IMG/VR virus record: IMGVR_UViG_3300032217_000845 | Location: 1 to 64,000 of that record | Reading direction: 5' to 3' (one strand) | DNA length: 64,000 nucleotides | From: a virus | Part shown: positions 1 through 64,000 of the stretch, piece by piece | How positions within the stretch are numbered: position 1 is the first letter of the stretch | Layout: each line of letters opens with the position of its first letter | Position numbers and translations under genes: made by a program | Notes under the pieces: generated by a model | Told to the model about the DNA's origin: nothing | The model's database searches: none | The model's input: only the letters and a program-made list of their open reading frames with translations

Positions 1-1
1 C

Positions 2-418
2 ATTACAACAGTACCTTCTGCAGCAACAACTGGCGGAGGTACCCTATTTGTTGATGCAGGTGCTCTAAAGTATCGCGGAACATCTGGTTCTAATGCGACA
101 ATCGTAAATGCTAATGGAACTATTACTGCTCCTTCAGAGTCTATTAAAGTTGCTGCTAACCGTACAACATCAACCACTGGAACTACTGCGTTAACAGATA
201 ATGATAGTGAAACATTTGCTATAACTTTCCCTGTAGGAAGATTCTCTGTTTCACCAGCTGTAACAGCTTCTACTAGCTCAGTAAGATATGTAGCAGCTGT
301 TAATAGCGTTTCAACAGCTGGATTTACTTTATCTGTAAGAAACGTTTCTGGTGCTACAGGAACAACATATTTATATCACTGGCACGCAATAGAAATTATT
401 GCAGGAATGGGTAGCTAA
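2..418 (+). CDS. C-terminal part of a tail-fibre/receptor-binding-like protein (5' truncated)
   Basis: Open frame from the window start, read by hand (ITTVPSAATTGGG...TFPVGRFSVSPAV...YHWHAIEIIAGMGS*); T/S/G-rich, with a C-terminus typical of fibre tips; TAA at 416-418. Confidence 0.65.
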   Translation: MTTVPSAATTGGGTLFVDAGALKYRGTSGSNATIVNANGTITAPSESIKVAANRTTSTTGTTALTDNDSETFAITFPVGRFSVSPAVTASTSSVRYVAAVNSVSTAGFTLSVRNVSGATGTTYLYHWHAIEIIAGMGS

Positions 419-549
419 TGGCAATTATATTAATTTGTGAAACAGAGCAATGCGGGAATGCAAATATCCCCATTACTTTTGAAGGAACTGCTGACCGCTA
501 TATATGTGGTGTATGTATGAATGAGATAACTAATAAGGTTGAACAATAA
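418..549 (+). CDS. small Cys-rich protein (43 aa)
   Basis: TAATG overlap with the upstream stop; MAIILICETEQC...YICGVC; below the ORF-track cutoff. Confidence 0.55.
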   Translation: MAIILICETEQCGNANIPITFEGTADRYICGVCMNEITNKVEQ

Positions 550-680
550 TGTTAATCATTCTGCCATCGCTAGATGAAGAGAACAATCAGATATACATAG
601 TTATCAACAAGATAACAAAGAAGACAGTAGCTACCTTTACTGACTACGAGTCAGCAAGGTCTTACCTACTCGGAAAGTAA
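549..680 (+). CDS. small hypothetical protein (43 aa)
   Basis: TAATG coupling; MLIILPSLDEENNQIYIVINK...SARSYLLGK. Confidence 0.45.
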   Translation: MLIILPSLDEENNQIYIVINKITKKTVATFTDYESARSYLLGK

Positions 681-1193
681 GTCTTTCTTAGCTTTAGCTT
701 TAGCTCTAGCTGCTTTCACTTTTGCCTGGTCCTTCTTCGCCTTAATCATTCGTTCTGCACGCTGAGCATGATACGCATCAACAGCGTTTGCACTAGTACG
801 ACTTTGCCATTCAAAGCTGCACTCAGTGCACTCAACCATACGCATAGTTGCCCAGCGTCCGCCATTTGGTCTGTTGACTATCTTAGTGATTAGGTCAGCT
901 GTACCTGTATTACATCCAGGACACTTAGGGAATCGCTTACGACGAATCTCTTGCCCTTCCCAGTTTACTGAGAGGGTGCGTCTAATCTCGTCTTCATCTA
1001 GACCGCCCCATACACCGTTTATTTGCTTGTTCTCTAAGGCCCACTTTGCACACTCTTTTCGGACTGGGCACACATCGCACATTAGCTTTGCTGAGAATAT
1101 GTCGTTGTTCTTGTTTGAGAAAAATAGATTTACTTTGTCTCTGTTTGCTGGTTTTGCACATTCGGAATCCTCGTGCCATTCTTGACTTATCAC
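666..1193 (-). CDS. whiB: WhiB-family transcription factor with C-terminal zinc ribbon and basic tail
   Basis: C-x(n)-CDVCPVRKEC and GVWGG signature; extra CPGC...CTEC. Confidence 0.9.
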   Translation of the reverse strand: MISQEWHEDSECAKPANRDKVNLFFSNKNNDIFSAKLMCDVCPVRKECAKWALENKQINGVWGGLDEDEIRRTLSVNWEGQEIRRKRFPKCPGCNTGTADLITKIVNRPNGGRWATMRMVECTECSFEWQSRTSANAVDAYHAQRAERMIKAKKDQAKVKAARAKAKAKKDLLSE

Positions 1194-1537
1194 GGGTACT
1201 GTATTTCTACATAGGTTACTTCTATGACTTCATCTACTTCGCTACCTTCTAGAGTAGACCCGTCGTCAGCACAAACTGTTAGGTATATGTCTCCACCAAC
1301 GGGGCCAGCATACCCCTGCTCTATAATGCCAGCATCTATGAGTTGAAACGCCTGAGCCAAAGATGATACAACACCTTCACGCTGTAGAGAGGATGCTAGA
1401 GCACGCCTAACAACTTCTATCTCCAGGTCGACATGTTTTTCAGTGTAAAAAACTAGGGAGGAGTCACCAAAGTTATAGTGGTAGCCGTAGCCTTCCCACT
1501 CTGACCAGAGTGACTCGCCTTTTCTTAAATCCTTCAT
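1190..1537 (-). CDS. hypothetical protein
   Basis: 115-aa ORF overlapping the whiB start by 4 nt. Confidence 0.7.
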   Translation of the reverse strand: MKDLRKGESLWSEWEGYGYHYNFGDSSLVFYTEKHVDLEIEVVRRALASSLQREGVVSSLAQAFQLIDAGIIEQGYAGPVGGDIYLTVCADDGSTLEGSEVDEVIEVTYVEIQYP

Positions 1538-1598
1538 ATAAAAGATTTTAGCTTGTTTAGTTACCTTTTGTTTGAATACTACCCGTGGATTTCAAAAA

Positions 1599-2087
1599 TC
1601 ATACAGGCCAGATATATTCGTAAGTTTCTGGTCTTTTTCCGGTGTCTTCTGGCCATTTAAACTGGGAGTACCATTCGTACTCTTTACTGAGTAGAGCTAG
1701 GCGATGACTAGATGCAATATTTCTAAAGCTAGAAAGGTTTGAAAGCCATTTAGGATTGGTTGACGCGTCCTCAAGTAACCCTAGCTCAATTGCACGCATG
1801 ATAGTTGCCTTGGCTTTGTCGCCAATAGTTGACTTAAAGCCACGACGCTTCCACTCGTCAACCATTGCCTGAATGTAACGGTAAAGAGCGTATTCGTGAC
1901 CACGCCACATCTTTACAGCCGGATGGTTTACCCAGCCTTTTGGTATACGGTGGTCCCCTTGAGGGTCAAGCTCGAGCAGAGTCATAAGAATCTGCCAGCC
2001 TTCTAAGGCTTGCTTGTTGAGACGCTTATTATCAAGCACCTTGGCAATGTGTTCAAAGCTATCTGTTACGGGTACGAATGTTTGCAT
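1599..2087 (-). CDS. pyrimidine-dimer DNA glycosylase/endonuclease V-like protein (MSMEG_6728-like)
   Basis: MQTF...LDNKRLNKQALE, HPAVKMWRG, SHRLALL..K, YIWP motifs. Confidence 0.8.
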   Translation of the reverse strand: MQTFVPVTDSFEHIAKVLDNKRLNKQALEGWQILMTLLELDPQGDHRIPKGWVNHPAVKMWRGHEYALYRYIQAMVDEWKRRGFKSTIGDKAKATIMRAIELGLLEDASTNPKWLSNLSSFRNIASSHRLALLSKEYEWYSQFKWPEDTGKRPETYEYIWPV

Positions 2088-2105
2088 ATCTAGACCCTAC
2101 TGTAG

Positions 2106-2330
2106 TTATTTGTGGTTGTCAAGTCCAAAAGTGACAAAGTTTGCTTTGACTTTGCTATGAGCAGTTATCTCGTATTTGCCATCATTGAGCTCTACTTTGA
2201 GCTCTGTGTCGACCTTGTCCGCTACCTCACTTGGTTCAATTCCTAGGAATCTGCTGATGTAGTTGATTGTAGCTTCGCAGGCTGACTCGTAGTCTGTGGC
2301 GATGAACTTTAGTTCAAACGATGTACGCAT
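2106..2330 (-). CDS. hypothetical protein
   Basis: 74-aa ORF, translationally coupled in the operon. Confidence 0.65.
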   Translation of the reverse strand: MRTSFELKFIATDYESACEATINYISRFLGIEPSEVADKVDTELKVELNDGKYEITAHSKVKANFVTFGLDNHK

Positions 2331-2758
2331 TATCGAATTCGCTTTTCTAGCTTGTCTGGAGAGTAGTGAACTCCAGAAAGAACCGGCTGCTTGTTGTCAG
2401 TAATGTTTACAATAATGTCTCCGTAGCGGATTCCAGTAACTTTTCCACGACGTCCGTTGTGCATAGTTCCTGACGTATCGCCAAATGCGTCAGTCTTTAC
2501 TCGCACCTCATCGCCGACAACGATATGCCCTGGCATAGCCTGTACCCAAACTTCATCAGCATTTGGCTTAGGGTCTGACAATGATTGGTTGAGTGCTAAC
2601 TTGCTAAACATTTCGGCAGCTTCCTTAGCCATTCCCGCTGAAAGCTTGCTATCATCTGCCCAGACTTCTAGCAGTTTTAGAATCATGTTTCCTGAGCCAA
2701 CCTTTACTTTGGCGTCTTGCATTTGCTGGCGTACCCATTCAAAGTTTACTTCTGGCAT
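2330..2758 (-). CDS. hypothetical protein with SH3/KOW-like C-terminus
   Basis: VGDEVRVK...GRRGKVTGI...IIV pattern; operon context. Confidence 0.6.
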   Translation of the reverse strand: MPEVNFEWVRQQMQDAKVKVGSGNMILKLLEVWADDSKLSAGMAKEAAEMFSKLALNQSLSDPKPNADEVWVQAMPGHIVVGDEVRVKTDAFGDTSGTMHNGRRGKVTGIRYGDIIVNITDNKQPVLSGVHYSPDKLEKRIR

Positions 2759-2760
2759 TT

Positions 2761-3780
2761 TTAGCTCCTTGTTATTTGTGTTAGTAGTGTTTGTAGTGTT
2801 TCTAGTGATTCTTCCCTATCAGGGATGGCTGAAATGTAGTCTTCTCTTTGCTGTACAGCAAGCATAAATCGGTCCTTAATTGGCAAGTCTTCGATGAAAG
2901 ATGGCAATAATGACCAGCTTGACGAGATTGAAGATGACTCACGCCACTCAGTTGCTACAGGGGTTAGAGTGTTCATAGCTTGGATGTACGATGGTGACCA
3001 CCAAGTACCTCCAATTCGGTCTTGAGGGGCCACTAGAAGCCCTACAGAGGCTCTTAAGGTGTCCATAGCTTCTTGGTCTGTTTCCTTCTTAGAAGCCTTT
3101 AGAGGCTTAATAGGAATAGATGTATTGTCCGCAATTCTCTTTGCCCACTTGGTTTTAGGGTTGCTGACGGCCCAGTGGGTGGACACTCTTTCAACCTCTG
3201 AACGCTCTGGGTTTAGTAGCAATACGTCAAAGTTTAGACCAACTACGCTACTACTTGCGCCACTTGGTAGATGCTCGCTAACTGACTCGTCTGATTTCCA
3301 AGGAAGCCCTGGATAGACAGTTGTTGGCCATGTTTCCGTAAGTAGAAGTTCGCAAGCGTGGAGCATCTTGTCTAAGTTCTTGGGTTCTTTAGCTAGTAAG
3401 TACTCACTGCGTTTGTTGTAGAAAGGCTTAACTAGACTTTGGATGTCGCTAAGTACAGACTTTAAACTTGACTTAATTAGCCAGTGCTGAGGGTTATCTA
3501 CTACTAAGTGTAGTTTTGAAGACGTGTAAAGCTCCTCGATGAGGCTAAGGGCTCCGTATGCTTGATTTGCACTTAGGCTAGTTGGCGAAACTAGCCCTAC
3601 AAATACTGCATCAAATTCTTCTAGGTCTTTAGATGTCCAAAGAATATTTGGACGAGACCAGACAACATTGTGTCCAGCCTCGGAGAGAGCACGGTCTAGA
3701 ACACCAAAGAAGCCTAGATTTGCTTGGTGAGCTTTTTTAGAGGTGTGACCTGAAGTCATACCAGTTAGAAGTACTTTCAT
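2761..3780 (-). CDS. putative GT-B-fold glycosyltransferase (possibly DNA-modifying)
   Basis: MKVLLTG...ALSEAGHNV...EFDAVFVG start and YIQAM.TLTPV end resemble GT-B enzymes; located in the replication operon. Confidence 0.5.
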   Translation of the reverse strand: MKVLLTGMTSGHTSKKAHQANLGFFGVLDRALSEAGHNVVWSRPNILWTSKDLEEFDAVFVGLVSPTSLSANQAYGALSLIEELYTSSKLHLVVDNPQHWLIKSSLKSVLSDIQSLVKPFYNKRSEYLLAKEPKNLDKMLHACELLLTETWPTTVYPGLPWKSDESVSEHLPSGASSSVVGLNFDVLLLNPERSEVERVSTHWAVSNPKTKWAKRIADNTSIPIKPLKASKKETDQEAMDTLRASVGLLVAPQDRIGGTWWSPSYIQAMNTLTPVATEWRESSSISSSWSLLPSFIEDLPIKDRFMLAVQQREDYISAIPDREESLETLQTLLTQITRS

Positions 3781-3838
3781 AGTTTCCTATACGTAGAGGA
3801 GAGAGGCACTACTAGAGTGCCCCCCTCTACTACATGAT

Positions 3839-4363
3839 TTAGAACGGTGCGTCAGTTGCAGCAATAGGTGCTGCAGGGGCTGGAGCAGGGGCTGGAGCTG
3901 GAGCAGGAGCAGGAGCAGCAACCTGAGAGGCTGGAGCTGATACTGTAGCATCGGTAGAAGCCGAGACGTAGTACATCTTAATCTCGTTCTTCTTGTTACC
4001 CTGCCAAATGCGGGAACCAACCTGGCCACGGAAAGTGCGGCCGATTAGAGCCTGTTCAATCTGTGCGTTTGATGGGTTCTGGTCAAAGTATGCGCGATTC
4101 AGGCCAAGTGCAGCCATCTTCTTAAAGAACATACCTAGTGCTGCTGAAGAGTCTGGAGAGACAACTAGGTTGTCCCAAACTAGACGCTTTGCGTGTGGAC
4201 CAGCCTGGACCTCGGTCTTTAGCGAGAACATAGTCTTGCCTGACTGAGATACTTTAGCTGTAGCTTCAACGACCTTTAGGTCAAAGTCGCCGTCTGGTAG
4301 TGGCTCGTAATTGTTTACTTCGCCTGCCTCTTTTACGAGGTCGCTCCAATTTAGTGAGCTCAT
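3839..4363 (-). CDS. DUF669-type single-stranded DNA-binding protein
   Basis: YEPLPDG.F.LKV, SGK.M, VWDNL; Ala/Pro linker and acidic/aromatic ...DAPF tail. Confidence 0.75.
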   Translation of the reverse strand: MSSLNWSDLVKEAGEVNNYEPLPDGDFDLKVVEATAKVSQSGKTMFSLKTEVQAGPHAKRLVWDNLVVSPDSSAALGMFFKKMAALGLNRAYFDQNPSNAQIEQALIGRTFRGQVGSRIWQGNKKNEIKMYYVSASTDATVSAPASQVAAPAPAPAPAPAPAPAAPIAATDAPF

Positions 4364-4368
4364 AGGGG

Positions 4369-5136
4369 TTAGCCTACTTTCTTTGTTGTAGTGGATTTTG
4401 CCTTCTCGCCGAAGACCATGTCGAGCATACGTTCAATACCTAAATCGCCCTGCTCGACAACTTTGCCGAGACGACCTTGGACACGCTCACCAGCTTCATA
4501 TTCTGGTGTGCGTTCCACATACATACGACGGACCTTATATGGTGGCTGCATCGGGTCAGGGTTGGGTACCTGCTCCACGGTGATAGCACCAAGGATGTCG
4601 TAGAAATATGGAGCCTGAATTGCTAGCTGACCCTGTAGGTAGGGACGGTATACGCCATCCTGACCCTTACGGGACATAGCAGTCAGAACGATAGCCTCTA
4701 GAGGCTGTGTTGGGTGCATTGTAAGGTCACGGAGGTCACGAAGTAGTGCACCCATGTGACGAAGTAGTTCGCCCCACTGTTGCATCTTCATTTGCTCTGT
4801 ACCAGCAATGTTGTCCATGCACTTAACCTGTAACTCAGAAATTGAGTCAATGATTAAGGACTTGAACTGGTGTTTGCCGCTCTGAAGCCATTGGAATGCC
4901 TTCATAACGACGTCGTAGTCACGAACTTGTACTACAACTGTATCCCAGGTGCCATCGGCCACTGGTGGCTCTTCGCGTACTGGGTCCCAATACCTTACGT
5001 TGATTGGTAGGAAGCGGTGGCCTCCCTCAACGTCTAGCATTAGACGTGGGTATGGTGCTGTGACAGCAAAGGTGGATTTACCGACCTTTGACTCTCCATG
5101 GACCATGATTGTCAAACTACGTTGTACGTCAGACAT
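4369..5136 (-). CDS. Sak4-like AAA_24 ATPase (phage recombinase)
   Basis: Walker A GESKVGKS, LDVEGG, IIDSISE; adjacent to SSB and nuclease. Confidence 0.8.
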   Translation of the reverse strand: MSDVQRSLTIMVHGESKVGKSTFAVTAPYPRLMLDVEGGHRFLPINVRYWDPVREEPPVADGTWDTVVVQVRDYDVVMKAFQWLQSGKHQFKSLIIDSISELQVKCMDNIAGTEQMKMQQWGELLRHMGALLRDLRDLTMHPTQPLEAIVLTAMSRKGQDGVYRPYLQGQLAIQAPYFYDILGAITVEQVPNPDPMQPPYKVRRMYVERTPEYEAGERVQGRLGKVVEQGDLGIERMLDMVFGEKAKSTTTKKVG

Positions 5137-6083
5137 TATTCATTTCCTTTTTTCTCTTCGGTGGTTCCGTAATAATCGTAAGGGTTTCCAGCCACAAACG
5201 AATCTCTGATTGCTGCTTCTGCAGCACTTCCGTCATCCATTAAAGGGCAGACGGAGAAGAATGGACACTTCCACTTACAGTCACGACTTGGGCGTGGGTA
5301 CGCAACCAACTGGTGACTCACTCCCTCGTCTAGAGCCTTGCGGACGTTAAGCATGTCTCCAACAGCGCCCTGAAGTCTTTGCCAGAAATTACGCAGTGCG
5401 TAGATGTTGTGGCGCACTTCAATCTGCTGGTAGAAAGGTGGCTTTGCATTAGCAGTACGCTTTACTTTCTTGAGCATAGTAAAGATACCACCGTCAGAAC
5501 GCTCGCCGTCCTTGTTCTGAGCAGCTTCAAGAGTCATGTATGTAAGAATTTGCTCATTCATGTGAGCGGTAGAGCCAAACTCAGTGAACGAACCACCAAC
5601 AGTCTTGAAGTCACGGAACATGCGGGCACCGTCAGACTTGCGACGAACACGCATGTCCAACTTACCCTGAAGTTCAACGGCTCCATCAAACATTGGCATA
5701 GAGATAATCTCTTCGTTTGAGATACGCTCTAGCTCCATGTCGATGCCCTCGTCTTCTACCCATTCAAGGTAGCCAGCGAGCATGATATGACCGAGTTCTG
5801 CTTCGGCTTCTAGGTCTGATGTATCGCGGTAGTCGTCCATCAAAATCTTGCGGTCTTTAGCTACGAGTTCAGAGTGAACTTCTAGTAGGTCAAGAGTCAT
5901 GTCTGAAGAGTAGTACTGGTCCATTGCTTCGTGGATACGAGAACCAAGTGCAAGTGCTCCAGTAAAATCTTTCATCTTAGGCTGAAGACGTAGGTAGTAG
6001 CTGAAGTACCATCTACGACGGCAGTCCTTGAATGTTTGAATCTCTGAGTTAGAGATTCTTAGTGGGGGTTGTTGTTCTGTCAT
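5136..6083 (-). CDS. PD-(D/E)XK RecB/Cas4-like exonuclease
   Basis: ISNSEIQTFKDCRRRW, GSRIH, GKLD...DFKT, C-terminal CKWKCPFFSVC. Confidence 0.85.
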   Translation of the reverse strand: MTEQQPPLRISNSEIQTFKDCRRRWYFSYYLRLQPKMKDFTGALALGSRIHEAMDQYYSSDMTLDLLEVHSELVAKDRKILMDDYRDTSDLEAEAELGHIMLAGYLEWVEDEGIDMELERISNEEIISMPMFDGAVELQGKLDMRVRRKSDGARMFRDFKTVGGSFTEFGSTAHMNEQILTYMTLEAAQNKDGERSDGGIFTMLKKVKRTANAKPPFYQQIEVRHNIYALRNFWQRLQGAVGDMLNVRKALDEGVSHQLVAYPRPSRDCKWKCPFFSVCPLMDDGSAAEAAIRDSFVAGNPYDYYGTTEEKKGNE

Positions 6084-6090
6084 TGTTAAA

Positions 6091-7917
6091 TTACTTTACT
6101 TTCTCTGAGCGAAGCATGTCAAGTAGTTTCGCTTTATCGCGCACAACTTGTTCAAAGTTGTCTGCCTTGGTATCGAGAGCCTGAATTACACGCTCTTCGA
6201 TTGTGTCCTCGGTCACATAGTCAGTAATGAGAATCGAATCGTGAATCTCAGAACCAATGCGGTGAACTCGGTCCAGTGCCTGCTTGTAGTCAACAAGAGA
6301 CCATGGTCGTTGTAGCATAACAAGTCTGCGAGCGGTTGTCAAGGTGACACCAACTCCACCAGCCTGTGCAGTGAATAGAATCCACTTGATACGTCCAGCT
6401 TGGAAGTCGTCAATAGCTTGCTGACGCTGGTCTTCGTCCTGAGCACCAGTAATTAGACCATGCTCAATTCCAGCCTTAGTCATGCGGGCACTCAGTAATT
6501 CAATCAACTGGCGAGACACGGCACATACTGCTACCGAGTCGTCTCCAAAGTCACCGTTATCAATGTCATCCATCAGAGCATCAACCTTACAGGATGGGTC
6601 TGACAAAAGAATCTTTTCTTCGCCAGTAACTTCATCTACAGTTACATCGGCATACGAGCTGGCTAGTTGAAGTAGACGCAATGTCTGAGTTAGAGGGTTT
6701 GGAGCAACGATGATGTCACTCAAACCTTCTTCAGCAGTTTCTTTGCTGAGCATGGCAATCATGTTGTCACGCATCTGCTCGTAAGCTTTCTTCTGCTTAA
6801 CGGACATCTCAACATCACGACGGTCAGTAATAACTTCTGGTAGCCAAGGCAGTACTCGCTGCTTTAGCATTCTACGCATACGAGGGTGGATAGCAGAGTA
6901 GAACTCTTCTTCCATGTGAGGCTTGACACCAAGAACCATCATTCCGCCAAACGCATTCAACATAATGTTGACCATGCGGTCAATCCACTTGGTTTTGCTA
7001 GGCCACTCTTCTGGAGAAATCCAGTGCAAGATAGCCCACATGTCAACAACATTGTTTGCAATAGGTGTCCCAGTGAGAGCAAAGCGAATATCCGCATCTC
7101 CACTGGCAGCCCAGAGTGCTCGGCTCTGCTTAGACTTAGGGTCTTTTGAGCGATGCATCTCGTCGGCTACAACAGCTTTGAAATCGATAGTGTTTAGTTC
7201 ACGCTGGTGTACTTCACATCTGGTAGGCGTTACACGAGTATCGTGACCACCGCAGTTGGCACATCGGGATAGAGCGATTGAGCCATAAGGTGCAAGCTTG
7301 GAATGAGTGCGTAGTGACTCCCAGTTAATTACATAAACATTTGCTGGGTGCTCAAACTGTGCGCGACGCTGAGTAGCAGTTCCTTTGATAACCTGAACAT
7401 CAATTCCAGGCCACCACTTCTCAAACTCACGCTTCCAGTTTTTCTTCAAAGTGTTAGGGCAGACAATAAGAGCAGGGAAGACATCTTCGTCCTTGTCATG
7501 CAGAAGTTTTAGAGCGCGGATAGCCTGGGCAGTCTTACCTAGTCCAGGTTCATCGGCTAGCAATGCACGACGGGCAGTTGCTAAGAACTCTACCCCTGCA
7601 CGCTGGTGCGGGAATAGGTCGTCATTGCCGACATAGTCGTCTGGCATTATTTCTAGGTCACGAAGATGGTTAGATGGCACGATGCGGTTGGTACGCTCGT
7701 TAGCCGCCCATATAGCTAAGTTTGGACCAATCTCTAGACTATCTTTGAAAGTAGAGCGGAGTGCTAGGCAAGTAGCCCATGAAGTTGGGATACGCCAAAT
7801 CTGCTCTCTAGCAGACCAAGAGGCACCGGGGATGCTCTTACAAAGCTCCTTGAGACGCCACTCGGCGTTGATAATGATGTGTTTACCCGAATCATCGAGT
7901 TCTACATTTACAGGCAC
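6091..7917 (-). CDS. SNF2-family (SF2) helicase
   Basis: LADEPGLGKT, DEMH, LTGTP, GGVGVTLT, QALDRVHRIG. Confidence 0.92.
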   Translation of the reverse strand: MPVNVELDDSGKHIIINAEWRLKELCKSIPGASWSAREQIWRIPTSWATCLALRSTFKDSLEIGPNLAIWAANERTNRIVPSNHLRDLEIMPDDYVGNDDLFPHQRAGVEFLATARRALLADEPGLGKTAQAIRALKLLHDKDEDVFPALIVCPNTLKKNWKREFEKWWPGIDVQVIKGTATQRRAQFEHPANVYVINWESLRTHSKLAPYGSIALSRCANCGGHDTRVTPTRCEVHQRELNTIDFKAVVADEMHRSKDPKSKQSRALWAASGDADIRFALTGTPIANNVVDMWAILHWISPEEWPSKTKWIDRMVNIMLNAFGGMMVLGVKPHMEEEFYSAIHPRMRRMLKQRVLPWLPEVITDRRDVEMSVKQKKAYEQMRDNMIAMLSKETAEEGLSDIIVAPNPLTQTLRLLQLASSYADVTVDEVTGEEKILLSDPSCKVDALMDDIDNGDFGDDSVAVCAVSRQLIELLSARMTKAGIEHGLITGAQDEDQRQQAIDDFQAGRIKWILFTAQAGGVGVTLTTARRLVMLQRPWSLVDYKQALDRVHRIGSEIHDSILITDYVTEDTIEERVIQALDTKADNFEQVVRDKAKLLDMLRSEKVK

Positions 7918-7993
7918 TAATGCCTTCCTTTCGTCTCTACATACATACTAGCACAAAAAAGTTTGGTTTGTTGCGTTTTTTGCTAATATTTTT

Positions 7994-8461
7994 TTAATTC
8001 AGTAATTTCACAGGTTTCCAACCAGACTTCACTAACCTTAGCAGACCGTGTCTGATTGCGTCAAGTGCGTGTCCTTCGCCACCTTTGTGCCAGTACCCGA
8101 GCTTCTTTAACTTCTCATTTGTAAACATTGCTTTAGCATCAGCAGGAGATTGGAAGTAGATGTCATCAGGAGCAACTCCAATATCCATAAGACACTGCTT
8201 AAGAATGCCAATCTGCTCAAGTGAGTACGGTGCCTGAGTGTTACGTACAGTCTGAGCATTGATGGTGAATCGTTCGCACACAATCTCGATAGGGATGGAA
8301 CGCATCATAGCGTCAGCCAGTGCTTCACGAATTGGACGTGCGTACTCTTCTTGCTGGTATTCCCCAGACCAAATAATTTCTGGCTCTGAGCCATCGATGT
8401 ACGCAAATAATGCAATACCACTGGCTTTGCCGGGGTCTACAGAAAGGACAAGTTTAGACAT
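7994..8461 (-). CDS. RuvC-like Holliday junction resolvase
   Basis: LSVDPGKASG, VCE, HALDAIRH. Confidence 0.75.
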   Translation of the reverse strand: MSKLVLSVDPGKASGIALFAYIDGSEPEIIWSGEYQQEEYARPIREALADAMMRSIPIEIVCERFTINAQTVRNTQAPYSLEQIGILKQCLMDIGVAPDDIYFQSPADAKAMFTNEKLKKLGYWHKGGEGHALDAIRHGLLRLVKSGWKPVKLLN

Positions 8462-10274
8462 ACTTTGCTCCCCAATTTTCTAGTGGGCCGTCAACATCAG
8501 CAGTAAGAGGTACTGCCCAACCTTCGCGTGTAGTCATGCACTCACGGACAATACGTTGAATCTCTTCTGCATCTTCTCGTGGTGCGTTGAGCACAATCTC
8601 GTCATGCACTGGGACAATCAAAAGCTCTGTAAGGTCTGCTTGGTCAAGTTTGATTAGGTTCGACTTGAACACCTCGGCGGCACCACCTTGAATTAGGTAG
8701 TTGACCAAAGTGTAAACACGGTCTTCATCACAAGGTAAGCGGCGACCAGTCCAAGTATTTACATAGCCTTGACCCTCTGCTTTAAGGCGACGCATTCCGA
8801 TGTCTTCTACTTTCTTCTGGAACAAAGCCATTCCAGGGAATCGCTCGTCAAAAGCATTTGATACGGAACGCATCTGGTCTTCTGGCACACCTGCGGTAAG
8901 AGCTTGCTTAGCAACACCTGCACCATATAGACGTCCATAAACTACACCTTTAATTAGACCACGACGTTTATCGGACTTCTGCATCGTTGGGTCTTGGTAA
9001 ATCTCGCGGCCAATCTCTGTGAACGGGTCAGAACCAGTTGCATCAGCAAGGTTGAATAGGTTGATTAAATTTTCATCCTGAGACATAGAAGAGAACATGC
9101 GGAACTCAACTTGGTCGAGGTCGGAAGTGATAATTACGTGGTCATCGTCTTTAGGCAAGAACGCACGGCGCACTGTGTCGTCACCTTTTGGAAGAGTTTG
9201 TAGTGCTGGGTTTTGGATAGACATACGACCGGTTCGGGCACCAAGAGTCTTTACAGACGGGTGCACGAATCCATTTACGTTGTCATTGATGAAGTTAGAG
9301 AAGTAGGTAGACGCAAGTTTGTCTGCCTTACGCTGCTTGAGTGCGGTGGATGCAAGTTCTTGAACCTGCGGTGAGCCGTCTCGAACTAAAAGCTTTAGCT
9401 GGTCTGCGGATGCAGACTTGGCACCGCTTGGTGTGGTCTCAGTAATTACCGCACCTAGTGCTTCAAACTGACGAACTAGTTGAGCGTTGCTAGTGATAGA
9501 CAAGCCACTGTAGTTAGCTTTTGCCCAGTCTTTAACTTGCTCTGTGTACTGCACTAGTTCGTCATACTTCTTCTTTGAGTAGTCAAGGTCTAGACGAGCT
9601 CCATTGAGTTCCATGCGGGTAACAATGCGACGGGTGTTCATCTCAAGTTCGTAAGCACGAGAGTATGGCTGACCGGGTCCGCACTTTTCCCAGAACATCT
9701 CCCATAGACGCATAGTAAGAATTGGGTCGAGGGCACCATATGCCCAGTAAGGCTGATAGTTGATGGGGACTGTCCCCCAAGTCCAGCCATTCTTGACAAG
9801 TCCTTCGTCAAGCTGTCCTTGTAGAGCAGCAGCCTGGGGGTCCACATACTGTGAGGTGAGTCGCTTTAGTGCTCCTGAACCTAGCGGGTCAATCAGGTGA
9901 GCCATAATCATGGTGTCGTGAGCACGCTCCCATGGCATTTTCCAGCGGGACTGGACATCAAACCAACGAGCTTCGAATGCGATGTTGTGGCAGACTAGTG
10001 GACCATCAAACTTATCCATTGCTTCATAAAAAACACCATTCCATTCGTCCCATGGAATTGACCAACCAGTTTGACCATCGCCAACTTGAACTAGACGCAT
10101 GCGTCCATGCCAAGGAGATAATGCGTCTTCACGCTTACCACCTGGAAGTTCTCCAGTTTCGATGTCAACTGCAATTGCATTGTGAGGGCGGCGTTCGCCC
10201 AGCCAATTGATAAATTGTTGTGCTTGGTCTACGCTATCCACCAGCTCTAGTCTGATGTCGCCAAGTCCGGTCAT
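8454..10274 (-). CDS. polA: family A DNA polymerase with 3'-5' exonuclease domain
   Basis: DIET, HNIAFE, YGALD exonuclease motifs; TGRMS, motif A DLDQVEFR, motif B KGVVYGRLYG, motif C VHDE. Confidence 0.95.
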   Translation of the reverse strand: MTGLGDIRLELVDSVDQAQQFINWLGERRPHNAIAVDIETGELPGGKREDALSPWHGRMRLVQVGDGQTGWSIPWDEWNGVFYEAMDKFDGPLVCHNIAFEARWFDVQSRWKMPWERAHDTMIMAHLIDPLGSGALKRLTSQYVDPQAAALQGQLDEGLVKNGWTWGTVPINYQPYWAYGALDPILTMRLWEMFWEKCGPGQPYSRAYELEMNTRRIVTRMELNGARLDLDYSKKKYDELVQYTEQVKDWAKANYSGLSITSNAQLVRQFEALGAVITETTPSGAKSASADQLKLLVRDGSPQVQELASTALKQRKADKLASTYFSNFINDNVNGFVHPSVKTLGARTGRMSIQNPALQTLPKGDDTVRRAFLPKDDDHVIITSDLDQVEFRMFSSMSQDENLINLFNLADATGSDPFTEIGREIYQDPTMQKSDKRRGLIKGVVYGRLYGAGVAKQALTAGVPEDQMRSVSNAFDERFPGMALFQKKVEDIGMRRLKAEGQGYVNTWTGRRLPCDEDRVYTLVNYLIQGGAAEVFKSNLIKLDQADLTELLIVPVHDEIVLNAPREDAEEIQRIVRECMTTREGWAVPLTADVDGPLENWGAKYV

Positions 10275-10354
10275 CTATGTCCTTAGTGTCATTGTGTTTT
10301 TTGTACTCTATCAGAACTCTGTTCTGAATGCAACTCTGCTTAGCTACTGCATGT

Positions 10355-10825
10355 TTACGGAATAATCTCAAACTTGTAGATTTCTGAAATCTTTTCATCA
10401 TGCTTGGATGCCTCTTCAAGTAGACGTTGAGCAACATTAGTTAAGTAACGAGCACCGCCATCGTCATACTTATAAAGAGCGTCTAAGACCGCGGTTGGCT
10501 CGTCGCTAACCTGAGCCCAGTATCTGTGCTTCTCTGGAAACACTAGCTCTGCTTCTTGAGTAGGCTTGCATTCTTCGCATGGCAAAGCATCCTTGTGCAG
10601 CTCTTCAAAACTTATCTCAGTAAGGCTGTATCTCTTAACTAGTACGCAGCTTGAGCCGTGAAATACTAGAGATACACCAATTCTAGAAAGTATGTATGAG
10701 CCACTCTCGGTGCGATAAAGTTCAAACTCAATCCATCGGGTTGAGCCCTTACGCCATGACGAAGACTTGCCTAGTAACTTTCCGTTAAATTGGAGTGTCC
10801 TCGCTCCATCTTTAACTTCAATCAC
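10355..10825 (-). CDS. hypothetical protein
   Basis: 156-aa ORF overlapping the upstream gene. Confidence 0.7.
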   Translation of the reverse strand: MIEVKDGARTLQFNGKLLGKSSSWRKGSTRWIEFELYRTESGSYILSRIGVSLVFHGSSCVLVKRYSLTEISFEELHKDALPCEECKPTQEAELVFPEKHRYWAQVSDEPTAVLDALYKYDDGGARYLTNVAQRLLEEASKHDEKISEIYKFEIIP

Positions 10826-11016
10826 TTTTGGTCCTTGGCGTCCTTGTCCTTGGTAGCAGTTAGCTTGTCTAGTTCGGCCTGCAGCAATTCGTTACGCTGA
10901 CGCTCTAGGTTTAAAGCAGCTTCTAGCTCTGCATTTAAGCTGACTGAGCGTGATAACTGCTCTCTGGTAATCTGTAGAACTGCGGTTACATACTCTACGT
11001 TTTGTGTCTCTGACAT
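10822..11016 (-). CDS. small coiled-coil protein
   Basis: Heptad L/E-rich sequence; AGGAGAG RBS upstream. Confidence 0.7.
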   Translation of the reverse strand: MSETQNVEYVTAVLQITREQLSRSVSLNAELEAALNLERQRNELLQAELDKLTATKDKDAKDQK

Positions 11017-11057
11017 TTGTCTCTCCTGTTTATTGGGGTATATCTATGATACACCTA

Positions 11058-11477
11058 TTACTTGTAGCCCATTCGATTTTTGATATCGGTGGTGCTGATT
11101 CCCTCTGTGTAAGGGACATATATTAAGCCTATACCACGTTTGTCAAGCCAATCTTGAGTAAACCCCATTTGTAGGTAGTAATCTTTCCTGGCCCAGTCGG
11201 AGCCGATGATTATGTAATCTGGATGAACCATCTCGATTGCTATCTTGGAATCAGTCCCGCCTACATTTGGCACTACCTGGTCTACCCAGCGGCATGCTAG
11301 TAAAGCTTCTTTACGTTCTTCATAGCTTAGGATTGGCGGTCTACCTTTATAAGATTCGATAAACTCGTCAGTATTTAGGGCTACTACCACTATTCCAATC
11401 TCGGCAGCACGCTTTAGAAGCCTGTAGTGGCCTTTGTGTGGGAGGTCGAAAGTTCCTCCTGTGTAGACTATTGGCAC
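11058..11477 (-). CDS. TagD/RfaE-like cytidylyltransferase
   Basis: GGTFDLPHKGH (HxGH), GSDW, YTEGISTT. Confidence 0.9.
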   Translation of the reverse strand: MPIVYTGGTFDLPHKGHYRLLKRAAEIGIVVVALNTDEFIESYKGRPPILSYEERKEALLACRWVDQVVPNVGGTDSKIAIEMVHPDYIIIGSDWARKDYYLQMGFTQDWLDKRGIGLIYVPYTEGISTTDIKNRMGYK

Positions 11478-12295
11478 TAGATATCCAACTCTTCTATGCT
11501 AGATGCGTTTAGGTATATGCTCAAAGGCTCTACTTTTTCTGGACTATTAGTTCGTACTTTTTGAAAAAACGCGTTATACACGTGTCGAGCTTGACGAGGG
11601 TCCGAGCCTTTTAGAAAAATATAATCAGCAAAAGCGTCCATAACTTTTGCTCCTTCTTTATTTCCGTCTGTATTGTAGCTACTTCCTACTACTGTTGTAA
11701 CTGGGAAGTTTAAGTCTTTATAGACTTTTTTATTACTAAGAATTGCCCATGTGCAGTAGACAACGTCAATAGAGTGTCCAGAATGCATTGTATCAAAGTT
11801 CATAATCCCTTTTGCGAGCATCCACTCATAAAAACCTAAAACTTGAAGAGCAAGTTCTCGCCTCAGCATAACTATGGTTCCGTCAATATGGATGCTTAAA
11901 TGAAGATTGCTGTGCTTACTTGACTCCATTATTGAGGTAGTTCTAGAATCAGGTCCTGTCCAGATTAGGTTTGGTCCAAGCACCCAAATATTATTATCCT
12001 GCTCCATTAGCTCGGTCAGTCTATTGGTCATTTCGGCGTGACTATCTGTAAACGCATCTCCTGCGTTGAACGAAAAGAGTAGATGGTCTGTATTTTTGAA
12101 GTCTTTGAGTGCGTTGTAAAAGTGTCCGTAGTATCTAACTTTCTCTGCTACTACCCAGTTGCGTCTCTCCTCTGGATTGCTAGTAACGTCAAAAGCAAGA
12201 AAGTCTAGTCCAGCCTTTGTAAGTTGTCTATCAATTTCTACAGAGTTGTGAAGCATTTCGTCCCAGGCTACGAAGTAGGTTTTGCTAGTTGCCAC
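11477..12295 (-). CDS. hypothetical protein, possibly a GT-A-like glycosyltransferase
   Basis: Coupled to the cytidylyltransferase; weak GT-like layout. Confidence 0.45.
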   Translation of the reverse strand: MATSKTYFVAWDEMLHNSVEIDRQLTKAGLDFLAFDVTSNPEERRNWVVAEKVRYYGHFYNALKDFKNTDHLLFSFNAGDAFTDSHAEMTNRLTELMEQDNNIWVLGPNLIWTGPDSRTTSIMESSKHSNLHLSIHIDGTIVMLRRELALQVLGFYEWMLAKGIMNFDTMHSGHSIDVVYCTWAILSNKKVYKDLNFPVTTVVGSSYNTDGNKEGAKVMDAFADYIFLKGSDPRQARHVYNAFFQKVRTNSPEKVEPLSIYLNASSIEELDI

Positions 12296-13491
12296 TACAA
12301 CCTCACTGGGAGAACGCTTAAGTGCTCTCTTGGGTCGAAACTACCGCCAATGACCATTGTTAAGAGGCCAGGTTTTGATTCCATACCTGCACGGTCGCGG
12401 AACCATTCGCTTCCAGGGTCAGTGGTCGGAGCCTGTACCCAGAATCGCTGACTGATATCCATGCACTTAAAGTTGTGGAAATGCCCAGATACCCAGACGT
12501 CTGCGTTACCTAAAGCTGTCTGTCCAGCAGCCTGATTTGCTAGGTACTTTAGCGGGTCACGAGATTGGTGTCCGTGGAATAGTCCAAGCATGCAGCCGTC
12601 AATGTCTACAGTTAAAGTTTGATGTCCCGATGCTGGGTAGCGAAACTCGATGTGTTGCAGTGCCGGGTTCTCTGCACAGGCATCTTGAACTGCTGAGGCA
12701 ATCTCAACATTCCATCCGTCTGCTGGGTCAGCGGCAACTTGACGAGTTACCTCGTCGTGGTTTCCGTTAATTACTGGAACTATCATGCGTTCGGCTAGAG
12801 GAGCAAAAGCTTTAATCTGTGCCATGAGCAGTCGACGTGCAACACGCACCTGTTCAGTGAGTCCAAGGTCAGATGATGCTTGGCCTTGTAGACGTCCACC
12901 CTGTGACACGATTCCTTCTACGTGGTCGCCTGGAAGCCCTAAAACAAGTCCACCAATAGATAAGCCTTGTTTGACTAGCATCTTCTGACGTTCTACGGCT
13001 GCTTCAGTAAGATGCAGGATGCGGGCTACTGATTGCTCGGTGCCTTGACCGTTTGCCTTCTTACCAATCTGCTGGTCGCTAGGGAATACTGCGTAAGAAC
13101 CATCTCCAGTTGCAGCTTTTAATCCACGCTCTGGACGCCACTTCTTAATCTCGTCTACGAGCTTTTCTGCATCTAAGCGGTCAGCAAGTGCAACTTTTGC
13201 TGGTACAACATTGACTCGAAGGGACTCAAGATATTCGCCATCATACTTCTGCCACTTACCTCTACGTACCGATGTAACTTCCCAGTCGTCTGGATTCAAG
13301 TCAAAGTCAACTAGAATCTGACGAGCGTCTTGAGGCTGCCCTGGGGTATGTGGTTCAGAAATAATAAAACCACCAGAAAGGTCATCAACATCCATACGTG
13401 GACGCCAAGATTCTGGTGTGTTTAGGTTTTTGATGTCTGACCCGGATTTACCCGGGCTGACTAACTTGTCAAACTTATCTGAGAGGCTCAT
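12295..13491 (-). CDS. metallophosphoesterase/Mre11-like nuclease
   Basis: SDQQIG, GDHVEG, GNHD, FHGH, GHFH motifs. Confidence 0.85.
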   Translation of the reverse strand: MSLSDKFDKLVSPGKSGSDIKNLNTPESWRPRMDVDDLSGGFIISEPHTPGQPQDARQILVDFDLNPDDWEVTSVRRGKWQKYDGEYLESLRVNVVPAKVALADRLDAEKLVDEIKKWRPERGLKAATGDGSYAVFPSDQQIGKKANGQGTEQSVARILHLTEAAVERQKMLVKQGLSIGGLVLGLPGDHVEGIVSQGGRLQGQASSDLGLTEQVRVARRLLMAQIKAFAPLAERMIVPVINGNHDEVTRQVAADPADGWNVEIASAVQDACAENPALQHIEFRYPASGHQTLTVDIDGCMLGLFHGHQSRDPLKYLANQAAGQTALGNADVWVSGHFHNFKCMDISQRFWVQAPTTDPGSEWFRDRAGMESKPGLLTMVIGGSFDPREHLSVLPVRL

Positions 13492-13790
13492 TCGCTAGTC
13501 TTTCTGCTGCAGCCGCACTCGGCTCTACGGTGTCGGTCTACTGCACTATTAGATGTGTCAAAACCCTCTTCGCGAAGAACTCTGGCAATAGTTGCGTTGT
13601 TCAAACGATTAGGGGTATCTTCGGGCGTGTCAAGCATCTCTTTGAGAGCTTTTCGGTCATCTTCGGAAAGTTGAGTGCCGTGGATGATTGAGCCAATTTT
13701 GCACAGTGATGCGCGTTTAGGTGCATTGCTAGCTTCTGCTAGCTTGTCTGCAAGCGACATAACGTTCCTTTCGTACTTCGTCTTTGTCAT
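13488..13790 (-). CDS. hypothetical protein (HTH-like with C-terminal HRRxxCxC)
   Basis: IARVLREEG...AVDRHRRAECGC; real start probably the second Met, after a GAAAGGAA RBS. Confidence 0.65.
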   Translation of the reverse strand: MTKTKYERNVMSLADKLAEASNAPKRASLCKIGSIIHGTQLSEDDRKALKEMLDTPEDTPNRLNNATIARVLREEGFDTSNSAVDRHRRAECGCSRKTSE

Positions 13791-13829
13791 TTGTAATTCT
13801 ACTACAGCTAGTTGCTATTTGTGTCTTAT

Positions 13830-14192
13830 CTAACTAGCTTTTTTTCTAACTCTTTTTTTTGGCATCACTGACACTGATTGTTCTGTTTCATCAACATACA
13901 CAAAAGTTGGGTTATTTGCAATTAAAATCTGCTTGATAAACTTGACTTCAGTTGACGTTTCTTTAGCCATTTCTGATGTTTGATGCACTCGGTCGGCTAG
14001 CGAGCTGCCTCCATTTGGCCAGAGCTGATGCTCGACTCGGTCCAATCTGTCCGAGATAGTGCGACCCTTTTCGTCTAAACCAATCGAGTTGCTGATTGTT
14101 CGTGCTAGTCTATACACAGCAATAATGCCACCAATGATTACACCTAACGCGGTGATTACTGCTGCAGTGGTAAAAATAATGTCTATAGGCAT
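13830..14192 (-). CDS. single-pass membrane protein (holin-associated type)
   Basis: N-terminal TM helix, then LWPNGGSSLAD and a basic tail. Confidence 0.6.
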   Translation of the reverse strand: MPIDIIFTTAAVITALGVIIGGIIAVYRLARTISNSIGLDEKGRTISDRLDRVEHQLWPNGGSSLADRVHQTSEMAKETSTEVKFIKQILIANNPTFVYVDETEQSVSVMPKKRVRKKAS

Positions 14193-14388
14193 CGGTTATA
14201 CTGGTATCTCTGGTAGGAGCAATTAGGTTTGCTTCTATAATTCTACCCTAGTAGGGTCGCCCTGATTCGGCAGGTTGTTAGGTCAACCACTCTCGGTCAG
14301 TTTGTGCTTTTGCACACAAAATTGTCGTTTCAACTTGCAATCGGTTTACTTTCGTGTATGCTGATGCCAGTAGATTTTAGGAGAGAAC

Positions 14389-16995
14389 ATGTCGGACTGG
14401 GACTCATCGGGTAACGGAAGATTAGCTAAAGGTGCCGCTTGGTATGCCTCTAAAGGGTGGAGAGTATTGCCATGCCACGGTGTTGCCGAGGGTGGACGAT
14501 GCACATGTAGTCAGCCTCACGGTGAGCCTAAAGATGTGGGTAAGCACCCAGCTATTCGTGAGTGGAATATCAACGCCACTTCTGATTTGTCGACTGTTGC
14601 TGGCTGGTGGGAACGCAATCCTGACTATAACGTTGGTGTTTTTTGTGGACCATCTGGATTCCTTGTAATCGATGTTGACCCTCGCTCTGACGGCCTTGAA
14701 TCATTTGAAAAGTTTGAAGAGCTTCTAGATGGCTCACTTCCTGCAACTGTTGAAGCCGAAACTGGCGAGTACATGCACAAGGGAGTAATTGTTCGTGGAC
14801 GTCACCTCTACTTTAAGTGTGACCCTGAAGAGCAGTTTGTCGGTAACCTCATCAAAAACGGCCTTAAGGGTATTGACATCAAGCACAACGGGTATGTGCT
14901 TATTGCTCCTAGCCGACACTTTTCTGGTACTTCTTATGACTGGAAGCCAGGTCACGCTCCTTGGGAAATGGAGATGGCAGATGCTCCAGAAGAACTTCTA
15001 CAAGCAATCCGTAAGAAGACTCGCCGTGGTACTGGTACTAGTTATGGCGAAGGCAGCTGGGAATGGCTAGGAGAACTGGATTTCAAGGGTGAAAAAGTTG
15101 ACATTCAGAACATGCTTGAAGAGGGCATTAATGAGGGGTCTCGTGCAGTAGACGTTTACAAGCTTGCATGTGCTTTAGCTAACAAGTTTGGTACAAGTCC
15201 TGAATCACAGATGATGATTGAGACAATGATGATTCGTTTCAACCATGAAAAGGTTCGTCCTCCGATGGAACTTGAGGGGCAGAACTCGCTTCTTATGCAC
15301 ACTCGTCGTGCCATTGAGTTTGTAGCTAACAATCCTAAGAGCAATAGACTTTGGCCTGGAATTGACGACTGGGAAAAGGGTCGTCAATGGGCTCAAGATA
15401 TCTCTAGTCCTGAGGTCCAGGCTCAGATTGCTGGTTCAGTGTCTTCTATTCCTAATGTTGTTGGCAATACAATTACTAACCTTGTTGAGTCTGGTATGTC
15501 TTTAGAAGAGGCTACTAGCAACGACAACATTGACATTCCTGATGACCCTGACTCGCTAGATGAATCTAAGGGCGGTCGTCCCGGATTCCGCTCGCTAACT
15601 GATATGGGTAATGGTCGTCGTCTAGTAGATGCTTATGGTTCTGCAATTCGATACACTCCTGGCCTTGGTTGGTTTCGCTGGGATGGTAACTACTGGAAGC
15701 CAGACCTAGAAAGCCTGGAACTGCAAGAGATTGCAAAGAACGTTGCTACTGTTATTGCTGCTGAAGTTAGCAATCACGATGACCAAGATAAGAAGACTGA
15801 AATCTTGAAGTGGGCATATCAGACTAAGTCCAATAGCCGAATCAAGAACATGACTGTCAGTGCCAATTCTGACAAGAGAATCCTTGTCGGTGTTGACCAG
15901 TGGGATAGTGATGACAACTTACTTGGTGTTCAGAATGGTGTTATTGACCTCAAGACTGGCGAACTACTAAAGGGTCAGCCAAACCTATACATTACTCGTC
16001 GTGCGCCAGTTGCTTACACTGCTGGTATTCGTAACCCACGCTGGGAGCAGTTCATTGACTTTGCTACTGGTGGAGATAAAGAACTTCAGGACTGGCTACA
16101 GCGTGCTGTTGGCTACACACTCACAGGTAAGAAAAACCACGACCTTATGTTTCTGGTCTATGGTCCTCCGGGCTCTGGTAAGAACACTTTTGTTGAAGCA
16201 ATCGTTAAAGCACTTGGCACTCAGCAATATTCTTGGCCACTTGACTCTAGCGTTCTTGCTGCTGGAGACGGAGCGGCTAACCGCTCTGATGAATACCACT
16301 GGGCTCAGTTGCGTGGTCGTCGCATGGTTTGGGTTGACGAGCTCCCAGAGTCCGAGCGTCTCAAGGAGAACTCGGTCAAGAAGTTGACTGGTTCATCTGA
16401 AATCTCGGCGCGTTCTCCAGGTGAACAGCCATTTACTTTCCAGGCTCAGGCGAAGTTGTGGGTAACTACTAACCACCGTCCTACTATTACTGATGACGCT
16501 ATGTGGCGTCGTCTACGCCCAATCCCACTTGGTAATGTTCCAGAAAAACCAGACCCAGATTTGAAGGCTTATCTATTTGACCCTGAGGGCGGGCTTCCTT
16601 CGGTATTGGCGTGGGCTGTAGAGGGTGCTATCAAGTACCTAAACTCAAGTGCAAAAGACCCGCTAGCTATGTGTACAGCAGTTGCAGAGGCAGCCTCTGT
16701 ATATCGTAAGAATGAAGACCGTATTGGACTATTTCTTGAGGAAGAGACTGCAGTGTCTGAGGGCACTTCTCTTGGAGTCAAGGCCCTTTACACTATTTAC
16801 AAAATGTGGACTGAAGAACGTGGAGAACGCTCCCTATCTCAGACCAACTTCCAGCGTCGTTTAGCGGACCGTGGAGTCAAGATTGAGGGTCAGGGTTCTC
16901 GTGCCATGATTATCGGTCGTATTATGGTTCCCCGTGCTGTTCCTAGTTCTGAGGTTGACTGGGGTACTGCGACACGCTTTGCTAAGAATTTTTAA
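14389..16995 (+). CDS. bifunctional primase-polymerase fused to D5/P4-type SF3 helicase
   Basis: Prim-Pol N-terminus (VLPCH, KHP, VIDVD, GRHLYF, GYVLIAPS); D5_N (TDMGNGRRL); Walker A GPPGSGKNT. Confidence 0.93.
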   Translation: MSDWDSSGNGRLAKGAAWYASKGWRVLPCHGVAEGGRCTCSQPHGEPKDVGKHPAIREWNINATSDLSTVAGWWERNPDYNVGVFCGPSGFLVIDVDPRSDGLESFEKFEELLDGSLPATVEAETGEYMHKGVIVRGRHLYFKCDPEEQFVGNLIKNGLKGIDIKHNGYVLIAPSRHFSGTSYDWKPGHAPWEMEMADAPEELLQAIRKKTRRGTGTSYGEGSWEWLGELDFKGEKVDIQNMLEEGINEGSRAVDVYKLACALANKFGTSPESQMMIETMMIRFNHEKVRPPMELEGQNSLLMHTRRAIEFVANNPKSNRLWPGIDDWEKGRQWAQDISSPEVQAQIAGSVSSIPNVVGNTITNLVESGMSLEEATSNDNIDIPDDPDSLDESKGGRPGFRSLTDMGNGRRLVDAYGSAIRYTPGLGWFRWDGNYWKPDLESLELQEIAKNVATVIAAEVSNHDDQDKKTEILKWAYQTKSNSRIKNMTVSANSDKRILVGVDQWDSDDNLLGVQNGVIDLKTGELLKGQPNLYITRRAPVAYTAGIRNPRWEQFIDFATGGDKELQDWLQRAVGYTLTGKKNHDLMFLVYGPPGSGKNTFVEAIVKALGTQQYSWPLDSSVLAAGDGAANRSDEYHWAQLRGRRMVWVDELPESERLKENSVKKLTGSSEISARSPGEQPFTFQAQAKLWVTTNHRPTITDDAMWRRLRPIPLGNVPEKPDPDLKAYLFDPEGGLPSVLAWAVEGAIKYLNSSAKDPLAMCTAVAEAASVYRKNEDRIGLFLEEETAVSEGTSLGVKALYTIYKMWTEERGERSLSQTNFQRRLADRGVKIEGQGSRAMIIGRIMVPRAVPSSEVDWGTATRFAKNF

Positions 16996-17122
16996 AAACA
17001 CGTCTTCTAAACTGGATTAGACTAAGACATGCTATAGAATACAAGTGTGCACTCTGGGGAGAGGCACAAATGGGGGTTGGTTGTCCCAGCTTCCAACCCC
17101 CTACTAAATACCTAGGAGAGTT

Positions 17123-17926
17123 ATGAAAATTTGCATCGCAACCCCGATGTATGGCGGAAACGCTAAAAGTATGTATGTTGCATCCCTGATTGAGCTTCTA
17201 AATACATTGGCTACAAACGGTCATCAAGTATTTCAGACTGTAATCACCAATGAAAGCTTGATTACCAGAGCTAGAAACTCTCTTGTTCACGAGTTTCTAA
17301 AGTCAGATGCTGATGCAATCCTTTTCATAGATGCAGACCATGGATTTATTGCTGAGAACATTCTTCGCATGGTTGAGTCTGGTAAAGATTTGATTGGCGG
17401 CATATACCCGATGAAGGCTATCAACTGGGGAAATGTTCGCAAAGCTGCCTTAGCTGGTAAAGAAAATCTAGAAGACTACGCTGGCTATTTTGCTGTCAAC
17501 TTTTTAAGTGAGGCTCAGACGTTTCAATATTACGAGCCGTTCAAAGTTCGTGACGTTGGTACTGGGATGATGTTTATCACTCGTAAAGTGTTTGAAGACT
17601 TAAAGCCTGTATGCAAACAGTACAGAAATAACTCAATTAACAATGGCAAGATTGAAGATGCCTACATTACCGAGTATTTTACAACAATGATTGACCCAGA
17701 TGGTGATGTTCTTTTATCTGAAGACTATGCATTCTGTTATATGTGGCGTCAACTTGGTAATGATGTGTATGCTGCCCCTTGGGTAAGGTTGACCCATGCT
17801 GGTGATTACAACTTTGCTGGCAGCTTCTTGAGCATGTTAGAAGCTAACGAGTGGTCAGATGTACCTAATTCTGTTCCAGTAGATTCTTCACCGTCGTCGG
17901 ATACCACTTCCGAAGATTCTGAGTAG
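17123..17926 (+). CDS. GT-A-like glycosyltransferase
   Basis: IATPMYGG, ESLITRARN, FIDAD (DxD), GTGMMFI, LSEDYAFC. Confidence 0.8.
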   Translation: MKICIATPMYGGNAKSMYVASLIELLNTLATNGHQVFQTVITNESLITRARNSLVHEFLKSDADAILFIDADHGFIAENILRMVESGKDLIGGIYPMKAINWGNVRKAALAGKENLEDYAGYFAVNFLSEAQTFQYYEPFKVRDVGTGMMFITRKVFEDLKPVCKQYRNNSINNGKIEDAYITEYFTTMIDPDGDVLLSEDYAFCYMWRQLGNDVYAAPWVRLTHAGDYNFAGSFLSMLEANEWSDVPNSVPVDSSPSSDTTSEDSE

Positions 17927-18524
17927 GAATCTCGTCACGGTTTAGACCATCGGCAATTGTTTTAAACGAAGCCCCTGAAGCTCTTTCAGACAGAACTCTC
18001 TGTTTGATTTCTTCAGGGGTTTTGTTCTTTGGTCCCATGTCTACGCCCCAAACGATGCCGCGAGCTCTGCGGTCTTTGTGGACATCACGTTGACGCTCAG
18101 CGATAATTCCACGCTCCATCTCCGCCAGGGCAGACATGATTGTCACAACAAAGCGACCTTGATAGCTGGAGGTGTCTAGGTTTAGGTCTAGCATCACAAG
18201 ACGCCAACCATTCTTATTAGCTCGGTCTACTATGCTCAAGAAGTCTTGAGTGGAGCGAGCTAGGCGGTCGATGCGGGTAACAAAAAGAGCCTGTGCTTCA
18301 CCAGCATCTAAACGCTTCAAAGTTTCTGTGAGTGCTGGTCGTCCAGAGATAGATTTACCAGAACGGCCTTCTTCACGAACTAGTTCTATCTCGGTAAATC
18401 CAGCTAGCTCGGCTGCTTGTTGAAGCTGTCGCTCTTGTACGTCAAGGGATACGCCATCGTTCACCTGCAGCTGTGTAGATACACGGGCATACAGTAGGGC
18501 TAATCCAAGGTCTTCAGTAATCAC
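17865..18524 (-). CDS. serine recombinase (resolvase/invertase family)
   Basis: YARVST, SGK, RPAL, RIDRLARS, AEMERGII; C-terminal HTH. Confidence 0.93.
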   Translation of the reverse strand: MITEDLGLALLYARVSTQLQVNDGVSLDVQERQLQQAAELAGFTEIELVREEGRSGKSISGRPALTETLKRLDAGEAQALFVTRIDRLARSTQDFLSIVDRANKNGWRLVMLDLNLDTSSYQGRFVVTIMSALAEMERGIIAERQRDVHKDRRARGIVWGVDMGPKNKTPEEIKQRVLSERASGASFKTIADGLNRDEIPTQNLRKWYPTTVKNLLEQN

Positions 18525-18531
18525 TTACTAA

Positions 18532-19425
18532 TTATAGTTTGTGTAGCAAGTCCCCTACTCGGGCCTCTAACCCTCGAATGGTGTTGGAGTTATCAATGAC
18601 TTTGTCAAACTGATAATCGTTTAAAGCATGCTCTGACGCGTGGTCATTTGCTGCTTCTACTCCAGGTCTGAGTACACGCCACACTTTGCCTCCTAGTTTT
18701 CTGACTGCATCCGCCTCGTTAGGGTATCTTACATCAGAGAACACTGCTTTGGCTCCGTCTGGAATCTGTTTAATTGCGGCATTTACCCAAAAGTCGCTGC
18801 CGAACATTTCTCTACCAACTTCTGTCCCAAATCGTTGAAGCAGTCCTCTTACGTCTGGGCTTCTCTCTTTGATGCCGTCCCAGCCGTAAACATCTATACC
18901 CACTCTGAGTGCAGTGTTAGTGATTTCGTTTACAGTAATTCTAGGGTTGAGTCGGTACATTGCTTCTTTCATAGGAGCAGCAAACGACATTTTTGTATAG
19001 CCGTGCGACTCTACTAAGTAATCAGCAACAGTATCTTTACCTGACCTTGCCCAGCCTGCTAGACCAATACAAGTTATTCTAGGCTGTAGTTTTCCGTCTC
19101 TAAGTATTAGTAGTGGTATTCCTAGTGCTTCTGCAACTTGAACTTCGAGCGAAGCACCTTTACTGCTCTTCCAATTTGGCAGTACACATACAGCATCGGA
19201 TAGACAAAGATTAGATAAATCACGCCGCATATAAGAAGACCAAGTAGCCCCATTATTACGAGCGGATATTGCATTTTGTATGGCAGTTTCGAGATTAGCA
19301 CCGTCATTAGTGGCTGGGTTGAGCGTCTCATGTCTTAGTTCCTTTAACTGTTCTTCGGCCTCAAAAAATGCTGGAAAGTTCCAGTCTTCATATCCGGACA
19401 TTGGTCCAGCGATGTAAATCTTCAT
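18532..19425 (-). CDS. DUF4406/nucleoside-deoxyribosyltransferase-like domain fused to a deoxynucleoside monophosphate kinase
   Basis: IYIAGPMSG...W..SKGASLE, then GWARSGKDT, R.LLQ.FGTE.GR, SDVRYPNE, HASE. Confidence 0.85.
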   Translation of the reverse strand: MKIYIAGPMSGYEDWNFPAFFEAEEQLKELRHETLNPATNDGANLETAIQNAISARNNGATWSSYMRRDLSNLCLSDAVCVLPNWKSSKGASLEVQVAEALGIPLLILRDGKLQPRITCIGLAGWARSGKDTVADYLVESHGYTKMSFAAPMKEAMYRLNPRITVNEITNTALRVGIDVYGWDGIKERSPDVRGLLQRFGTEVGREMFGSDFWVNAAIKQIPDGAKAVFSDVRYPNEADAVRKLGGKVWRVLRPGVEAANDHASEHALNDYQFDKVIDNSNTIRGLEARVGDLLHKL

Positions 19426-19724
19426 AGGTCTTCCTCCGATAGGTCGTTGATGTCAATCTCCATGCCTGCTTCTAAATCTTCCATGCGAGTTGCCAGAATA
19501 GCAATATCATACCCGTCCTCGTAGCCAGACACGTATGCTTCCATTTCTTCCTTAGATGCTTCTCGAACAATGAAGTCTATCCCATTAATACCATTCACGG
19601 CTTCAGCGGGTGATGCGGCACCTACATAGGCGTAGTCTTCATCTACTCCTTTTTCTAGGTCAATGTGCTTCCAGTCAACTCGATAAAATTTGTTCTCTTC
19701 GGTGGGCTCTTTGTCGTAATCCAT
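19422..19724 (-). CDS. acidic hypothetical protein
   Basis: 100-aa ORF; TAGGAT -10 box a few nt before the ATG (leaderless). Confidence 0.7.
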   Translation of the reverse strand: MDYDKEPTEENKFYRVDWKHIDLEKGVDEDYAYVGAASPAEAVNGINGIDFIVREASKEEMEAYVSGYEDGYDIAILATRMEDLEAGMEIDINDLSEEDL

Positions 19725-19750
19725 ATCTAAATCCTATACCCAGATAAAGT

Positions 19751-19779
19751 AAAAAGCCACCCGATTGGATGGCTTTTTT
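19751..19779. terminator. bidirectional-type intrinsic terminator hairpin
   Basis: AAAAAGCCA...TGGCTTTTTT. Confidence 0.55.
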
Positions 19780-19821
19780 GTATTCCAGGCTCGCAGTACT
19801 GGATTAATACGGGTTTAGTCT

Positions 19822-20049
19822 ATGGCTCAGATAGGGTCTTGTCAAGCCATGGGATACTTGACTTACAACTTAAAAACGAAGGATGTCATGGCTAGAAGAG
19901 AAGATGACCCTAATGTGTGCAAAATATGCTTAGAGATGTTTGTAGTCCCATCGCTAGCTCGATGCTGCGAGTTGAAACATGACGGAGTTGTGTTTGTGAG
20001 GCCAGAGTATAAACCTCGTCCAGGTCAAAGACCTAAGAAAGAAGACTAG
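19822..20049 (+). CDS. small Cys-containing protein
   Basis: CKIC..MFVVPSLARCCE.KH; probable start at the internal MARR. Confidence 0.55.
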   Translation: MAQIGSCQAMGYLTYNLKTKDVMARREDDPNVCKICLEMFVVPSLARCCELKHDGVVFVRPEYKPRPGQRPKKED

Positions 20050-20192
20050 GCTGAAAGGTTGTCAACTTGCTGCTGCAATGCTTCAACTTTTGCAACAAGC
20101 AGAGTAATAGCTTCGCAAGCTTTTGCCAATGAGTCTGGGTTGATGTAACCATTTTCTTCCCATTCGGTTAGTAGTTGCTTAATCTCTTCCAT
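20046..20192 (-). CDS. small coiled-coil protein downstream of the fibre genes (possible trimerisation chaperone)
   Basis: MEEIKQLLTEW...LVAKVEALQQQVDNLSA, read by hand; below the track cutoff. Confidence 0.55.
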   Translation of the reverse strand: MEEIKQLLTEWEENGYINPDSLAKACEAITLLVAKVEALQQQVDNLSA

Positions 20193-20201
20193 TATTTATC
20201 C

Positions 20202-22058
20202 TTATGCCCAGGCGCTTCCAACGTTAGTAACAGTTCCGTTACCAATAGGTCTAATAAAGATATATGAGCCTGCAGCTGCAATAAATGTATAGTCAGCTTC
20301 CACTCCAGTAGATGTGGCTGCTGGAGCAATCTCTACGCTACCTGTACCAGTTACACGGATGATACCTTTTACGTTATAGATTGAATATCTAGAAGTACCT
20401 GCGGTAGTAGCAGCAAGAACAGTGACAGTGGCGTTGTTGATATTTCTAAGAGTAGTTGGGGTTGATGCAGTAGCAAGGCTTGTTGTGTTGGTTGCAAGTG
20501 AGATTTGTTGATAGATAGTTGTAGTAGGTGACCCAGATACTGTAGTCAATAAGAATGAGTGGCTCTTTGCAAGGGCGCTTGTTCCAACAGCAGTAACGCT
20601 TGTATAAACGTTTAGTTCGAACTCGTAGGTTGTTCCAGCAATAAGTGTCAGACCAGTTGTAGCGCTTCCAAAAATAGGTTTTGCAGTAGCAGTGGCTGAG
20701 AAGTCGGCAGCGTAACTTCCATCAGAAACATAGTAGTAAGAAGCAACGTCGACTGCTCTACCAGTGGTGGCGTTAGGGGTTGAGTAGAAAGCTATTCCAT
20801 CAAATTCTCTTGCACCAACAGCTGGCGTAGTTAAAAGTGCAGGGCTAGTGTTTCCAAAGTATAGCGGTGCAGTGTTTGCTGTAGCAGTTCCAGAGCGAAG
20901 CGTTAGAGAGCCAGCTGTTATGCGGCCATAGAGGTTTAATAGCGTAGTATCTAGTGTTGCCGAGGCACCAATGTTTACAGTACTTGTTCCGCTAATAGAA
21001 GTGGCGGCTGCAATGTTTATAGTTTGGGCTGAAGAATTAGATAAGGCAGTAGAGCCAATGTTAATTGTTCTAGTATTTCCACTCAGTACGCTGTTACCAA
21101 TATTTGCAGTACTTGAGCCGTTATTGGCAATATATACTGTTGAGCCACCTCCTTGACCAATGCTTATTGATGCGCTAGAAGCAGTGCTAATAGTTAATGA
21201 TGTGGCTGCTCCAGCAAAGTTAACTGTTGTTGCTACTGTGTTTAGCAAATCAAATGATGTAGAACTGGTTATTAAGCTAGTTGTTACGTTAGGACTGGTA
21301 AGTACTGGACTGGTTGCAAATACAAGAGAGCCTGACCCAGTTTCATCAGAAATAACTCCTAACAACTGAGCAGAAGTTGTTGCTGCAAATTGAGCAAGTG
21401 TTCCTGAGGTAAGACCTAGACCTGTGGTCGGGTGAACGTGGTCTGCACGAGCAGCTGTAGTTGCCGTACCTACTGCAGCAGTACCATCGGCACTAGGGGT
21501 AGTTGAGCTTAGTCCAGTGATGCTATTAAAAGAGGTTGCTGAAACTGTTCCAGGGAAAGATGTGTTTCCAGAACCATCAAGTAGTGTTGCGGTTCTAGCA
21601 ATTGTTGTAAATACGCCAGTGTACTGTCTTACATAAATTGGCTCGGTGCCGTCATCGGCGGTTGCAAGTTCTACATAACCAGCGTTAGTGGCAGTTCCAC
21701 CAACAAGGATTCTGAACTGGTCATTATCGGCCATGTTTCCACGTACTAGTTCAGTGGTGCTAGTTCCTGTTACTGTACCAACTACCGATGATGCAGTACC
21801 GATTAAGTTAGTTCCAGCAGTTGCTCCACCGCCAGTAATGTCGATGTAGTAGCCACGAGCAGTTCCTCCTTGCTCGAAGAAACGAAGTTTATTTTGATAG
21901 ACATCAATAGTAACGCCACCAGAAATTGTTGTATTAGTTACAGCATTAGCAAGGAAGATTTCTCCACCCTCATCGCCAGCAGAAGCGTTGACGTTAAGTT
22001 TTCCTGTTGTAGAGATATCCCCTTCTACAGATACAGGGGTTTTAAACGAGCGAGCCAT
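20202..22058 (-). CDS. tail-fibre-like protein
   Basis: T/G/S/A-rich; AARADHVHP and DETGSGSLVFATSP fibre repeats; beta-helix-like INIG repeats. Confidence 0.75.
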   Translation of the reverse strand: MARSFKTPVSVEGDISTTGKLNVNASAGDEGGEIFLANAVTNTTISGGVTIDVYQNKLRFFEQGGTARGYYIDITGGGATAGTNLIGTASSVVGTVTGTSTTELVRGNMADNDQFRILVGGTATNAGYVELATADDGTEPIYVRQYTGVFTTIARTATLLDGSGNTSFPGTVSATSFNSITGLSSTTPSADGTAAVGTATTAARADHVHPTTGLGLTSGTLAQFAATTSAQLLGVISDETGSGSLVFATSPVLTSPNVTTSLITSSTSFDLLNTVATTVNFAGAATSLTISTASSASISIGQGGGSTVYIANNGSSTANIGNSVLSGNTRTINIGSTALSNSSAQTINIAAATSISGTSTVNIGASATLDTTLLNLYGRITAGSLTLRSGTATANTAPLYFGNTSPALLTTPAVGAREFDGIAFYSTPNATTGRAVDVASYYYVSDGSYAADFSATATAKPIFGSATTGLTLIAGTTYEFELNVYTSVTAVGTSALAKSHSFLLTTVSGSPTTTIYQQISLATNTTSLATASTPTTLRNINNATVTVLAATTAGTSRYSIYNVKGIIRVTGTGSVEIAPAATSTGVEADYTFIAAAGSYIFIRPIGNGTVTNVGSAWA

Positions 22059-22078
22059 AAGCTAATCCTATCACTCTA

Positions 22079-24370
22079 CTAGCCAATAACGACTACGCGG
22101 TACTCACTGCCTGTTAATGATGCTGAGTTGAAAGTAAGAGTTACTACAGAAGTGCTTGTAGCCACAACATCTACGTCTACTAGAGCATCTGTAGAAGTTT
22201 GGTATACAGCAACATGTACGTCTTTAGTTCCAAGGCTGTGAGTTACAGTCCATGTAATTACACCAGAAGCTGCGGTTAGAGCACCGTTTGATACTGCATA
22301 CTTCTTTGTGTAAGTTCCGGTGTCTTGTACAAGCTGTCCGCCAGTGCTTAGCTTTACAAAGCCTGATGTACCTACTGTAGGAAGTTTTACAGTTCCTGAA
22401 ATTGTAGTTATAGAATCGATTACACCAGTTGCACCAATACCAATTGTAGTACCGCTACCACCTGAGTTAGTTCCAATATTAATTGTTTGACTTGCGGTGT
22501 TGCTCATACCAGCAGCACCAATAGCAATTGTTCTAGTTTGAGTGCTGGTCATAGCACCTGTACCGACATTTATGGTGCCTAGGATGTCTGTACCTATGTT
22601 TAGCGTGGTAGCTGTTCCTACTATAAAGTCGAAGGAAGTGCTTGAGGTAGTAATGCTAGTAGTTACGTTAGGGCTAGTCATTGACTGAACACCAGTAAAT
22701 GTCTGGGCCGCGTCGATTCTAGCAATAGTTGCGCTAGTGCTAGGGAACGTCATTGTAGTTGAGTCAGTACCAGCAAGAGTTAAGGTGTTGCTTACAGTAA
22801 GAGTCTTTAGGTTGGCAATTGTTAATGTTGCACCAGACGCTGGCTGAGTAATTGCAACTCTGTTGATGCTTGTAGCAGTAGCTACTCCAAGAGATGGTGT
22901 AGTAAAGGAAGGGCTTACTAGTGGGGCATAGTCAGCAATTGTTGCATAAGCACCAGTACCTAGAGTTCCACCTCCACCAATAGCAAGTGTTGAACCGTCA
23001 GTAGCAGTAAGTGTAACTGTATTGCTTACTGTAAGAGTCTTGCTTGTGGTTCCACCAGCAACAGTAAATCCTGTAGCGGCTGCAGTCAAGCTAAGACCGT
23101 TGTAAGTCTTAGTAGTAAGTGCTTGGCTGCTAGCTAAATCTACAAGAGTAACAGTTCCAGCAGGGAGAGTGGCGTTAGTAGTTCCTGATACAGTCAGCGT
23201 TGTAGCATATGCACCTGCGGTAGTTAGGTTTCCACCTAGGGTAATGGTTTTACCAGAGTTTGCTACACCAGTTCCACCATATAGACCTGGAATAACGTTG
23301 GCAGACCAGGTACCAGTGGTGACATTGCCTAGAGTAACTATAGTTGTCTGACCTGCGTATGTTGAGGCAATATCGACAGTATCGGAGCCTACAGTAATAC
23401 GGTCAGTTGTACCTCCTACGTTTAGGGTGTTACCAGTTTTGGTAAGACCAGTACCAGCGGTAACTTGACCAAGACCAGTGAACTGAGTGAATGTAAGGGC
23501 AGTAGTTCCAACAGTTACTGTACCGTTGTTAGTAAGTACAAATCCGGAGTCTGCGTTATCTGTACCTTCCTCAACAAAGACTGCAAAAGCAGCTGATATT
23601 TCTGTTGCTGTGTCTGCATCAACTGCACGAGTAGGTGCTCCTGTTGCATTTACGGTATAAATACCGTTTTCTGAACCAGTAGTTTGGTCCTTAATAAGAA
23701 TGCGGTTTCCAGTAGCAAGCGTTACACCGTCAACAACGGAGCCATTAGCGTATGCCGAGGCTAGAGTTCCATTAGCAGTAGTGGCTGCACGAACAGATGC
23801 TTTCCAGTCGATTCCCTGTGCTGTTGAGTCAACGTATAGCTTGGTTGCTGCGTCTGAATCTGCTGTAGGAGTTCCAACGTTAGTAATCTTGTTGCCACCC
23901 ATAGACACGGTTTGTGTGGCAGCAATTGTCAAACCATTCAATATACCAACGGAAGTTAGAGATGATGAGACAACAGTTGCATTAAGTACTGTGTGAGTAA
24001 GAGTTCCAGCATTAGCGGTAACCGTAATCGCGGCAGAACCGTCAAAGTTAGTGCCGTTGATTGCACGAGGGGTTTGAAGAACAGTTGCATTGGCTGCAGT
24101 TCCCGTAAGGGTTGCGGTAATTGTGTTAGCGGCAAAGTTACCGTTTGCGTCACGAAGGACGATTGTTGATGCACCATTTGCTGTGGCCGGAGTACCTGTT
24201 GTAACTGCCAACCACGATGCGCCGTTCCAGAATTTTAGAGTTAGACCAGCGGTACTATAGTAGACTTGACCCTGGGCTGGGGATGCCGGGTCGCTTGCTA
24301 GATTCTGAATAGTGGCATTTTGCAACTCATTCTTGTTGAGGTCAATCGGTGTTAGAAATTTACGTGCCAT
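22079..24370 (-). CDS. tail-fibre-like protein
   Basis: DAATKLYVD, WKASVRAATT, RILIKDQTTGSENGIY, THSLGTKDV fibre motifs. Confidence 0.8.
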   Translation of the reverse strand: MARKFLTPIDLNKNELQNATIQNLASDPASPAQGQVYYSTAGLTLKFWNGASWLAVTTGTPATANGASTIVLRDANGNFAANTITATLTGTAANATVLQTPRAINGTNFDGSAAITVTANAGTLTHTVLNATVVSSSLTSVGILNGLTIAATQTVSMGGNKITNVGTPTADSDAATKLYVDSTAQGIDWKASVRAATTANGTLASAYANGSVVDGVTLATGNRILIKDQTTGSENGIYTVNATGAPTRAVDADTATEISAAFAVFVEEGTDNADSGFVLTNNGTVTVGTTALTFTQFTGLGQVTAGTGLTKTGNTLNVGGTTDRITVGSDTVDIASTYAGQTTIVTLGNVTTGTWSANVIPGLYGGTGVANSGKTITLGGNLTTAGAYATTLTVSGTTNATLPAGTVTLVDLASSQALTTKTYNGLSLTAAATGFTVAGGTTSKTLTVSNTVTLTATDGSTLAIGGGGTLGTGAYATIADYAPLVSPSFTTPSLGVATATSINRVAITQPASGATLTIANLKTLTVSNTLTLAGTDSTTMTFPSTSATIARIDAAQTFTGVQSMTSPNVTTSITTSSTSFDFIVGTATTLNIGTDILGTINVGTGAMTSTQTRTIAIGAAGMSNTASQTINIGTNSGGSGTTIGIGATGVIDSITTISGTVKLPTVGTSGFVKLSTGGQLVQDTGTYTKKYAVSNGALTAASGVITWTVTHSLGTKDVHVAVYQTSTDALVDVDVVATSTSVVTLTFNSASLTGSEYRVVVIG

Positions 24371-24381
24371 TTTCTAGTTTC

Positions 24382-24813
24382 CTATGTTAAGTAAGCGTAT
24401 CCGCTTAGAGCTTGAGAGATTGTAATAGTTATCTGATTAAGTGAATTGAAAGCTATATCTCCTTCAATTATGGTTCCAGCTGAATCAGTCATCACAACGT
24501 TTGGGTAAAAACCTAAATTGTGCGTAATTACCCAACTCAATGATACCGCATTCTGAGTATGGGTATAAGAGATAGTCTGTGAAGGACCGGCTGGTCCTTG
24601 GGGTCCTGTAGGTCCGGCTGGGCCAGCGGCTCCGGTTGGTCCCGCGGGTCCTGTGCTTCCTGCTGAACCTGTGGCTCCGGGTGGCCCTGGAATTCCTTGA
24701 GGCCCCCCCTGAGAAATCTCAATCTTAGTAATTTGCTCTTGAACAACAATCTTGTTCTGGTCGCGTTTATCGACTACTACTCTATTGGGTGTGTCATTAG
24801 TCTCTAGTGCCAT
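24382..24813 (-). CDS. collagen-like (Gly-X-Y) virion protein
   Basis: Gly-X-Y run (GPQGIPGPPGATG...) followed by W.ITHNLG.YP. Confidence 0.8.
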   Translation of the reverse strand: MALETNDTPNRVVVDKRDQNKIVVQEQITKIEISQGGPQGIPGPPGATGSAGSTGPAGPTGAAGPAGPTGPQGPAGPSQTISYTHTQNAVSLSWVITHNLGFYPNVVMTDSAGTIIEGDIAFNSLNQITITISQALSGYAYLT

Positions 24814-25184
24814 TAGCGAGTTACCTCTGCCTTAACTACGAAGTTACCTTCAATAAGACGGTCAACAACACCCCCGCCAGACACTATCTCTAGGTCATAA
24901 ACATAGATGGCTGGCACTAGGTTTGCTGTATCAGCAGCTGAAATGGTGAGGGTAATCTGGCCTTTGGTTGCAGCATTGCTGCCTAGGGTGATTCTAGAGT
25001 TGGCGGTAGTCAGCGTGATAATAGTAGTATTAGCTGCAACATTGCTACGAACATGCATTCTGGCACTAAATCCAGTTAAGTCGTAGGCGTTGTTAGCTGA
25101 ATCCTTCCAGGTGATAGTGCGGCTAAAGGTAGCACCCTGGTTGCATGTAAAGTTGTGAATGCCTGTAGGTCCACAGCAGCTCAT
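24813..25184 (-). CDS. fibre connector/baseplate-like virion protein
   Basis: QGATF...YDLTGFSARM.VR...YVYDLEI...RLIEGNFVV pattern. Confidence 0.65.
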   Translation of the reverse strand: MSCCGPTGIHNFTCNQGATFSRTITWKDSANNAYDLTGFSARMHVRSNVAANTTIITLTTANSRITLGSNAATKGQITLTISAADTANLVPAIYVYDLEIVSGGGVVDRLIEGNFVVKAEVTR

Positions 25185-25305
25185 GTTGCCTCGTTTCGGG
25201 GGGAGAGTAATCTCTTCTAGTTTACAACAGTATTGGCATTCTAATACTAGATAGCCAGGTGTATAGTGGATTTAGACATATACCGAGAAGACTTAGAGGG
25301 CTACT

Positions 25306-26304
25306 TTGATTTCTAGAACTATTCAGACTAAATACCCTAAGATTTCTGACTGGGGCGGTCAGACTAAGAAGTTTATGCAGCTTATGGACCCTGATGATAA
25401 ACGTTGGTCTGCATTCAACCCGTCTATTGGCTATTCGCCAGAGGTTGGCTATGCCATGACTATTCGTTCCAGTAACTATGTACTGAACAAGACTTCAGGA
25501 ACTGTAGACGTTACTGATGGCGGATTTGTAAAAAGTAAGGTATGGTTTGCGGACTTGGACCAAGACACTCTTGAAGTTACTGCGGTCCGTCAGATTCAGT
25601 TTGCCTACGACGAGTACCCACTTGTTCGTGGGATTGAGGACGCTAAGCTGTTCTGGCGTAATGGTTCTTGGTACTTCTCTGGAATTATGCTTGAAAGAGA
25701 GCACACAACCACTTGTCGAGTCTGCCTATATCAGTATGACCACGTAAACAACATTGCAACGCTAGTTAAGAAGTGGGAAGGTCCGGATATCTTTAGACCT
25801 GAAAAAAACTGGATGTTTTCCTACAATGAGAACCCTCACTTTGATGCTATCTACGGTGCTACTGGCATAGTCAAAAATGACAAGTTAATTGCAGAGTTTT
25901 TGAATGAGAAAAGTCTTGGAGGACTGAGAGGCAATACTAATCTTTGGGAACTAGAAGATGGCACCTATCTTGCACTAATGCACACTCTGTACTTAAAGAC
26001 AAGTACTTACTATGACCCTAGAACATTCGGCAATGCCACTGCTCAGCAAAGGCGTTACAGTCATCAGTTTGTAAAAATAAACCAGTACGGAAGCTTAATA
26101 GAGCTGTCTGAGGAATTTATCTTTGATGAATTGAACATTGAGTTTGCTGCTGGACTAGTTGAGAAAGATGGAAATTACATCATTACTTATGGTGCCAGAG
26201 ACGTTACGGCGCACATGGCAACGATTCCCGTAGAAGAAGTACATAAACGTCTGGCACCAATAGGAAATCTAGATGTCAACATGTATGTTCAACCTATGAA
26301 TTAA
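25306..26304 (+). CDS. five-bladed beta-propeller glycoside hydrolase/phosphorylase-like protein
   Basis: FNPSI, GIEDAKLF, EKNWM, LRG, IEFAAGL, ITYG..D. Confidence 0.7.
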   Translation: MISRTIQTKYPKISDWGGQTKKFMQLMDPDDKRWSAFNPSIGYSPEVGYAMTIRSSNYVLNKTSGTVDVTDGGFVKSKVWFADLDQDTLEVTAVRQIQFAYDEYPLVRGIEDAKLFWRNGSWYFSGIMLEREHTTTCRVCLYQYDHVNNIATLVKKWEGPDIFRPEKNWMFSYNENPHFDAIYGATGIVKNDKLIAEFLNEKSLGGLRGNTNLWELEDGTYLALMHTLYLKTSTYYDPRTFGNATAQQRRYSHQFVKINQYGSLIELSEEFIFDELNIEFAAGLVEKDGNYIITYGARDVTAHMATIPVEEVHKRLAPIGNLDVNMYVQPMN

Positions 26305-26305
26305 T

Positions 26306-26539
26306 ATGACTAATTTAGATGTTTTAGACAAAGAAGAAACTGATACCACTGATAGCAGTGATGAAGAGCAATTTGCTCATTACGCTGAATCCTCTGAAGT
26401 AACAGAGGGGTATATTATGGGAACTCCCGTAATAGCTCTCTGTGGAAAAATTTTTGTTCCCTCTAGAGACCCCAAGAAACTTAGGGTCTGCCCGATTTGC
26501 AAACAAGTTGTAGAGGCACTATTCTTGAACCACGAGTAA
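26306..26539 (+). CDS. DUF3039-like actinobacterial protein
   Basis: FAHY...G.PVIALCGKIFVPSRDP..L.VCP.CK. Confidence 0.8.
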   Translation: MTNLDVLDKEETDTTDSSDEEQFAHYAESSEVTEGYIMGTPVIALCGKIFVPSRDPKKLRVCPICKQVVEALFLNHE

Positions 26540-26611
26540 TACTCGACCTTTCAAGGTGGATGTATACTTGTAAAACATCAATAACTCCCCCTAAAGAAGG
26601 TATAACTACAT

Positions 26612-28645
26612 ATGTTCTCATTTAAACTAAATGAAGAGTTCGTGGCGGAGTACAAGCAAAAAGAATCACCTTTCGGATACAAAGATGCCGCTGGCAACTC
26701 TGTAGGCGAAATAACTTTCTTGCGCACGTACTCACGCAAAAAAGAAGACGGAACTAAGGAAACTTGGTCTGAAGTATGTGAGCGTGTGACTAATGGCACA
26801 TACTCAATCCAGAAGGACCACGCTAAGCAGAACCGCTTACCATGGTCAGATGCTAAGGCTGCTGCCTCAGCTAAGGAGTTCTTTGACTCCCTGTTCAATC
26901 TAAAGTGGTCTCCTCCAGGTCGTGGACTCTGGGTTATGGGAACCAACATTGTAAACGTTCAGAAGAACTCGGCTGCTCTGCAGAACTGCGCTTTTGTGTC
27001 TACTTTAGAAATGACTAAGGCAAACCCTGGTAAGCCTTTTGCGTTCCTTATGGAAGCATCGATGCTCGGTGTTGGTGTTGGGTTCGATGACAAGGGTGCA
27101 GATAAGAACTTTGAAATTTACACTCCAGGGGCTGCTCAGACCTACGTTATCCCAGATACCCGCGAAGGTTGGCAGGAGAGCACCGTTGCTCTAATTAACT
27201 CATACCTAAAAGCAGACCAAGCAAGCATTGAGTTTGACTACAGCGAGATTCGTCCTTATGGTGCAACTATTGCAACCTTTGGTGGAACTGCTTCAGGCCC
27301 AGACCCGTTGGTTGCACTACACGACAAGATTCGTGAAATCTTCAGTGGACGTGCTGGTCAGCTTTTGACTACTGTTGATATTGCTGACATTGGTAACCTA
27401 ATCGGTCGCTGTGTCGTATCTGGAAACGTTCGTCGTTCAGCTGAGCTACTAATCGGTCGTATTGATGATGACAACTTCTTGAACCTCAAGAATATTGAGC
27501 AGTTCCCTGCTCGTAACTCTTATGACTCTGAAAATCCTGGCTGGGGCTGGATGTCAAACAACTCGGTCATGGTAAACGTTGGAACTGACTTCTCAAAGAT
27601 TATTGACGGAATCATCCGCAACGGTGAGCCCGGAGTTATCTGGGAAGACGTATCTAAGGCTTACGGTCGTCTAGGTGACCCAATCAACAACAAGGACCAC
27701 CGAATCATGGGCTATAACCCTTGTGCAGAGCAGTCACTAGAGAGCTACGAAATGTGTACTCTTGTTGAGACTTACCTAAACCGTCACGAAAGCAAGGAAG
27801 ACTACCTTCGCACTTTGAAGTTTGCCTACCTTTACGCTAAAACTGTAACTCTTCTTCCTACACACTGGGAGGAGACAAACGCAATCATGCAGCGTAACCG
27901 CCGTATTGGAACCTCGATGTCTGGTATTGCTAACTTTGCTGACCGTAAGGGTCTGCCAGAGCTACGTACTTGGATGGACGAAGGCTATGCGGTTGTCAAG
28001 AAGTATGACGTTACATACTCAGAGTGGTTAGGTATCCGTGAGTCAATCAAGACCACGACTGTCAAGCCATCGGGTACTGTATCTATTCTTGCTGGAGAGT
28101 CTCCGGGCGTTCACTGGACTCCGGGTGGTAAGTTCTTCAACCGTGCAATCCGTTTTGGAAATGATGACCCTATGTTGGCATTGTTCAAGATGGCTAACTA
28201 CACAGTTGAACCAGACGTATCTAACCCAGACCACACAACGGTTGTCTACTTCCCAATCAAGTCAGATGCGGAACGTGCAGAGCGCGATGTAACTATCTTT
28301 GAGAAGATGGCACTGGCTGCAACTGCTCAGCGTTACTGGTCAGATAACTCTGTATCTGTGACAATCTCGTTTGACCCTGATACAGAAGCACAGCACGTTG
28401 AGTCTGTATTGCACATGTACGATGGTCAGCTAAAGACTGTGTCATTCTTGCCGTCAGGCAACATGACCTATCCTCAGATGCCGTACACACAGATTACAGA
28501 GGAAGAGTACAACGAGTCAGTATCTAAGTTGTTCCCTATCTCTCTTGACGGCATCTACCAAGGTCTCGGAGTCGAGGCTGTTGGAGAGGCTTATTGCGTG
28601 ACAGACGCCTGTGAAATTAAGTTGATTGTAGAGAACCAGAAGTAA
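26612..28645 (+). CDS. nrdJ: class II (adenosylcobalamin-dependent, monomeric RTPR-type) ribonucleotide reductase
   Basis: RTYSR, PPGRGLW, NCAF, GNVRRSA, NPCAEQ, VKPSGT, C-terminal CVTDAC; no beta-subunit gene nearby. Confidence 0.93.
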   Translation: MFSFKLNEEFVAEYKQKESPFGYKDAAGNSVGEITFLRTYSRKKEDGTKETWSEVCERVTNGTYSIQKDHAKQNRLPWSDAKAAASAKEFFDSLFNLKWSPPGRGLWVMGTNIVNVQKNSAALQNCAFVSTLEMTKANPGKPFAFLMEASMLGVGVGFDDKGADKNFEIYTPGAAQTYVIPDTREGWQESTVALINSYLKADQASIEFDYSEIRPYGATIATFGGTASGPDPLVALHDKIREIFSGRAGQLLTTVDIADIGNLIGRCVVSGNVRRSAELLIGRIDDDNFLNLKNIEQFPARNSYDSENPGWGWMSNNSVMVNVGTDFSKIIDGIIRNGEPGVIWEDVSKAYGRLGDPINNKDHRIMGYNPCAEQSLESYEMCTLVETYLNRHESKEDYLRTLKFAYLYAKTVTLLPTHWEETNAIMQRNRRIGTSMSGIANFADRKGLPELRTWMDEGYAVVKKYDVTYSEWLGIRESIKTTTVKPSGTVSILAGESPGVHWTPGGKFFNRAIRFGNDDPMLALFKMANYTVEPDVSNPDHTTVVYFPIKSDAERAERDVTIFEKMALAATAQRYWSDNSVSVTISFDPDTEAQHVESVLHMYDGQLKTVSFLPSGNMTYPQMPYTQITEEEYNESVSKLFPISLDGIYQGLGVEAVGEAYCVTDACEIKLIVENQK

Positions 28646-28863
28646 TGGTAACCGTATACAGCAACCCAAACTGCACTGCGTGTGAGCAGACTAAGCGATT
28701 CCTTACTGTAAAAGGCGTTGTCTTTGAGTCCAAGATGATTTCAGAAAGCCCTGAAGTCTTTGCTCTGATTGAGGAGAAAGGCTACACGGCTGCCCCTGTC
28801 GTAGTTGTCGGAGACGACAGCTGGTCTGGATTCCGTCTAGAGAAGCTAAGCACTTTAATTTAG
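28645..28863 (+). CDS. nrdH: NrdH-like glutaredoxin
   Basis: CTAC, APVV, WSGFR. Confidence 0.9.
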   Translation: MVTVYSNPNCTACEQTKRFLTVKGVVFESKMISESPEVFALIEEKGYTAAPVVVVGDDSWSGFRLEKLSTLI

Positions 28864-28882
28864 TAACCCTAGTAGCCACTGA

Positions 28883-28912
28883 GAGCCCCTTCTTCGGAAG
28901 GGGTTTTCTTTC
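28883..28912 (+). terminator. intrinsic terminator
   Basis: AGCCCCTTC-TTCG-GAAGGGGTT followed by a T-rich tail. Confidence 0.85.
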
Positions 28913-28931
28913 ATCCTATAGAATTGAACGT

Positions 28932-29126
28932 ATGCCTACATACAAATACAAGTGCTCCAATGACGCTGAGCATACTCAAACCGATACTCGTTCTATCACA
29001 GCTCCTGAGCCAGAGGACTTGATTTGCGCTGAAGAGGGTTGCGGAGGTACAATGAATAAAGTATTTGGAGCCCCTAACATCGAGTTCAAAGGTGGAGGGT
29101 GGAGTACCAAAGAAACTTGGCGATAA
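28932..29126 (+). CDS. FmdB-like zinc-ribbon protein
   Basis: MPTYKYKC...C..C...FKGGGW. Confidence 0.8.
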   Translation: MPTYKYKCSNDAEHTQTDTRSITAPEPEDLICAEEGCGGTMNKVFGAPNIEFKGGGWSTKETWR

Positions 29127-29141
29127 CTATATAGGAGCGAC

Positions 29142-29456
29142 ATGAACGACATCTTCCCGAAGGACTATCCAGACTTCCAGGAATTTGGAGACCCTCCTTG
29201 TGCAGAGTCGTTCCCAGATGCGTTCTTTCCGGAGGACGCTCCCGAAGGTAGCTTGAGTAAACGAGGCACCTACCTTTATGAAAGAGAAGCTAAGACTATC
29301 TGTAGCTCCTGCCCGTACATGCGTGCATGTCTAGAGTACGCCCTAAAGAATCCTGATTTGATGGGTATTTGGGGTGGCAGTAACGATAGAGAGCGAAAAG
29401 CCCTCAGGAAAGGCATTCGAATTACCCTATCTATGCCTCCTAGTCGTAATCGATAA
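29142..29456 (+). CDS. whiB: WhiB-family transcription factor (second copy)
   Basis: C...PDAFFP...AKTICSSCPY...CLEYAL...GIWGG. Confidence 0.92.
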   Translation: MNDIFPKDYPDFQEFGDPPCAESFPDAFFPEDAPEGSLSKRGTYLYEREAKTICSSCPYMRACLEYALKNPDLMGIWGGSNDRERKALRKGIRITLSMPPSRNR

Positions 29457-29480
29457 ATTGCGGTAGAATAGAAGTAGCTC

Positions 29481-29807
29481 TTGGGAGAGAGGGTCATTAA
29501 CCCTACTACTCTTTTGGGAGAAAACATGAACATTGCAAAAATGATTTTCAAGCGTACAATTGCGCTTGTAATCCTAAAAGTCAGTGCTGTTCTTGCTGCT
29601 GGTTCTATCGGTGGCGTTGAGCTTTGGCAGTCAGCCCTAATCGCAGCCTTTGTTGGAATTATGGAAGTTGCAGAATCGCTAGCTCGTGCTTACGTTGTTG
29701 ACGGAGTTCTAGACGAAGAAGAAATCAATGTTGCATTTGCTTCTTCAGCTGAAGCGGCTCTATCTGACACAAAGAAAAACAAAGTTTCTGACGACTCTGG
29801 TCTATAG
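29481..29807 (+). CDS. membrane protein (holin-like)
   Basis: Two hydrophobic helices; probable start at MNIAK after GGGAGA. Confidence 0.6.
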   Translation: MGERVINPTTLLGENMNIAKMIFKRTIALVILKVSAVLAAGSIGGVELWQSALIAAFVGIMEVAESLARAYVVDGVLDEEEINVAFASSAEAALSDTKKNKVSDDSGL

Positions 29808-29929
29808 TAACTAACTGACAGGTCCCTCCAAGTGATTGGGGGGATTTGTTGTTTTTGGTTTAGAGTTGTGTTAGCCTATCTTTGCTGCAACCCCGTGTGG
29901 GTGCGGAGCATTAATATTGGAGGAGCATC

Positions 29930-30163
29930 ATGGATTTTGAAGAGTGGCTTAAGTTTGGATTTGACCAAGGTTGGTGTGGTCCAGCAGTTTGCTATACGCA
30001 CGATGGGCTACCTACAACTCAGGCAGAAGACGAAGAGTTTGAAATGGGTGACCCATGCATTCATATTCTGCGTCTTTACGATGATGCTGAAGTAAAGCAA
30101 GCAGTTCAGGAAAACCACTCTCCGTCAGTGTGGCGTGCTACAAATAATGGAATTGATGTATAA
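29930..30163 (+). CDS. hypothetical protein
   Basis: GGAGGAG RBS; GWCGPAVCYTHDGLP. Confidence 0.7.
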   Translation: MDFEEWLKFGFDQGWCGPAVCYTHDGLPTTQAEDEEFEMGDPCIHILRLYDDAEVKQAVQENHSPSVWRATNNGIDV

Positions 30164-30174
30164 TAGGAGTTATT

Positions 30175-30309
30175 ATGGCAAAAGGTAAGAGTGGCGCAAA
30201 GGCAGTACCAGAGGTAAAAAGTTCTGGTAGACAAAATGGTAAGGCGTCTAAAAAGCGTCCTAAGGTTTTTGATAAAGAAAAGCGTAAGCTAGTAACAAAA
30301 CAAAACTAA
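30175..30309 (+). CDS. small basic protein (44 aa)
   Basis: AGGAG RBS; MAKGKSGAKAVPEVKSSGRQNGKASKKRPKVFDKEKRKLVTKQN. Confidence 0.6.
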   Translation: MAKGKSGAKAVPEVKSSGRQNGKASKKRPKVFDKEKRKLVTKQN

Positions 30310-30320
30310 ATAGTGAACAA

Positions 30321-30615
30321 GGGGATGACTGGTTTCGACAGTTGTCTTGATGTTAGTGAAGCAAGCAGAGATGACAGTATCTCTTGAATCTGTCAAAACA
30401 ATAAATGCTAATACATCTGCATACGCTCTAGCCGCGTGATTTAATCGCAACGCTTCGGCCCCTGACAAAGCACTAGTTCTAGGTGGGCAGTCAGGTTTTA
30501 AATAAGTAGAACAACCCCCTGCATTACCATTGCATTACCGTGGTTGGTAGAACCTAAGCTTGTAGAAGAATAACTGAATGTCCGCTGGACCGGGGTTCGA
30601 TTCCCCGCATCTCCA
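30321..30615 (+). ncRNA. ssrA: tmRNA; tag peptide (A)ANTSAYALAA
   Basis: 5' GGGGATG..GG.TTCGAC pairs with 3' CATCTCC-A with a G3:U wobble; T-arm CGGGG-TTCGATT-CCCCG; ATAAAT|GCT resume context; tag at 30407-30439 ends YALAA*. Confidence 0.95.
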
Positions 30616-30673
30616 CGCTTGTAGACAAAGGAGCGTAAAGCGGTCTACCCGTCCTAGGCAACGGAATCTTCAA

Positions 30674-30745
30674 GGACTGGCGTAGCCAAGGTGCTACGAG
30701 TCGATTCGGTAAGTAGTAGTCGGTAGTGCAAATCTACACAGTCCA
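30674..30745 (+). ncRNA. non-canonical tRNA-like RNA (72 nt)
   Basis: GGACTG/CAGTCC-A acceptor-like stem, CGTAGC/GCTACG arm, CGATT/AGTCG arm with an 11-nt loop, GTAG-TGCAAAT-CTAC T-like arm. Confidence 0.6.
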
Positions 30746-30750
30746 CTAAA

Positions 30751-30870
30751 GGCTCTTTACTGCTGAGTCCACAAGACCAACCAGCAGAGCGAAAGCTTGA
30801 GACGACTCGAAAGAGTGGGAACCTCTGGAACCAAGGTCCAAACTTGGGAAAAGTCAGTACTAGGTCTTCC
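30751..30870 (+). ncRNA. putative structured RNA between the tRNA-like element and tRNA-Asn
   Basis: Two GAAA-tetraloop hairpins, a CCAAG/CTTGG hairpin, and long-range TACTG/CAGTA and AAGACC/GGTCTT pairings. Confidence 0.5.
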
Positions 30871-30872
30871 AA

Positions 30873-30944
30873 TGACCATTAGCTCAACGGCAGAGCAGAG
30901 AGCTGTTAACTCTAAGGTTCCTGGTTCGAATCCAGGATGGTCAG
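30873..30944 (+). tRNA. tRNA-Asn (GTT)
   Basis: TGACCAT/ATGGTCA acceptor stem, GCTC/GAGC D-arm, CT-GTT-AA loop, GGTTCGAATCC T-arm; no encoded CCA. Confidence 0.95.
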
Positions 30945-31016
30945 CAAATAAACTTGACATCTTGATTCATGTGTGCTAGCTTTTCCTTACACGTTAAATA
31001 CGTAGGAAGGAACGAC

Positions 31017-31244
31017 ATGGCGACACACGCTAAGGAGCTAAAAGAGCTCATAAAACAGGCCCAGAAGCAGGGCTGGATAATCACCCCAAATAACAAGAAC
31101 CACTACAAGTGGACTTCCCCTAGCGGAGCATTTTTCTTCTCTGCAGGAACACCCTCTGACTGGAGGGCACTAAAGTACATTGTGCAGTATCTTAGGAAGT
31201 ATGGGTTTGATGACCCGTCTAAGAAATCGAAGGGTAGTAAGTAA
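31017..31244 (+). CDS. HicA-like mRNA interferase fold protein
   Basis: ELIKQAQKQGW....NHYKW.SPSG...TPSD.RA...LRKYG; AGGAAGG RBS; no HicB neighbour. Confidence 0.65.
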   Translation: MATHAKELKELIKQAQKQGWIITPNNKNHYKWTSPSGAFFFSAGTPSDWRALKYIVQYLRKYGFDDPSKKSKGSK

Positions 31245-31429
31245 TGGGTATTGACGCATATGACTACGGAATCAAAGACGGTATAGCTGCTGAACGCAAG
31301 CGTATCCGTGATTGGGTTGAGAGCAACAGACGTGCTTTTGAGCTGGACGATGATGTATTTATCTATCGTGACAGCTTCGGCTCCGAAGACCTGTTGAGGT
31401 TTATTGATAGTGGGGAGCAACCAGAATGA
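31244..31429 (+). CDS. hypothetical protein
   Basis: TAATG coupled; AAERKRI motif. Confidence 0.6.
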   Translation: MGIDAYDYGIKDGIAAERKRIRDWVESNRRAFELDDDVFIYRDSFGSEDLLRFIDSGEQPE

Positions 31430-31578
31430 GTACACCTGTAAAGATTGCATGGGCACTATTTGCTGCTGCTTTAATCTGGATTGGGGCTGCTAGTGGTCAG
31501 GGTCCAACTAACTGCTGGGACCAGTACCAGACCGAAGATGAAGCCATCATGCATTGCGAGAATCACGATGACAACTGA
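31426..31578 (+). CDS. small secreted/membrane protein (50 aa)
   Basis: ATGA overlap; MSTPVKIAWALFAAALIWIG...NCWDQY...HCE, read by hand. Confidence 0.55.
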   Translation: MSTPVKIAWALFAAALIWIGAASGQGPTNCWDQYQTEDEAIMHCENHDDN

Positions 31579-31711
31579 AGAAATCGTCCTTAGAGTCTTT
31601 TTGACTTATTTAGCTATCTTTGGTATATTCAATCTAGGTGGTCTTATCTACCTTAGGCTGTTCGTAGCTAAGAAAGAAAAAACCCCTGTAACTAGGCGTA
31701 CTAAAGCCTGA
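31568..31711 (+). CDS. small membrane protein
   Basis: MTTEEIVLRVFLTYLAIFGIFNLGGLIYL plus a basic tail. Confidence 0.5.
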   Translation: MTTEEIVLRVFLTYLAIFGIFNLGGLIYLRLFVAKKEKTPVTRRTKA

Positions 31712-31883
31712 CGTTGTATAAACTTAGGTTTAAAGTTATACAGGAGACTGTCCGATATATTGTGTACGAAGTTAGTACCTTAGTCAAGTAAAAGGAGACA
31801 TAGCATGACAGAGCCCAAAAAAGACTATGACCGCATAATTAAAGAGATTCGCTTAGATAGGGATATGAAAAAGAAGCGTCTAT

Positions 31884-32159
31884 TTGAGCAAGCCAAACGA
31901 GCCCGTAAGAATAAAACCGTCGCCGCAAGTAAGGAAGAAACGAATGAGTAAACCAAATAGTGCTGCTCGTAATACCATGAGTAAGCTTGAACGCCAATGT
32001 TATGACTGGGGATTTGAAGATGCTGAGGAACGCATCATCAAATTGCTAGAGGAACTCAAAGAGTTTTGGTCAGAAAAAATGACTCTTGAATATGGCGAAG
32101 CAACAATGATTAATGTAGATGAAGCAATTGCTCTTATTAAAGGAGAAACCAATGTCTGA
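31884..32159 (+). CDS. hypothetical protein
   Basis: EEERIIKLLE...AIALIKGE; start uncertain. Confidence 0.6.
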   Translation: MSKPNEPVRIKPSPQVRKKRMSKPNSAARNTMSKLERQCYDWGFEDAEERIIKLLEELKEFWSEKMTLEYGEATMINVDEAIALIKGETNV

Positions 32160-32291
32160 TGGATGGACATGTGCAATCTGCAACACCCGACTAAGCACCA
32201 ATAGCAACAGTGCCCACAGTGTAGCTTTTGACCTGGAGATTATCTCTCACGCTAAGGGTCACGAATGTACCTGTGCTGATGGTGCTGATAA

Positions 32292-32543
32292 GTGCTTGCG
32301 ATGCGAGCTGATGAACCAATGAGAGAGTACGAGCTTGACTGTATCCATGGGGTAGGTCACTCTGCTGGGCTACATGGCTGTGACGGCTGCTGTTTACATC
32401 TTACTAAGGCACTTGCTGATAGGGAGATTAGGGCACAGGCTTTGCTGGCTGCTGCTTACATGATTGGCTCTAAGGGAATGCCAAATGACGCTATTATCGA
32501 TATGGCGGAGAAGTTCGTCAAATACATTAAGGAAGGTGCCTAA
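32292..32543 (+). CDS. hypothetical Cys/His-rich protein
   Basis: CIHGVGH...HGCDGCC; real start probably MREYE. Confidence 0.6.
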   Translation: MLAMRADEPMREYELDCIHGVGHSAGLHGCDGCCLHLTKALADREIRAQALLAAAYMIGSKGMPNDAIIDMAEKFVKYIKEGA

Positions 32544-32692
32544 TGGAACCTGAAAACGTCGACGCCAGTATTGATGCTTTACTAGAGCGAATTGAGTTGG
32601 TAGGTGTTGAATTAGAGGTCCTAAGAGAACGTACTGCTTCTCTGAGTGATAGACTGACTTTGCTACAAATGGAAGTAAATGAAGACTTCTAG
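32543..32692 (+). CDS. small coiled-coil protein (49 aa)
   Basis: TAATG coupling; MEPENVDASIDALLERIEL...NEDF. Confidence 0.5.
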   Translation: MEPENVDASIDALLERIELVGVELEVLRERTASLSDRLTLLQMEVNEDF

Positions 32693-32791
32693 CTACAAAG
32701 GATACCCTTGTCGAAAGCATGGGATAAGATTTAAAGGAAGTTACTGCCCTAGGTGTTATAAAGAACGCCGACAAGCAGAAACCTCTAATTT

Positions 32792-32863
32792 GCCCCGATA
32801 GCTCAACGGTAGAGCACCGCTCTTGTAAAGCGGGGGTTGTGGTCTCGGAATCCACTCGGGGCT
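32792..32863 (+). tRNA. tRNA-Thr (TGT) with atypical T-arm
   Basis: GCCCCGA/TCGGGGC acceptor stem, GCTC/GAGC D-arm, CCGCT-CT-TGT-AA-AGCGG; T-arm GTGG-TCTCGGAAT-CCAC. Confidence 0.85.
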
Positions 32864-32888
32864 CTCAAAAACAAACATAGGAGAAATA

Positions 32889-33104
32889 ATGGAAGACCTA
32901 ACGACAATGGTAGGTAAGCACGTAACAATCTGGTGGAACTCCACTGCGTATAGAAACGTGAAGGCAGAAGACCTACTAGTACCTATAAGTCATGGTTATG
33001 GTGTTGTAGAGAACGAGAATAACTTTGGTATCTCTATCCACAATGAGAATGACCAGCATGTGTTTATTCCGTGGAACGCAATTGCTTCGATTACATTTAA
33101 CTAA
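32889..33104 (+). CDS. hypothetical protein (Sm-like fold possible)
   Basis: AGGAG RBS; VFIPWNAIASI end. Confidence 0.65.
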   Translation: MEDLTTMVGKHVTIWWNSTAYRNVKAEDLLVPISHGYGVVENENNFGISIHNENDQHVFIPWNAIASITFN

Positions 33105-33201
33105 TTAAGGTATAATAAGTTTAGATACGCCAATTGGGTATCTATAAATCAGCTGGTCTTCGGACAGCGAAGACTGGCACAAATCACGTCTAAGGAGTGA
33201 A

Positions 33202-33702
33202 ATGAGCAATACAAATAACTGGCCTAAAAACCCGTACCCAGAAAAAGATGGTCCCTGGTCAAACCTAAAGAAACCAGAACCAAAGGTTCTAACTATTCAG
33301 GACCTCTTCCCACGCATTGAGCGTTGGGGAATCGGATGGAGCCCCGTGCTTCAGACCCTCAAAACAATCTCGGATATCAAGCCGACCTACCCGCCGTATG
33401 ACATTATCCGCAAGGAAGATGACTATACAATCGTGGTGGCTGTTGCTGGTATCAAGAAGCATGAGCTTCAGATTACTCTTGATGGTCAGAGCCTTATCGT
33501 CGCCGCAGGTACTGATACATCAGAAGAACTTGTAGGTGAGGTAGTCCACCATGGAATTGCACAGCGGGACTTCAAACTAACCTTTGCGCTCGCAGAGCAT
33601 GTAGTTGTAAAGTCTGCTGGACTGGAGGATGGGCTTCTTACTATCAAGTTGAAGCTTGAGCTTCCAAAGCACTTGGAGCCTAAGACAATCAAGATTGACT
33701 AA
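33202..33702 (+). CDS. Hsp20/alpha-crystallin small heat-shock protein
   Basis: YPPYDI, AVAG, HHGIAQRDF..TF.LAE, A.LEDGLL.I.L. Confidence 0.92.
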   Translation: MSNTNNWPKNPYPEKDGPWSNLKKPEPKVLTIQDLFPRIERWGIGWSPVLQTLKTISDIKPTYPPYDIIRKEDDYTIVVAVAGIKKHELQITLDGQSLIVAAGTDTSEELVGEVVHHGIAQRDFKLTFALAEHVVVKSAGLEDGLLTIKLKLELPKHLEPKTIKID

Positions 33703-33712
33703 TAGCTCTTTG

Positions 33713-33742
33713 AAGACCCCTCGCTTAGGCGGGGGGTTTTCT
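33713..33742 (+). terminator. intrinsic terminator
   Basis: GACCCCTCGC...GCGGGGGGTTTT. Confidence 0.75.
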
Positions 33743-33756
33743 ATTAGGATTGATAT

Positions 33757-34473
33757 ATGACTAAATCCGTTTCCGTCGACGCCGCTATTGTTGTACCCTG
33801 GAGACCAGCAGAGGGTAGAGAGCAGTCATTTGATACTGCTTGGAGATACAACAATAAGGAGTTTGCTGACTTCAAGGTTTACTTCTCGGACAGTGTGGGG
33901 GAAAGATTTAATGTATCTGAGGCTAGAAACCGTGGCTGTCTTCAGGCAATCAAAGATGGTTACAAGACACTAGTAGTCATGGATGCTGACACTATCTTTA
34001 TCAAAGAAGGTGTACTAAAAGCCATCAATGAAGTTAGTACAAAGCATATAGTCAGCTATATCTATACCCACCACTTAGTGGTTGAGGAGCGAGATTCGTA
34101 CTTACTAAGTATTGGTGCTTCTTCTCCAGATGAATTGGCAGAAAGTAATACTTTTGAAGGACATGTTGGTAGTGGCTGGGCAATGTCTAGTGAGATGTTC
34201 TTAGAGATGGGTGGTTGGGACGAGAACTTTCAAGGTTGGGGATGGGAAGACAATGCGTTCCAGAAGGCATATGAACTTCTATTTAGTAGTGAGATGTCCA
34301 GAGCTCCTGGAACCTGTTACAGTCTTTGGCATCCTAAAAGGGATAGTAACAACACAGAGGATAATCGTCTAAGATATGAAAAACTATACAATCAACCTAG
34401 AAATAGTGTAGACATGGTGCGTTCACTCTTGCGTGGCAACATGGTACATCGTTTGAATAGTGATGTAGGATAA
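33757..34473 (+). CDS. GT-A glycosyltransferase (GT2/GT7-C-like)
   Basis: VVPWR, ARN.G, MDAD, GGWDENFQGWGWED, LWH. Confidence 0.88.
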   Translation: MTKSVSVDAAIVVPWRPAEGREQSFDTAWRYNNKEFADFKVYFSDSVGERFNVSEARNRGCLQAIKDGYKTLVVMDADTIFIKEGVLKAINEVSTKHIVSYIYTHHLVVEERDSYLLSIGASSPDELAESNTFEGHVGSGWAMSSEMFLEMGGWDENFQGWGWEDNAFQKAYELLFSSEMSRAPGTCYSLWHPKRDSNNTEDNRLRYEKLYNQPRNSVDMVRSLLRGNMVHRLNSDVG

Positions 34474-34477
34474 GAGT

Positions 34478-34729
34478 ATGAATGAGTATGGCGTTGTACA
34501 GCTGGGAGAGTATCTAGTATCTGTCCCTGGTGCAATCCTGTACCTAATTAGTACCTTCTTAGGTGGGCTACTTGCTTGGGGTATTGCTTCAAATAGCAAG
34601 GTGTTGCACCTGAAGACAAAGGTGTTGCACTTCAGACTAACTAAGTTTCTTGTCTTTGGACTACTGTTTGTGTCAGCAATAACATTACTTTGGATTCAGT
34701 TAGGAGTTTGGTTCTATGTCAAAGCGTGA
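34478..34729 (+). CDS. membrane protein
   Basis: Two hydrophobic helices. Confidence 0.6.
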   Translation: MNEYGVVQLGEYLVSVPGAILYLISTFLGGLLAWGIASNSKVLHLKTKVLHFRLTKFLVFGLLFVSAITLLWIQLGVWFYVKA

Positions 34730-34889
34730 TGTTTGGACTGCCTTGTTTATCTACTTTATTTTGGGTGAGATTCTTTGGACAATTATCTCTATGTCGTTCC
34801 CTTGGCAGGTTTGGCTACTCGGTCAACCTGTTCTTGTCGCCGCAAGTATGGTTATCGTCGGTGCCACTATGGGAGGTAGAGACAAGTGA
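34716..34889 (+). CDS. small membrane protein (57 aa)
   Basis: AGGAG RBS; MSKRDVWTALFIYFILGEILW...; GTGA overlap with the next gene. Confidence 0.55.
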   Translation: MSKRDVWTALFIYFILGEILWTIISMSFPWQVWLLGQPVLVAASMVIVGATMGGRDK

Positions 34890-35233
34890 AGATTCCAACA
34901 ATGCCTATGGAAATCAAGATTGGTACTCAAGTATTCAGAGTAGTAACTCGTGACTCTAAAGAAGATGGAATGCTAAACGAGGGGTCATATGGCTATACTA
35001 TGGACTCGTCTTCGTTGATTGTCATCGACGCCAGTATTTCTAAAGCCAAGCAACGAGTGACCTTTGTGCACGAGATGCTACATGCAATCCAGATGACTTT
35101 TGGCGGCGCAACTAAGCCAAGCAAAGATGCTGACTTTGAAGAGTGGGAGCACTACTTCATCGGTACTTATGAAGAGGCTCTGCTTATTGTTCTGAAAGAG
35201 AATCCAGAAGTAGCGAAGTATCTGACTGCATGA
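34886..35233 (+). CDS. HExxH metallopeptidase-like protein (ImmA/IrrE-like)
   Basis: TFVHEMLHAI...EEWE. Confidence 0.7.
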   Translation: MKIPTMPMEIKIGTQVFRVVTRDSKEDGMLNEGSYGYTMDSSSLIVIDASISKAKQRVTFVHEMLHAIQMTFGGATKPSKDADFEEWEHYFIGTYEEALLIVLKENPEVAKYLTA

Positions 35234-36072
35234 TATTCCACGGCAACGCTGTGGAGTTTATGCGTCAGTTAGAAGATAACTCCGTACAGCTTATTTGGAC
35301 AGACCCTCCGTTTGGAACGGACATGGTTCAGCAGATTGACTCTACTGGTAAGAAGTATCGGGACCTTTCCGTCGACGCAGTTATTGTTCTAATGAAAGAA
35401 GTAGCAAATGAAAGTCTTAGAGTTCTATCTGATGATGGGGTTCTTGCTGTTTGTCTCGATTATCGGGCGGTCCATCAGGTTTATTGCACGCTCTTGGAAG
35501 CGGGGCTTACGCCGCAAGGCGAGATTATTTGGACGTTTGGCTTAGGTCGAGGAGCAACTAAGTGGTGGGCAAATAAGCACAACACTATCCTTCTATTCAG
35601 TAAGACTGGAACGCCTTTCTTCGACGCCAGTAAGGTTCCTATGGTTGAAAGAAAGTGGCCAAAGAAGGGGTATGAGGGGGCTAAGAAGGTGTCGTCTGTT
35701 TGGGATATAACGCTGTCAAATACACATCCTGAAAGAGTTGGCTACCCTAATCAGAAACCATTAGACCTCATAAAGCCTTTCATAGAAGTACACACCCGCG
35801 AGGGTGATTTAGTTATAGACCCGTTTGGTGGGTCTGGTAGTACTGCTAAAGCTGCTCAATTGCTTGGGCGCAGGTATGCAACTGCTGACACGAACTCGGT
35901 GGCAATTGATACAATGAAAGAGAGACTTGGTAGTGATGCATTCGTTGTTTGCGAGTGTTGTGTACTAAGATATTCAGTGGAGCCACCGCTAAAGTGTGGT
36001 CGCGGGTGTAGACCTTGTGGTAGTTGTATAGCAGAGAAAGAAGTTAGAAGTGCGAGAAAAACAGATTCGTAA
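35230..36072 (+). CDS. N4-cytosine/N6-adenine DNA methyltransferase (beta class)
   Basis: TDPPF catalytic motif precedes P.QKP and DPFGGSGST. Confidence 0.9.
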   Translation: MIFHGNAVEFMRQLEDNSVQLIWTDPPFGTDMVQQIDSTGKKYRDLSVDAVIVLMKEVANESLRVLSDDGVLAVCLDYRAVHQVYCTLLEAGLTPQGEIIWTFGLGRGATKWWANKHNTILLFSKTGTPFFDASKVPMVERKWPKKGYEGAKKVSSVWDITLSNTHPERVGYPNQKPLDLIKPFIEVHTREGDLVIDPFGGSGSTAKAAQLLGRRYATADTNSVAIDTMKERLGSDAFVVCECCVLRYSVEPPLKCGRGCRPCGSCIAEKEVRSARKTDS

Positions 36073-36328
36073 GCTGCAGAAGGACCGTCATCTCGCTGAG
36101 ATTGCTTTTACTCTTCTACGTAACCCAACCTTCAAGAACCTCACTCGCTCAGAGCGTCACAAGATGGCAAAGCTTATTTACAAGGCTGAGCTACTTGAGA
36201 TGGAACTGAAAAGCAAAGACCTTAGTAAAACGCTTGCTGCGTTCCAAGACATCATTAATCAAGTTGAATCTCAGATGATTGAGGGCCTTGATGACGATGA
36301 GGATGATGACCCTTTCTTTAATAGATAG
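36050..36328 (+). CDS. hypothetical protein
   Basis: 92-aa ORF with acidic C-terminus. Confidence 0.6.
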   Translation: MREKQIRKLQKDRHLAEIAFTLLRNPTFKNLTRSERHKMAKLIYKAELLEMELKSKDLSKTLAAFQDIINQVESQMIEGLDDDEDDDPFFNR

Positions 36329-36341
36329 TCAGCGTTTTGTG

Positions 36342-36463
36342 TTGACACCTCCCTAAAATTTGATACACTTATAAGTGCAATAGTTGTTTGTTGTTCAACG
36401 TTGTGTATTTCCTTTCTACTAAGTGAACCCCTCTAAGCTGCAAAGCTTAGGGGGGTTTTTCTT
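36342..36463 (+). ncRNA. candidate small RNA unit: promoter, ~85-nt ORF-less transcript, terminator
   Basis: TTGACA (36342)-16 nt-TACACT (36364); U-rich body containing TGTATTTCCTTTC; hairpin 36426-36457 with a T tract. Confidence 0.5.
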
Positions 36464-36577
36464 ATGTCAAAATAAAGAGAACCCCCCAACCGCGAGGTGG
36501 AGGGTTTCTTTCTAGGGGCTTTGTATTACGCGTTATGAGACTGTCAATGAGCGAACGCCTTTATGCCTTATCTAGCT

Positions 36578-37708
36578 TTACTTAGCCTTGTGAGCCAAAA
36601 TCCATTTCAATGGGTCAATTAACTGGTTGTATGCAGCCATGTGACCGTTTTGTTTCTTTGACATTCCCATGTGGAGATGGGCCCCGGTACTTGCGCTACC
36701 GGATGGGCTAGTAGCTTTAGAGCCACCGACCTTACCAATAATCTGACCTAGCTTAACCATGTCACCCTTTTTGACAGTAGCTGAGCTACCTGACTTTGGA
36801 GCCTTAGGGTTAGTAGGTGCGAGGTGGCAGTACTGAGTGAATACCTTATCTAGTGGGTTGTAGATTTCAACTACCCATCCAAGAACGTCAGTCCAAAAAA
36901 CGTTACTAACTTTACCAGCACAAACTGCAGGGATTGGGCTCTGGTCTTTTGGAGACCAGTCCTGACCACGGTGAGGGTGCGAACGGTAAGGAGCCATGTT
37001 GCCAAACTCATCGTTGCGAAGCTTAGGGTTGAATGGTTCCTTGTAGACGTTTGCAGGAACAGCTTTTACAACTGGCTTTGCAGCTACTGGCTCTACTGAA
37101 GCTACTGCAACAACTGGAGCCTTCTTCTCTACTGGAGCTACAGGTTCGTGAGCTGCAACTGGAGCAGTAGGTGCTTCTGCAGGAGTTGGGTTTGGAGCTT
37201 CAGCAACAACTGCTTCGGCTGCAATTACAGTCTTGATAAACTTCATTGGGTCAACAAAGCCTTTACCATCAGCAGACCATACATAAGTCTTACCAGCACA
37301 GATTTCAAAGTGTAGGTGCTTGCCAGTGACATCACCAGTTGCTCCCATCTTTCCTAGAACTGTTCCAGCAGTTACCTTCTGACCAACTTTCACTTGTAGT
37401 GAGTCCTTGACCATGTGAGCGTAAAGAGAGACATACTGCTTGCCATTGATTGTGTGAAGAATCTGAACATAGTAACCAAAGCCACCTAGTGAACCGTCAG
37501 CTTTCTTGCTCTTGCTTGGACCAGCAAAGACAACCTTGCCATCGTGGAATGCCTCGATGTAGATTACGTTTGCTGCACCCCATAGGTCGACACCATTGTG
37601 GTGCTTACGCTTAGTAGGGTCAGTTGGGTGCTGACGCCAGCCGAATGGACTGGTTACTTTGTATTCTTTGCCAACGACGCCGTCGATTGGGTATTGTGTT
37701 TTTGCCAT
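36578..37708 (-). CDS. endolysin with two M23 peptidase domains
   Basis: HNGVD...YAHM...HLHFE and HRGQD...YCHL...HLHMG, separated by a P/A/V linker. Confidence 0.9.
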   Translation of the reverse strand: MAKTQYPIDGVVGKEYKVTSPFGWRQHPTDPTKRKHHNGVDLWGAANVIYIEAFHDGKVVFAGPSKSKKADGSLGGFGYYVQILHTINGKQYVSLYAHMVKDSLQVKVGQKVTAGTVLGKMGATGDVTGKHLHFEICAGKTYVWSADGKGFVDPMKFIKTVIAAEAVVAEAPNPTPAEAPTAPVAAHEPVAPVEKKAPVVAVASVEPVAAKPVVKAVPANVYKEPFNPKLRNDEFGNMAPYRSHPHRGQDWSPKDQSPIPAVCAGKVSNVFWTDVLGWVVEIYNPLDKVFTQYCHLAPTNPKAPKSGSSATVKKGDMVKLGQIIGKVGGSKATSPSGSASTGAHLHMGMSKKQNGHMAAYNQLIDPLKWILAHKAK

Positions 37709-39078
37709 TATTTATCCTCTGTTATAGGGCCGCCAACAACCCAGGCAGAGCAGGTTCTTGAGGCGGCACATTTGAAATCGAATGCTTCACAGTAGCCCAG
37801 CTCGGCCGTGTCGATAGCATCCCATGCATTTTGCTGACCAGAATCTCCAGCAGCAAGGCCGCCTTCAATACAGTCCAACATCTTTGGTGTACGAATGAAC
37901 ATTACGCAAGTTCCGCAAACACTCTTCTTTGCTTCTGCAATTGTTACGCTCCAACGGTCAGCCTTTTCTTTCCAGAATGGAGTGTTAGGTTCGTTTGGAT
38001 TTAGTGGTCCGTACTTGGCAGTTTCAATTGCTTTCTCACGATTAGCAAGGTTTACAGCAATATCTTGAGTTGCAGGAGGACACTCTTCGGTGTTGGCTGC
38101 TGCAAGAAGAGATGCAATTATTGGTGAGAAGTTAGAAGCTTCGCTGGAGCGTGGGTGCATTCTTGGAAGCAGGTCGTTGTCAGAAACGTATTTAGGGTTG
38201 TTAGGCTTACCTGACTTTACAAGTTTCAAGAAAGCGTTTACTCGACCCATGGCCCAAGAGTTTCTGTTTTGGTCTGGTCGATGGGAAGTTGAGAATGCAC
38301 CTGCTCCACGACGATAAACCGCTTTAAGTTTTGCTAGTGTGACCTTGCGTCCTGCTGGTGCTTTCTCGTTGTGCTCGGCAACTTTGTTTTCCAGAGACTT
38401 AATAATTGCTGCTGTAAAGTCGACGCCCTTACCTGTATCAGCAGAGCCTGCTTTGTTCTTGTCAGAGCCTTTGACTTGGTCTTTCTTTGGTGCTGGTTTA
38501 GAGCCAGCAGTAGCAACTAGTGGACCTCTGTATAGCTTTGCCATAATGTCGCTTTGACCACCACCAACTTTGTGTGCACAGCGGTGGTGTCCGTCTACTA
38601 ATTTGTAGCCTTCGTCATCTAGATAAACAGTGATTAGCTTTGTGTTGTCGCCAGCACCCTGCATCTTGATTGGGTCTAGGTAGTCTTGAGTCGGGATTAG
38701 GTCACTAATCTTTACAGACTCTTCAGTGTAGTTGTCACCCATGGCAGCAACCTTTTCCTTGAGCTGGTCTTGAATTAGATTAGGAGCCTTAGAGAACACC
38801 TTATCTGGAGTAACTGTGCCATCTGGTAGAACAGCGAAGCGACATAGGCCGCCTTCTTCTGTTTCGTGAGAGATGATGTCGCAACCGTTTGGTGCGTTCC
38901 AGAACACGCAGTTGCCACACTTCACGCCAATAGCAGCGTTCTCTGCGTTCTTCTCAGCGGAGTCATAGCCTGCCCAAACTCCGGTATTATCTTCATTGAA
39001 CTTGCCATGTCTATTAACGATGACGCGCAGAGCGTTCGCTAGGTCGCGCTCTTCGGGTACAAGATTATCATTAGACAT
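37708..39078 (-). CDS. multidomain protein: Cys-rich domain, ParB/Srx-like domain, VYRRG domain, Cys-rich domain
   Basis: CGNCVFW..C..C; LIPTQD...LVDGHHR; LKAVYRRGAGAF...WAMGRVNAF; CGTC...GYC...KC...TC. Confidence 0.65.
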   Translation of the reverse strand: MSNDNLVPEERDLANALRVIVNRHGKFNEDNTGVWAGYDSAEKNAENAAIGVKCGNCVFWNAPNGCDIISHETEEGGLCRFAVLPDGTVTPDKVFSKAPNLIQDQLKEKVAAMGDNYTEESVKISDLIPTQDYLDPIKMQGAGDNTKLITVYLDDEGYKLVDGHHRCAHKVGGGQSDIMAKLYRGPLVATAGSKPAPKKDQVKGSDKNKAGSADTGKGVDFTAAIIKSLENKVAEHNEKAPAGRKVTLAKLKAVYRRGAGAFSTSHRPDQNRNSWAMGRVNAFLKLVKSGKPNNPKYVSDNDLLPRMHPRSSEASNFSPIIASLLAAANTEECPPATQDIAVNLANREKAIETAKYGPLNPNEPNTPFWKEKADRWSVTIAEAKKSVCGTCVMFIRTPKMLDCIEGGLAAGDSGQQNAWDAIDTAELGYCEAFDFKCAASRTCSAWVVGGPITEDK

Positions 39079-39098
39079 AGGTATATTTTACCGCTTAG

Positions 39099-39302
39099 CT
39101 ACTTGACTGATTCGAGCTGGCTGATTGCGTAGTTATGACGGTACTCTTTAATAAATCCTTCTTGGTAGGCTCTGCAGACGTCCATGTTGTAAATGCGACC
39201 CTTGTCCTTAATATACTCACGCCAAGACTCTAAAGCCATTTGGCTTAGGTCTTTATGCTTAGGGCTATAGAAATGCTTTAAATAAGTAATGTAACGTTTC
39301 AT
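39099..39302 (-). CDS. hypothetical protein
   Basis: 67-aa ORF, TAATG coupled. Confidence 0.55.
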   Translation of the reverse strand: MKRYITYLKHFYSPKHKDLSQMALESWREYIKDKGRIYNMDVCRAYQEGFIKEYRHNYAISQLESVK

Positions 39303-39532
39303 TACTTCTTCTCGGCCTTCTTCTTCTTAGTAACTGGCTTCTCTTCTTCCTCTTCTGGCTTCTCGTAACGCATAGGGAAGGTTACAACCCAGATACCTAG
39401 GGTAATTAGGATAAGGTTTCCAGTTAGGTCCTTAGCAGAGCCTTCTAGTACTAGCCAAGCTACAGCCATACCTAGTAGTGTCCACGCTTGGTCGATGATG
39501 TCTTTAAGTAGTCCTTTTAGGAAGTTTTTCAT
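39302..39532 (-). CDS. two-TM membrane protein
   Basis: DQAWTLLGMAVAWLVLEG...; charged tail. Confidence 0.7.
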   Translation of the reverse strand: MKNFLKGLLKDIIDQAWTLLGMAVAWLVLEGSAKDLTGNLILITLGIWVVTFPMRYEKPEEEEEKPVTKKKKAEKK

Positions 39533-39534
39533 TA

Positions 39535-42500
39535 TTACTGCTTTCTTCTTGATGAGCCAGAACCAGATGAGGAACTGGAAGCTGATGAGGATGCAGCACT
39601 GGCGGCGGCACCCGCGGCTGCTTGGATAGCTGCTCCTGTAGCAACAACTGTTGCAACGACTACCTTCTTGGATTCTTCACGAACCTTTGGAGACATGTCG
39701 GCACCTGCGTTGCCAAAGAAGTTGATAAGTTCTGCAGCTGCTGCAAGACCAGGGATAGCTGCTAGCTCAGGGCTTAGTTCGATGTCATCTTGCTCGGCAG
39801 CAAGGTAAAGAGCGTCCAACGCTTGCTGGTACTCTGGGCTCCCTGCTTCTGCTGTTTCAAATGTTTCAAGAGCGGCTGCAACTAGTTGCTCTGCTTGAGC
39901 CTCGGTAAGTTCAGTCGGGTCTACAGCGTCAAGGTTTACTTCCATCAGGTTCTCGGCAGATAGTTCAGCTGGGATTTCTTTAGAGCCTTTTTCTTCTGGA
40001 GCAGGAGGTTCTTCATTAGCAATAGTTTCGATGCTGTTGAACTCGATAGAGGTAGGTAGTTCGGTGTTCTGGACTTCTAGCATTGAAGATGAGTAAGAGG
40101 TCAAAGATTCTGAAACGGTCTCATCTGCAACTTCCTTAATTGAAAGATTGGCTGCAGTTACTTTCTGAGCAGAAGCTAGCGACGCACTTATTGTAGTTAG
40201 TTCAGATTCCTTAGTAGTAACTTGAGCTTGAGAGGCTGTAACTTCTGATGAGGCAACATCTACTGATTGTTGAGAAGTTGTCAAAATGTCAGTGGCTGCC
40301 AGTAAGGTTGCTTCGGCAGAAGCCTTAGTTGAAATTGCAGTTCCTAAATCAGAAGCTGCTGAGTCCTTGGCTGTCTGTGCTGAAGTCTTGGCTGCTAATT
40401 TGCTTGACTTGTCTGATGTAGCAGTAGCTAGATTGCTAGTTGCTGTCTCGTGCTTTGTTGTAGCAGTATCTACATTGGTAGATGCTGTCTGGTAATTAGT
40501 GACTGCTTCGTCATAGTTATCTTGAGCAACGGTGAACGCAGCAACGGATGAGTTGTAGGTAGATGTTGATGAGTTGTGTGCAGCGATAGCTGAGTTCAGA
40601 TTAGTAGTAGCTTCCTCCTTCGCTGCAAGTAAAGTTGCTACTGCTTGTGTCTGCTGCTCTTGTTGAGAAGTTAGAGCAACGATTAAGTTGGAAGCTTGAG
40701 TCTTCTGATTGTTTAGAGTTCCGACTGTTTCCCAGATGGAATCTCTGTTGATTAGTGCTGCGTCGTAGTCTGCTTGTGCTTGCTGTACTTCAGGATAGGC
40801 AGCATTGAGAGTTGTTGCTGAATCAATAACTGCGTAGTATCCAGCTGTTGACTGTTGAGCCGCTGCTTGCTGAGATGCTTGGGCCGATGTCCAGTCAGAG
40901 TTAGCAGTAGTGTAAGCATCAAGGGCAGCGTTATAGTTTGCCTGTGCTTCTTGAAGTGCTGGAAGTAGAGCAGGGTCATTGATAAGAGGAGCCACTTGAT
41001 TAGGGATAACCTCTGTGACATAGTAGGTCTCAGTAGTATAAGTGGTCACCTCTTCGTAGGTAGTAGTGGTTGTTGTAGTTGTACCTAAGTTAGCTGCTGG
41101 AACAAGTTGGTAGCCTGTCTGTGGGGTGTAGTAGTAAAGCCAGACTGCTGCTCCGCCGCCATTCTCGTAATAGTAGAGAGTGATTGAGTGAGTAGAGCCT
41201 GCCTCGAAATAAACAGGTACAGATGTAGAACCGCCTCCACCCTTGTCATACCAGTCGCTAATAATTTGAACTCCGTCAATTAGAAGGATTGTTCCGTCGT
41301 CTGCTGGAGAGTAGAACTGGTAGTTGCCAGAGGTTGGGAATGAGATGTTTCCAGTAAAGCGAACGATTACATCCTCTGAGCGTCCTGAGCCTAGGACTTG
41401 CCCCCCTCCCCATTGGAAGTTAATGTTTGGAACTATGGTTGTATAGAAAGGTCTCTCTGTTGCTGTTGGAAGCGGTGGAGCATTGTTATAGCCTTGACGG
41501 TTGAATACGTCAGCGGTTAGACCTCCAGTAAGAGTTGTCACATTTCTTGCAACTGTTTCAGTGTGTGCAACCTGTCTAGTGTAGGCAACTTGCCAAGTCG
41601 CTGGTGTCCACGAAGGGTCGGAGATTAGTTCATTGTCATAGTTCCATTGTGCTTGGCTTAGTGCGTTCTGAGCTAAATCTAATGTGCTTTGTGCTTGATA
41701 GAAGGCAGACTGTTTTTCTATGTAGTTGTTGTAGGCAACATCGTACTCAGCTAGATACTTGTTGTAGGCAGTGACTACCTGAGTGTAGTTTGCTTGAGCA
41801 TTGGTGAGGGCTGCTTGCTTAGTATAAAGATTAGAGGTGCTTGAGCCTAGCTCGGAGTTTGCTTGGTAGAAGTTGCCCCAGGCTGTATCTAGTGGAGCAA
41901 GGGTAGCTTCGTAAGAATCCTGAGCAGCCGTGAGTTGTGCGTTGGTGTTATCTAGGGCATCAACACTTGAGTTGTAATCAGAAGCTGCTTGGCTGAAGGT
42001 GAGCTGAGCAGCGGTCTTAGTAGCAAGTGCTAAGTCTAAGTTGGTGGTGGCTTCAGCAAGATTGGTTTCGGCCGTTACCAAATCGTTATAATTGACTTCT
42101 CTACTTTGATGCGAAGTTGACAGGATGAGCTCTGCGTTTGCTAGTTCCTGCTGAAGGGTTGACTTTAAGTTAGATGCATTGTTATAAGCAATAACCGCTA
42201 AGTCGTAGTTGTCCTTGGCAATACTTAGAAGTTCAACCGCTGTTGTGTGGTCATTGGTTGCAGTTGTTAAGTTGTTGGTGGCAGTGGTTAAGGTAGCCTG
42301 AGCATCTTCTTTAGCTGTCTGAGCAGTTGCTAGGTTTGATGAGGCTGCAGTTAAGGTGGCAGTCTTATTAGTAAGTATAAGTTGGAGAGCGTCGTACTCT
42401 GCCTGAGTTAAGGTCTTCTGACTAGTTAGGGCAGTCTCGGAGTCGATGGCAGTATTGTATTTAGCAAGAGCGGTAGCAAGAGTTTGGGTTGCCTCTTGGT

Positions 42501-42942
42501 ATTGGGAGTAGGCGGTCTTGGCTGTTGCTAGCTTAGAGGTGTAGGAATCAACCTTTGCCTGGGCTGCGTCAATACGAGTCTGAAGCTCCACGGCATTGGC
42601 TGGATTTTTAGGAAGTATGTTCTTTAGCGTTGCTAGTTGACTTTTGGCAGATGATAGATTAGACTCTAAGATATTGATGTCCGCTAAAGAAGGAGTTTCA
42701 GATGACCATTTCGTTTGTAGGTTTCGACCTAGGAAGCTATTTGATTGGTTTAGCAACCCCGTTTGTAATCGCGATTGTGATTGCAACGGTGAAGTTTGTC
42801 CGTGACCAACGCCGCCGCTAGACGCGAAAGCAGACTCTGCCATACAAATTGGTAGGCTAACAAGAAGGGCCGCAGTGAATAACTGTGGTCCTTTCTTTAT
42901 GATGCTTCGGTGCTCTCCCTCACCCTTTTTAGGGTGTAGCAC
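39535..42942 (-). CDS. large exported coiled-coil protein with a central PA14 carbohydrate-binding domain
   Basis: Signal-peptide-like N-terminus (AFA), long A/T/Q heptads, INFQWG...ADDG...YYENGGGA (PA14), hydrophobic C-terminus; start uncertain. Confidence 0.75.
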   Translation of the reverse strand: MLHPKKGEGEHRSIIKKGPQLFTAALLVSLPICMAESAFASSGGVGHGQTSPLQSQSRLQTGLLNQSNSFLGRNLQTKWSSETPSLADINILESNLSSAKSQLATLKNILPKNPANAVELQTRIDAAQAKVDSYTSKLATAKTAYSQYQEATQTLATALAKYNTAIDSETALTSQKTLTQAEYDALQLILTNKTATLTAASSNLATAQTAKEDAQATLTTATNNLTTATNDHTTAVELLSIAKDNYDLAVIAYNNASNLKSTLQQELANAELILSTSHQSREVNYNDLVTAETNLAEATTNLDLALATKTAAQLTFSQAASDYNSSVDALDNTNAQLTAAQDSYEATLAPLDTAWGNFYQANSELGSSTSNLYTKQAALTNAQANYTQVVTAYNKYLAEYDVAYNNYIEKQSAFYQAQSTLDLAQNALSQAQWNYDNELISDPSWTPATWQVAYTRQVAHTETVARNVTTLTGGLTADVFNRQGYNNAPPLPTATERPFYTTIVPNINFQWGGGQVLGSGRSEDVIVRFTGNISFPTSGNYQFYSPADDGTILLIDGVQIISDWYDKGGGGSTSVPVYFEAGSTHSITLYYYENGGGAAVWLYYYTPQTGYQLVPAANLGTTTTTTTTYEEVTTYTTETYYVTEVIPNQVAPLINDPALLPALQEAQANYNAALDAYTTANSDWTSAQASQQAAAQQSTAGYYAVIDSATTLNAAYPEVQQAQADYDAALINRDSIWETVGTLNNQKTQASNLIVALTSQQEQQTQAVATLLAAKEEATTNLNSAIAAHNSSTSTYNSSVAAFTVAQDNYDEAVTNYQTASTNVDTATTKHETATSNLATATSDKSSKLAAKTSAQTAKDSAASDLGTAISTKASAEATLLAATDILTTSQQSVDVASSEVTASQAQVTTKESELTTISASLASAQKVTAANLSIKEVADETVSESLTSYSSSMLEVQNTELPTSIEFNSIETIANEEPPAPEEKGSKEIPAELSAENLMEVNLDAVDPTELTEAQAEQLVAAALETFETAEAGSPEYQQALDALYLAAEQDDIELSPELAAIPGLAAAAELINFFGNAGADMSPKVREESKKVVVATVVATGAAIQAAAGAAASAASSSASSSSSGSGSSRRKQ

Positions 42943-42948
42943 TTAGGC

Positions 42949-43164
42949 TTACTCTTTCTCTTCTGGTTCTCCCCAGACATAGACTTGAGTGGTCTTCATT
43001 AGGTCAAGTACATCTCGGGTCAGTGCCTCAACCGCTAGCAGAATGTCAGCTTTCGCATCTGGATTATTAGGGGGCTCGAGTTCAAAATGTACTTCTTGAA
43101 CAACTTCTTGACACAGTTGGAGGCGCTCAAGGGCTCTCTCAAGTGGGTCTCTGTTGTCTTCCAT
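42949..43164 (-). CDS. hypothetical protein
   Basis: TATAAT a few nt before the ATG (leaderless). Confidence 0.65.
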   Translation of the reverse strand: MEDNRDPLERALERLQLCQEVVQEVHFELEPPNNPDAKADILLAVEALTRDVLDLMKTTQVYVWGEPEEKE

Positions 43165-43423
43165 GGTTTAATTATAAGGCCGAAACGTAATTCTGAATTG
43201 CCTGTTTATAAGGGTTTTAAGGGGTTGAAGTATACCATACTGAGGGTGTAGACTAACATAGTTTAGTATAATAAGTCAAGGAAATATGGATAGGTTTAGG
43301 AGAGGTTGTGGAAAAGATACTAGCAAGAAATAATGAGTTTGACTATGCAAAAGGTGCTAATGACTCTTTGTATGTATTAGCACTGAAGTTGGAGTTTCTC
43401 TATGAAAAACGTGCTAGTATGTC

Positions 43424-43586
43424 AACTAATATATACAGAACAACAGAATCAACTTATAAACCCCTACGTGTATGTACATACGATATTGGAGTAGTAGTAA
43501 ACCCAGTTGGTTCTGTTGTTCTGTTATATAAGTTCTTTCTGTTAGTATTGGTGGATGGATTTGACAAAACTCACTTGACAAAACTT
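43424..43586. repeat. AT-rich inverted-repeat region at the transcription divergence point (origin/terminus candidate)
   Basis: 20-bp inverted repeat 43435-43454/43505-43524 (1 mismatch), perfect palindrome GTATGTACATAC 43470-43481, direct repeat TTGACAAAACT x2. Confidence 0.6.
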
Positions 43587-43643
43587 TTTAGAAAAAGCCG
43601 AAAAGAACTTGCACAAGCGGAACAAAAGAGATAGGATGCACTT

Positions 43644-44096
43644 ATGGAAGAAAACGCAATGTCCTTCTTCGACTTCACAGAAGATGAAGCAGAGAAGGCT
43701 CTAAACAATATCGAAATGCTGAGTGGTCGTAAAGATGGTCGTATCTGTCTTTGTGGTCACTCCAACGGAAGACACTCACTGGTCAACGGCATCTTGAGCT
43801 GCCAAGCAGCCAAACAGTACTGCCCATGTAAGAGTCTCCGTCTAGTGGTTGAGTGCTCAAACACCCGACCATTCCTACGCAAGACTTCTGGAGCAGGACC
43901 ACTTCATGCACTAAGTCAAGGTATCTCCTCTGCCATCAAAGCAGGCTACGAGATTAAGTGGCTAGTTGAGATGGAATGTGACAAGTGCCACAAGTCCGTC
44001 CCAGTCAGTCCAGTCCCAGTTAGCCAACGTGGTGTTGAGATGGATGAAGCAACTGGGTACGATGCTTTATTGTGTCGCGATTGTAGGACTGCCTAA
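43644..44096 (+). CDS. Cys-rich zinc-binding protein
   Basis: CLCGH...H, C..CPC, CDKC, CRDC. Confidence 0.7.
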   Translation: MEENAMSFFDFTEDEAEKALNNIEMLSGRKDGRICLCGHSNGRHSLVNGILSCQAAKQYCPCKSLRLVVECSNTRPFLRKTSGAGPLHALSQGISSAIKAGYEIKWLVEMECDKCHKSVPVSPVPVSQRGVEMDEATGYDALLCRDCRTA

Positions 44097-44626
44097 TGAC
44101 TCCAGCAAAAGCATGCACTGCTGTCTATATCAATCAAGCCCGAGATGCACATAATCCAGGCGGTCCAGCCAACACCATCATGGTGAAGAATCTAGACGAG
44201 CACAAAGACAAGATACACGAACTGTTCTCTGAGGGTCTAATTAAACTAGACGAGATTAGAGTCTTAACTAGTTGGAGTCTCGGCAATCACATCTTTGGTG
44301 GAAAAGATTACATCCAGTTCACGTTCTATTGCTACTACACAATTAGAGCATCAGACCAAGTGAACATCGATGAACTTGTGGCAAAGGCTATTACCAAACT
44401 ACCTGAGTTAAATCTAGGACTGACCCACCACATCACACATTACAGCGATGAACTTAGTGGTGAAGGATTGCTAGGACCTTGCAAGAGATGTCAGGGTAGT
44501 GGAAACTTAACTAGTTACAGCTCATATCGAGCAGACGTAGAATATGATTGCCCAGACTGCGGCGGTCATGGAAAGAAGCTAAATGTTGAAACTGATGAAC
44601 AACAAACAAGTATCTCTATGGCTTAA
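44096..44626 (+). CDS. hypothetical protein with a DnaJ-type zinc finger
   Basis: CKRCQGSG...CPDCGGHG. Confidence 0.7.
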   Translation: MTPAKACTAVYINQARDAHNPGGPANTIMVKNLDEHKDKIHELFSEGLIKLDEIRVLTSWSLGNHIFGGKDYIQFTFYCYYTIRASDQVNIDELVAKAITKLPELNLGLTHHITHYSDELSGEGLLGPCKRCQGSGNLTSYSSYRADVEYDCPDCGGHGKKLNVETDEQQTSISMA

Positions 44627-44864
44627 TGGTCAGTTCTTAAATCTTTACTCACACAAGACACTCCCGACCGAGTCAGTAGTAGAGATGACAAAAAGAATGA
44701 CTCAATACTTCCAAGGTGATGCCACCAGAGAAGACCTGAAGAATGCAAGAGTAAGTCTCATGTCTGAAGCATTAGTTGACCAAGATGACTCCGATACACT
44801 ACTGTCCCTATCTGAGGCAGATGTTGACTTAGCCTACACACTTTGGGTACTTGGCAATGGCTAA
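44583..44864 (+). CDS. hypothetical protein
   Basis: ORF in operon; start uncertain. Confidence 0.55.
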   Translation: MLKLMNNKQVSLWLNGQFLNLYSHKTLPTESVVEMTKRMTQYFQGDATREDLKNARVSLMSEALVDQDDSDTLLSLSEADVDLAYTLWVLGNG

Positions 44865-45156
44865 AGCATCTGCTCAACCAGATAGGTCTTCTACTACTAC
44901 CGTTACATCGATAGTTAGAATGCAACCATGCGGTTGGTGCAACACCGGAGACCACAAGACTTGTAAGCACGAAATACGCTATTATGAGAAACTGTGGATT
45001 TGCGGTTGTGAATGCAATAAAGATTGGATACCCTCAACCGAGAGGTCTAATAATGAAAACAAGGAGAACCATGAAGAGACTGTGGAACAGGTTGTTCAAG
45101 AAGAACAGCAAGTCCAAGAACCTGAAACCCCCGAAGGCACTGAAGAAGCTAGTTGA
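44851..45156 (+). CDS. Cys-rich hypothetical protein
   Basis: CGWC.TG.H..C...W.CGCEC. Confidence 0.6.
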   Translation: MAMAKASAQPDRSSTTTVTSIVRMQPCGWCNTGDHKTCKHEIRYYEKLWICGCECNKDWIPSTERSNNENKENHEETVEQVVQEEQQVQEPETPEGTEEAS

Positions 45157-45364
45157 TAGCATCGAACGTGACGACAAGGGTAGATGGGTAATCCCTACAG
45201 AGGGAACCAAACTTCCTAGAGACTTTACAGAAGAACTGAAAAGGTTAAAGGAAGACTTAAACAAGGCAACTGAAATTGCTGTACAGGTAACTGTAAAGAA
45301 ACCAGCACCTAAGAAGCCAGCACCAAAAAAGGCAACACCTAAAAAGAAAGACACTAATGAATAA
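45071..45364 (+). CDS. basic protein with KKPAP repeats
   Basis: AGGAGA RBS; histone-like KKPAPKKPAPKK tail. Confidence 0.55.
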   Translation: MKRLWNRLFKKNSKSKNLKPPKALKKLVDSIERDDKGRWVIPTEGTKLPRDFTEELKRLKEDLNKATEIAVQVTVKKPAPKKPAPKKATPKKKDTNE

Positions 45365-45689
45365 AGCAGCACTAGAGTCCTACCTAAGAAATCTATTAGG
45401 TCAGGCAATCGGAGCAGTTGTAATCGTTGGACAGACTTCGGGAATCGTATCCCCAGTCGACTTCGGCGTAGCAGAGTGGCTACTTGTAGCTAACGCTTTG
45501 TGGGCATCTGCAATCCCAACCCTCCTTCGTTGGGTAAACAAGAAGGACCCAGCATTTGGTCGAGTAGCCGAAGTAGTTGCAAAGGAAGTTAGCACTAAGC
45601 TAGTCACCGAAGCAGCAAAGGCAAAGGCTGTAAAGCCAGCTACTAAGCCAGTTGCAAAGAAGCCAACCCCTAAGAAGCCAAAGGCTTAA
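45357..45689 (+). CDS. holin-like membrane protein
   Basis: SYLR...two TM helices...LLRWVNKKDPAFG; basic tail. Confidence 0.65.
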   Translation: MNKAALESYLRNLLGQAIGAVVIVGQTSGIVSPVDFGVAEWLLVANALWASAIPTLLRWVNKKDPAFGRVAEVVAKEVSTKLVTEAAKAKAVKPATKPVAKKPTPKKPKA

Positions 45690-46143
45690 ATTGGATTTGG
45701 TGGCTCCAAGAAAAGCAGCCGAGGAGTTCGGAGTAACTTCTGGGATGATTTGGTATTGGCTGAAGAAGGGTCGCATTAACCGCTACCCAATTGAAGGCAA
45801 TACCAGAAACTATCTTGTGAGCTTGACCGAGGTGTGGGAGGCTATCGAATGGAAATCAAACCTAATCGATAGTCACCCTAACCTTGTCACACGGAAAGAA
45901 GCGGCAAGTCTAATCGGAGTAGTCGAGAAAGAAATCTCCTACTATGTCAAGATGGGTTATCTAAAGCCCCACTACATCTTTGGCAACGGCAAGCATTACT
46001 TAGTGGAGCGAGAAGAAGTTTTAAAGCAACCGAAACGGATTGCTGATATGTACTCTGCACCTGAACGGAAGCAGAAGTTGAGAGAGCTAGCCTTATCTCA
46101 ACCGCGTCAAGGCAAAGCCTTCGCAAAACGCCAAACCGACTAA
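45652..46143 (+). CDS. tandem MerR/excisionase-type HTH protein
   Basis: AAEEFGVT..MI.YW.KKGRI and TRKEAASLIGV...ISYYVKMGYL. Confidence 0.75.
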   Translation: MQRSQPLRSQRLKLDLVAPRKAAEEFGVTSGMIWYWLKKGRINRYPIEGNTRNYLVSLTEVWEAIEWKSNLIDSHPNLVTRKEAASLIGVVEKEISYYVKMGYLKPHYIFGNGKHYLVEREEVLKQPKRIADMYSAPERKQKLRELALSQPRQGKAFAKRQTD

Positions 46144-46200
46144 GTCCCATTTTGGGACCCCCACCTGTTAGTCTTGTATCAAGACTAGAACCGAGACAGC

Positions 46201-46449
46201 GTGGAAAAAGAAAAAGCAATCAAGATAAACTACGCCGCTGAATTAGCGGGGGTGTCGCAGAAGACTATCTACAACTGGATTAGCAACGGATACCTGCGTA
46301 TGTATCACCCTGGATTTGTCTTGTTTTCTGAAGTGCGGCGAGCACAGATAGTCATAAATAATCTTAAATCAGAGCAGTCTCGTAACCGAGTTAAGGTATC
46401 AAACCGAGACAATCTTGGACGCTTTACTACCAATCAGCAAACCGATTAG
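46201..46449 (+). CDS. MerR/excisionase-type HTH protein
   Basis: AAELAGVSQKTIYNWISNGYL. Confidence 0.75.
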   Translation: MEKEKAIKINYAAELAGVSQKTIYNWISNGYLRMYHPGFVLFSEVRRAQIVINNLKSEQSRNRVKVSNRDNLGRFTTNQQTD

Positions 46450-46691
46450 TATGCTACATTATGAAATGTTGTTTATGAATGGAGAAAAGGTAGCCGTCGC
46501 CCTCTCCACACGCAAAAAATCGTCTCGAGAAAATTACTGTACACTACGATTTGTACAACCGATTAAGAAAGAGTAACCTTACCAGCCATGATAAACTTGA
46601 TACGAAGGCACCTTCGTCACAAGTCCTCTCCCCAGCTGGCGAAGGTGTCTTCTTTACTTCGGACCACTAATACGAAGTTAAGGCCAACCGG

Positions 46692-47627
46692 ATGACCGAC
46701 TCAGAACTCATCAATGTTTTTAACCCAACCGGCGAGCAAGAAGAACGCGCCGAATATGTAATCGACGAACCGCTAGACCTACGTCCTGACCTGACCCTCA
46801 TCGGATTAGAAGAAGTTGACAAAGGTGTATGTGAGGATACATTTGAGAACCGACAAGTCTTGCGGCGAGCAAAGCTAAACTGGGACCCTGTCTACTCAAC
46901 CAACGGAATCCCAACGGGTCTCATTAGGGCCCGCTCCCAACAAAGTACTATCGAGCGTCGTATCCTCTCACTTAGTGAGAAGAAGCCAATCATGGTTGAC
47001 CCTGACAACCGCAACTCTGATTACCTAACCGGCCTGGACTTAGTAGCTGAGGAGAAGACCGACTACCTGGTACCGCCTTGGGTTATCGGAGCTACCCGAC
47101 TTTGGATTAAGGAACAAAACGAAGGCGGCCCGCGCAGCGAAAAGCGCAAGCCGCTAGCATTGCCGCACCGCTGTCGTCAGATTAAAGACGACACCATCCG
47201 ATGTATGCTATGGTCCAGCGGACGTCCGAATGATGACGGCTTGTGCCGCATCCATCTTCGTAGTACGAAACATAAGACTAGTGATGACATCGAACGGGCC
47301 CGCACTAAGTTGCAGCAAGCTGCACCGTATGCAGTTGACATGCTTGAAGACTTGATGGAGAACGCTGAGTCAGAACCGGTTAAGCTCAAAGCAGCAACCG
47401 AGATACTTGACCGAGCCGGCGTGCGCGGAGGAATAGAAATTGATTCAACCGTCAACATCGACTTGAGACCTGCGGCTAGCATCATCAGTGAGCGCCTTAA
47501 CCGCTTAGCCTCAGGGGCTATCGAAGCTGCAGGTAAGCTAGCCGCTGCAGGTGTTAGAGTAGAGACCGAGCAAGATATGATTGAAGCTGAAGTTGTTGAA
47601 GACAACGGCCAGGAAGAAGAGCGTTGA
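46692..47627 (+). CDS. hypothetical protein, terminase-small-subunit-like C-terminus
   Basis: C..C..C..H cluster, then AVDMLEDLM...VKLKAATEILDRAG and an IEAEVVE tail. Confidence 0.45.
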   Translation: MTDSELINVFNPTGEQEERAEYVIDEPLDLRPDLTLIGLEEVDKGVCEDTFENRQVLRRAKLNWDPVYSTNGIPTGLIRARSQQSTIERRILSLSEKKPIMVDPDNRNSDYLTGLDLVAEEKTDYLVPPWVIGATRLWIKEQNEGGPRSEKRKPLALPHRCRQIKDDTIRCMLWSSGRPNDDGLCRIHLRSTKHKTSDDIERARTKLQQAAPYAVDMLEDLMENAESEPVKLKAATEILDRAGVRGGIEIDSTVNIDLRPAASIISERLNRLASGAIEAAGKLAAAGVRVETEQDMIEAEVVEDNGQEEER

Positions 47628-47809
47628 GCAACATCGAATTTATAATCGAGGCGGCCCGCCTTCACTACGCCAATGTCACCTCTGACATACAGAACGCCAG
47701 TACCCGCCTCGAGCACATGAGATTAACCGCTCTAGCTCAGGAAGCTAAGAACCTGGTAACGGAGCTGGAGAACTTCGCATTAACCGATGAGCAGCGAGCA
47801 GCGAGCTGA
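47624..47809 (+). CDS. hypothetical protein
   Basis: 61-aa helical ORF overlapping the upstream stop. Confidence 0.5.
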   Translation: MSNIEFIIEAARLHYANVTSDIQNASTRLEHMRLTALAQEAKNLVTELENFALTDEQRAAS

Positions 47810-47841
47810 AGAGCTCAGCCGCAGAGAGTAACTTCACATTA

Positions 47842-48693
47842 ATGTTTCGAAATGACAAACCGGCCAGGGCCCAGGAATTCATCCAGGCAGCAAAGAACTA
47901 CTTAGGCTACGTAGCGGGACCGATGCTGCGGAACCAGTTCGGCGAGCGCGTAGGGTATAATTCACAACCGTGGGCTGGAGCATTCATTGACGTCGTTGCA
48001 CGTGAGTGCGGCCTGCAGTTACCATCTTGCGTTCAAACCGCATCCGGGCTAGCTGAGCTCATCAACAACGGATTAGTACGAAGTCGACCGCTGCCTGGGG
48101 ACCTGGTCTTTTTTGCCTTCTCCTCCGAAAACGCGGCGAGCGCTTTTGCAATGCCGCATGTTGGGATAGTCATCGATACACGTGAGTACAAGTCAACGGG
48201 TAGATTCCTTACCATCGAAGGTAACGTACGGCCAGCTAATGCAAAGTATGGCCAGGATACCGACGGCGTGCACCAACGGGTCCGCTACCAGGGAGACGTA
48301 CTTGCGTACATTCGTCCGAAGTTCAACGGCAGCCGCAGCGGCCTGCATCCGGTTCAACTTCTCATTAAGGTTATTGCGAAGCTGAGCTCGAAGACGGCCC
48401 GCCTGGAAGCAACCGCTCTTGAAGAAGCGGCCCGCGTACCTAAGGACGTGTCAACCGCTGCGCTGAAGCCAGGTCTACGTAACCGCTCCATCGAAGTGGT
48501 GCAGCTAGCACTGGGTGTAACCGTTAATCTGAAGTCAGCGACGCCAGGTACCTGGGATGCTGCAACCGCGAACGCCTTCGCTAGGTATCAACGTCGCATC
48601 GGATATGTTGGAACCGCTGCCAGTGGTAACGTTGACCGAGTCACGCTACAGAGACTGGCCGCTGAAACCGGACTCTTCCAGGTAACTGATTAA
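47842..48693 (+). CDS. CHAP-like domain plus peptidoglycan-binding domain protein
   Basis: PWAGAF, PGDLVFF, HVGIV, TIEGN; C-terminal LKPG...VQLAL...G.WD..T..A..YQ. Confidence 0.75.
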   Translation: MFRNDKPARAQEFIQAAKNYLGYVAGPMLRNQFGERVGYNSQPWAGAFIDVVARECGLQLPSCVQTASGLAELINNGLVRSRPLPGDLVFFAFSSENAASAFAMPHVGIVIDTREYKSTGRFLTIEGNVRPANAKYGQDTDGVHQRVRYQGDVLAYIRPKFNGSRSGLHPVQLLIKVIAKLSSKTARLEATALEEAARVPKDVSTAALKPGLRNRSIEVVQLALGVTVNLKSATPGTWDAATANAFARYQRRIGYVGTAASGNVDRVTLQRLAAETGLFQVTD

Positions 48694-48858
48694 TCCGAAG
48701 TTAATGCGAAGCTGAAGCTCGAGCTCCGGCCGCCGGCTGAACTTCGCACTAAGGATGAGAAGTTCTCCTCTTTTCTTTTTCCGACTCGCCGTCAAACCGA
48801 CTTGACATAATCTGCAGTGGTTGCTATAGTGAATCCATCACAACCGAAAGGAACCACA

Positions 48859-49059
48859 ATGCCTAAGTACTTCATAAGATTCGATGTTCGCGAAGACTGG
48901 AAGGGCACCTTTGATGCCGACAATCTTGAGCACGCCAAGGAACTAGTTCGCCAGTTAGCCGAAGATGAGATTGGCACGGATGAACTTCCAAACTTCGATG
49001 ACCGCAACATGGGGATTTCCATCGAGGTCTACGAGGACAGTCTTGAGGAACTACCGTAA
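48859..49059 (+). CDS. acidic hypothetical protein
   Basis: TTGACA-17-TATAGT promoter at 48802 and GAAAGGA RBS. Confidence 0.65.
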   Translation: MPKYFIRFDVREDWKGTFDADNLEHAKELVRQLAEDEIGTDELPNFDDRNMGISIEVYEDSLEELP

Positions 49060-49370
49060 TGTGCTACGCATGCGATGACTTTGAATTCGAGGAACCGTGC
49101 CCAACCAAGTTCCCAGGATGCCAAGGTAACTGTTACGGCTTCGACTGCGCGGCATGCTCAGCGAACACGCTTCACCTGGACGAGTACTACATGGTAACCG
49201 ATGAGGTTTGGGAAGCGGCCTGGCCTCAGGACCGCGGCATGCTTTGCATCGGATGCCTTGAGTCGAAGTTGGGAAGGACCTTAACCGCTGCTGATTTCAC
49301 GGATGCCCCAGTCAATGACGGAGTCTTCGGCCAGTCCGAACGGCTAGCGGCCCGCTTGGCCGCGGAGTAA
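49059..49370 (+). CDS. Cys-rich hypothetical protein
   Basis: YYMV.DEVW...LCIGCLE.KLGR.L...DF. Confidence 0.7.
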   Translation: MCYACDDFEFEEPCPTKFPGCQGNCYGFDCAACSANTLHLDEYYMVTDEVWEAAWPQDRGMLCIGCLESKLGRTLTAADFTDAPVNDGVFGQSERLAARLAAE

Positions 49371-49449
49371 CTTCGTACTAACGGCTTGCCTGGAAGACGG
49401 CGAGCGCCTTCCCCAAATCACTATCTCGAACAACGGGTATGCTAACCGT

Positions 49450-49767
49450 ATGAGACACATCGAGATTCACGTAATCGAAACCGAGTTAGACGCGGCAAGC
49501 GCAGTTGCATGCGGCCTGCTCTCTGACCCGTTCTTCGTAACCGTCTGTGCTGACTGCGGAGATGACGTTGGGGGACTCGACATCTTTGAACCGTACTGCC
49601 TAGTACTCGATGAGGTAACCGAGTGGTACCTGTGTACTTACTGCGCTGAACCTGTAACCGACCCAGACACTGTCGACTCCGACTACTACTCACTCGTTGA
49701 GGAAGAACTAACCGACCCTGACGAAGATGACGAAGATGACGGACGCTTTGTAGTTATAGATGACTAG
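49450..49767 (+). CDS. acidic zinc-finger-like protein
   Basis: CADC...CTYC; D/E-rich tail. Confidence 0.6.
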   Translation: MRHIEIHVIETELDAASAVACGLLSDPFFVTVCADCGDDVGGLDIFEPYCLVLDEVTEWYLCTYCAEPVTDPDTVDSDYYSLVEEELTDPDEDDEDDGRFVVIDD

Positions 49768-49822
49768 TTGTAAATCCCGTTTCGTAGCAGTGCCTTCCAC
49801 CGACTTCTAACTACTAATAAGA

Positions 49823-49851
49823 AGTATAGCACTCGACCGACATAAAGTCAA
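49823..49851 (-). promoter_or_regulatory. leftward sigma-A-type promoter
   Basis: Minus strand reads TTGACT-17 nt-TATACT with an extended TG. Confidence 0.65.
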
Positions 49852-50015
49852 ACACTTAGATACTTCTAAATAGAGAAGACATACTTTTAGAAAAAACGAA
49901 TACAAGCGACTAAGACCCTCTACGGAAAAAACGAATACAACTAAACTCATCAGCCGACACTCTGATTAGTAATAAGAAGTTGCTAAATGTCCGAGGGTGT
50001 GCTACTCTCTCTGGT

Positions 50016-50579
50016 ATGGAAATCACAACACTAACTAGACACGAATACACCACAGAACGAGTTGCCAAGCACACAGGCAGTTTGGAGGGTTGCTATGACG
50101 ACTTCCACGTTGGCGAAGTCAATGGCGTAGTTATCTACATAGGAACTGACTACGCTGGCACGATTGACCCTGCCAAGAACCCTTTGAGGTTCTCGGACTA
50201 CTCTGCGAAAGAGATGAAAGGCTTTCAGGAGTATTGGGGACATTGGGACGCTATCAACAAGCACCTCCACAACAAGACCACAAAACCGGGCTGGGGTCTT
50301 ATCAACCTAGTTGTCTATGGCTTTGTAAATGGCATACAGATTGGCGACCCTACAAATGTTCTACACGCTGTTCCAACAGGTTTCACGCCAGAGGCAAACA
50401 GGATAGACGCAGGGGAACTTGTCTGGGTAGAGGTAGAACAGGCTGTAATGGATTGGCTCAACTATCCAGATAGCCAGCCAACACTTCACGCAATAGCAGA
50501 GGCAAAGCGTAAGGAGGCTGTTGCTCTATTCACAGCGAGCCTAGACCTAATCCAGCCTCTCGCCACGCTGATAAAATAA
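50016..50579 (+). CDS. hypothetical early protein (leaderless)
   Basis: TTGCTA-17-TACTCT promoter ends 7 nt before the ATG at 50016. Confidence 0.7.
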   Translation: MEITTLTRHEYTTERVAKHTGSLEGCYDDFHVGEVNGVVIYIGTDYAGTIDPAKNPLRFSDYSAKEMKGFQEYWGHWDAINKHLHNKTTKPGWGLINLVVYGFVNGIQIGDPTNVLHAVPTGFTPEANRIDAGELVWVEVEQAVMDWLNYPDSQPTLHAIAEAKRKEAVALFTASLDLIQPLATLIK

Positions 50580-50674
50580 ATCAGAAATGAACTTGACAAC
50601 TTCGCATTAGTAGTGTAAAGTCGTCAGTAGTTGGAAACCTCCAACGCACAAACTCCGAAAGGACGGAAATACAA

Positions 50675-51154
50675 ATGGCAACAGGAACTATCGTTGGCAA
50701 GGGACTTTACTTAGAGTTCGTTCCAACAGACACCACCACTCCTAGCACTAAGGTAATGCAGGTGCTATTCACACCAGAGGGTATTGACGAGGCTGGCAAC
50801 TATGTTCAGTTCTCAATGCACTCTCGCACTATCTCTGAAACTTCACCTCGCAAACAATGGAGGATTACGAAGTGTGGCACAGAGAATAAAGAGTTGCTTT
50901 CACTTGGCTCTGTTGGACAGGTCAAGGCACAGGAACTCGCTGTCCAAATGGTAGAACGCTTTGAGAAATCACTAGAACGAGCAGTTATGCCAGACAAGAC
51001 AAATCCAACTTGGAAACTTCGGTCTAAGCCAATCGCTGTGGAAATCACTTCCTTTGACTTGTCTGAAATCACAGATTGGAAAACCCCTCTGCCAGCACTA
51101 CGCAGAATACAGAAATGTCGTGTAGCACTTGACTTCCCCGAGAAGTTAGTGTAA
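50675..51154 (+). CDS. hypothetical early protein
   Basis: Own promoter (TTGACA-17-TAAAGT) and GAAAGGACGG RBS. Confidence 0.75.
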   Translation: MATGTIVGKGLYLEFVPTDTTTPSTKVMQVLFTPEGIDEAGNYVQFSMHSRTISETSPRKQWRITKCGTENKELLSLGSVGQVKAQELAVQMVERFEKSLERAVMPDKTNPTWKLRSKPIAVEITSFDLSEITDWKTPLPALRRIQKCRVALDFPEKLV

Positions 51155-51189
51155 GGTCAATACTACAAACCGATAAGGACGGAAAACAA

Positions 51190-52212
51190 ATGACTACAAT
51201 CGCACCAAGCACCACTCCAACTACCGAGTTGGACGACATCTATCCAGACCTTGCTAAACTTGTGTATGGAGTTGCTATTCAGACACTAGACGCTGGCTCT
51301 GTGCCAGCAGGTCTTGATAGCCTACTTCCTACTGCTGGTCGTGCTAACCTCCGAGCAAAGGGAGGCGACACCACCACTAGCAAGAAAGCAAAGGTAGAAC
51401 TATTGGCAGAACCAATCACAGGTGCTACCACCTACACCAGACCAAATGGTCGTGAGTATTATGCTCGTCAATGGGGCGAACACTCTGACGTGGAAGTCTG
51501 TCGCAAGGCTCGGGATAACAAGCAGTTTATCCTACTATACGGAAATCCTGGCTGTGGTAAGACAGCACTCGTTGAGGCTAGTTTCGGGGACGACCTATAC
51601 ACCATTATTGGAACAGGCGATACAGAGGTTGGCGACTTCCTCGGTGGCTATGTCCAAACTCCAAGTGGAGGCTTTGAGTGGATTGACGGAGTTCTAACCC
51701 GAGCAGTTGAGGAGGGCAAAGTCCTCCTGATTGACGAGGTTGGTCTGATTGACCCGAAAGTTATGTCGCTGGTCTATGGACTAATGGACGGCAGAGATGA
51801 ACTCGTCATTACCTCCAATCCAGAACGAGGCACTATCAAAGCCAAGCAGGGGTTCTATGTAATCTGTGCGACTAACCCTAACGCTGTTGGAGTTCGTCTA
51901 TCAGAGGCTCTGCTATCTCGCTGTGTTATTCAGGCTGAAATGACTACTGATTGGTCGCTTGCCAAGAAGTTAGGTGTGCCAGCCTCGGCTACCACGCTTG
52001 CTCAAAACCTGTCTAAGAAACAACTAGCAGGTGAAGTATCTTGGTCGCCACAGTTCCGAGAGTTGGAGGCGTTTAGGGACTTGTCCAAGACCTTTGGAAC
52101 TAAGTGGGCAGTTGCCAACCTAATCGCAACAGCACCCGAAATGGATAGACCTGTCGTGATAGATGTGGCTACCCGAGTATTCGGTGAGGATTGCCGACCA
52201 GCCAAGATTTAG
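51190..52212 (+). CDS. MoxR/CbbQ/CobS-like AAA+ ATPase
   Basis: GNPGCGKT, W.DG.L..A, LLIDE, ATNP, LSEALLSR. Confidence 0.9.
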   Translation: MTTIAPSTTPTTELDDIYPDLAKLVYGVAIQTLDAGSVPAGLDSLLPTAGRANLRAKGGDTTTSKKAKVELLAEPITGATTYTRPNGREYYARQWGEHSDVEVCRKARDNKQFILLYGNPGCGKTALVEASFGDDLYTIIGTGDTEVGDFLGGYVQTPSGGFEWIDGVLTRAVEEGKVLLIDEVGLIDPKVMSLVYGLMDGRDELVITSNPERGTIKAKQGFYVICATNPNAVGVRLSEALLSRCVIQAEMTTDWSLAKKLGVPASATTLAQNLSKKQLAGEVSWSPQFRELEAFRDLSKTFGTKWAVANLIATAPEMDRPVVIDVATRVFGEDCRPAKI

Positions 52213-52338
52213 CACTCCGTCCTGTGCTAATAGGGGGAGGTCAAAGAAGTTGCGAAATGGACTTGACTTCCCCCGACAACTCTGCTACTATCTTACTAGG
52301 TCAGAAACGCTGACCAGAAAATCAGGAAGGATTTTCTA

Positions 52339-54147
52339 ATGGGACACTATTCCAGACTAGCAACACGCACCAGCACCACGCCTCCTGCTTGGCTCAAAAC
52401 CTGCTCGCAGATTGGCACACTCGCTAACACTTGGGCTAATCGTGGCGACCTCGCTGTCTATGGTGGTGAGGACGCAGGTATGGGTGAGGCTCTCGCTTGC
52501 TTTATTCACAGCACAGCAGAGATTGAGGTCAATCTACCAATCGCTTTCGGTAAGGCAACCACGCCTGAAATGGTGGGCGACCTAACAGAACGCTACAACC
52601 AATACGAGTTCCCCGAGGCAACAGGCGTAATCCTCCACGAGGCGTTTCACGCTAGATACTCGGAGTGGAACTACGAACTTATGGACGCTGAAACTAAGAC
52701 AGAGCCAAAGGTTCGGGACGCTTTTATGTTGTTGGAGGAAAGTCGTATTGAGGGGCTGGCTGTCTATCACTTCCCCGAGAACGCATTATTCCTACGAGCC
52801 TCCTCAATGGGGCTGTCTTTCGCAGAGGCAGAAACCTCTATGGAAAAGATGTCTAAGACAGGTGCTTTCGCACACCTCGCAGGTCTGACCCTTGCCAGAG
52901 TTTCGGCAGGTGTCCTTGACGAGTTTGATGTCGCTGGTATCTACAACAGAGTTGCCGAGGTCTTGGGCGAGAAGTGCCTGAAAACTTTGGAGGCTATCTG
53001 GGTAGAGTTCCAGACACTAGACAACACGCTAAACGCTGACCTACTTCGTGGGATTGACCTTGCTCGTAAATGGATAGAGGCTATCAAGGAACGAGCAGAG
53101 GAACGAGGCGAACCAGCAGAACCAGAGTTCGGTGAGGGTATTCCTATTCCACAGGAACTAGCAGAGGCTCTGTCCGAGATTATGGAGGCTCTGGGTGAGG
53201 CTATGGAGGAAACCAAGTCTGCCACAGCAGAGGCTCTGGGTGAGCAACAGCAGGACGAGAACCTGAAAGAGGAAATCAAGGAACGCCAATCCAAAGCCAA
53301 TACCAAAGAGGAACGCAAGGCAGAGGCAGACAGGGTGTTCTCGCACAACTCCACTCTCGGTCAATCTGGTAGCAGTTCCCGATTGGAAAGCACTCGTCCC
53401 CCGAAAGGTGAGGAACGAGCAGGGGCAGTAAAGTTGGCACAGATGTTAGAGAAAGCCAAGTATGTAGAGAGGTCTGCCACAGAGATAGCAACCACTATTC
53501 CACAGGGTCGCCTACGCACTCGGGCTGTCGTCCAAAAGAAAGCGTTGGAGGCTAAGGGCATTAGGTCTGACCTCCCGACTTGGAGGGCTACCAAGCACAA
53601 GCACACCACAGACCCTATCTTGTCTATCGGTGTAATGGTAGATGTATCTGGCTCTATGGGTTCGGCTATGAACCCTATGGCGAGTATGGCTTGGATTTTA
53701 TCCGAGGCTGGTCGCAGAGTTCAGGCTAGAACTGCTATGGTCTATTATGGCTCGGGTGTCTTTCCAACTCTCAAAGTTGGACAGCACTTGGAGGAGGTCA
53801 AGGTCTGGACAGCACCAGACGGAACAGAGGAGTTTGGTCAGGCTTACAAAGCACTTGACGGAGTTCTCGGTCTGACTTATGCCGAGGGCGTGAAGTTGCT
53901 CGTAATCGTATCTGACGGACACTACCGACCAGACCAAGAGAAACAAGTGGTCAAGGCTCTCGCAGAGTGCGACAAGGCTGGCGTGGGAGTTCTCTGGATT
54001 ACACCTGCCGAGTGCCGAGGTGGAAACACCAGCCTCATTAGTGGGACAAATGCCACGCACCTAAACATTACGGACACAGCCTCAATCGCAACTGCTATCG
54101 GCAGGTCGGCAACCGAGGCTCTGACTAAGATTGGAGGGCGAGTGTAA
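52339..54147 (+). CDS. VWA-domain protein with an N-terminal HExxH domain (CobT-like partner)
   Basis: HEAFH, LEESRIE; MIDAS DVSGSM, T, VSDG. Confidence 0.88.
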   Translation: MGHYSRLATRTSTTPPAWLKTCSQIGTLANTWANRGDLAVYGGEDAGMGEALACFIHSTAEIEVNLPIAFGKATTPEMVGDLTERYNQYEFPEATGVILHEAFHARYSEWNYELMDAETKTEPKVRDAFMLLEESRIEGLAVYHFPENALFLRASSMGLSFAEAETSMEKMSKTGAFAHLAGLTLARVSAGVLDEFDVAGIYNRVAEVLGEKCLKTLEAIWVEFQTLDNTLNADLLRGIDLARKWIEAIKERAEERGEPAEPEFGEGIPIPQELAEALSEIMEALGEAMEETKSATAEALGEQQQDENLKEEIKERQSKANTKEERKAEADRVFSHNSTLGQSGSSSRLESTRPPKGEERAGAVKLAQMLEKAKYVERSATEIATTIPQGRLRTRAVVQKKALEAKGIRSDLPTWRATKHKHTTDPILSIGVMVDVSGSMGSAMNPMASMAWILSEAGRRVQARTAMVYYGSGVFPTLKVGQHLEEVKVWTAPDGTEEFGQAYKALDGVLGLTYAEGVKLLVIVSDGHYRPDQEKQVVKALAECDKAGVGVLWITPAECRGGNTSLISGTNATHLNITDTASIATAIGRSATEALTKIGGRV

Positions 54148-54237
54148 TCGGCTCGCCTCCACAAGAACCCGATAGGGATTGAGCAACCGAGGAGTTTCCG
54201 TCCCCTTTCACCTCAACTGCTCTCGCTATTGGTAGAG

Positions 54238-54273
54238 AACCCCTGACAACTTCCCCTTTGGTCAGGGGTTTTC
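54238..54273 (+). terminator. intrinsic terminator with a C/U-rich loop
   Basis: AACCCCTGAC / GTCAGGGGTT followed by TT. Confidence 0.75.
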
Positions 54274-54470
54274 GCTTACCCTGACCGACACACAATGTGT
54301 CCAGCAAAAGCATCTCTGCTGGAACTTCGTATCAACTAATCCGAAGTCAGCCTGAGCTGCCGAGATGGTCGCCTTGTATTCGTTTTTTCCAAACCGACAC
54401 GCCTCCTCGCCTACTTGACAACTTCGTATTAGTTATGGTAAGGTCGTAGTATCAACCGAAAGGGAAACAA

Positions 54471-54767
54471 ATGGACGACAGAGAAATAGCAACTAACGCA
54501 TTAGTCCTACTAGGGGCAACTGCCGAGGGCTGTGCCGAGAATGGATTGGCTAATCCAATCCTGTATCAAAGTTTGGAACTAGCAATAGAACTAGCAGAAC
54601 ACCTAGACGAACCTGACCTAGTAGTGCTACTCAAATCAGCGTTGATTGGAGTGGGCGAGGGGATTGAGGAAACTATGGCTATCGTCAAACAAATCAAATC
54701 GCAGTTTGACTTTATGAACACAAGCGAGTATAATCAGGACACGACACCTAACAAGGAGGACAACTAA
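54471..54767 (+). CDS. hypothetical protein
   Basis: Promoter and GAAAGGG RBS. Confidence 0.7.
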   Translation: MDDREIATNALVLLGATAEGCAENGLANPILYQSLELAIELAEHLDEPDLVVLLKSALIGVGEGIEETMAIVKQIKSQFDFMNTSEYNQDTTPNKEDN

Positions 54768-55663
54768 TGCCAAACTGGGTCTATACATCTATGGCAGTAT
54801 CAGGTAAGAAAGACGACCTGCTCGCCTTTGCTAAGAAAGCCAGCCAGCAACACGAAACTCTATGGCTCACCGAGAGGTGGAAACGCAACGAGGACGGCAC
54901 GAACACCGAAGTCCCCGAGGAGGAACGCAAGATTGAGAAAGAACTATCTCCACCAAGTCCTATCTCGTTCTGGAACTTCTTAGCACCAACAGAGGAGGAA
55001 CTGCCTTACTACTTTGGACACGCAACCAAGCCAGAGGACGAGGCTGACCCTGACGCAACTTCCGAGGAACGACTAGCAAAGGCTCTGTTGTTTGAGGGCT
55101 CGGGCTGGTATGATTGGAATGTTCGCAACTGGGGCTGTAAGTGGGACGCCAATGACGAGGAACTGGACACCGACCTAGACACGCTACAACCACACGATAG
55201 CCTGTCGTATCGTTTCTCTACGGCTTGGTCTCCTGCCGAGGGCGTGTTTCGTGCTATGACCGAACAGCACCCCGAACTATCCTTTGAGTTCTCTTGCGAG
55301 GAGGAACAGGGCTGGGGCGTGGTCTATGACGGCGAGAACGGCTCGCTATCTGTGGCTGACGAGTGGGAGATACCGAACAGCCACGCTGACTATGTGGCGA
55401 GGGATAACGAGGACGGCTGTGCCTGTGCGAGAGATGACGACCAAGAGGATTGGTATTCCGATTGTCCTAGACCGAGTGTTGAGGTTGTCGTAGTGGTAGA
55501 ACACCGATACAAGATTACAGCACCGACCATAGCCGAGGCTTGGGAACTTGCTCTCAACGGCAACCCTGCTGACCTGACGGCAAGCCTGATAGAGGGCGAG
55601 ACTACTGCCTTTGTGATAGGCGAGGACGGCAAGCGTATCTACCCGACCTTAGAGAACGCATAA
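54767..55663 (+). CDS. YubB/DUF1281-like ferredoxin-fold protein
   Basis: MPNW, WYDWNVRNWGCKWDA, FSTAWSP, HPELSF...EE.G. Confidence 0.75.
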   Translation: MPNWVYTSMAVSGKKDDLLAFAKKASQQHETLWLTERWKRNEDGTNTEVPEEERKIEKELSPPSPISFWNFLAPTEEELPYYFGHATKPEDEADPDATSEERLAKALLFEGSGWYDWNVRNWGCKWDANDEELDTDLDTLQPHDSLSYRFSTAWSPAEGVFRAMTEQHPELSFEFSCEEEQGWGVVYDGENGSLSVADEWEIPNSHADYVARDNEDGCACARDDDQEDWYSDCPRPSVEVVVVVEHRYKITAPTIAEAWELALNGNPADLTASLIEGETTAFVIGEDGKRIYPTLENA

Positions 55664-55707
55664 CGGCTCGCCTTGACTAATCAGACGGATTGGTGTAGGG
55701 TAGCCTT

Positions 55708-55941
55708 ATGAGCAAGAACGCAACCGAGGAGTTTGTAGATGTCCTGATTACTTGGGACACCGAGCAAACCGATACAGATGAAGTCGTAGTAGCAATCGGG
55801 GACGGGTCGGTAGTCTATGACGAGGACTTCGCCTTTGACCCCCGAGTGTATTTCTACTTTGATAACCGAGAGCAGTTTGAGTTAGCAAAGACCAAAATAA
55901 TAGAGGACATAAACTTCCAAATCCTACGGGTTTTGGACTAG
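55708..55941 (+). CDS. acidic hypothetical protein (leaderless)
   Basis: TTGACT-17-TAGGGT just upstream; D..VYFYF motif. Confidence 0.65.
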   Translation: MSKNATEEFVDVLITWDTEQTDTDEVVVAIGDGSVVYDEDFAFDPRVYFYFDNREQFELAKTKIIEDINFQILRVLD

Positions 55942-55958
55942 CAAGAAACGGAGTAAAA

Positions 55959-56192
55959 GTGCCAAAGACAAAGCAGATAGATACTTGGGAGTGGTTCATA
56001 GAACGCTACCAAGAACTCGGCTACAAATCACTAAATCAGTTTGCTATCGCAGAGGGCTTTCAGAAGTCCAGCCTTAGCAGATACTTCCACAAGCAAAGAC
56101 AAATGCCAGCAGATACCTTGGTGGCTGTTTGCCTTGCTCTCAAAGTCAAGCCAGAGGATTTGCTGGTTGCTCTGAACGAGTGGAAACGCTAG
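55959..56192 (+). CDS. XRE/Cro-like HTH protein
   Basis: SLNQFA...FQKSSLSRYF...L..VC.AL.V.PEDL. Confidence 0.8.
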   Translation: MPKTKQIDTWEWFIERYQELGYKSLNQFAIAEGFQKSSLSRYFHKQRQMPADTLVAVCLALKVKPEDLLVALNEWKR

Positions 56193-56428
56193 ACCAACCC
56201 CGATAGGGAAACACCTGAGCAAGTGTTCTAAACTGCTCGCCACAATCTGCCTCCGTTTGTATTCGTTTTTTCCTCGGACTTGCGAAATGTCGGAGGCTGT
56301 GATACACTCGCTAATGTGAAGTTCTCCGATAGGACGACACACCAGAGCAAATGAACTTGACAAAGTTTCGTAAGTCTGGTAAGTTCTAAATGTAAAGCCC
56401 AATGATACTAAGTAGATAAGGAAATCAA

Positions 56429-56806
56429 ATGGCAACTACAAAGAGCACCACCACTAAGGGACAGGTTATCCTGACCACCACCAATGAGCCAGAGGTTCGC
56501 CTCTCGGCAAAGGGACAGAAAGCAGTTCGGGAACTCCGAGACGCACACAACTTGGAAAAGCAAGTTGCCGAAATCGTCAAGGCTAGCAGAGATGTTATCC
56601 TCAACGAACTAGGGAACGAGCAGACCAAGTTTGGAACAGACGCAAAGGGTAAGCGTCTGGTCAAAATCCACCTCATTACCCCGAAAGACCCAACACGCTA
56701 CAACACAGCAGAGTTGGTAGCGTTCCTCGCAAAGACACAGCCAGAGGTTCTGGAAATGTTTAGAGCAGAGGACGCAAAGGCGACCACCCGAGTTCTTACT
56801 CTCTAA
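56429..56806 (+). CDS. hypothetical protein
   Basis: Tandem promoters and TAAGGA RBS; followed by a terminator. Confidence 0.7.
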   Translation: MATTKSTTTKGQVILTTTNEPEVRLSAKGQKAVRELRDAHNLEKQVAEIVKASRDVILNELGNEQTKFGTDAKGKRLVKIHLITPKDPTRYNTAELVAFLAKTQPEVLEMFRAEDAKATTRVLTL

Positions 56807-56825
56807 CGAGAGTAAGCCAGAAAAG

Positions 56826-56866
56826 CCCCGACAGACAGTTATCCCCTTTCACTCTGTCGGGGTTTT
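56826..56866 (+). terminator. intrinsic terminator with a C/U-rich loop
   Basis: CCCCGACAGA / TCTGTCGGGG followed by TTTT. Confidence 0.8.
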
Positions 56867-56986
56867 CGCCTATCTGGTTTTGGCTCGTTTGTATTCGTTT
56901 TTTCCTCGCATCTAAAATCTTCGGGTTTGACAACGACACACTAATACGAAGTTGTAAATGTCAGAGGTTTATGGTAGAGTGCTGGT

Positions 56987-57436
56987 ATGGACAAAAGACA
57001 AACTAACAACTGCGAAATCTGTGGCGAGTTATTTACTGACCTACCACTTGACGAGGAGTGTTCTTGCTCAAAGAGAAAGGACGCTGCTTTCTATGTCAAT
57101 AGTGATGGTGGCGAGTTCGTGTGGAACCCTAAACTCAATGAGGACGAGGGAGAGAAACACGAATACTATGTTGTGCGTAATGGGGAAATGCGTATCAAGG
57201 CGACAGATGGCAAGGGTAGAGATTATGTCCTACGCTACACAGAGGACTTAGAGGCTTTCGGTATCACGACAGACGAGCAACTTTACGAGGCAAGCACAGA
57301 CGAGGAAAACTTCTATTGGGATATGAACTCTTGGTTTGAGGTCTGCTGTGATTTTGACGAGGCTTACTCTGATGTCTTTGACGACCTTGACAGAGCCATA
57401 GCAGAGGCAGTAAGATTACGAAAGGAAGGACACTAA
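56987..57436 (+). CDS. acidic hypothetical protein (leaderless)
   Basis: TTGTAA-17-TAGAGT ends 6 nt before the ATG. Confidence 0.7.
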   Translation: MDKRQTNNCEICGELFTDLPLDEECSCSKRKDAAFYVNSDGGEFVWNPKLNEDEGEKHEYYVVRNGEMRIKATDGKGRDYVLRYTEDLEAFGITTDEQLYEASTDEENFYWDMNSWFEVCCDFDEAYSDVFDDLDRAIAEAVRLRKEGH

Positions 57437-57723
57437 TGAAACTACGAATAGCGTTTGGCGACACTCTTAGAGAGATACGACAAGACCAACACAGAACTCT
57501 TAGAGAGGTGTCTGTAAAGTCTGGCGTGGCACTTGGCTATGTATCGGAAGTAGAGAGAGGGCAGAAAGAGGCTTCATCGGAAGTCTTGGAAAGCCTGACC
57601 AACACGCTTGGCGTGTCTATGGCTGACTTCCTAATCCTTACAGCGTTGCGTCTAGGTGCTGTCGCTGTCCCCGACACAGCAGAAACCCTACTTGACGAAT
57701 ACACCGACCTTGTGGTAAGATAA
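57436..57723 (+). CDS. clgR: ClgR-like XRE transcriptional regulator
   Basis: GDTLR..R..Q.RTLREVS....VALGY.SEVERGQKEASSE.L, the actinobacterial ClgR signature. Confidence 0.8.
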   Translation: MKLRIAFGDTLREIRQDQHRTLREVSVKSGVALGYVSEVERGQKEASSEVLESLTNTLGVSMADFLILTALRLGAVAVPDTAETLLDEYTDLVVR

Positions 57724-57742
57724 GGGAAAGGAAAGGACGACA

Positions 57743-57952
57743 ATGAGCAGACAAGTTTATTTTGTAATCGGTGTTGATTTAGACGACAAAACAGTTTTCA
57801 TAGATGACGGCACATTTACGGCTCGCTTTGGTAAAGACGAGCAGGTATGGGACACCGATAAACAAGAGTGGCGAGAATACGAGGGCGAGGAACAAGAGGA
57901 ATACGACCTCGCCTTAGAAATCCTCAACACCGAGAAGTTGAGGGACGACTAA
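57743..57952 (+). CDS. acidic hypothetical protein
   Basis: Strong RBS; 69 aa. Confidence 0.7.
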   Translation: MSRQVYFVIGVDLDDKTVFIDDGTFTARFGKDEQVWDTDKQEWREYEGEEQEEYDLALEILNTEKLRDD

Positions 57953-58257
57953 TGGAATACGACCTATACTCACCCGAGAGGAACTTCTCGGCTATCCCTG
58001 ACCTGAAACTTGTAAAGATTACAGGGGACGACAGGGACAGAAGTATTCACTTCCTCTGGCGAGGCGATAGACAATGGCTCGCTATGAGTAAGGATAATCC
58101 TTACGAGGATAACTGCTGGCTTGTAGTCAAGACCGACTACACAGACGAGTTTCAGGAGTTTCTTGACGAGGAACTCTCTGGCTACGATAGCCTAGAAAGC
58201 ACCTTTGAGTTATCGGACATTATTCCAACCGAATACTCAATAGAGTTTGATAACTAA
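57952..58257 (+). CDS. acidic hypothetical protein
   Basis: TAATG coupling; start at MEYDL. Confidence 0.65.
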   Translation: MEYDLYSPERNFSAIPDLKLVKITGDDRDRSIHFLWRGDRQWLAMSKDNPYEDNCWLVVKTDYTDEFQEFLDEELSGYDSLESTFELSDIIPTEYSIEFDN

Positions 58258-58266
58258 ATAGACTTG

Positions 58267-58525
58267 CTTGATACACGCTGAACCATTTTGGTGCGTGGGC
58301 AGAACTAACTACCTGCCTATTATCAAGGAAACCGAGTGAAATCTCGCTAAACTACGGACAACACGCTCGGTGGTGAATACGCCTCTGGTGGAAGTAGCAG
58401 GTCGGGTCTAGAACTGACCAAGAGTTTATTCTCAATGCGAAATAGCACAATGACGCAAAGTAGCCCCTTGTGTGTTCGTCCGAACCTAAGACCAGATAGC
58501 CATAACGCTTTCTGGTCTTTCTCTT
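58267..58525 (+). ncRNA. candidate large structured RNA followed by a terminator
   Basis: Nested helices CTTGATA/TATCAAG, CACGC/GCGTG, GGCAG/CTGCC, CGGACAACAC/GTGTT-C-GTCCG, GGTCGG/CTGACC; terminator AAGACCAGA/TCTGGTCTT. Confidence 0.6.
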
Positions 58526-58673
58526 TTTGGTGAGGTGTTGTATTCGTTTTTTCTCTACGCCTACTGTGGAAAGAGGGAACTTCGCATTAGTGTTTCGTTC
58601 TTGACAAATGTCAGAGGAGTATGCTAGTATCACTATGTAGTCAGAAAGTCTGACACAGAAAGGGTCTAGTCCT

Positions 58674-59159
58674 ATGGGATTGGATATGTATTTAGAGGCT
58701 CGCAAGTATGTAAGTGGATACTCTCACAGACCTATTGACGAGCAGAACGAGTATGAGGAAGTGCTGAACTCGGTAGGTATGTCAAGAACAGACCTAACAG
58801 CAGAGGCAAGTCCTTTCGCTAATGTAAGTATAAATGTTGCTTATTGGCGTAAGGCTAATCAGATACACGCTTGGTTCATCAACAACTACGCCAAAGATGG
58901 TGTAGATGATTGTAGCCCTGTCCATCTTGGCGAGAGATACCACCTTAGTATTCTAAGAAACCTCTGCCAAGAGGTCATTGACGACCACAGCAAAGCAGAG
59001 GAACTTCTGCCTGTTTCATCTGGCTTCTTCTTTGGGTCAGACGAGTATGGCGAATACTACTTCCAAGACTTAGAGAACACCATTGAGCAGTTGGATAAGT
59101 TGCTCTCTAATCCTAAGTTTGCTGAGGGCTGGGACTTCATCTACCAAGCAAGTTGGTAG
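58674..59159 (+). CDS. conserved phage hypothetical protein
   Basis: MGLDMYL, YWRKANQIHAWF, LLP..SGFFFG...Y.EYY, YQASW. Confidence 0.8.
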   Translation: MGLDMYLEARKYVSGYSHRPIDEQNEYEEVLNSVGMSRTDLTAEASPFANVSINVAYWRKANQIHAWFINNYAKDGVDDCSPVHLGERYHLSILRNLCQEVIDDHSKAEELLPVSSGFFFGSDEYGEYYFQDLENTIEQLDKLLSNPKFAEGWDFIYQASW

Positions 59160-59336
59160 CCACAAACTAAGCACGACCCCTTAGCACACGCTAGGGGGTT
59201 TTGCTTTACCTGTTTGCTGGCGAGGTGTATTCGTTTTTTCAGACGACACGGCACGGCACGGGAACTTGACTAAACAAATGAACTATGATACTATGTAGAT
59301 ACAACGGGCGAACAGGAAGTAGCCTGAAAGGGATAA

Positions 59337-59708
59337 ATGGAAACTACAACTATTACGGGTCTGGTAGCAACCACACCACGACACCTAGTATCAGCAGACG
59401 GCTTGCCGATTACTTCTTTCCGATTGGCGAGCAGTAATCGCAGGTTTGACCGAGCCACTATGGAGTGGGTGGACGGCGAGACTAATTGGTATACGATTAC
59501 CTCTTTCCGCACACTCGCAATCAACACCGCTACATCTATCAGCAAGGGCGACCGCATTGTTGTATCAGGCACACTTCGTATTCGTGATTGGGACAACGGC
59601 GAACGGGTAGGAACTAGCGTTGAGTTAGAGGCGAGCAACATTGGACACGACTTAGCGTGGGGGACTACCACCTTTGTCCGAACCGTTCATAAAGCAGACA
59701 CCGAATAA
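59337..59708 (+). CDS. ssb: single-stranded DNA-binding protein, actinobacterial type, without acidic tail
   Basis: TITGLVAT.P, FRLAS..RRFDR...WVDG.TNWYTI..FR.LA, KGDR.VV.G.LR.RDW, IGHDL.WGT. Confidence 0.9.
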   Translation: METTTITGLVATTPRHLVSADGLPITSFRLASSNRRFDRATMEWVDGETNWYTITSFRTLAINTATSISKGDRIVVSGTLRIRDWDNGERVGTSVELEASNIGHDLAWGTTTFVRTVHKADTE

Positions 59709-59885
59709 CCGAACGGCTCGCCTAACGGCGTGGGATTGGCAAGCCTAACGGCTTGCCTTTCTGCGTTTGACGGCAAGCCTATTGGCGAGCAGACGGCAAG
59801 CCTAACGGGTGTGTCAGGCTTGACAAAGACCGACCGCTATGGTAGGCTAGCAGAGCAGACAACCCTGCCAACCGATAGGACAGAA

Positions 59886-60128
59886 ATGACAACCGCACTA
59901 CCCGAACTAACCGAGATGACCACCAAGACCGACCAACCGATAGTCGCACTCTACAACCGAGACGACAGACTAACGGGTATCGTAAATGGCTGGAAAGTCG
60001 CTGACGGAGTAATGGAAATGGACGAGAGTATCAAGCGAGCAGTAGCGACTAGCGAACTGACTATGGCTGAACTCGTTGAGATTGACCAGAGTATCGCCAG
60101 ACTTCGCAACTTGCGTGGAACTCTCTAA
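59886..60128 (+). CDS. hypothetical protein
   Basis: TTGACA-17-TAGGCT promoter at 59820 and AGGA RBS place the start at 59886. Confidence 0.65.
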   Translation: MTTALPELTEMTTKTDQPIVALYNRDDRLTGIVNGWKVADGVMEMDESIKRAVATSELTMAELVEIDQSIARLRNLRGTL

Positions 60129-60304
60129 ACAAAACTAGCCAAGTGGAAACACTTGGTTTTAGTTTTAGCCCGAAGTGTATTCGTTTTTTCCCTGCGTAAA
60201 TTTTGCTGAAAATAAAATCCTAAATGAGTTTGATTTTGTCGGGAGTATGTGGTAGGGTATAAATGTAGTCAGAAATACTGATTATCCAATCACTCTGAAA
60301 GGGT

Positions 60305-60667
60305 GTGGTAAAAGTGGAAACACTAAACCAAGTAGTAATAACAAAGTCGGTCAATGGCGTAGAAGTTGCCACGCTATCTGAACTAGGGATTTTGCTAGGC
60401 GTAAAGCCAAGCACTATCTTTGTCTGGATAGATAAATACAAGAACTTCCCTAAGCCTGTTGCCGAAATCAAAGGTGCTGGTCGTAATGGGCGTTCTCGCT
60501 TGTTCCCGATTGACGCTGTTCAGGTGTGGCACAAGAAACACATTACGACACGCAAGGCTAACGAATGGACAGGTATTCTTTCCAAGTTGAGCCAAATCTC
60601 AAAGGCTAGTCCTGCCACTTACAAAATCATTCTGGAAATGATTGACGAAGCGTCAGGTCGCAAGTAG
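60305..60667 (+). CDS. AlpA/excisionase-like HTH protein
   Basis: LSELG.LLGV.PSTI.VW....NFPKP...LF....V..W. Confidence 0.75.
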   Translation: MVKVETLNQVVITKSVNGVEVATLSELGILLGVKPSTIFVWIDKYKNFPKPVAEIKGAGRNGRSRLFPIDAVQVWHKKHITTRKANEWTGILSKLSQISKASPATYKIILEMIDEASGRK

Positions 60668-60847
60668 CCACACGACACTAGACTTACCCCCTGCTAATCA
60701 CAGGGGGTTTTCTGGTTTTGGGACACGACTAGTTTGTATTCGTTTTTTCCATCACGACACACTTCGCACTAACACGCTTGACTTTATTTAGAAACTATGC
60801 GATAATAGAGATGTTGTCGGGAAAGGCTCGGCACGGAAAGGGATAAA

Positions 60848-61171
60848 GTGGGCGACAGGTCTGCGATTATCATTGAGAGTGAAAGGTTCATCACGCCTAT
60901 CACGCTATACGGACACTGGTCGGGCAGGAACAACCTTGCTGCTGTGGCTAGTGTGTTGGAAACTACGGACAGGGTTGGCGACCCGTCTTATCTCACGGCT
61001 CAACTGTTTTACAAGTTTGCTGTGGAACTTGGCAAGTATGACGGAAATCTGTCTTTCGGTATTGACGCTTTCGGTGGGACACCACAGGAAATAAATGCGA
61101 CTATGGACACCGATACGATTGTCGTAAATGCCGATAATGGAACTTGGCGTTGGGCGATACCCGTAGAGTAA
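60848..61171 (+). CDS. conserved phage hypothetical protein
   Basis: MGDRS.I, LY.HW.G, R.GDPSYL. Confidence 0.75.
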   Translation: MGDRSAIIIESERFITPITLYGHWSGRNNLAAVASVLETTDRVGDPSYLTAQLFYKFAVELGKYDGNLSFGIDAFGGTPQEINATMDTDTIVVNADNGTWRWAIPVE

Positions 61172-61187
61172 TCTTTATACGAACGCA

Positions 61188-61224
61188 GGTTAGCACTCAC
61201 GCAACACGAGTGCTAACCTCTTTT
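61188..61224 (+). terminator. intrinsic terminator
   Basis: AGGTTAGCACTC / GAGTGCTAACCT followed by a T-rich tail. Confidence 0.8.
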
Positions 61225-61384
61225 CGTTTTTGCTTAGGTAGAAGTTGTATTCGTTTTTTCCGGCAGCGACAGATAACTTCGCATTAGCGACACGAAGTTA
61301 GACAGACTTGCGTTTGTCGCTAGTGTGTGATACAATGAAGTTATTACACAGGCGAGAAACCTAAGTATCGCTGAAAGGGAAACA

Positions 61385-61807
61385 ATGACAGAAATAGAAA
61401 CAGAGATACAAACTCTCACGGCAGAGTTGGATAGCGATTGTTCTTGCGAGGACTATGACGAGGACACAGACACAAGCAAGCCTAGTGAAAGTTGCTTCGG
61501 AGATTGTTGGACAGAAAGTAAAGACGACTTTACTGAACACTTGCTCAAACCTTACCTTGTTGTAAAGGGTTGGAAAATGGACACGCCTATCAAGGTTGCT
61601 TCATCACGAATGACTTGGCAAGGCATTAGAGGTTGGGCATACACTACGCCTGAACGCTTGGTTGATACGCTTACTCTCAATGGAGATTTTCGCCTAGTGT
61701 TTGAGTTTGACGGAAACGACCTAACTGCTATTCGCTATTCTCACGACGAGCCAATGGGAACAGGTAAGTTTGAGATTGAGTTGTCTGACGAAAGCGACGA
61801 CGACTAA
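61385..61807 (+). CDS. conserved phage hypothetical protein
   Basis: Promoter and GAAAGGG RBS; M.W.GI.G, YSHDEPMG. Confidence 0.75.
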   Translation: MTEIETEIQTLTAELDSDCSCEDYDEDTDTSKPSESCFGDCWTESKDDFTEHLLKPYLVVKGWKMDTPIKVASSRMTWQGIRGWAYTTPERLVDTLTLNGDFRLVFEFDGNDLTAIRYSHDEPMGTGKFEIELSDESDDD

Positions 61808-62018
61808 ACACGACACGAGAAAGGTCGCTGACTTCGGTTGGCGACTTTTTTTGTATCTGCCGATTACGGAGTTGTATTCGTTTTTTCCTCACCCCTGCCG
61901 AACACGACTTCCCTGTTATCTATTTGTTATAAAACTTTCTACACTTCGGGAATAAATGAACTTGACTTTTAGTTATACTCTATGTAATAATGTAGTTATG
62001 GACAACGAAAGGGAAACA

Positions 62019-62546
62019 ATGAACAACTACGAGAAGTCATACAGCAACGAGCCGTTTCTAAATGGTGCGTTAGACATACCTATTTGGAGTGAAATACTGC
62101 CGAACTTTTGGCTAGGTGGAACTGCCGATAACGATTGTGTTGGCGATAAGCACTTTCAGTTTGATAGGCAGGACATCTCTATCAAGCCTAGAAACTTTGA
62201 TAGCGTTTATACTTTCTACGCTTACGCTAACCCTGTTGATTGGCTAGTTAGAGAGTTTAGGTTTGGCTACTTTGATAGTGGCGAAACTGACTTTGACTTA
62301 GACGAGTTTAGGCGTATTGCTCTAATGGCTCACGCTGATTGGAAGCGTGGCGAGAGAGTGCTAATGCGTTGCCAAGCAGGTCTAAACAGGTCAAGCCTAT
62401 TCTTTGCCTTAGTGCTTATGATTGACGGCTACACGGCACAAGAAGCGATTGACTTGATACGAGAGAAGCGACACGATAAGTGTCTATTCAATCCTCACTT
62501 CGTAGCGTGGTTGCTCAAACAAGACTTAGAGTTTTGGCGAGCATAA
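62019..62546 (+). CDS. dual-specificity/tyrosine phosphatase family protein
   Basis: SEILPNFWLGG, CX5R loop CQAGLNRS, AIDLIREKR, FNP.F. Confidence 0.88.
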   Translation: MNNYEKSYSNEPFLNGALDIPIWSEILPNFWLGGTADNDCVGDKHFQFDRQDISIKPRNFDSVYTFYAYANPVDWLVREFRFGYFDSGETDFDLDEFRRIALMAHADWKRGERVLMRCQAGLNRSSLFFALVLMIDGYTAQEAIDLIREKRHDKCLFNPHFVAWLLKQDLEFWRA

Positions 62547-62738
62547 ACTCACGCTAAGAAAACCTAACCCCCGTGAAAACTCACGGGGGATTTTCTTAGT
62601 GCGAAGTTGCGAAGGTGTATTCGTTTTTTCCTTACTCTACAAACACGGTGGAAGTATTACTTGCGTAAATCCATAAGGTATGGTAAGATAGTTAGGTAGT
62701 CAGAAAGTCTGGCACAATAGAAATCCTGAAAGGGAACA

Positions 62739-63062
62739 ATGCTAAAAATGGAAATAAATGGGACAGAAGTAGTTAGTCCTATGGAAATCGCAAGTCGCTT
62801 CGGAGTTAGTTTGCCTGCTGTTTATGTCTGGGCAAGGCGTTCGGATTTTCCGACACCACTACTAACGACAGGTGGCTCACAACGACCACGCCACATTTAC
62901 TCGGCTACCGAGATTGAGGCTTGGGTCGCTGAACACCTTGACGCTAAGGGTGGCAGGGGCAAGGCTCATCTAATCGGGCGTAGAGTTCTAGGGCTGGCAA
63001 CATCTAACCCTGAAATCTACAAGCAGATTGAGCAGTTGCTAGAAAGCACCGACACCGAATAA
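62739..63062 (+). CDS. AlpA/excisionase-like HTH protein (paralog of 60305)
   Basis: EIASRFGVS..AV.VW.RR.DFP.P...Y...EI.AW. Confidence 0.78.
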   Translation: MLKMEINGTEVVSPMEIASRFGVSLPAVYVWARRSDFPTPLLTTGGSQRPRHIYSATEIEAWVAEHLDAKGGRGKAHLIGRRVLGLATSNPEIYKQIEQLLESTDTE

Positions 63063-63257
63063 GGCTCTGAAAGAAACACGCTTACCCGAAAGGGTAGGCG
63101 TTTTCTTTTTTTGCTAATGCGAAGTTAGCCGAGTGTATTCGTTTTTTCCTTACACGCTGTCTAGCACGACACGCTAATAGTATGAACTTGCTTTTGTCGG
63201 TAGTATTTGGTATAATAGTTATGTAGTCAGAAAGACTGATTACAGAAAGGGAAACAA

Positions 63258-63572
63258 ATGGAAATCGCTTTACTAGGTTTCTTAGGTGTTGTATCGCTTA
63301 TGACTATCGGTGCTTTCTTGGTCGTAGTCTTGTGTGCGTTTATCATCTACAAGATAGACCCGACTTATGACGAGTTTGGTTTCTGGGGAAACTTCCGTAT
63401 GGAACTCTCCACTATCCTTGCTGGCAAGTTTGGCTACGAAGTATCACGACAAGAATACAAACAGGCTTACGACTTAGGTGTCAAAATGAGCGACAGAACT
63501 CTACAAGGTAGCAAGAACAGACACCCTGCCAACAATGATGGTAAGTTGCCTTACGAACTCTACAAATACTAA
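63258..63572 (+). CDS. membrane protein
   Basis: Long N-terminal hydrophobic segment; RHPA motif. Confidence 0.7.
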   Translation: MEIALLGFLGVVSLMTIGAFLVVVLCAFIIYKIDPTYDEFGFWGNFRMELSTILAGKFGYEVSRQEYKQAYDLGVKMSDRTLQGSKNRHPANNDGKLPYELYKY

Positions 63573-63788
63573 GTAGAACTCACCGAGAGATTACCCCGTA
63601 GAGATACGGGGTTTTCTTTTACCCTGTGGGCTGGGAGTTGTATTCGTTTTTTCTATACCACTAATACGAAAGATAACAACTTGATAACAACACGATACAA
63701 AGATAGTAAATGGGCTTGTATTGTCATTAGATAGGAGTATAATCATAGGTATAGGAAAGTTTCCAAAGGGGAAACTGAAAGGGACAAA

Positions 63789-64000
63789 ATGACACTAGTA
63801 GCAGATACCAAGATTGGCACAGCAGTAGAAACCAAGATTGGCACAGCCGAGTTGAGTGCTGGTAGAGAACGCAAGAACTTCTACAAAGACGGAACTAGGG
63901 TTGCTCACATAGACAGGATTTACGCACCGAGCAGAGTGTTTATTGACTTGGGCGAGAGTGTCTGGGAACACCTGAACAACAGACACAATAGGGATTGGCA
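63789..64000 (+). CDS. hypothetical protein (3' truncated)
   Basis: TATAAT and GAAAGGG RBS; MTLVADTKIGTAVETKIGTA..., open to the window end. Confidence 0.65.
   Translation, partial: MTLVADTKIGTAVETKIGTAELSAGRERKNFYKDGTRVAHIDRIYAPSRVFIDLGESVWEHLNNRHNRDW

Follow-up and report, generated by a model that had tools for sequence, protein, structure and literature searches.

What is written, in one direction only, through the genes of this lake phage just ahead of its early block, and what reads it? The genome (IMGVR_UViG_3300032217_000845) is 125,776 bp long, and the window analysed here is its positions 1 to 64,000. Between 46028 and 49714 the word AACCG occurs 42 times on the plus strand and twice on the minus strand, as CGGTT at 47377 and 48350. 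The first-pass annotation had counted 42 AACCG against one CGGTT in 46028-49715; its plus-strand count was exact, and its minus-strand count was one too low. At the rate of the remaining genome, 2.38 copies of AACCG would be expected in this span, and 1000 dinucleotide-preserving shuffles of 46001-49750 gave 5.57 +/- 2.40 copies, with a maximum of 16. When the whole 125,776-bp genome was divided into 2-kb bins, the array zone held 22 and 20 plus-strand copies, and every other bin held at most 9. When every 5-mer was scanned without preselection in windows of 4 kb, the AACCG zone emerged as the genome's top local enrichment (Poisson p ~5e-36, uncorrected). This local enrichment is 17-fold relative to the genome rate, and AACCG outside the zone shows no strand bias (77 on plus versus 69 on minus). 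It also ends abruptly; the 4.3 kb after the array hold two copies on the plus strand and none on the minus strand, close to the earlier estimate of about three copies beyond a collapse at about 49.75 kb. Within the zone CGGTT is at expectation and not depleted (2 observed versus 2.5 expected), and the 4-mer CGGT is depleted (2 versus 12.3 by a maximal-order Markov estimate and about 10 from the remaining genome). The features in and around the zone are as follows.

45652 to 46143, plus strand: 163-aa ORF carrying an HTH_17 (excisionase/MerR-like) domain; its 3' part contains the first array sites.
46028 to 49714, plus strand: the AACCG array, 42 copies; with related words (RACSG), 71 on plus versus 8 on minus.
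46201 to 46449, plus strand: ORF of 82 aa with an HTH_17-like domain slightly below the Pfam cut-off; homologues in 10 of 28 IMG/VR loci.
46692 to 47627, plus strand: 311-aa protein conserved across the family; Cys and His residues suggest a zinc ribbon, and the helical part is weakly small-terminase-like.
46928 to 49355, plus strand: a second one-way word, GGCCCGC, interleaved with AACCG; seven on plus, none on minus, one elsewhere in the genome.
47624 to 47809, plus strand: ORF of 61 aa with no assigned function; two AACCG sites.
47842 to 48693, plus strand: endolysin-like ORF of 283 aa, with PHROG matches only; ten AACCG sites.
48802 to 48830, plus strand: promoter-like site (TTGACA, 17-nt spacer, TATAGT; 11 of 12 matches).
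48817 to 49767, plus strand: three small ORFs (48817-49059, 49059-49370 and 49450-49767); ten sites.
49768 to 49979, no strand: border region where the array ends; short hairpins, then the first early promoter and the first two early-cassette boxes, GAAAAAACGAATACAA (49890 and 49925).
49850 to 64000, plus strand: start of the palindrome-purged early block, which extends to about 80.2 kb of the genome.

In its degenerate form, CGGCCYG, the second word occurs ten times on the plus strand of the span and never on the minus strand. Spacing of the array sites is irregular, and a test for helical phasing found none. No tandem array carrying AACCG was found, the zone holds no long repeats (direct repeats are imperfect and at most 32 nt), and an Rfam search of the zone gave nothing at E <= 0.1. 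The densest stretch of the array is its final 270 bp, with seven sites. The first array site of the present genome falls within an ORF, about 660 bp ahead of the terS-like gene, and the last lies no more than about 100 bp from where the 30-kb palindrome-free early block begins. That block has 0-4 four-base palindromes per kb versus about 35 elsewhere, and palindromes peak in the array zone, where the 65 per kb at 47-49 kb are the genome's highest density. GC in the zone is 5-8 points higher, and CpG numbers 283 in 3750 bp versus 188 in 3707 bp of terL/portal.

A centromere-like site, one of the roles suggested in the first-pass annotation, is unsupported because no ParA- or ParB-like gene was found beside the array: the 20 neighbouring proteins scanned gave no ParA/ParB match, and no tandem array of the parS or iteron kind contains AACCG. 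Evasion of Type III restriction by sites held in one orientation was also rejected. In the T7/EcoP15I case the one-orientation bias is genome-wide and comes without enrichment; here the enrichment is local (17-fold) and the remaining genome is unbiased (77/69).

Could the words be a by-product of composition? A GC- and CpG-rich codon dialect, together with coding-strand asymmetry, might yield one-way words with no reader at all. The zone is indeed higher in GC and CpG. Frame 2 is favoured, with 22 of the 42 sites; frame 0 has six, frame 1 nine, a doubtful small ORF one, and the intergenic DNA (about 406 bp) four. The sites thus fall in all frames, in several genes and between them, as had been noticed at first reading. 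Several lie on conserved residues, for example at columns 249 and 639 of the TerS-like gene alignment in 20 of 20 sequences, and the mean of synonymous shuffles, 14.7, is already six times the genome rate. However, the 38 sites within ORFs amount to 2.6 times that mean (14.7 +/- 2.8) and exceed all 500 shuffles, of which the highest reached 22; codon-order shuffles gave 8.2. The excess over synonymous shuffles is also seen in most relatives for the two genes tested, whereas in the adjoining AAA gene the word count lies under its shuffles in 13 of 13 sequences. Genes inserted in relatives have acquired the words. In the relatives, non-coding DNA inside the zone holds 13.6 words per kb on the plus strand versus 1.7 on the minus strand, and ORF-covered DNA 12.4 versus 3.0; the non-coding figures are 2.9 and 1.9 ahead of the zone and 4.1 and 1.3 past it. 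Because the non-coding DNA of the zone is equally rich and equally one-way, the compositional explanation is largely refuted, and we regard it as very improbable. These results support part of what the first-pass annotation had proposed. Genes and an orientation-dependent signal share the same DNA here, and this signal exists at the level of sequence, beyond amino-acid and codon usage.

The array is also family-wide. All 35 non-redundant relatives have the 311-aa TerS-like gene, and in all 35 a one-way RACSG array with the second word CGGCCYG runs from this same gene for about 3 kb. At the start codon of the gene, RACSG on the plus strand climbs from 2.6 to 6.6-7.7 per 500 bp, and it drops after about +3 kb; the minus strand has 1-2. 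The best upstream 3-kb window of a relative holds 17-58 on plus versus 0-17 on minus, and the median excess is 29, versus -3 in the reverse-orientation control and 13 in the downstream control. Array length ranges from 2.5 to 6 kb. In the relatives L010 and L015 (the latter with an array of up to about 6 kb), additional genes precede the early block, and the array continues through those genes up to the border. The preferred word varies by lineage: AACGG in most relatives, AACCG in the present clade and GACGG in others.

Single sites turn over within this stable arrangement. In the relative L125 (85% DNA identity), 28 of 40 sites are kept versus 17.4 expected, and substitutions affect 19 of 200 motif bases versus 594 of 3871 other bases (p = 0.025); 12 sites are found only in the present genome and five only in the relative. 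Purifying selection acts weakly on the array, while individual sites come and go. The first-pass annotation had named two outcomes that would speak against such an array, enrichment explained by amino-acid and codon usage alone and sites not retained in syntenic regions of relatives. We found the opposite in both cases, since codon usage is exceeded and the array is retained at the same place.

All credible zone genes are on the plus strand in every relative examined, and the polarity of the DNA and that of its RNA are therefore inseparable. It is possible that the words act in plus-strand transcripts, where an RNA-binding protein or a sequence-specific ribonuclease could recognize them and so control the timing or level of late mRNAs. 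The non-coding stretches of the zone would still be transcribed, and the present array stops at the hairpin region ahead of the first early promoter, as this idea would have it. However, the zone has no Rfam match at the cut-off given above, and the start of the present array within an ORF, some 660 bp short of the terS-like gene, does not favour an RNA signal. Because a promoter-like site lies within the zone, the zone probably comprises more than one transcription unit, so that the feature would be spread over several transcripts. Additionally, we know of no RNA regulator that needs about 70 sites per 4 kb, and the way the array coincides with the palindrome purge, a feature of the DNA itself, points to a logic at the DNA level. 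We consider action at the RNA level unlikely.

If the words are read in DNA, the gene at which the family's arrays begin may indicate the reader. The first-pass annotation had described the array as spanning a terminase-small-subunit-like gene, and the 311-aa gene does show such similarity, at a weak level. The protein matches phrog_2538 ('terminase small subunit') at E = 0.0043, and eight of 19 family members match, the best at 6.3e-5. A family profile searched against the PDB gave 7joq_I ('Small Terminase subunit') at E = 0.011 and 6w7t_I at E = 0.28. There was no Pfam match at the curated cut-off, the AlphaFold model has a pLDDT of 51.6, and the named ones among more than 2,000 homologues are all called 'hypothetical protein'. 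No terS-like ORF was found beside terL (83.4 kb), which is 36 kb distant from the array. From these weak similarities, we take the 311-aa gene to be the best candidate for terS.

Based on this evidence, we propose a model in which the array is a dispersed terminase recognition and orientation zone tied to the likely terS gene, a reading to which we give a probability of roughly one in three. The signal would consist of many weak copies of a degenerate RACSG (here mostly AACCG), all pointing one way over 3-4 kb, plus CGGCCYG. The packaging machinery would read these words through the TerS-like protein, perhaps together with the two small HTH proteins of the left edge, and the array would set the place on the concatemer where the machinery assembles and the direction in which it runs. 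Since the array and the restriction-proof early block meet in the present clade, the DNA is probably cut at the border between them. A protein reader, its identity as the terminase and a DNA end at this border are all inferred.

Several of the results above favour a terminase as reader: the excess beyond composition and codons, the word-rich non-coding DNA, the position at the TerS-like gene in 35 of 35 relatives, the stretching of the array across extra genes to the border in L010 and L015, the retention of sites above expectation in L125, and the standing of the 311-aa gene as best terS candidate. In P22, SPP1 and P1 the pac site is located within or next to terS, and in lambda cosB adjoins cosN. 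The array resembles these sites (P22 pac, SPP1 pacL/pacR, the P1 pac hexamers and lambda cosB) in its location at a likely terS and in its proposed orientation-dependent function, and P1 pac and lambda cosB are likewise built of repeated short elements. However, known terminase recognition sites are compact, with one to seven elements in tens to a few hundred bp, whereas the array has about 40-70 elements over 3-6 kb (3.7 kb here, up to about 6 kb in L015), contains a second word, and lies 36 kb from terL. The weak terS assignment also counts against a terminase, as do the lack of helical phasing and the second, unrelated one-way word, which a single reader does not predict. Moreover, word preference does not track TerS-like similarity: L005-L009, whose TerS-like protein is 83-84% identical to the present one, prefer AACGG downstream (16-17 versus 3-4 AACCG), and L014, at 73% identity, shares AACCG. 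The GC and CpG richness of the zone would be left unexplained.

More generally, a viral packaging motor or another phage DNA translocase may be addressed and oriented by a kilobase-scale, dispersed, one-way five-letter code written over genes, which replaces a compact pac or cos site, drifts in its word between lineages and, in the present clade, marks the border of the restriction-proof DNA that enters first. We put this forward tentatively. It would amount to viral guidance of the KOPS kind: the KOPS/SRS words of FtsK/SpoIIIE are also dispersed one-way words over genes that orient a DNA motor, as we propose for the array. KOPS differ in being 8-mers skewed along whole chromosome arms that switch at dif, whereas the array consists of 5-mers, is local to 3-4 kb, and leaves the genome outside it without strand bias (77 on plus and 69 on minus). 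If a terminase reads the array, this would be a new kind of packaging signal, with many weak one-way words over kilobases in place of one compact site, and packaging origins and directions could be found from sequence alone in thousands of uncultured relatives.

The closeness of the array end to the early block could instead point to DNA entry. The array may be an injection brake, comparable to the injection stop signal of T5. In that case DNA entry would begin at the right end of the restriction-proof early block (about 80 kb) and halt once the one-way words arrive at the channel or at a DNA-binding protein, to resume after early proteins have disarmed the host. Polarity would matter here because a channel meets DNA in one orientation. 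Array end and block edge are about 100 bp apart or less, the zone is the genome's palindrome maximum (65 per kb), and the array is stronger in relatives whose early block is palindrome-poorer (Spearman -0.64, p = 3e-5, n = 35). According to the T5 report (bioRxiv 10.1101/866236), the stop region is likewise full of repeats and palindromes and lies at the edge of a block seemingly made to meet host nucleases first; it is untranslated, with long repeats, inverted repeats and DnaA boxes, and is situated in the terminal repeat. The array zone, unlike the T5 signal as described there, is coding (ORFs cover about 89% of the array span) and has no long repeats, and none of the eight DnaA-box-like words (TTWTNCACA) in the window falls in it. 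Additionally, relatives with an unpurged early block, such as L063 (52/7) and L104 (45/7), have the array too, the block is fully purged in only seven of 78 loci, and the family-wide anchor of the array is the terS gene, not the border. An injection brake thus seems improbable to us.

A DNA end at the border, as the terminase model supposes, could also be read by an enzyme that enters there. The words may form a Chi-like cluster whose reader, a helicase-nuclease of the host (RecBCD/AdnAB type) or the phage's helicase paired with its PD-(D/E)XK nuclease, would recognize them in one strand. Starting from the border (about 49.8 kb), this enzyme would travel leftwards, and recognition would halt degradation, load recombinase, protect the end and seed recombination. 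The top-strand word, with the sharp edge and the densest stretch on the right in the present genome, has the geometry of entry from the right, and the closest precedents in form are of this kind. As PMC12315714 describes them, 20 of 23 Chi sites in LLS-class lambdoid phages are co-oriented and clustered at the right end inside genes, and in Pseudomonas phage MD8 Chi is found 32 versus 0 times by orientation (PMC12315714; Genome Res 2025). Those clusters and the array alike consist of tens of short, non-palindromic, nearly all co-oriented words, irregularly spaced through genes in one part of the genome. The clusters, according to that source, involve a known 8-mer, a known host, a mapped cos end and phages that lack recombination genes; the array has a degenerate 5-mer, a putative reader and a putative DNA end. 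Homologues of a helicase, a PD-(D/E)XK nuclease and a RecA-like protein are encoded at 4.4-7.9 kb (by transfer from the DSL-LC01 annotation). They could supply the machinery, and they set this phage apart from the Chi-rich phages of PMC12315714, which are described there as being without a recombination module.

Irregular spacing without phasing is consistent with Chi-like words, and lineage-specific word preference is expected of host-specific ones; speculatively, two one-way words could serve two nucleases. There is also a mosaic junction directly left of the array. In assembled contigs of public runs, sequence variants branch at 45303-45561 in four of four runs, and the genes at 43.3-45.7 kb are poorly conserved. 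On the other hand, a degenerate 5-mer would discriminate poorly, and in the family as a whole it is the left boundary, where terS begins, that is sharp. Should the early block be the first DNA to enter, it would be packaged last, and the array end would then be held by the terminase and not be free. We regard a Chi-like role as possible, though rather unlikely; if true, it would provide freshwater actinobacteria, a group with unstudied recombination machinery, with their first candidates for hotspot words. Whether read by a terminase or as Chi-like words, the array together with the palindrome-free block would outline the physical logic of an abundant, never-grown lake phage, namely which DNA enters first and where it is cut.

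In a scan of genome contigs for a possible host, an RNR relative was encoded by only two contigs, and one of these, of 106 kb, is probably a mis-binned phage contig.

The span 46028-49714 of the source genome carries 42 AACCG words on the + strand and 2 on the - strand. The first-pass annotation had also counted about 42 on the + strand, but its single CGGTT was one too few. With 77 (+) and 69 (-) copies in the remainder of the genome, 2.4 would be expected in the span, and dinucleotide-preserving shuffles of the zone (n = 1000) gave 5.6 +/- 2.4 copies with a maximum of 16. AACCG was the top word in an unbiased scan of all 5-mers, and every other 2-kb bin of the genome contains nine or fewer on the + strand. 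The sites are evenly spaced, with no helical phasing (Rayleigh z <= 2.4 at all periods tried). On the + strand of the zone CGGT is depleted (2 observed versus about 10-12 expected), but CGGTT is not. The zone gave no match to a known RNA family at E <= 0.1.

Several origins for the 5-mer were rejected. A longer motif was ruled out because the flanks are near-random and hold almost no information, and a dispersed repeat because the word is absent from all repeat families. A tandem repeat was tested and likewise rejected. A minimum spacing of 18 bp was discarded as well: none of the 41 gaps in the source genome is shorter, but the loci of 7 relatives contain 0-2 shorter gaps each.

The proposal that the copies fall in different reading frames and in intergenic DNA was borne out, with 6, 9 and 22 sites in the three frames and 4 in about 406 bp of intergenic DNA. 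Eight ORFs hold 38 AACCG, including one at 45778, just left of the span. Synonymous shuffles of these ORFs gave 14.7 +/- 2.8 (n = 500, maximum 22) and codon-order shuffles gave 8.2. Thus, the codon dialect of the zone accounts for part of the AACCG excess (about 6x the genome rate), but not for the remainder. Codon usage alone, which the first-pass annotation had named as a possible source of the enrichment, falls short, as the observed count exceeds all 500 synonymous shuffles. When the word class RACSG was examined in the same way, an excess was found in the TerS-like and lysin-like genes of most relatives, and the adjacent AAA ATPase gene fell below its synonymous shuffles in 13 of 13 sequences. 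In that gene (51190-52212 in the window) and its homologues the deficit occurs on both strands; it may have arisen as a by-product of the purge of palindromes and CpG.

The window covers the opening 64 kb of one 125,776-bp contig. Among named phages, uncultured freshwater Actinomycetia phage DSL-LC01 (PMC10611076) is the closest relative. The gene layout was assigned by transfer from the DSL-LC01 record.

Main genes of the source genome, transferred from DSL-LC01
4-17 kb: replication genes
26.6 kb: RNR
51-54 kb: AAA ATPase and vWA protein
83.4 kb: terL
85.5 kb: portal
104.6 kb: major capsid protein

An RNR 74% identical to that of the source phage is also encoded on a 106-kb contig (L044) of a MAG labelled Cyclobacteriaceae; this is probably a mis-binned contig of a related phage.

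The left edge of the array holds the genes of two small HTH_17-type proteins (at 45652 and 46201). Across nine sequences, the 82-aa HTH protein did not vary with word preference in any clean pattern. The array had been described as spanning a gene like that of a small terminase subunit. It does span the gene of the 311-aa protein (46692-47627, + strand), but the small-terminase similarity is weak: the helical part of the protein gives weak matches to phrog_2538 and to PDB chains 7joq_I and 6w7t_I. Conservation of the protein is high, and its conserved Cys and His residues suggest a zinc ribbon; more than 2,000 phages carry a homologue. Its structure prediction reached a pLDDT of 51.6, the ESM Atlas returned unnamed viral clusters only, and none of the sources checked gave it a functional name. 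No terS candidate adjoining terL was found.

A second one-way word is interleaved with AACCG. GGCCCGC occurs 7 times on the + strand of the zone, never on the - strand and once elsewhere in the genome; its general form is CGGCCYG. In the zone we also counted CGGCNNGC (23 versus 2) and ATCGA (13 versus 4). The GC content is 0.50-0.52 versus 0.45, CpG is also higher, and 4-base palindromes reach their highest density in the genome here (65 per kb). A 14-17 nt element, AACTTCNCATTAA, occurs five times in the zone (47767, 47826, 48352, 48739 and 49365), mostly at gene ends or starts, and the related TAATNCGAAGTTAA lies at 46668 and 48691.

Two further candidate arrays were dismissed. At 70-80 kb of the source genome the + strand carries 22 CTGTGG and 26 TGCGGT, but these one-way words sit in long, conserved contexts: they belong to promoter cassettes that are repeated (e.g. 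between TTGACT and TAGAAT) and are not free 5-6-mers. In DSL-LC01, 30 copies of CACGCA on one strand at 46.0-46.7 kb, in an annotated hypothetical gene just after terL, form a low-complexity CA/CG run.

Relatives were collected in two ways. A first set combined DSL-LC01 and one whole contig with 28 IMG/VR loci retrieved by means of the 311-aa protein. Here the one-way RACSG array recurs, spanning about -1 kb to +3-4 kb relative to the TerS-like gene. GC and palindromes are raised in the array zone, and in the closer clade an abrupt drop to a purged block follows. In two loci (L010 and L015) extra genes precede this border, and the array continues through them. The preferred word is AACCG in the source genome and L014, AACGG in L005-L013, and GACGG in L016-L019 and DSL-LC01; AACCG itself is not enriched in DSL-LC01 (14 versus 10 in 12.7 kb). 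When the TerS-like gene was aligned across 20 sequences, some sites were fixed in all 20, and others turned over or swapped ACC for ACG with the word class kept.

The second set started from 80 loci identified through the AAA ATPase; removal of redundancy and a requirement for 6.5 kb or more of upstream sequence left 35 loci. All 35 contain the TerS-like gene. Per 500 bp of the + strand, the RACSG count rises at the start of this gene from 2.6 to 6.6-7.7, remains elevated over about 2.5 kb and then falls to 1-2; the - strand is flat at 1-2 per 500 bp. CGGCCYG follows the same profile, and window-picking controls were far weaker than the array signal. Among the three most one-way 5-mers were AACGG in 18 of the 35 loci, GACGG in 5 and AACCG in 3. 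Non-coding DNA, defined as DNA under no + strand ORF of at least 40 aa, contains 2.9/1.9 RACSG per kb (+/-) before the zone and 4.1/1.3 after it; within the zone, ORF-covered DNA contains 12.4/3.0. The idea that the array reflects pure composition is very improbable, as it is nearly excluded by the one-way density in the non-coding DNA of the zone (13.6/1.7 per kb).

Retention of the sites in relatives, which the first-pass annotation had made a test of its proposal, was also found, with the array lying at the TerS-like gene throughout the second set. A metagenome locus of 97% DNA identity (L123) keeps 32 of 35 AACCG sites versus 30.6 expected, and one of 85% DNA identity (L125) keeps 28 of 40 versus 17.4 expected. 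In the latter comparison, substitutions affect 9.5% of motif bases versus 15.3% of others (p = 0.025), and 17% of third codon positions in motifs versus 28% elsewhere (p = 0.06). Twelve sites are present only in the source genome and five only in the relative; at 3 of those twelve the relative has a different RACSG word. At 73% identity (metagenome locus L127) the preference has shifted to AACGG. The comparison points to weak purifying selection on individual sites, with selection acting on density as well.

We conclude that the array is genuine and conserved: a one-way signal that does not depend on coding and is anchored on a likely terS gene. We tentatively propose, at a probability of roughly one in three, that it is a dispersed recognition and orientation zone for the terminase. 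This ranks first among our readings and fits the anchoring on terS and the position at the border; a dispersed zone of this kind departs from known compact pac and cos sites. A cluster of Chi-like sites ranks second, as a possible but less probable reading, and is nearest in form to a published case (PMC12315714). We consider it unlikely that the array acts as an injection brake like that of T5 (bioRxiv 10.1101/866236), as the array also occurs in relatives that lack the purged block and the zone is coding and repeat-free. An RNA-level signal is equally doubtful; it stays among the readings because no gene is inverted in any zone examined.

To the right of the array, at 49.85 to about 80.2 kb, lies the early block, where four-base palindromes number 0-4 per kb versus about 35 elsewhere. 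The array ends with the last ORF of the zone and is followed by short hairpins, the first early-cassette boxes and the first early promoter. The AAA gene is fully purged in just 7 of 78 loci; hence the array predates the purge and is more widespread. The array is stronger where the early block is palindrome-poorer (Spearman -0.64, p = 3e-5). No mirror-image array was found at the block's right edge in the source genome, nor was one among the top local 5-mers of G001.

On the left, alternative contig sequences branch from the window at 45303-45561 in all four public runs, which marks a strain-level mosaic junction just outside the array. Conservation among relatives is also poor for the genes at 43.3-45.7 kb. 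Seven of the 28 IMG/VR contigs end 0.2-5.5 kb upstream of the TerS-like gene; we rejected these as physical DNA ends, because near-identical contigs end at differing places, and regard them as assembly breaks at a variable region. Contig word-depth rises at about 51.9 kb in one public run (X1), from 24 to 33-34, and at about 45.4 kb in another (X3), from 29 to about 48. Contigs of both runs join 49.94 kb to 56.25 kb, omitting 6.3 kb (49939-56251). This join falls between two early-cassette boxes, with a short side of only 20 letters, and could be an artefact of the repeats or a variant with a cassette deletion. Within the early block, a small second cluster of seven + strand AACCG lies at 59681-59959, with five of them packed into 90 bp about the start of a small gene and repeated GCAAGCCTAACGG words directly upstream.

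Follow-up and report, generated by a model that had tools for sequence, protein, structure and literature searches.

A 30.4-kb zone purged of restriction-type sites in an uncultured freshwater actinobacterial phage, probably an early module of first-entering DNA

Why do short palindromes and restriction sites vanish from one part of a phage genome at a sharp edge, when most of them abound to the left of it? The question was raised by an earlier note on a window of 64,000 nucleotides (positions 1 to 64,000 of IMG/VR record IMGVR_UViG_3300032217_000845), which belongs to a contig of 125,776 bases (G000:C1) from an uncultured freshwater actinobacterial phage. Thirteen four-base palindromes were counted (AATT, ACGT, AGCT, ATAT, CATG, CCGG, CGCG, GCGC, GGCC, GTAC, TCGA, TGCA, and TTAA). 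They occurred 11 times in positions 49,850-64,000 (14,151 bases), where about 702 occurrences are expected by base composition, and 1,779 times in positions 1-49,849. CTAG persisted beyond the boundary (56 occurrences, 3.96 per kb versus 4.98 per kb before the zone), and TATA was found there 17 times. GATC, which the note had excepted from the words abundant on the left, was indeed absent from both sides of the boundary and from the entire genome.

The region, described in the note as at least 14 kb long, turned out to be real and sharp-edged, but its size is 30.4 kb, as it reaches 80,226 (Table 1). Both edges are sharp to about 100-300 bases: the final listed site ahead of the zone is a TCGA at 49,833 and the earliest one past it an AATT at 80,227. 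A gap of about 130 bases separates the right end of the zone from the terminase-side genes. Inside the zone the listed sites number 24 in total (0-4 per kb), and elsewhere on the contig they run at 16-65 per kb. Contigs of two other studies bridge the boundary, which shows that it did not arise in assembly. GC content was nearly equal (47.7% versus 46.0%).

The depletion held against the codon-shuffle control by which the note had proposed to check it (50 shuffles per region, covering the zone and two flanks). For the 13 words over the whole zone, about 756 occurrences would be expected from codon shuffles and 1,108 from the flanks; observed/expected ratios were 0.00-0.08 in the zone versus 0.40-1.14 in the flanks, and the observed zone counts were approached by no shuffle. 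Extended to 27 patterns, the comparison with the codon-preserving null gave ratios of 0.00-0.25 in the zone, the flanks being near 1 except for GATC. Four further words that had looked depleted by eye proved to be so: GANTC (0 versus 112 expected from the flanks), GCNGC (7 versus 155 expected from the flanks), CCWGG (4 versus 52), and GAAGA (27 versus 134). An unbiased scan of all four-base patterns with gaps of 0-9 returned 25 patterns at or below 0.11, every one palindromic (13 four-base and 12 gapped), with the next value at 0.32. The purged sites include those of HinfI, MaeIII, Sau96I, Fnu4HI, Tsp4CI, ScrFI, Hpy8I, NlaIV, and AgsI, and several asymmetric enzyme sites are purged as well (LmnI, SfaNI, FokI, BsrI, and BsmAI). 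Many of the depleted words are REBASE prototypes and most match sites in the Biopython 1.87 enzyme table, which lists no exact counterpart for CTNNAG, CAN5TG, CAN6TG, ATAT, and CAGTC.

These properties bear on a cause unrelated to restriction, namely the avoidance of self-complementary DNA (hairpins, cruciforms, or a single-stranded stage) or the presence of a foreign or chimeric segment of other composition. The purged four-base patterns are nearly all palindromes, as such avoidance would have it, but CTAG stands at its expectation over the zone (146 versus 148) and TATA is just halved in the codon-shuffle comparison. Depletion is governed by exact spacing: CAN6TG (3 versus 71) and CAN5TG (19 versus 129) are purged, and CAN4TG (121 versus 118) and CAN7TG (129 versus 100) are not. 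The purge extends to asymmetric sites, the zone is rich in terminator hairpins whose stems measure 8-11 bp (18 versus 12.1 expected), and GC content is little different. Independent assemblies bridge the edge, and relatives have a zone in the equivalent position that is purged of other sets of words (see below). Contradicted on all these points, an explanation of this kind is extremely improbable.

The purge reaches the encoded proteins. Sixteen dipeptides are "forced", that is, not encodable without a purged word; zone proteins contain 14 of them versus 208.3 expected, and proteins encoded elsewhere 1,111 versus 1,087.4. In the 602-aa VWA-like protein there are none, versus 26-31 in the orthologues of unpurged relatives. 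The note had reported its gene to be free of such palindromes, and no listed one occurs from 51,488 to 54,355, a stretch that spans the gene; the TGCA words at 50,757 and 50,817, which it had considered forced by codons, match the single Met-His and the single Met-Gln of the zone proteins. With no synonymous escape in the genetic code, avoidance of these words would have altered protein sequence.

Comparison with related phages also placed the zone. By its portal, the phage is closest to actinophages (DSL-LC01, 69.8%; Pumpernickel, 63.9%). Purged zones lie at the equivalent place in 17 related loci and in three near-complete related contigs, where they are 24, 22, and 28 kb long; in two relatives no purge was seen. 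The subset of purged words differs between related uncultured phages, forming an on/off mosaic across 18 zones, and even close relatives have CGCG purged where CATG is kept, and vice versa. Such a mosaic at one genomic place points to selection by host restriction enzymes, and the word set, as read from phage sequences alone, appears to track host or lineage rather than phage ancestry. The enzyme-type words and the differing subsets of the relatives strongly support the purge that the note had proposed, one directed against a very wide range of type II-like enzymes. A zone that avoids the phage's own nucleases, with early enzymes degrading host DNA while only the zone is inside the cell, has a precedent in Davison's idea, discussed for T5 in section 3.2.2 of 10.1101/866236, that A1 acts as a restriction enzyme, and a nuclease active throughout infection could be reflected in the genome-wide absence of GATC. 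Against this, 25 or more distinct specificities would be required, differing between close relatives, and a scan of 31 of the roughly 80 zone ORFs revealed no nuclease families, which makes self-avoidance very improbable.

The zone contains about 80 small ORFs grouped in about 41 cassettes. An invariant 15-mer marks them: the window contains 14 matches, none of them before 49,890 (0.01 expected), the two reversed copies at the left zone edge being the earliest in the genome, and each of the forward copies listed in Table 1 has a terminator-like hairpin on one side and a TTGAC-type promoter-like site on the other. Its 13-base core has 41 copies on the contig, all within 49,891-78,568; 31 of the cassettes run forward and the other 10 in reverse. 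The earliest recognisable zone gene encodes a MoxR-type AAA+ ATPase and is conserved in all relatives. Pfam and/or PHROGs searches of the 31 scanned ORFs gave no match to known anti-restriction families or to T5 A1/A2/dmp, a point against the protective early role proposed below.

Table 1. Position and supporting evidence of the features in and around the purged zone.
Feature	Position	Strand	Evidence
Strand-polar motif array, putative left-terminal virion DNA segment	46028..49710	+	Motif counts, Pumpernickel comparison
Conserved 311-aa gp1-like gene, within array	46,692-47,627		35% identical to Pumpernickel gp1
Endolysin, within array	47,842-48,693		30% identical to Pumpernickel gp5
Palindrome-free, restriction-site-free zone	49834..64000 (window part), on to 80,226	.	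Word depletion, ORF map
Cassette 15-mer, two reversed copies	49890..49939	-	Motif matches at left zone edge
MoxR-type AAA+ ATPase	51190..52212	+	AAA_5, 65 bits
602-aa protein	52339..54147	+	Weak VWA_CoxE match, 21 bits (below 26.4 cut-off)
Cassette 15-mer, twelve forward copies	54375..63653	+	Motif matches
Small HTH transcriptional regulator	57436..57723	+	Profile match
Single-strand DNA-binding-protein-like ORF	59337..59708	+	phrog_44, E 4e-17
Dual-specificity phosphatase	61956..62546	+	Profile match
Non-coding direct-repeat array (last 1.5 kb of zone)	about 78,760-80,226		No ORF of at least 50 aa; at least 20 direct-repeat families
Terminase-small-subunit-like HTH gene	80,358-80,867		HTH_23

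Taken with the architecture of the zone, the purge is probably best explained by a T5-like first-step early module, DNA that would reside naked in the cell and be needed before host restriction is neutralised. The left end would go in first, headed by the 3.8-kb segment with a polar 5-mer array, and would be followed by about 40 self-contained early cassettes, each with terminator, invariant 15-mer, promoter, and small gene. Entry would pause at the non-coding repeat array just ahead of the terminase genes, and the early proteins would then shield the remaining genome, which could keep its sites because these proteins would protect it. A zone site for any enzyme of the host would be lethal and, over time and many host strains, the zone would thus be swept clean of every specificity that the lineage meets. 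Entry order, pause, and protective function are suggested here by likeness to T5 and BF23: the propositions of the earlier note that the zone is injected first and that the rest is protected otherwise are analogies with these phages, as they are portrayed in parts of PMC10644984. The repeat-rich non-coding region expected at the inner border of a T5-type block was found at the right end of the zone. Residual sites within the zone of this genome show no left-right gradient (31 versus 33); three relatives have a leakier purge towards the right of their zones (right half 16/31, 14/36, and 14/40), which fits left-to-right entry.

The note had further called the region a terminal-repeat host-takeover module, and this part finds its support in synteny. 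Two cultured relatives, Microbacterium phage Pumpernickel and Arthrobacter phage Atuin, have exact direct terminal repeats of 19,963 and 17,312 bp, respectively, and the block homologous to the zone lies within them (the contig studied here is a collapsed assembly). Neither of the two is generally purged, which counts against the preferred explanation: Pumpernickel itself shows no purge and Atuin one of TATA only (3 versus 40). By synteny, the zone is most likely part of a direct terminal repeat that would span about 46.0-80.2 kb, roughly 34 kb in length. In T7 biology the terminal repeat must be synthesised late, and a second zone copy made late, at packaging, might likewise miss a post-replicative protective modification, with no two-step entry involved. 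Some DNA modification is possible, because genes outside the zone encode a single N6/N4 DNA methylase, a glycosyltransferase, and a fusion of nucleoside-deoxyribosyltransferase-like and dNMP-kinase parts. The zone also corresponds to the repeats of its relatives. However, the 3.8-kb array segment, which would be part of that repeat, is unpurged, 25 or more specificities go beyond one methylase, and the ORFs scanned yielded no recognisable hypermodification pathway; we therefore consider a late, unmodified copy quite improbable.

The segment to the left of the zone is a difficulty for first entry. It carries AACCG 42 times on the + strand versus 2 on the -, and CGGCNNGC 23 versus 2, and the end of this polar array and the left zone edge lie within about 120 bases of each other. 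A polar AACCG array (32 versus 5) also covers the first 3.9 kb from the physical left end of Pumpernickel, and Atuin has an array at the equivalent place with another word, TGCCG/TGCGG. Seven of the 14 related contigs that terminate upstream of the VWA gene end between -409 and +840 bp from the start of the gp1-like gene. The segment has a GC content of 52.9% and is unpurged, with 206 palindromes versus 206.8 in codon shuffles; since this equals expectation, a rule that whatever enters first is purged fails for the left 3.8 kb. Palindrome-rich DNA between the zone and a putative terminus about 3.8 kb to its left counts against a simple first-injected version, and first entry needs an added assumption for this stretch, for instance a tip that is sacrificial, stops exonucleases, or is coated with protein, or else entry from the opposite end. 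In the last case the selection would be the same and the polarity reversed, the right repeat copy entering first from about 80.2 kb leftwards and pausing at the AACCG/CGGCNNGC array at 49.7-46.0 kb. Both edges would be accounted for, with the physical end at 80.2 kb and the injection stop at 49.8 kb, where the zone meets the end of the polar array; the unpurged palindromes of a first-entering tip would no longer need explaining, and the array is kept at the equivalent place in relatives, even with another word. Yet 31 of the 41 cassettes would go in 3' end first, and the residual sites of the three leaky relatives are commoner on the terminase side, where the longest exposure would predict the reverse. 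The array at 78.76-80.23 kb also resembles the T5 non-coding stop region, as outlined in portions of 10.1101/866236, more than a coding polar array does. Reversed polarity is thus unlikely, and left-to-right entry of the zone as first-step DNA remains our preferred reading.

A wider reading is put forward tentatively, at slightly less than an even chance. The zone may be a fossil record of the restriction repertoire of uncultured freshwater actinobacterial hosts, comprising 30 or more specificities of 4-5 bases, of which at least four (CTNNAG, CAN6TG, CAN5TG, and ATAT) have no enzyme in the table and recur independently in relatives, and together with the polar array and the repeat border it may form a three-part "entry module". 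If so, T5-style staged DNA entry evolved independently in actinophage siphoviruses, and the sequence of an uncultured phage would by itself reveal its entry polarity, its terminal repeats, and the enzyme specificities of its hosts.

Among known systems, T5 and BF23 (Tequintavirus) are the closest parallel. DNA transfer of the T5 type takes place in two steps, and early proteins must be made before the pause between them is lifted. According to PMC10644984, restriction of T5-like phages by type I and II systems is effective only with sites in first-step DNA, and the T5 injection stop signal is placed by 10.1101/866236 in a 1.66-kb non-coding repeat region of the terminal repeat. What these phages would have in common with ours is a set of small early genes within or close to a long direct terminal repeat, which here is proposed from synteny; both also have an inner border formed by a 1.5-1.7-kb repeat-packed non-coding region (PMC10644984; 10.1101/866236; T5 record annotation). 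By contrast, the phage studied here is of an unrelated lineage, with actinophages as portal relatives and no kinship to Demerecviridae; its block is three times longer, no A1/A2/dmp homologues occur among the 31 zone ORFs scanned, and the border array lacks a DnaA-box series, two perfect boxes lying instead at 74,074 and 74,086. Unlike the zone, from which at least 25 classes of word have almost vanished and whose proteins are remodelled, T5 first-step DNA shows no general palindrome depletion (four-mers 68.6 versus 63.4 per kb, six-mers 14.2 versus 14.3 per kb), so that the two are analogous in principle but not in degree. For T7-like Autographiviridae, PMC12455610 states that only motifs in the first-entering region determine type I restriction sensitivity, and that natural isolates and escape mutants have no motif in the leading region. 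That case concerns one motif, one system, and a short region, whereas ours involves a 30-kb zone and dozens of specificities; in addition, the 10 reversed cassettes oppose the presumed entry direction and fit poorly with purely transcription-driven entry of T7 type.

Bacillus phage SPO1 carries a host-takeover module in its long terminal redundancy, where a strong promoter drives each of numerous small early genes, and in its wealth of small, putatively early genes the zone resembles it; we know of no report of a regional site purge in SPO1, and we found no description in print of one such as this. Phages and plasmids under-represent short palindromic enzyme targets genome-wide relative to composition or codon controls, and the complete lack of GATC in our phage is of this type. 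The purge differs in being regional, with sharp edges, nearly absolute, and deep enough to reach dipeptide usage.

The loss of four-base palindromes that the earlier note had placed from about 49.85 kb onward was borne out by counting. Thirteen words (AATT, ACGT, AGCT, ATAT, CATG, CCGG, CGCG, GCGC, GGCC, GTAC, TCGA, TGCA, and TTAA) occurred 1,779 times in the window before position 49,850 and 11 times after it, where about 702 occurrences were expected from composition. Two further words had been said to remain common beyond this point: CTAG did so, and TATA was halved. GATC had rightly been set apart as an exception, being absent on both sides and from all 125,776 bases of the contig, unlike the other words, whose purge is confined to the zone. 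The description of a sharp-edged region of at least 14 kb held for the edge and fell short for the length, since the zone spans contig positions 49,834-80,226 (30.4 kb), extends over twice the length visible in the window, and has a second sharp edge. It contains 24 sites, at 0-4 per kb versus 16-65 per kb elsewhere, the final site to its left lying at 49,833 and the next one to its right at 80,227. A chimeric join at the left edge was ruled out because contigs from two other studies span it (47,198-51,895 and 49,338-52,042).

The depletion also persisted in the codon-shuffle control that had been proposed for it. Synonymous codons were shuffled 50 times per region, holding constant the proteins, the codon usage, and the non-coding DNA; observed/expected ratios for the 13 words were 0.00-0.08 in the zone versus 0.40-1.14 in the two flanks, and the observed zone counts were far below the lowest shuffle for every word. 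Outside the zone, CCGG, CGCG, and GCGC were found at about half of their codon-shuffle expectation. An apparent palindrome peak at 47-49 kb, considered as a decoy, was rejected as a composition effect (206 palindromes versus 206.8 in shuffles, at 52.9% GC). Five of the 24 residual zone palindromes (four AATT and one TGCA) are located in a reversed 168-aa ORF on the minus strand (contig 74,773-75,279; positions 10773-11279 of locus L001), which may be a recently acquired cassette whose purge is still incomplete.

To define the purged words, the scan covered every pattern in which four bases are specified (splits 2+2, 1+3, and 3+1; gaps of 0-9; expectation of at least 20). The zone/flank ratio was at most 0.11 in 25 patterns, every one of them palindromic, the next value being 0.32. 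The gapped ones were GANTC, GTNAC, GGNCC, TTNAA, GCNGC, ACNGT, CCNGG, GTNNAC, CTNNAG, GGNNCC, CAN5TG, and CAN6TG. CTNNAG was purged whatever its inner dinucleotide (0-4 versus 25-36 expected in the seven classes without another purged word), and the loss of CA...TG was strictly bound to spacing: it was observed 3 times versus 71 expected with N6 and 19 versus 129 with N5, and 121 versus 118 with N4 and 129 versus 100 with N7. The asymmetric 5-mers GCTCC, GATGC, CATCC, ACTGG, GAGAC, and CAGTC were almost lost from the zone as well. Comparison with 395 recognition sites of Biopython's enzyme table (expectation of at least 10) showed that the depleted sites are those of classical prototypes, including HinfI, MaeIII, Sau96I, Fnu4HI, Tsp4CI, ScrFI, Hpy8I, NlaIV, AgsI, LmnI, SfaNI, FokI, BsrI, BsmAI, and MboII. 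Many enzyme sites were unaffected (for example CTAG, CCTC, and GCNNGC), TCNGA was mildly reduced (72 versus 101), and the same table held no enzyme with exactly CTNNAG, CAN5TG, CAN6TG, ATAT, or CAGTC as its site. Hairpins per se are not avoided, since terminator-like stems of 8-11 bp are plentiful in the zone.

Sixteen dipeptides cannot be encoded without a purged word, among them Ala-Ala (GCNGC), Val-Thr (GTNAC), Thr-Val (ACNGT), Gly-Pro (GGNCC), Pro-Gly (CCNGG), Phe-Lys and Phe-Asn (TTNAA), Trp-Pro (GGCC), and Met-His and Met-Gln (TGCA). Zone proteins contained 14 of these dipeptides versus 208.3 expected from amino-acid composition, and the remainder of the genome 1,111 versus 1,087.4. Ala-Ala, Val-Thr, Thr-Val, Gly-Pro, Pro-Gly, and Phe-Lys were almost eliminated from the approximately 80 zone proteins. 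The 602-aa VWA-like protein had no forced dipeptide, and its orthologues in two unpurged relatives had 26 and 31, each with 11 Ala-Ala.

Features in and around the palindrome-free zone
Feature	Position	Detail
tmRNA gene	window 30321-30616	tag ANTSAYALAA
tRNA-Asn gene	window 30873-30945	
tRNA-Thr gene	window 32792-32864	
Polar array, AACCG	window 46,028-49,710	42 on + versus 2 on -; runs through coding DNA
Polar array, CGGCNNGC	window 46,028-49,710	23 on + versus 2 on -; runs through coding DNA
Invariant 13-15-mer copies	window 49890-63653, then to contig 78,568	
VWA-like gene	window 52,339-54,147	+ strand
Non-coding end array	contig ~78,760-80,226 (1.5 kb)	at least 20 direct-repeat families

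Counting ORFs of 45 aa or more, the zone contains about 80. An invariant 13-15-mer, found nowhere else in the genome, is present in 41 copies (31 forward and 10 reversed), one per gene cassette, each lying between a hairpin of terminator type and a promoter-like site of TTGAC type. In contigs from other lakes, joints fall at copies of this motif (for example 56,905 to 63,133 and 60,191 to 62,615), with short flank matches of 20-36 bases. A generic promoter scan of the zone gave 17 hits versus 12.9 +/- 2.8 in shuffles, which is unconvincing alone. On the right side, palindromes return 130 bases ahead of an HTH protein resembling the small terminase subunit. The 31 zone ORFs scanned included matches to a MoxR-type ATPase, a VWA-like protein, a phosphatase, a polynucleotide-kinase-like ATPase, an SSB-like protein, and small HTH proteins, and none of these 31 (of about 80) matched known anti-restriction families. 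Several zone ORFs are strongly acidic, and the small acidic proteins are candidate, unproven DNA mimics; searches of Pfam, PHROGs, and a protein atlas with an acidic 132-aa protein and with the gp1-like protein encoded to the left of the zone gave no usable function. The zone also carries the only perfect DnaA-box 9-mers of the genome, at contig 74,074 and 74,086, 12 bases apart.

The window covers positions 1-64,000 of one virus contig of 125,776 bases; the two ends of the contig do not overlap cleanly, and it has a phage replication module and genes for ribonucleotide reductase, portal, and tail. Actinophages are the closest named relatives of the portal protein, which is 69.8% identical to that of the lake MAG DSL-LC01 and 63.9% to that of Microbacterium phage Pumpernickel; further large phages of Microbacterium, Arthrobacter, and Gordonia follow. 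In all, 20 public runs from 15 studies, chiefly freshwater metagenomes, contained near-identical DNA, and the source may be among them. A host search with the phage ribonucleotide reductase against genome contigs matched two loci, each of which is probably a phage contig that had been binned into a MAG, and no host could be named. The 106,187-base contig L062, catalogued under a Cyclobacteriaceae MAG, has a ribonucleotide reductase that shares 74% identity with the phage enzyme over residues 1-370; L062 probably stems from a related phage and was placed with a bacterial MAG in binning. The GC content given for 'Ca. Planktophila' (46.5%; PMC10202952) resembles that of the phage, which is only a hint about the host.

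A search of IMG/VR with the VWA-like protein returned 32 loci, in many of which palindrome density steps down a few kb upstream of the VWA-like gene. This step always lies downstream of the highly conserved gp1-like gene, whose product reaches 82% identity (to locus L008) versus about 50% for neighboring genes. The boundary that the earlier note had proposed to look for in related genomes was recovered, and in three near-complete contigs the zone measures about 24, 22, and 28 kb, respectively, with two sharp edges in each. The purged subset of words differs from lineage to lineage: L008 has lost all words except TTAA, L011 has lost the A/T-containing words and retained CGCG and GCGC, close relatives fall into two groups (CGCG purged and CATG kept versus the reverse), CAN6TG is purged in three lineages, and L012 and L039 show no purge. 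Selection from differing host enzyme repertoires predicts such a mosaic, with words switched on or off at one constant position in the genome; ancestry, composition, and DNA structure do not predict it. A general purge was absent from DSL-LC01, Pumpernickel, Sixama, and T5. DSL-LC01 (OQ999401.1 1-100,000; loci L005 and L006; 55% GC) has no zone, yet contains no ATAT and no TTAA in 100 kb. In the Arthrobacter phage Atuin (L060/L063), TATA occurs three times within the exact 17,312-bp terminal repeat, two of them in its final 250 bases, and 40 times in 40 kb outside it. This cultured phage thereby shows a weak counterpart of the zone, limited to one word.

Atuin shares this arrangement of ends with Pumpernickel, in whose record genes 1-52 equal genes 302-353; this direct terminal repeat is exact over 19,963 bp and closes with a 650-bp non-coding repeat tract. 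Window ORFs 46,692-47,627 and 47,842-48,693 are homologous to Pumpernickel gene 1 and to its gene 5 (endolysin), respectively. In the first 3.9 kb of Pumpernickel AACCG is polar in the same sense (32 versus 5), starting 206 bases from the physical left end, and other 5-mers are polar in the first 4 kb of Atuin (TGCCG, 34 versus 4; TGCGG, 25 versus 2). Among 14 related contigs ending at most 10 kb upstream of the VWA gene, seven end between -409 and +840 bp from the start of the gp1-like gene. The segment 46,600-49,833 has 52.9% GC versus 43.8% immediately upstream and is the best-conserved part of the neighborhood. Terminal-repeat synteny, polar arrays, and contig-end clustering together suggest that the left end of the virion DNA likely lies near 46.0 kb and that the zone probably belongs to a terminal repeat some 34 kb long. 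The polar arrays may stop an exonuclease in the manner of Chi, load a protein, or act as a stop signal. In the last case, the opposite end may enter first and the array halt entry. In three relatives, the half of the zone next to the terminase holds two to three times as many residual sites as the other half, which mildly favors left-to-right entry; the zone studied here has no half-to-half gradient (31 versus 33). With left-to-right entry, the unpurged 3.8 kb at the presumed leading end could, speculatively, be a dispensable tip, since a second copy of its genes would be present in the other repeat, its polar words stopping an exonuclease or binding a co-injected protein.

With 30 kb nearly devoid of four-base palindromes, the zone is the most extreme regional restriction-site purge that we have found. 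It implies that restriction enzymes can shape a phage strongly enough to constrain its protein sequences, and it offers a sequence-only marker of the DNA first exposed by an uncultured phage. Staged DNA entry is predicted for lake actinophages of a large group with global distribution, and the purged words amount to a set of enzyme specificities, some of them apparently new, that can be tested for in freshwater Actinobacteria. The approximately 80 proteins of this presumed early block are a natural hunting ground for anti-restriction functions. Precedents in the literature were T5/BF23, Autographiviridae, and plasmid leading regions, with no account of such a palindrome-free block, to which supplements may add. 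As new elements, this analysis adds the second edge and full 30.4-kb length of the zone, describes the gapped words and those tied to a given spacing, shows the mosaic among lineages, puts numbers on the exclusion of dipeptides, supplies T5 as a negative control, and links the zone to exact terminal repeats and a polar end-array.

T5/BF23 carry their first-step-transfer DNA as a pre-early block within a terminal repeat of about 10 kb (PMC10644984; 10.1101/866236; T5 annotation), bordered in T5 by a 1.66-kb non-coding repeat region with the injection stop signal, and sites must lie in this block for restriction to work (PMC10644984; 10.1101/866236); T7-like phages have been shown to follow a comparable rule in their leading region (PMC12455610). 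T5 is an unrelated phage, homologues of A1, A2, and dmp were not found among the 31 zone ORFs scanned, and its first-step DNA shows no general palindrome loss (68.6 versus 63.4 4-mers and 14.2 versus 14.3 6-mers per kb). By analogy, the first-step-transfer DNA of T5/BF23 is nevertheless the closest known system to the zone, which is not a member of it and has its logic and layout in common.

Follow-up and report, generated by a model that had tools for sequence, protein, structure and literature searches.

The locus and its hairpins

The window analysed in this study, a 64,000-nucleotide stretch of DNA, belongs to an uncultured 126-kb freshwater (lake) phage (exact genome 125,776 bp), the nearest named relative of which is DSL-LC01, a predicted actinophage. 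The locus of interest contains, on the + strand, an ORF of 159 aa (50675..51154), the gene of an AAA_5 (MoxR/CobS-like) ATPase of 340 aa (51190..52212; Pfam PF07728, E 9e-18; phrog_16448) and that of a VWA (CobT/CoxE-like) protein of 602 aa (52339..54147). The match of the latter to Pfam VWA_CoxE (E 2.5e-4) lies below the curated cut-off, and its homologue in DSL-LC01 is annotated as 'cobalamin biosynthesis protein'. The 159-aa ORF falls into neither a Pfam nor a PHROG family; it is kept upstream of the ATPase gene in relatives, with tblastn matches in most loci. Promoter-like sites were placed by a consensus scan ahead of the 159-aa gene (P1, TTGACA-17-TAAAGT, 50593..50621, + strand, 10/12 matches) and ahead of the VWA gene (P3, TTGACT-17-TACTAT, 52263..52291, + strand), and a further one within the 3' end of the 159-aa gene (P2, TTGACT-17-TAAGGT, 51129..51157, + strand) was read from the sequence and is missing from the scan's list; the number of such sites that the scan returned in this region is not above that in shuffled sequences.

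The 159-aa gene and the ATPase gene share one extended ribosome binding site (RBS) word, AAGGACGGAAA, located on the + strand at 50659..50669 (target 1, 5 nt before the ATG at 50675) and at 51175..51185 (target 2), respectively. The word AGGACGGA has two copies in the 64-kb window, which are also the only two in the whole genome (50660 and 51176), each 7 nt before an ATG. The Shine-Dalgarno (SD) sequence of the VWA gene (AGGAAG) lies in the loop of an 8-bp hairpin (52316..52337, + strand), 1 nt before the ATG.

At the ATPase stop lies hairpin A (52209..52230, + strand), composed of a 7-bp stem (TTAGCAC/GTGCTAA) and an 8-nt loop, TCCGTCCT (52216-52223), which complements targets 1 and 2; the stop codon TAG (52210-52212) is within its 5' arm, and a 51-nt context has a folding energy of -19.3 kcal/mol (z -3.05). 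The only genomic copy of TCCGTCCT, the complement of AGGACGGA, is this loop. The preliminary description of this DNA had called the loop the exact complement of a word found in both RBSs of the operon (50660, 51176), and all four hairpins and all the words that it quoted are indeed in place. Directly 3' of hairpin A is a 12-bp hairpin (GGGGGAGGTCAA / TTGACTTCCCCC; 52233..52274, + strand; -21.6 kcal/mol), which has no U-run after it and the 3' arm of which forms the -35 element of the VWA promoter; equivalent inverted repeats with changed arms are found in loci L001, L002, L005, L013 and L018 of the comparison set described below.

Behind the VWA gene, hairpin B (54169..54232, + strand) has a long imperfect stem and an 18-nt loop, AGTTTCCGTCCCCTTTCA (54193-54210). 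Within this loop, TTTCCGTCC (54195) complements targets 1 and 2, its other genomic copy (89989) being intragenic and outside any loop, and CCCTTTC is complementary to GAAAGGG; the complementarity to both the operon RBSs and GAAAGGG that had been described earlier is thereby confirmed. The predicted duplexes with target 1 amount to -15.1 kcal/mol for the ATPase loop and -18.0 kcal/mol for the VWA 3' loop. The VWA 3' loop of the window has no more than a 5-nt match to the VWA gene's own RBS, unlike in most relatives, where the post-VWA loop in the homologous place matches the VWA gene's own RBS.

The signal within a single genome

Taken alone, the signal from this genome is weak and without significance, since chance pairing of 8-mers is to be expected and RBSs are matched almost equally well by shuffled CU-rich loops. 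Between 50550 and 54300 (3,751 nt) there are 167 inverted pairs of at least 8 nt, two of which are perfect over 12 nt. The observed best RBS match was reached by shuffled CU-rich loops with P = 0.085 for the ATPase loop and P = 0.05 for the VWA hairpin, and with P = 0.02, 0.005, 0.66 and 0.45 for the remaining loops. A wobble test for selection on the + strand RNA failed, as reverse-complement duplexes were predicted to be as good as or better than those of the actual strands (-14.42 vs -13.92; -18.22 vs -16.15), so that an RNA-level rather than a DNA-level reading rests on the hairpin context and the location of the words on the SD. A closed loop that pairs with a distant strand forms a pseudoknot, which is beyond the scoring of folding tools, and full-length pairing of an 8-nt loop would entail strain.

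Covariation of loops and RBSs in related phages

It is the comparison with relatives that makes the loop-RBS matching more than chance, since there the loops complement their own RBSs better, on average, than those of other loci. IMG/VR holds 119 stretches related to the ATPase; 80 loci with a complete gene (79 from IMG/VR and the window) were reduced to 55 non-redundant ones, forming 29 clusters at 80% ATPase identity. For the VWA gene, the 110 nt after the stop were compared with the gene's own RBS in 49 loci (28 when one per cluster was taken).

The longest exact complement between the ATPase 3' element and the RBS of its own ATPase or upstream gene averaged 6.84 nt over the 55 loci, vs 5.20 nt for the RBSs of other loci, and complements of at least 8 nt were seen in 21/55 own pairs vs 145/2970 other pairs; the own mean was reached by 0/5000 permutations, and the orientation controls gave 4.36 (identity), 4.51 (reverse) and 5.45 (complement). 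The corresponding values for the VWA element were 8.37 vs 5.97 (n=49), with at least 8 nt in 33/49 own and 313/2352 other pairs, 0/5000 permutations and controls of 5.43-6.06. The parallel-orientation control, which has equal composition, was lower in both cases (5.45 for the ATPase and 5.86 for the VWA element). With one locus per cluster the result persisted (ATPase 7.24 vs 5.32, 29 loci; VWA 8.11 vs 5.94, n=28; 0/5000 permutations each). Covariation of loop and RBS, which had been proposed earlier as a check, is thus borne out.

The complementary words themselves are highly diverse: 25 distinct ones of at least 7 nt for the ATPase and 28 for the VWA element, such as GGACGGA/TCCGTCC, GAACGGAA/TTCCGTTC, ACAGGGAGA/TCTCCCTGT, GGAGACC/GGTCTCC and GAAAGGAACGGAA/TTCCGTTCCTTTC; cores shorter than 7 nt remain in 21/55 and 10/49 loci, respectively. 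Core nucleotides are unpaired in the MFE fold more often (66% for the ATPase, 82% for the VWA element) than those of the whole scanned stretch (38% and 44%). On the RBS side, the core ends at a median of 7 nt before the start codon, and within 10 nt of it in 32/34 (ATPase) and 33/39 (VWA) cases, i.e. on the SD. In 40 of 45 loci the VWA loop is a better match to its own RBS than to that of the next gene; in two the matches are equal, and in three the next gene's is the better one. The RBSs of the upstream gene and the ATPase gene also share their word within a phage (mean longest shared run 8.10, vs 5.64 between phages; 0/3000 permutations reach the within-phage mean), and the VWA RBS does not share this private word in the within-phage comparison of the relatives.

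Perfect stems of at least 7 bp were found at the ATPase stop in 40/55 loci, vs 7.2% of shuffles and only 3/51 at the stop of the upstream gene; the other 15/55 loci have none of this length at the ATPase stop. The hairpin encloses the stop codon in 39/40 loci; 23 of them have it in the 5' arm and 16 in the loop. When the 55 ATPase-stop windows were aligned with MAFFT, RNAalifold returned zero consensus pairs, because register and loop length vary among loci. Rfam scans matched the hairpins to no family, c4 included, and the hairpins are absent from the cultured, distant relatives Pumpernickel and Forza. In L032, where the ATPase and VWA genes follow each other without a spacer and the ATPase hairpin is missing, the post-VWA hairpin matches the ATPase RBS over 14 nt. 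In relatives that have ACCTAC in all early leaders, GTAGGT occurs in a terminator loop solely behind the ATPase gene, with one more GTAGGT per locus outside terminator loops. The covariation supports the view that selection maintains the ATPase and VWA loops as anti-RBS elements.

CCCCTTT loops of terminators in the cassette region

The 54-78 kb region is a cassette array, in which modules of a terminator hairpin and an early promoter lie between small early genes; it appears shuffled and has a repeated 15-mer. Most of its terminators have GNRA-type tetraloops. Two terminators in the window carry long loops with CCCCTTT, just as the preliminary description had it: terminator C (54235..54273, + strand), with a 13-bp stem, a 13-nt loop AACTTCCCCTTTG (54248-54260) and then TTTTCGC, and terminator D (56822..56866, + strand, z -5.23), with a 14-bp stem, a 17-nt loop CAGTTATCCCCTTTCAC (56836-56852) and the same TTTTCGC. 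Terminator C forms its best predicted duplex with the next gene's RBS at 54471 (-14.4 kcal/mol), and its loop matches the leader of the gene at 63789 over 10 nt. For terminator D, the loop fails to match the RBS of its own gene (5 nt); it matches over 12 nt that of a 50-aa gene (genome position 69852).

All five + strand copies of CCCCTTT in the genome are in hairpin loops. Four of them are in loops of perfect stems of at least 9 bp, a class that makes up 0.58% of the genome (binomial P = 5.5e-9), and the fifth is in the imperfect VWA hairpin. GAAAGGG occurs on the + strand 11 times in the window and 29 times in the genome. Elsewhere in the genome, depletion of anti-SD-like words on the sense strand is mild (for example TCCTTT, 8 seen vs 14.1 expected; CCTTTC, 13 vs 14.4). 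Terminator loops with CCCCUUUC lie at 54248 and 56836, and outside the window at 70959 and 77837; two of the four do not track their own RBS. A role of such loops in trans on GAAAGGG cassette RBSs is possible, because L007 retains the 56836 loop while differing in its stem and in the RBS of the gene itself.

Discussion

The reading that we favour, and hold to be somewhat more probable than its rivals taken together, is that the 3' loop of each mRNA pairs with the SD of the same mRNA and brakes its translation, in the manner of icaR. There would be two adjoining units, the 159-aa gene with the AAA ATPase and the VWA partner, each closed by a hairpin that exposes, in an open loop rich in pyrimidines, the Watson-Crick mirror of the unit's extended SD word, with loop and RBS presumably on the same mRNA. 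Once the 3' end is transcribed, the loop would pair with the SD and hinder 30S binding, and this pairing would probably also speed decay. The protein yield per mRNA could in this way be capped, keeping the ATPase, the upstream gene with the same RBS word and the VWA partner at set levels. In the present genome the loops at 52216 and 54195 both address AAGGACGGAAA of the RBSs at 50659 and 51175, which would fit a read-through transcript across all three genes. The private words, the preference of the VWA loop for its own RBS, and the GTAGGT terminator loop found solely behind the ATPase gene point to a control by the ATPase and VWA hairpins that is gene-specific and self-directed rather than a global silencing. 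The earlier suggestion of a general shutdown of early translation, or of a silencing of host mRNAs, is not supported for these two hairpins, whose loops follow the private words of their own genes (25 and 28).

That suggestion takes the 3' fragments, hairpin plus terminator, to be stable anti-SD RNAs that act in trans, titrating early cassette or host RBSs and so turning early translation off. We consider it unlikely as an account of the locus, in spite of several observations in line with it. The location of all five CCCCTTT in hairpin loops and of most of the 29 GAAAGGG at cassette RBSs would suit it, as would the matches of at least 7 nt that the loops at 54190, 56836, 70959 and 77837 each have to 23-25 of 42 predicted RBSs; at 77837, the loop read as its reverse complement is identical to the consensus cassette RBS, GAAAGGGAAACAA, apart from two additional C. 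The fixed loop and free stem at 56836 (L007) recall the pattern described for cuckoo RNAs (PMC4615179), C-rich loops of Actinobacteria are reported to work without chaperones (6C sRNA, PMC6486639), and LhrC is described as pairing through its terminator loop (PMC4132741). However, the ATPase and VWA loops follow their own gene's private word and not a shared or host-like SD, the ACCTAC-leader relatives have many leadered genes and the GTAGGT terminator loop solely behind the ATPase, the cassette terminators mostly have GNRA-type tetraloops, and two of the four CCCCTTT-type loops do no better against the RBS set than same-composition shuffles (P 0.66, 0.45).

An equally improbable alternative is that the 5' and 3' ends close upon each other in a positive or timing role rather than in simple repression. 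The pairing might protect the 5' region against RNase J/E/Y, as in hbs; it might keep the full-length mRNA latent until 3' trimming, as in hok mRNA; or it might bring terminating ribosomes next to the start site. In its favour, the stop codon lies inside the hairpin in 39/40 loci, so that terminating ribosomes must open it. In one clade (L017, L022, L029 and L049), the complementary word (GTAGGTTG / CAACCTAC) precedes the SD and lies close to the predicted 5' end, and SD masking is therefore not the sole conserved feature. The fbi/tac pairing of hok is one precedent for such closure, and the 5'/3'-UTR interaction of hbs, described as governing RNase access (PMC5737220), is another. Against this stands the core end at most 10 nt from the start codon, i.e. 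on the SD, in 32/34 and 33/39 cases, and pairing with the SD should hinder 30S binding, as in icaR and with anti-SD 8-mers.

That there is no RNA interaction at all, the matches being due to chance between CU-rich loops and purine-rich RBSs or to inverted repeats acting as DNA (protein sites, relics of cassette recombination), is very improbable: the weak single-genome statistics, the wobble test that does not favour + strand RNA, and the shuffled cassette array with its repeated 15-mer would agree with it, but own matches exceed those to other loci, with 0/5000 permutations reaching the own mean, also with one locus per cluster, the parallel-orientation control of equal composition is lower (5.45, 5.86), the words lie on the SD and in the loops of hairpins with stems that vary from phage to phage, no loop serves as the RBS of a minus-strand gene, and with more than 25 different words per element a DNA-binding protein would need more than 25 changes of specificity.

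Several known systems bear comparison with the self-directed braking favoured here. RsaE and RNAIII are small RNAs whose C/U-rich hairpin loops pair with G-rich SD regions. The hok mRNA of plasmid R1 forms a fold-back pairing (fbi/tac), the c4 antisense RNA of phages P1/P7 is an upstream processed RNA, and in T7 gene 1.2 a pairing of the 3' end with the RBS is relieved by RNase III. In these last three, a 3' or co-transcribed element pairs with the region where translation of its own transcript starts and thereby governs the timing of translation. The phage locus resembles them in having such an element complementary to the start region of what is probably its own transcript; it is homologous to none of them, and hok and T7 gene 1.2 rely on RNA processing. 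With 6C (PMC6486639), LhrC (PMC4132741) and the cuckoo/alpha-r14 RNAs, described as having CCUCCUCCC loops that are fixed while stems vary (PMC4615179), the locus shares C/U-rich unpaired loops facing G-rich SD regions; those RNAs are free-standing and act in trans on many targets, whereas the ATPase and VWA loops are gene-private and lie at mRNA 3' ends. In hbs of B. subtilis, too, two ends of one mRNA pair, but this pairing, described as controlling RNase Y access and stabilising the mRNA (PMC5737220), is not aimed at the SD.

In B. subtilis, anti-SD-like 8-mers hundreds of nucleotides downstream are reported to pair with the RBS, to inhibit initiation and to favour decay, and to be selected against in genes (Gill et al. 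2025, preprint, PMC12697547). The phage words appear similar in being pyrimidine-rich, RBS-complementary and far downstream, but are retained and change along with the RBS. In icaR of Staphylococcus aureus, a single UCCCCUG motif in a long 3' UTR is described as pairing with the mRNA's own SD and hindering the initiation complex, the duplex being an RNase III substrate (PMC3868564). The phage loci seem alike in their C-rich 3' motif complementary to the SD region of the same mRNA; unlike icaR, their 3' part is short, the motif sits in a hairpin loop, which at the ATPase encloses the stop codon, and a single loop serves two RBSs that have their word in common. For icaR the support is experimental; here it consists of covariation in about 50 phages. 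Pairing of a 3' motif with the mRNA's own SD is thus known from icaR, and these phages would present a variant of it, in which gene-private hairpin loops co-evolve with the RBS.

Results

Genomic setting and relatives of the phage

The sequence comes from a single contig of 125,776 bp (46% G+C), of which the window is the first 64 kb; genes lie on the + strand from ~50 kb rightwards. Parts of the window are contained in 20 of the 24 sequencing runs listed, which are mostly freshwater metagenomes and include six RNA libraries with small shares. A megablast comparison of positions 50400-57200 with GenBank phages found no match, and relatives were found through a protein-guided scan of IMG/VR with the AAA ATPase. 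With 67% identity, the closest match of this protein is in the Actinomycetia phage DSL-LC01, known from a lake metagenome, the host of which is predicted to be actinobacterial by hostG and iPHoP (PMC10611076), followed by Microbacterium and Gordonia phages. In the cultured relatives Pumpernickel and Forza, the module is compact and lacks 3' hairpins. The contig carries small gene cassettes from 54 to 78 kb, and each of these combines a GAAAGGG ribosome-binding site (RBS) with a TTGACA-type promoter and a repeated 15-mer. The 15-mer, GTATTCGTTTTTTCC, has 25 copies on the + strand and 6 on the - strand at genome positions 54376-76668 (54376-63135 in the window), upstream of early promoters.

Loops complementary to ribosome-binding sites in the window

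The preliminary description had pointed to 3' hairpins whose loops are antisense to RBSs of the phage itself, and its coordinates and words all proved correct on re-checking. Hairpin A, at 52209-52230 on the + strand, has the stem TTAGCAC/GTGCTAA with the ATPase stop codon within its 5' arm, and its 8-nt loop TCCGTCCT, present once in the genome, is complementary to AGGACGGA. The latter has only two genomic copies, both inside the identical word AAGGACGGAAA, which precedes the upstream gene encoding a 159-aa protein (ATG at 50675) as well as the ATPase gene (ATG at 51190). Hairpin B, 3' of the VWA gene at 54169-54232 on the + strand, is imperfect and 64 nt long, and its 18-nt loop contains TTTCCGTCC and CCCTTTC. 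A pyrimidine-rich 3' motif complementary to the Shine-Dalgarno (SD) sequence of its own gene or operon, as in icaR, is present in both cases, over 8 nt for TCCGTCCT/AGGACGGA and 9 nt for TTTCCGTCC/GGACGGAAA. Terminators C (54235-54273, + strand; 13-nt loop AACTTCCCCTTTG) and D (56822-56866, + strand; 17-nt loop with CCCCTTTC) each have the G+C-rich stem and U-run of an intrinsic terminator and are followed by TTTTCGC; no U-run follows hairpin A or the hairpin at 52233-52274, neither of which qualifies as such a terminator. All five genomic copies of CCCCTTT on the + strand lie in hairpin loops, four of them within loops of perfect stems of at least 9 bp; such loops account for 0.58% of the genome (P = 5.5e-9).

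Several further structures were noted around these elements. The hairpin or palindrome at 52233-52274, which adjoins hairpin A, has 12 bp (GGGGGAGGTCAA ... TTGACTTCCCCC), and its 3' arm forms the -35 element of the VWA promoter; it may act as a U-less terminator, as an operator or in both capacities. An inverted repeat around TTGAC is also seen in the related loci L001, L002, L005, L013 and L018, where the arms differ and a GTTGCGAAATGGAC-like loop word is conserved. An 8-bp hairpin at 52316-52337, 1 nt upstream of the ATG, displays the VWA SD sequence (AGGAAG) in its 6-nt loop, and since the loop of terminator C holds CTTCC, a 5-bp loop-loop kiss between the two is conceivable. Finally, a perfect 12-nt inverted repeat connects the ATPase coding sequence at 51701-51712 (GAGCAGTTGAGG) with the 3' arm of hairpin B at 54211-54222; about 0.4 perfect pairs of this length are expected in the stretch by a rough estimate, and the repeat could reflect chance or an alternative pairing.

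Inverted pairs of at least 8 nt number 167 in the 3.75 kb surrounding the operon, two of them perfect 12-mers, and shuffled C/U-rich loops of matched composition come close to the real loops in matching the 42 purine-rich RBSs (shuffled-loop P = 0.085 for the loop of hairpin A, 0.05 for that of hairpin B, and 0.02, 0.005, 0.66 and 0.45 for the remaining loops). A gene-agnostic test, in which strong hairpin loops were scored for reverse-complement matches of at least 8 nt to RBS-like windows across the locus, gave 73/481 versus 54/433, 49/434 and 47/493 for the reverse, complement and same-sense controls, respectively, and was replaced by own-gene tests because it was too noisy. Depletion of anti-SD-like words from the sense strand was mild or none, and is suggestive at most. 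Counts from a promoter/terminator consensus scan, the terminator rule of which (loops of 3-8 nt) is blind to long-loop terminators, were not above those of shuffles. By itself, the window displays unusual CU-rich loops rather than proven pairing.

Loops and ribosome-binding sites covary across relatives

The ATPase protein led to 119 related IMG/VR stretches, the best 80 of which were kept. Together with the window this gave 81 loci, including 80 with a complete ATPase gene, 55 that are non-redundant and 29 clusters at 80% ATPase identity. A perfect stem of at least 7 bp is found at the ATPase stop in 40/55 loci, compared with 7.2% of shuffles and 3/51 loci at the stop of the upstream gene; the stop codon lies in the 5' arm of the hairpin in 23 loci and in the loop in 16. 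These stems vary between loci in sequence and register, which explains why RNAalifold, run on the 55 ATPase-stop windows aligned with MAFFT, predicted 0 pairs, and per-sequence stem counts were used in place of alignment-based folding.

The ATPase hairpin loops are on average 74% pyrimidine. Covariation of loop and RBS in related phages had been suggested as a check on the pairing, and for both elements own pairs surpass those between loci, with the own mean reached in 0/5000 permutations. Between the ATPase loop and the RBS of the ATPase or upstream gene of the same locus, the longest exact complement averages 6.84 nt, versus 5.20 nt with the RBSs of other loci (n = 55); it reaches at least 8 nt in 21/55 own pairs versus 145/2970 others. 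The corresponding means are 4.36 nt for the same-sense control, 4.51 nt for the reversed one and 5.45 nt for the parallel complement. The 110 nt past the VWA stop, compared with VWA's own RBS, give 8.37 versus 5.97 nt (n = 49; controls 5.43-6.06), with at least 8 nt in 33/49 own pairs and a longest match of 14 nt. The result is unchanged with one locus per cluster (29 clusters).

Loop/RBS matches in the relatives span 7-14 nt, and the distinct matched words of at least 7 nt, 25 for ATPase and 28 for VWA, vary from clade to clade and take in idiosyncratic letters beside the SD core. Examples, each mirrored in a loop, are GGACGGA, GGACGA, GAACGGAA, GGACAGG, GGAGACC, ACAGGGAGA, TGACGGAAGG and TTTTGGAAAGG. 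Complementarity is therefore kept through changes on both sides, another icaR-type feature (55 and 49 loci). Of the matched letters, 66% (ATPase) and 82% (VWA) are unpaired in predicted folds, versus a background of 38% and 44%, and the RBS-side match ends at a median of 7 nt before the start codon, hence on the SD. The complementarity, the placement in loop and on SD, and the gene-by-gene covariation are properties of the sequences themselves.

A proposed device that probably belongs to the ATPase/VWA module

The RBSs of the upstream and ATPase genes carry a private word in common within a phage (8.10 versus 5.64 between phages, 0/3000 permutations), whereas the VWA RBS has no excess likeness to the ATPase RBS (5.82 in its own phage, 5.70 in other phages, 824/3000). 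The VWA loop fits its own RBS better than that of the next downstream gene in 40/45 loci, the downstream starts being heuristic. In locus L032, which lacks a spacer between the ATPase and VWA genes, there is no ATPase hairpin and the post-VWA hairpin matches the ATPase RBS over 14 nt. In clades with ACCTAC in all early leaders, GTAGGT occurs in a terminator loop only behind the ATPase; one more GTAGGT is found per 11-13-kb locus, outside terminator loops. In the independently annotated DSL-LC01, only the VWA hairpin loop clearly matches its RBS (9 nt, read by eye); for the ATPase terminator loop the match to the leader is weak, at ~6 nt, and most other terminators are short-looped. Taken together, these patterns indicate that the device belongs to the ATPase/VWA module and not to every gene. 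VWA departs from the rule in the window, where its 3' loop fits the word shared by the ATPase and upstream genes (9 nt; predicted duplexes of -18.0 and -15.1 kcal/mol) and matches its own RBS over just 5 nt; this RBS is instead enclosed in the loop of a small local hairpin.

Proposed mechanism and alternatives

Promoter-like sites lie upstream, and as no U-run terminator separates the ATPase and VWA genes, a three-gene read-through RNA with two RBS copies and two mirror loops is plausible. Contigs from RNA libraries extend over portions of all three genes and across the ATPase-VWA spacer, at 52078-52341 and 52167-52317, and are at most a weak hint; they show neither ends, strand, level nor a single transcript, many come from relatives at 90-95% likeness, and a DNA origin is possible. 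We infer that the partners pair as RNA on the same mRNA, which would mask the SD once the 3' end exists. By analogy with icaR and the B. subtilis 8-mers, this masking would lower initiation and probably stability too. In icaR, pairing of a 3' motif with its own SD has been demonstrated to lower initiation (PMC3868564), and in B. subtilis anti-SD-like 8-mers hundreds of nt downstream have been shown to lower both initiation and stability (PMC12697547). In Actinobacteria, C-rich loops such as that of the 6C sRNA pair without chaperones (PMC6486639). Because the stop codon lies inside the ATPase hairpin, terminating ribosomes must open it; it may be speculated that the pairing senses ribosome traffic.

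A live alternative to such masking is a stabilising or timing role of the hbs or hok kind; it applies especially to the clade in which the match lies upstream of the SD.

It had also been suggested that 3'-UTR-derived anti-SD RNAs act in trans on early phage or host mRNAs. Loops of the CCCCUUUC type, with CCCC(C)UUUC, occur in terminators C and D and in the genome hairpins 70950-70982 and 77826-77863. The latter two match the GAAAGGG of their own genes over 7 nt (read by eye), as they would any cassette RBS; the loop at 77837 mirrors the consensus cassette RBS plus two extra C, and the best fit of the loop at 54248 is the RBS of the next gene. The loop of terminator D (56836-56852) matches its own RBS over 5 nt and, over 12 nt, the RBS region TGAAAGGGGATA (genome 69838-69849) of a gene that lies 13 kb downstream and encodes 50 aa (shuffled-loop P = 0.005), and it is retained in a relative whose stem and RBS differ. 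A fixed loop on a free stem is likewise described for the cuckoo RNA (PMC4615179), and given this pattern the CCCCUUUC loops might conceivably act in trans. Unpaired C/U-rich loops on stable hairpins, a feature of C-rich-loop sRNAs such as 6C, RsaE, LhrC and cuckoo, are present (8-18 nt), and four loops match at least 7 nt in 23-25 of the 42 RBSs (shuffled-loop P 0.005 to 0.66). Rfam 15 E-value scans of 49500-58000 and genome 64001-84000 yielded no sRNA family that reached or approached its gathering score, and a single match, to a manA RNA elsewhere in the genome, exceeded the threshold. This match (RF01745) is full-length on the + strand at genome 74520-74697, outside the window (10520-10697 of L084, the stretch 64001-84000), with 61.4 bits versus a gathering score of 55.2 (E 1e-13).

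As separate observations, in many cassette genes, at 58650-63790 in the window and up to ~76400 in the genome, the GAAAGGG RBS directly follows a small hairpin of the 5' leader whose loop consists of purines (GAAAG, AAAGG or AAAGGGA; e.g. 63222-63244, 63758-63776, 67011-67033 and 76358-76378), and such loops also complement those of the CCCCUUUC type. The cassette array has at its right end, beyond the window, a series of three consecutive hairpins at genome 77826-77936 (L084 13826-13936), in which loop 1 mirrors the consensus cassette RBS, loop 2 is ACTGCCCCCTAACTAA and the third hairpin is a U-run terminator; this is a candidate multi-loop RNA. Beyond it lies a GCTTCG-rich repetitive stretch (L084 14036-14115).

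A basis of the matches in DNA rather than RNA is unlikely, even though a duplexfold wobble/strand test did not favour the + strand and for VWA went against it. That the loops are RBSs of minus-strand genes is ruled out, as they have no plausible start or ORF.

Discussion

Pairing of a 3' element with its own SD is known in kind from icaR, the one well-studied bacterial case, which its authors call singular (PMC3868564), and 3'-end/RBS pairing has recently been shown to be physically easy in B. subtilis (PMC12697547). What is new here is the phage setting, the presentation in a loop, the hairpin enclosing a stop codon, the use of one loop for two genes with a shared private RBS word, and the support from broad natural covariation. 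A literature search, supplementary files being outside its scope, found no description of loop/RBS covariation in phages.

A bolder reading, which we put forward tentatively and as possible rather than probable, is that in this family of freshwater actinophages each unit of the ATPase/VWA module has a private SD-extension "address" that is mirrored in the loop of the hairpin terminating the same mRNA. The mRNAs would then close on themselves after transcription completes, and the pairing would serve as a chaperone-free, translation-sensing device metering how much protein each transcript yields; by the same principle, the CCCCUUUC terminator loops would act in trans on the GAAAGGG cassette genes.

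The principle appears here as a conserved, co-evolving device in dozens of phages, the natural covariation of which provides a ready-made mutational series. It offers a directly testable model of how phages whose hosts have no known RNA chaperones meter an ATPase/VWA pair, as well as compact parts for self-limiting expression, namely an 8-14-nt loop and a matched RBS word. For annotators, it means that "odd" terminators with large loops may be regulatory. If general, 3'-loop/RBS pairing would be a widespread and unrecognised layer of phage gene control.
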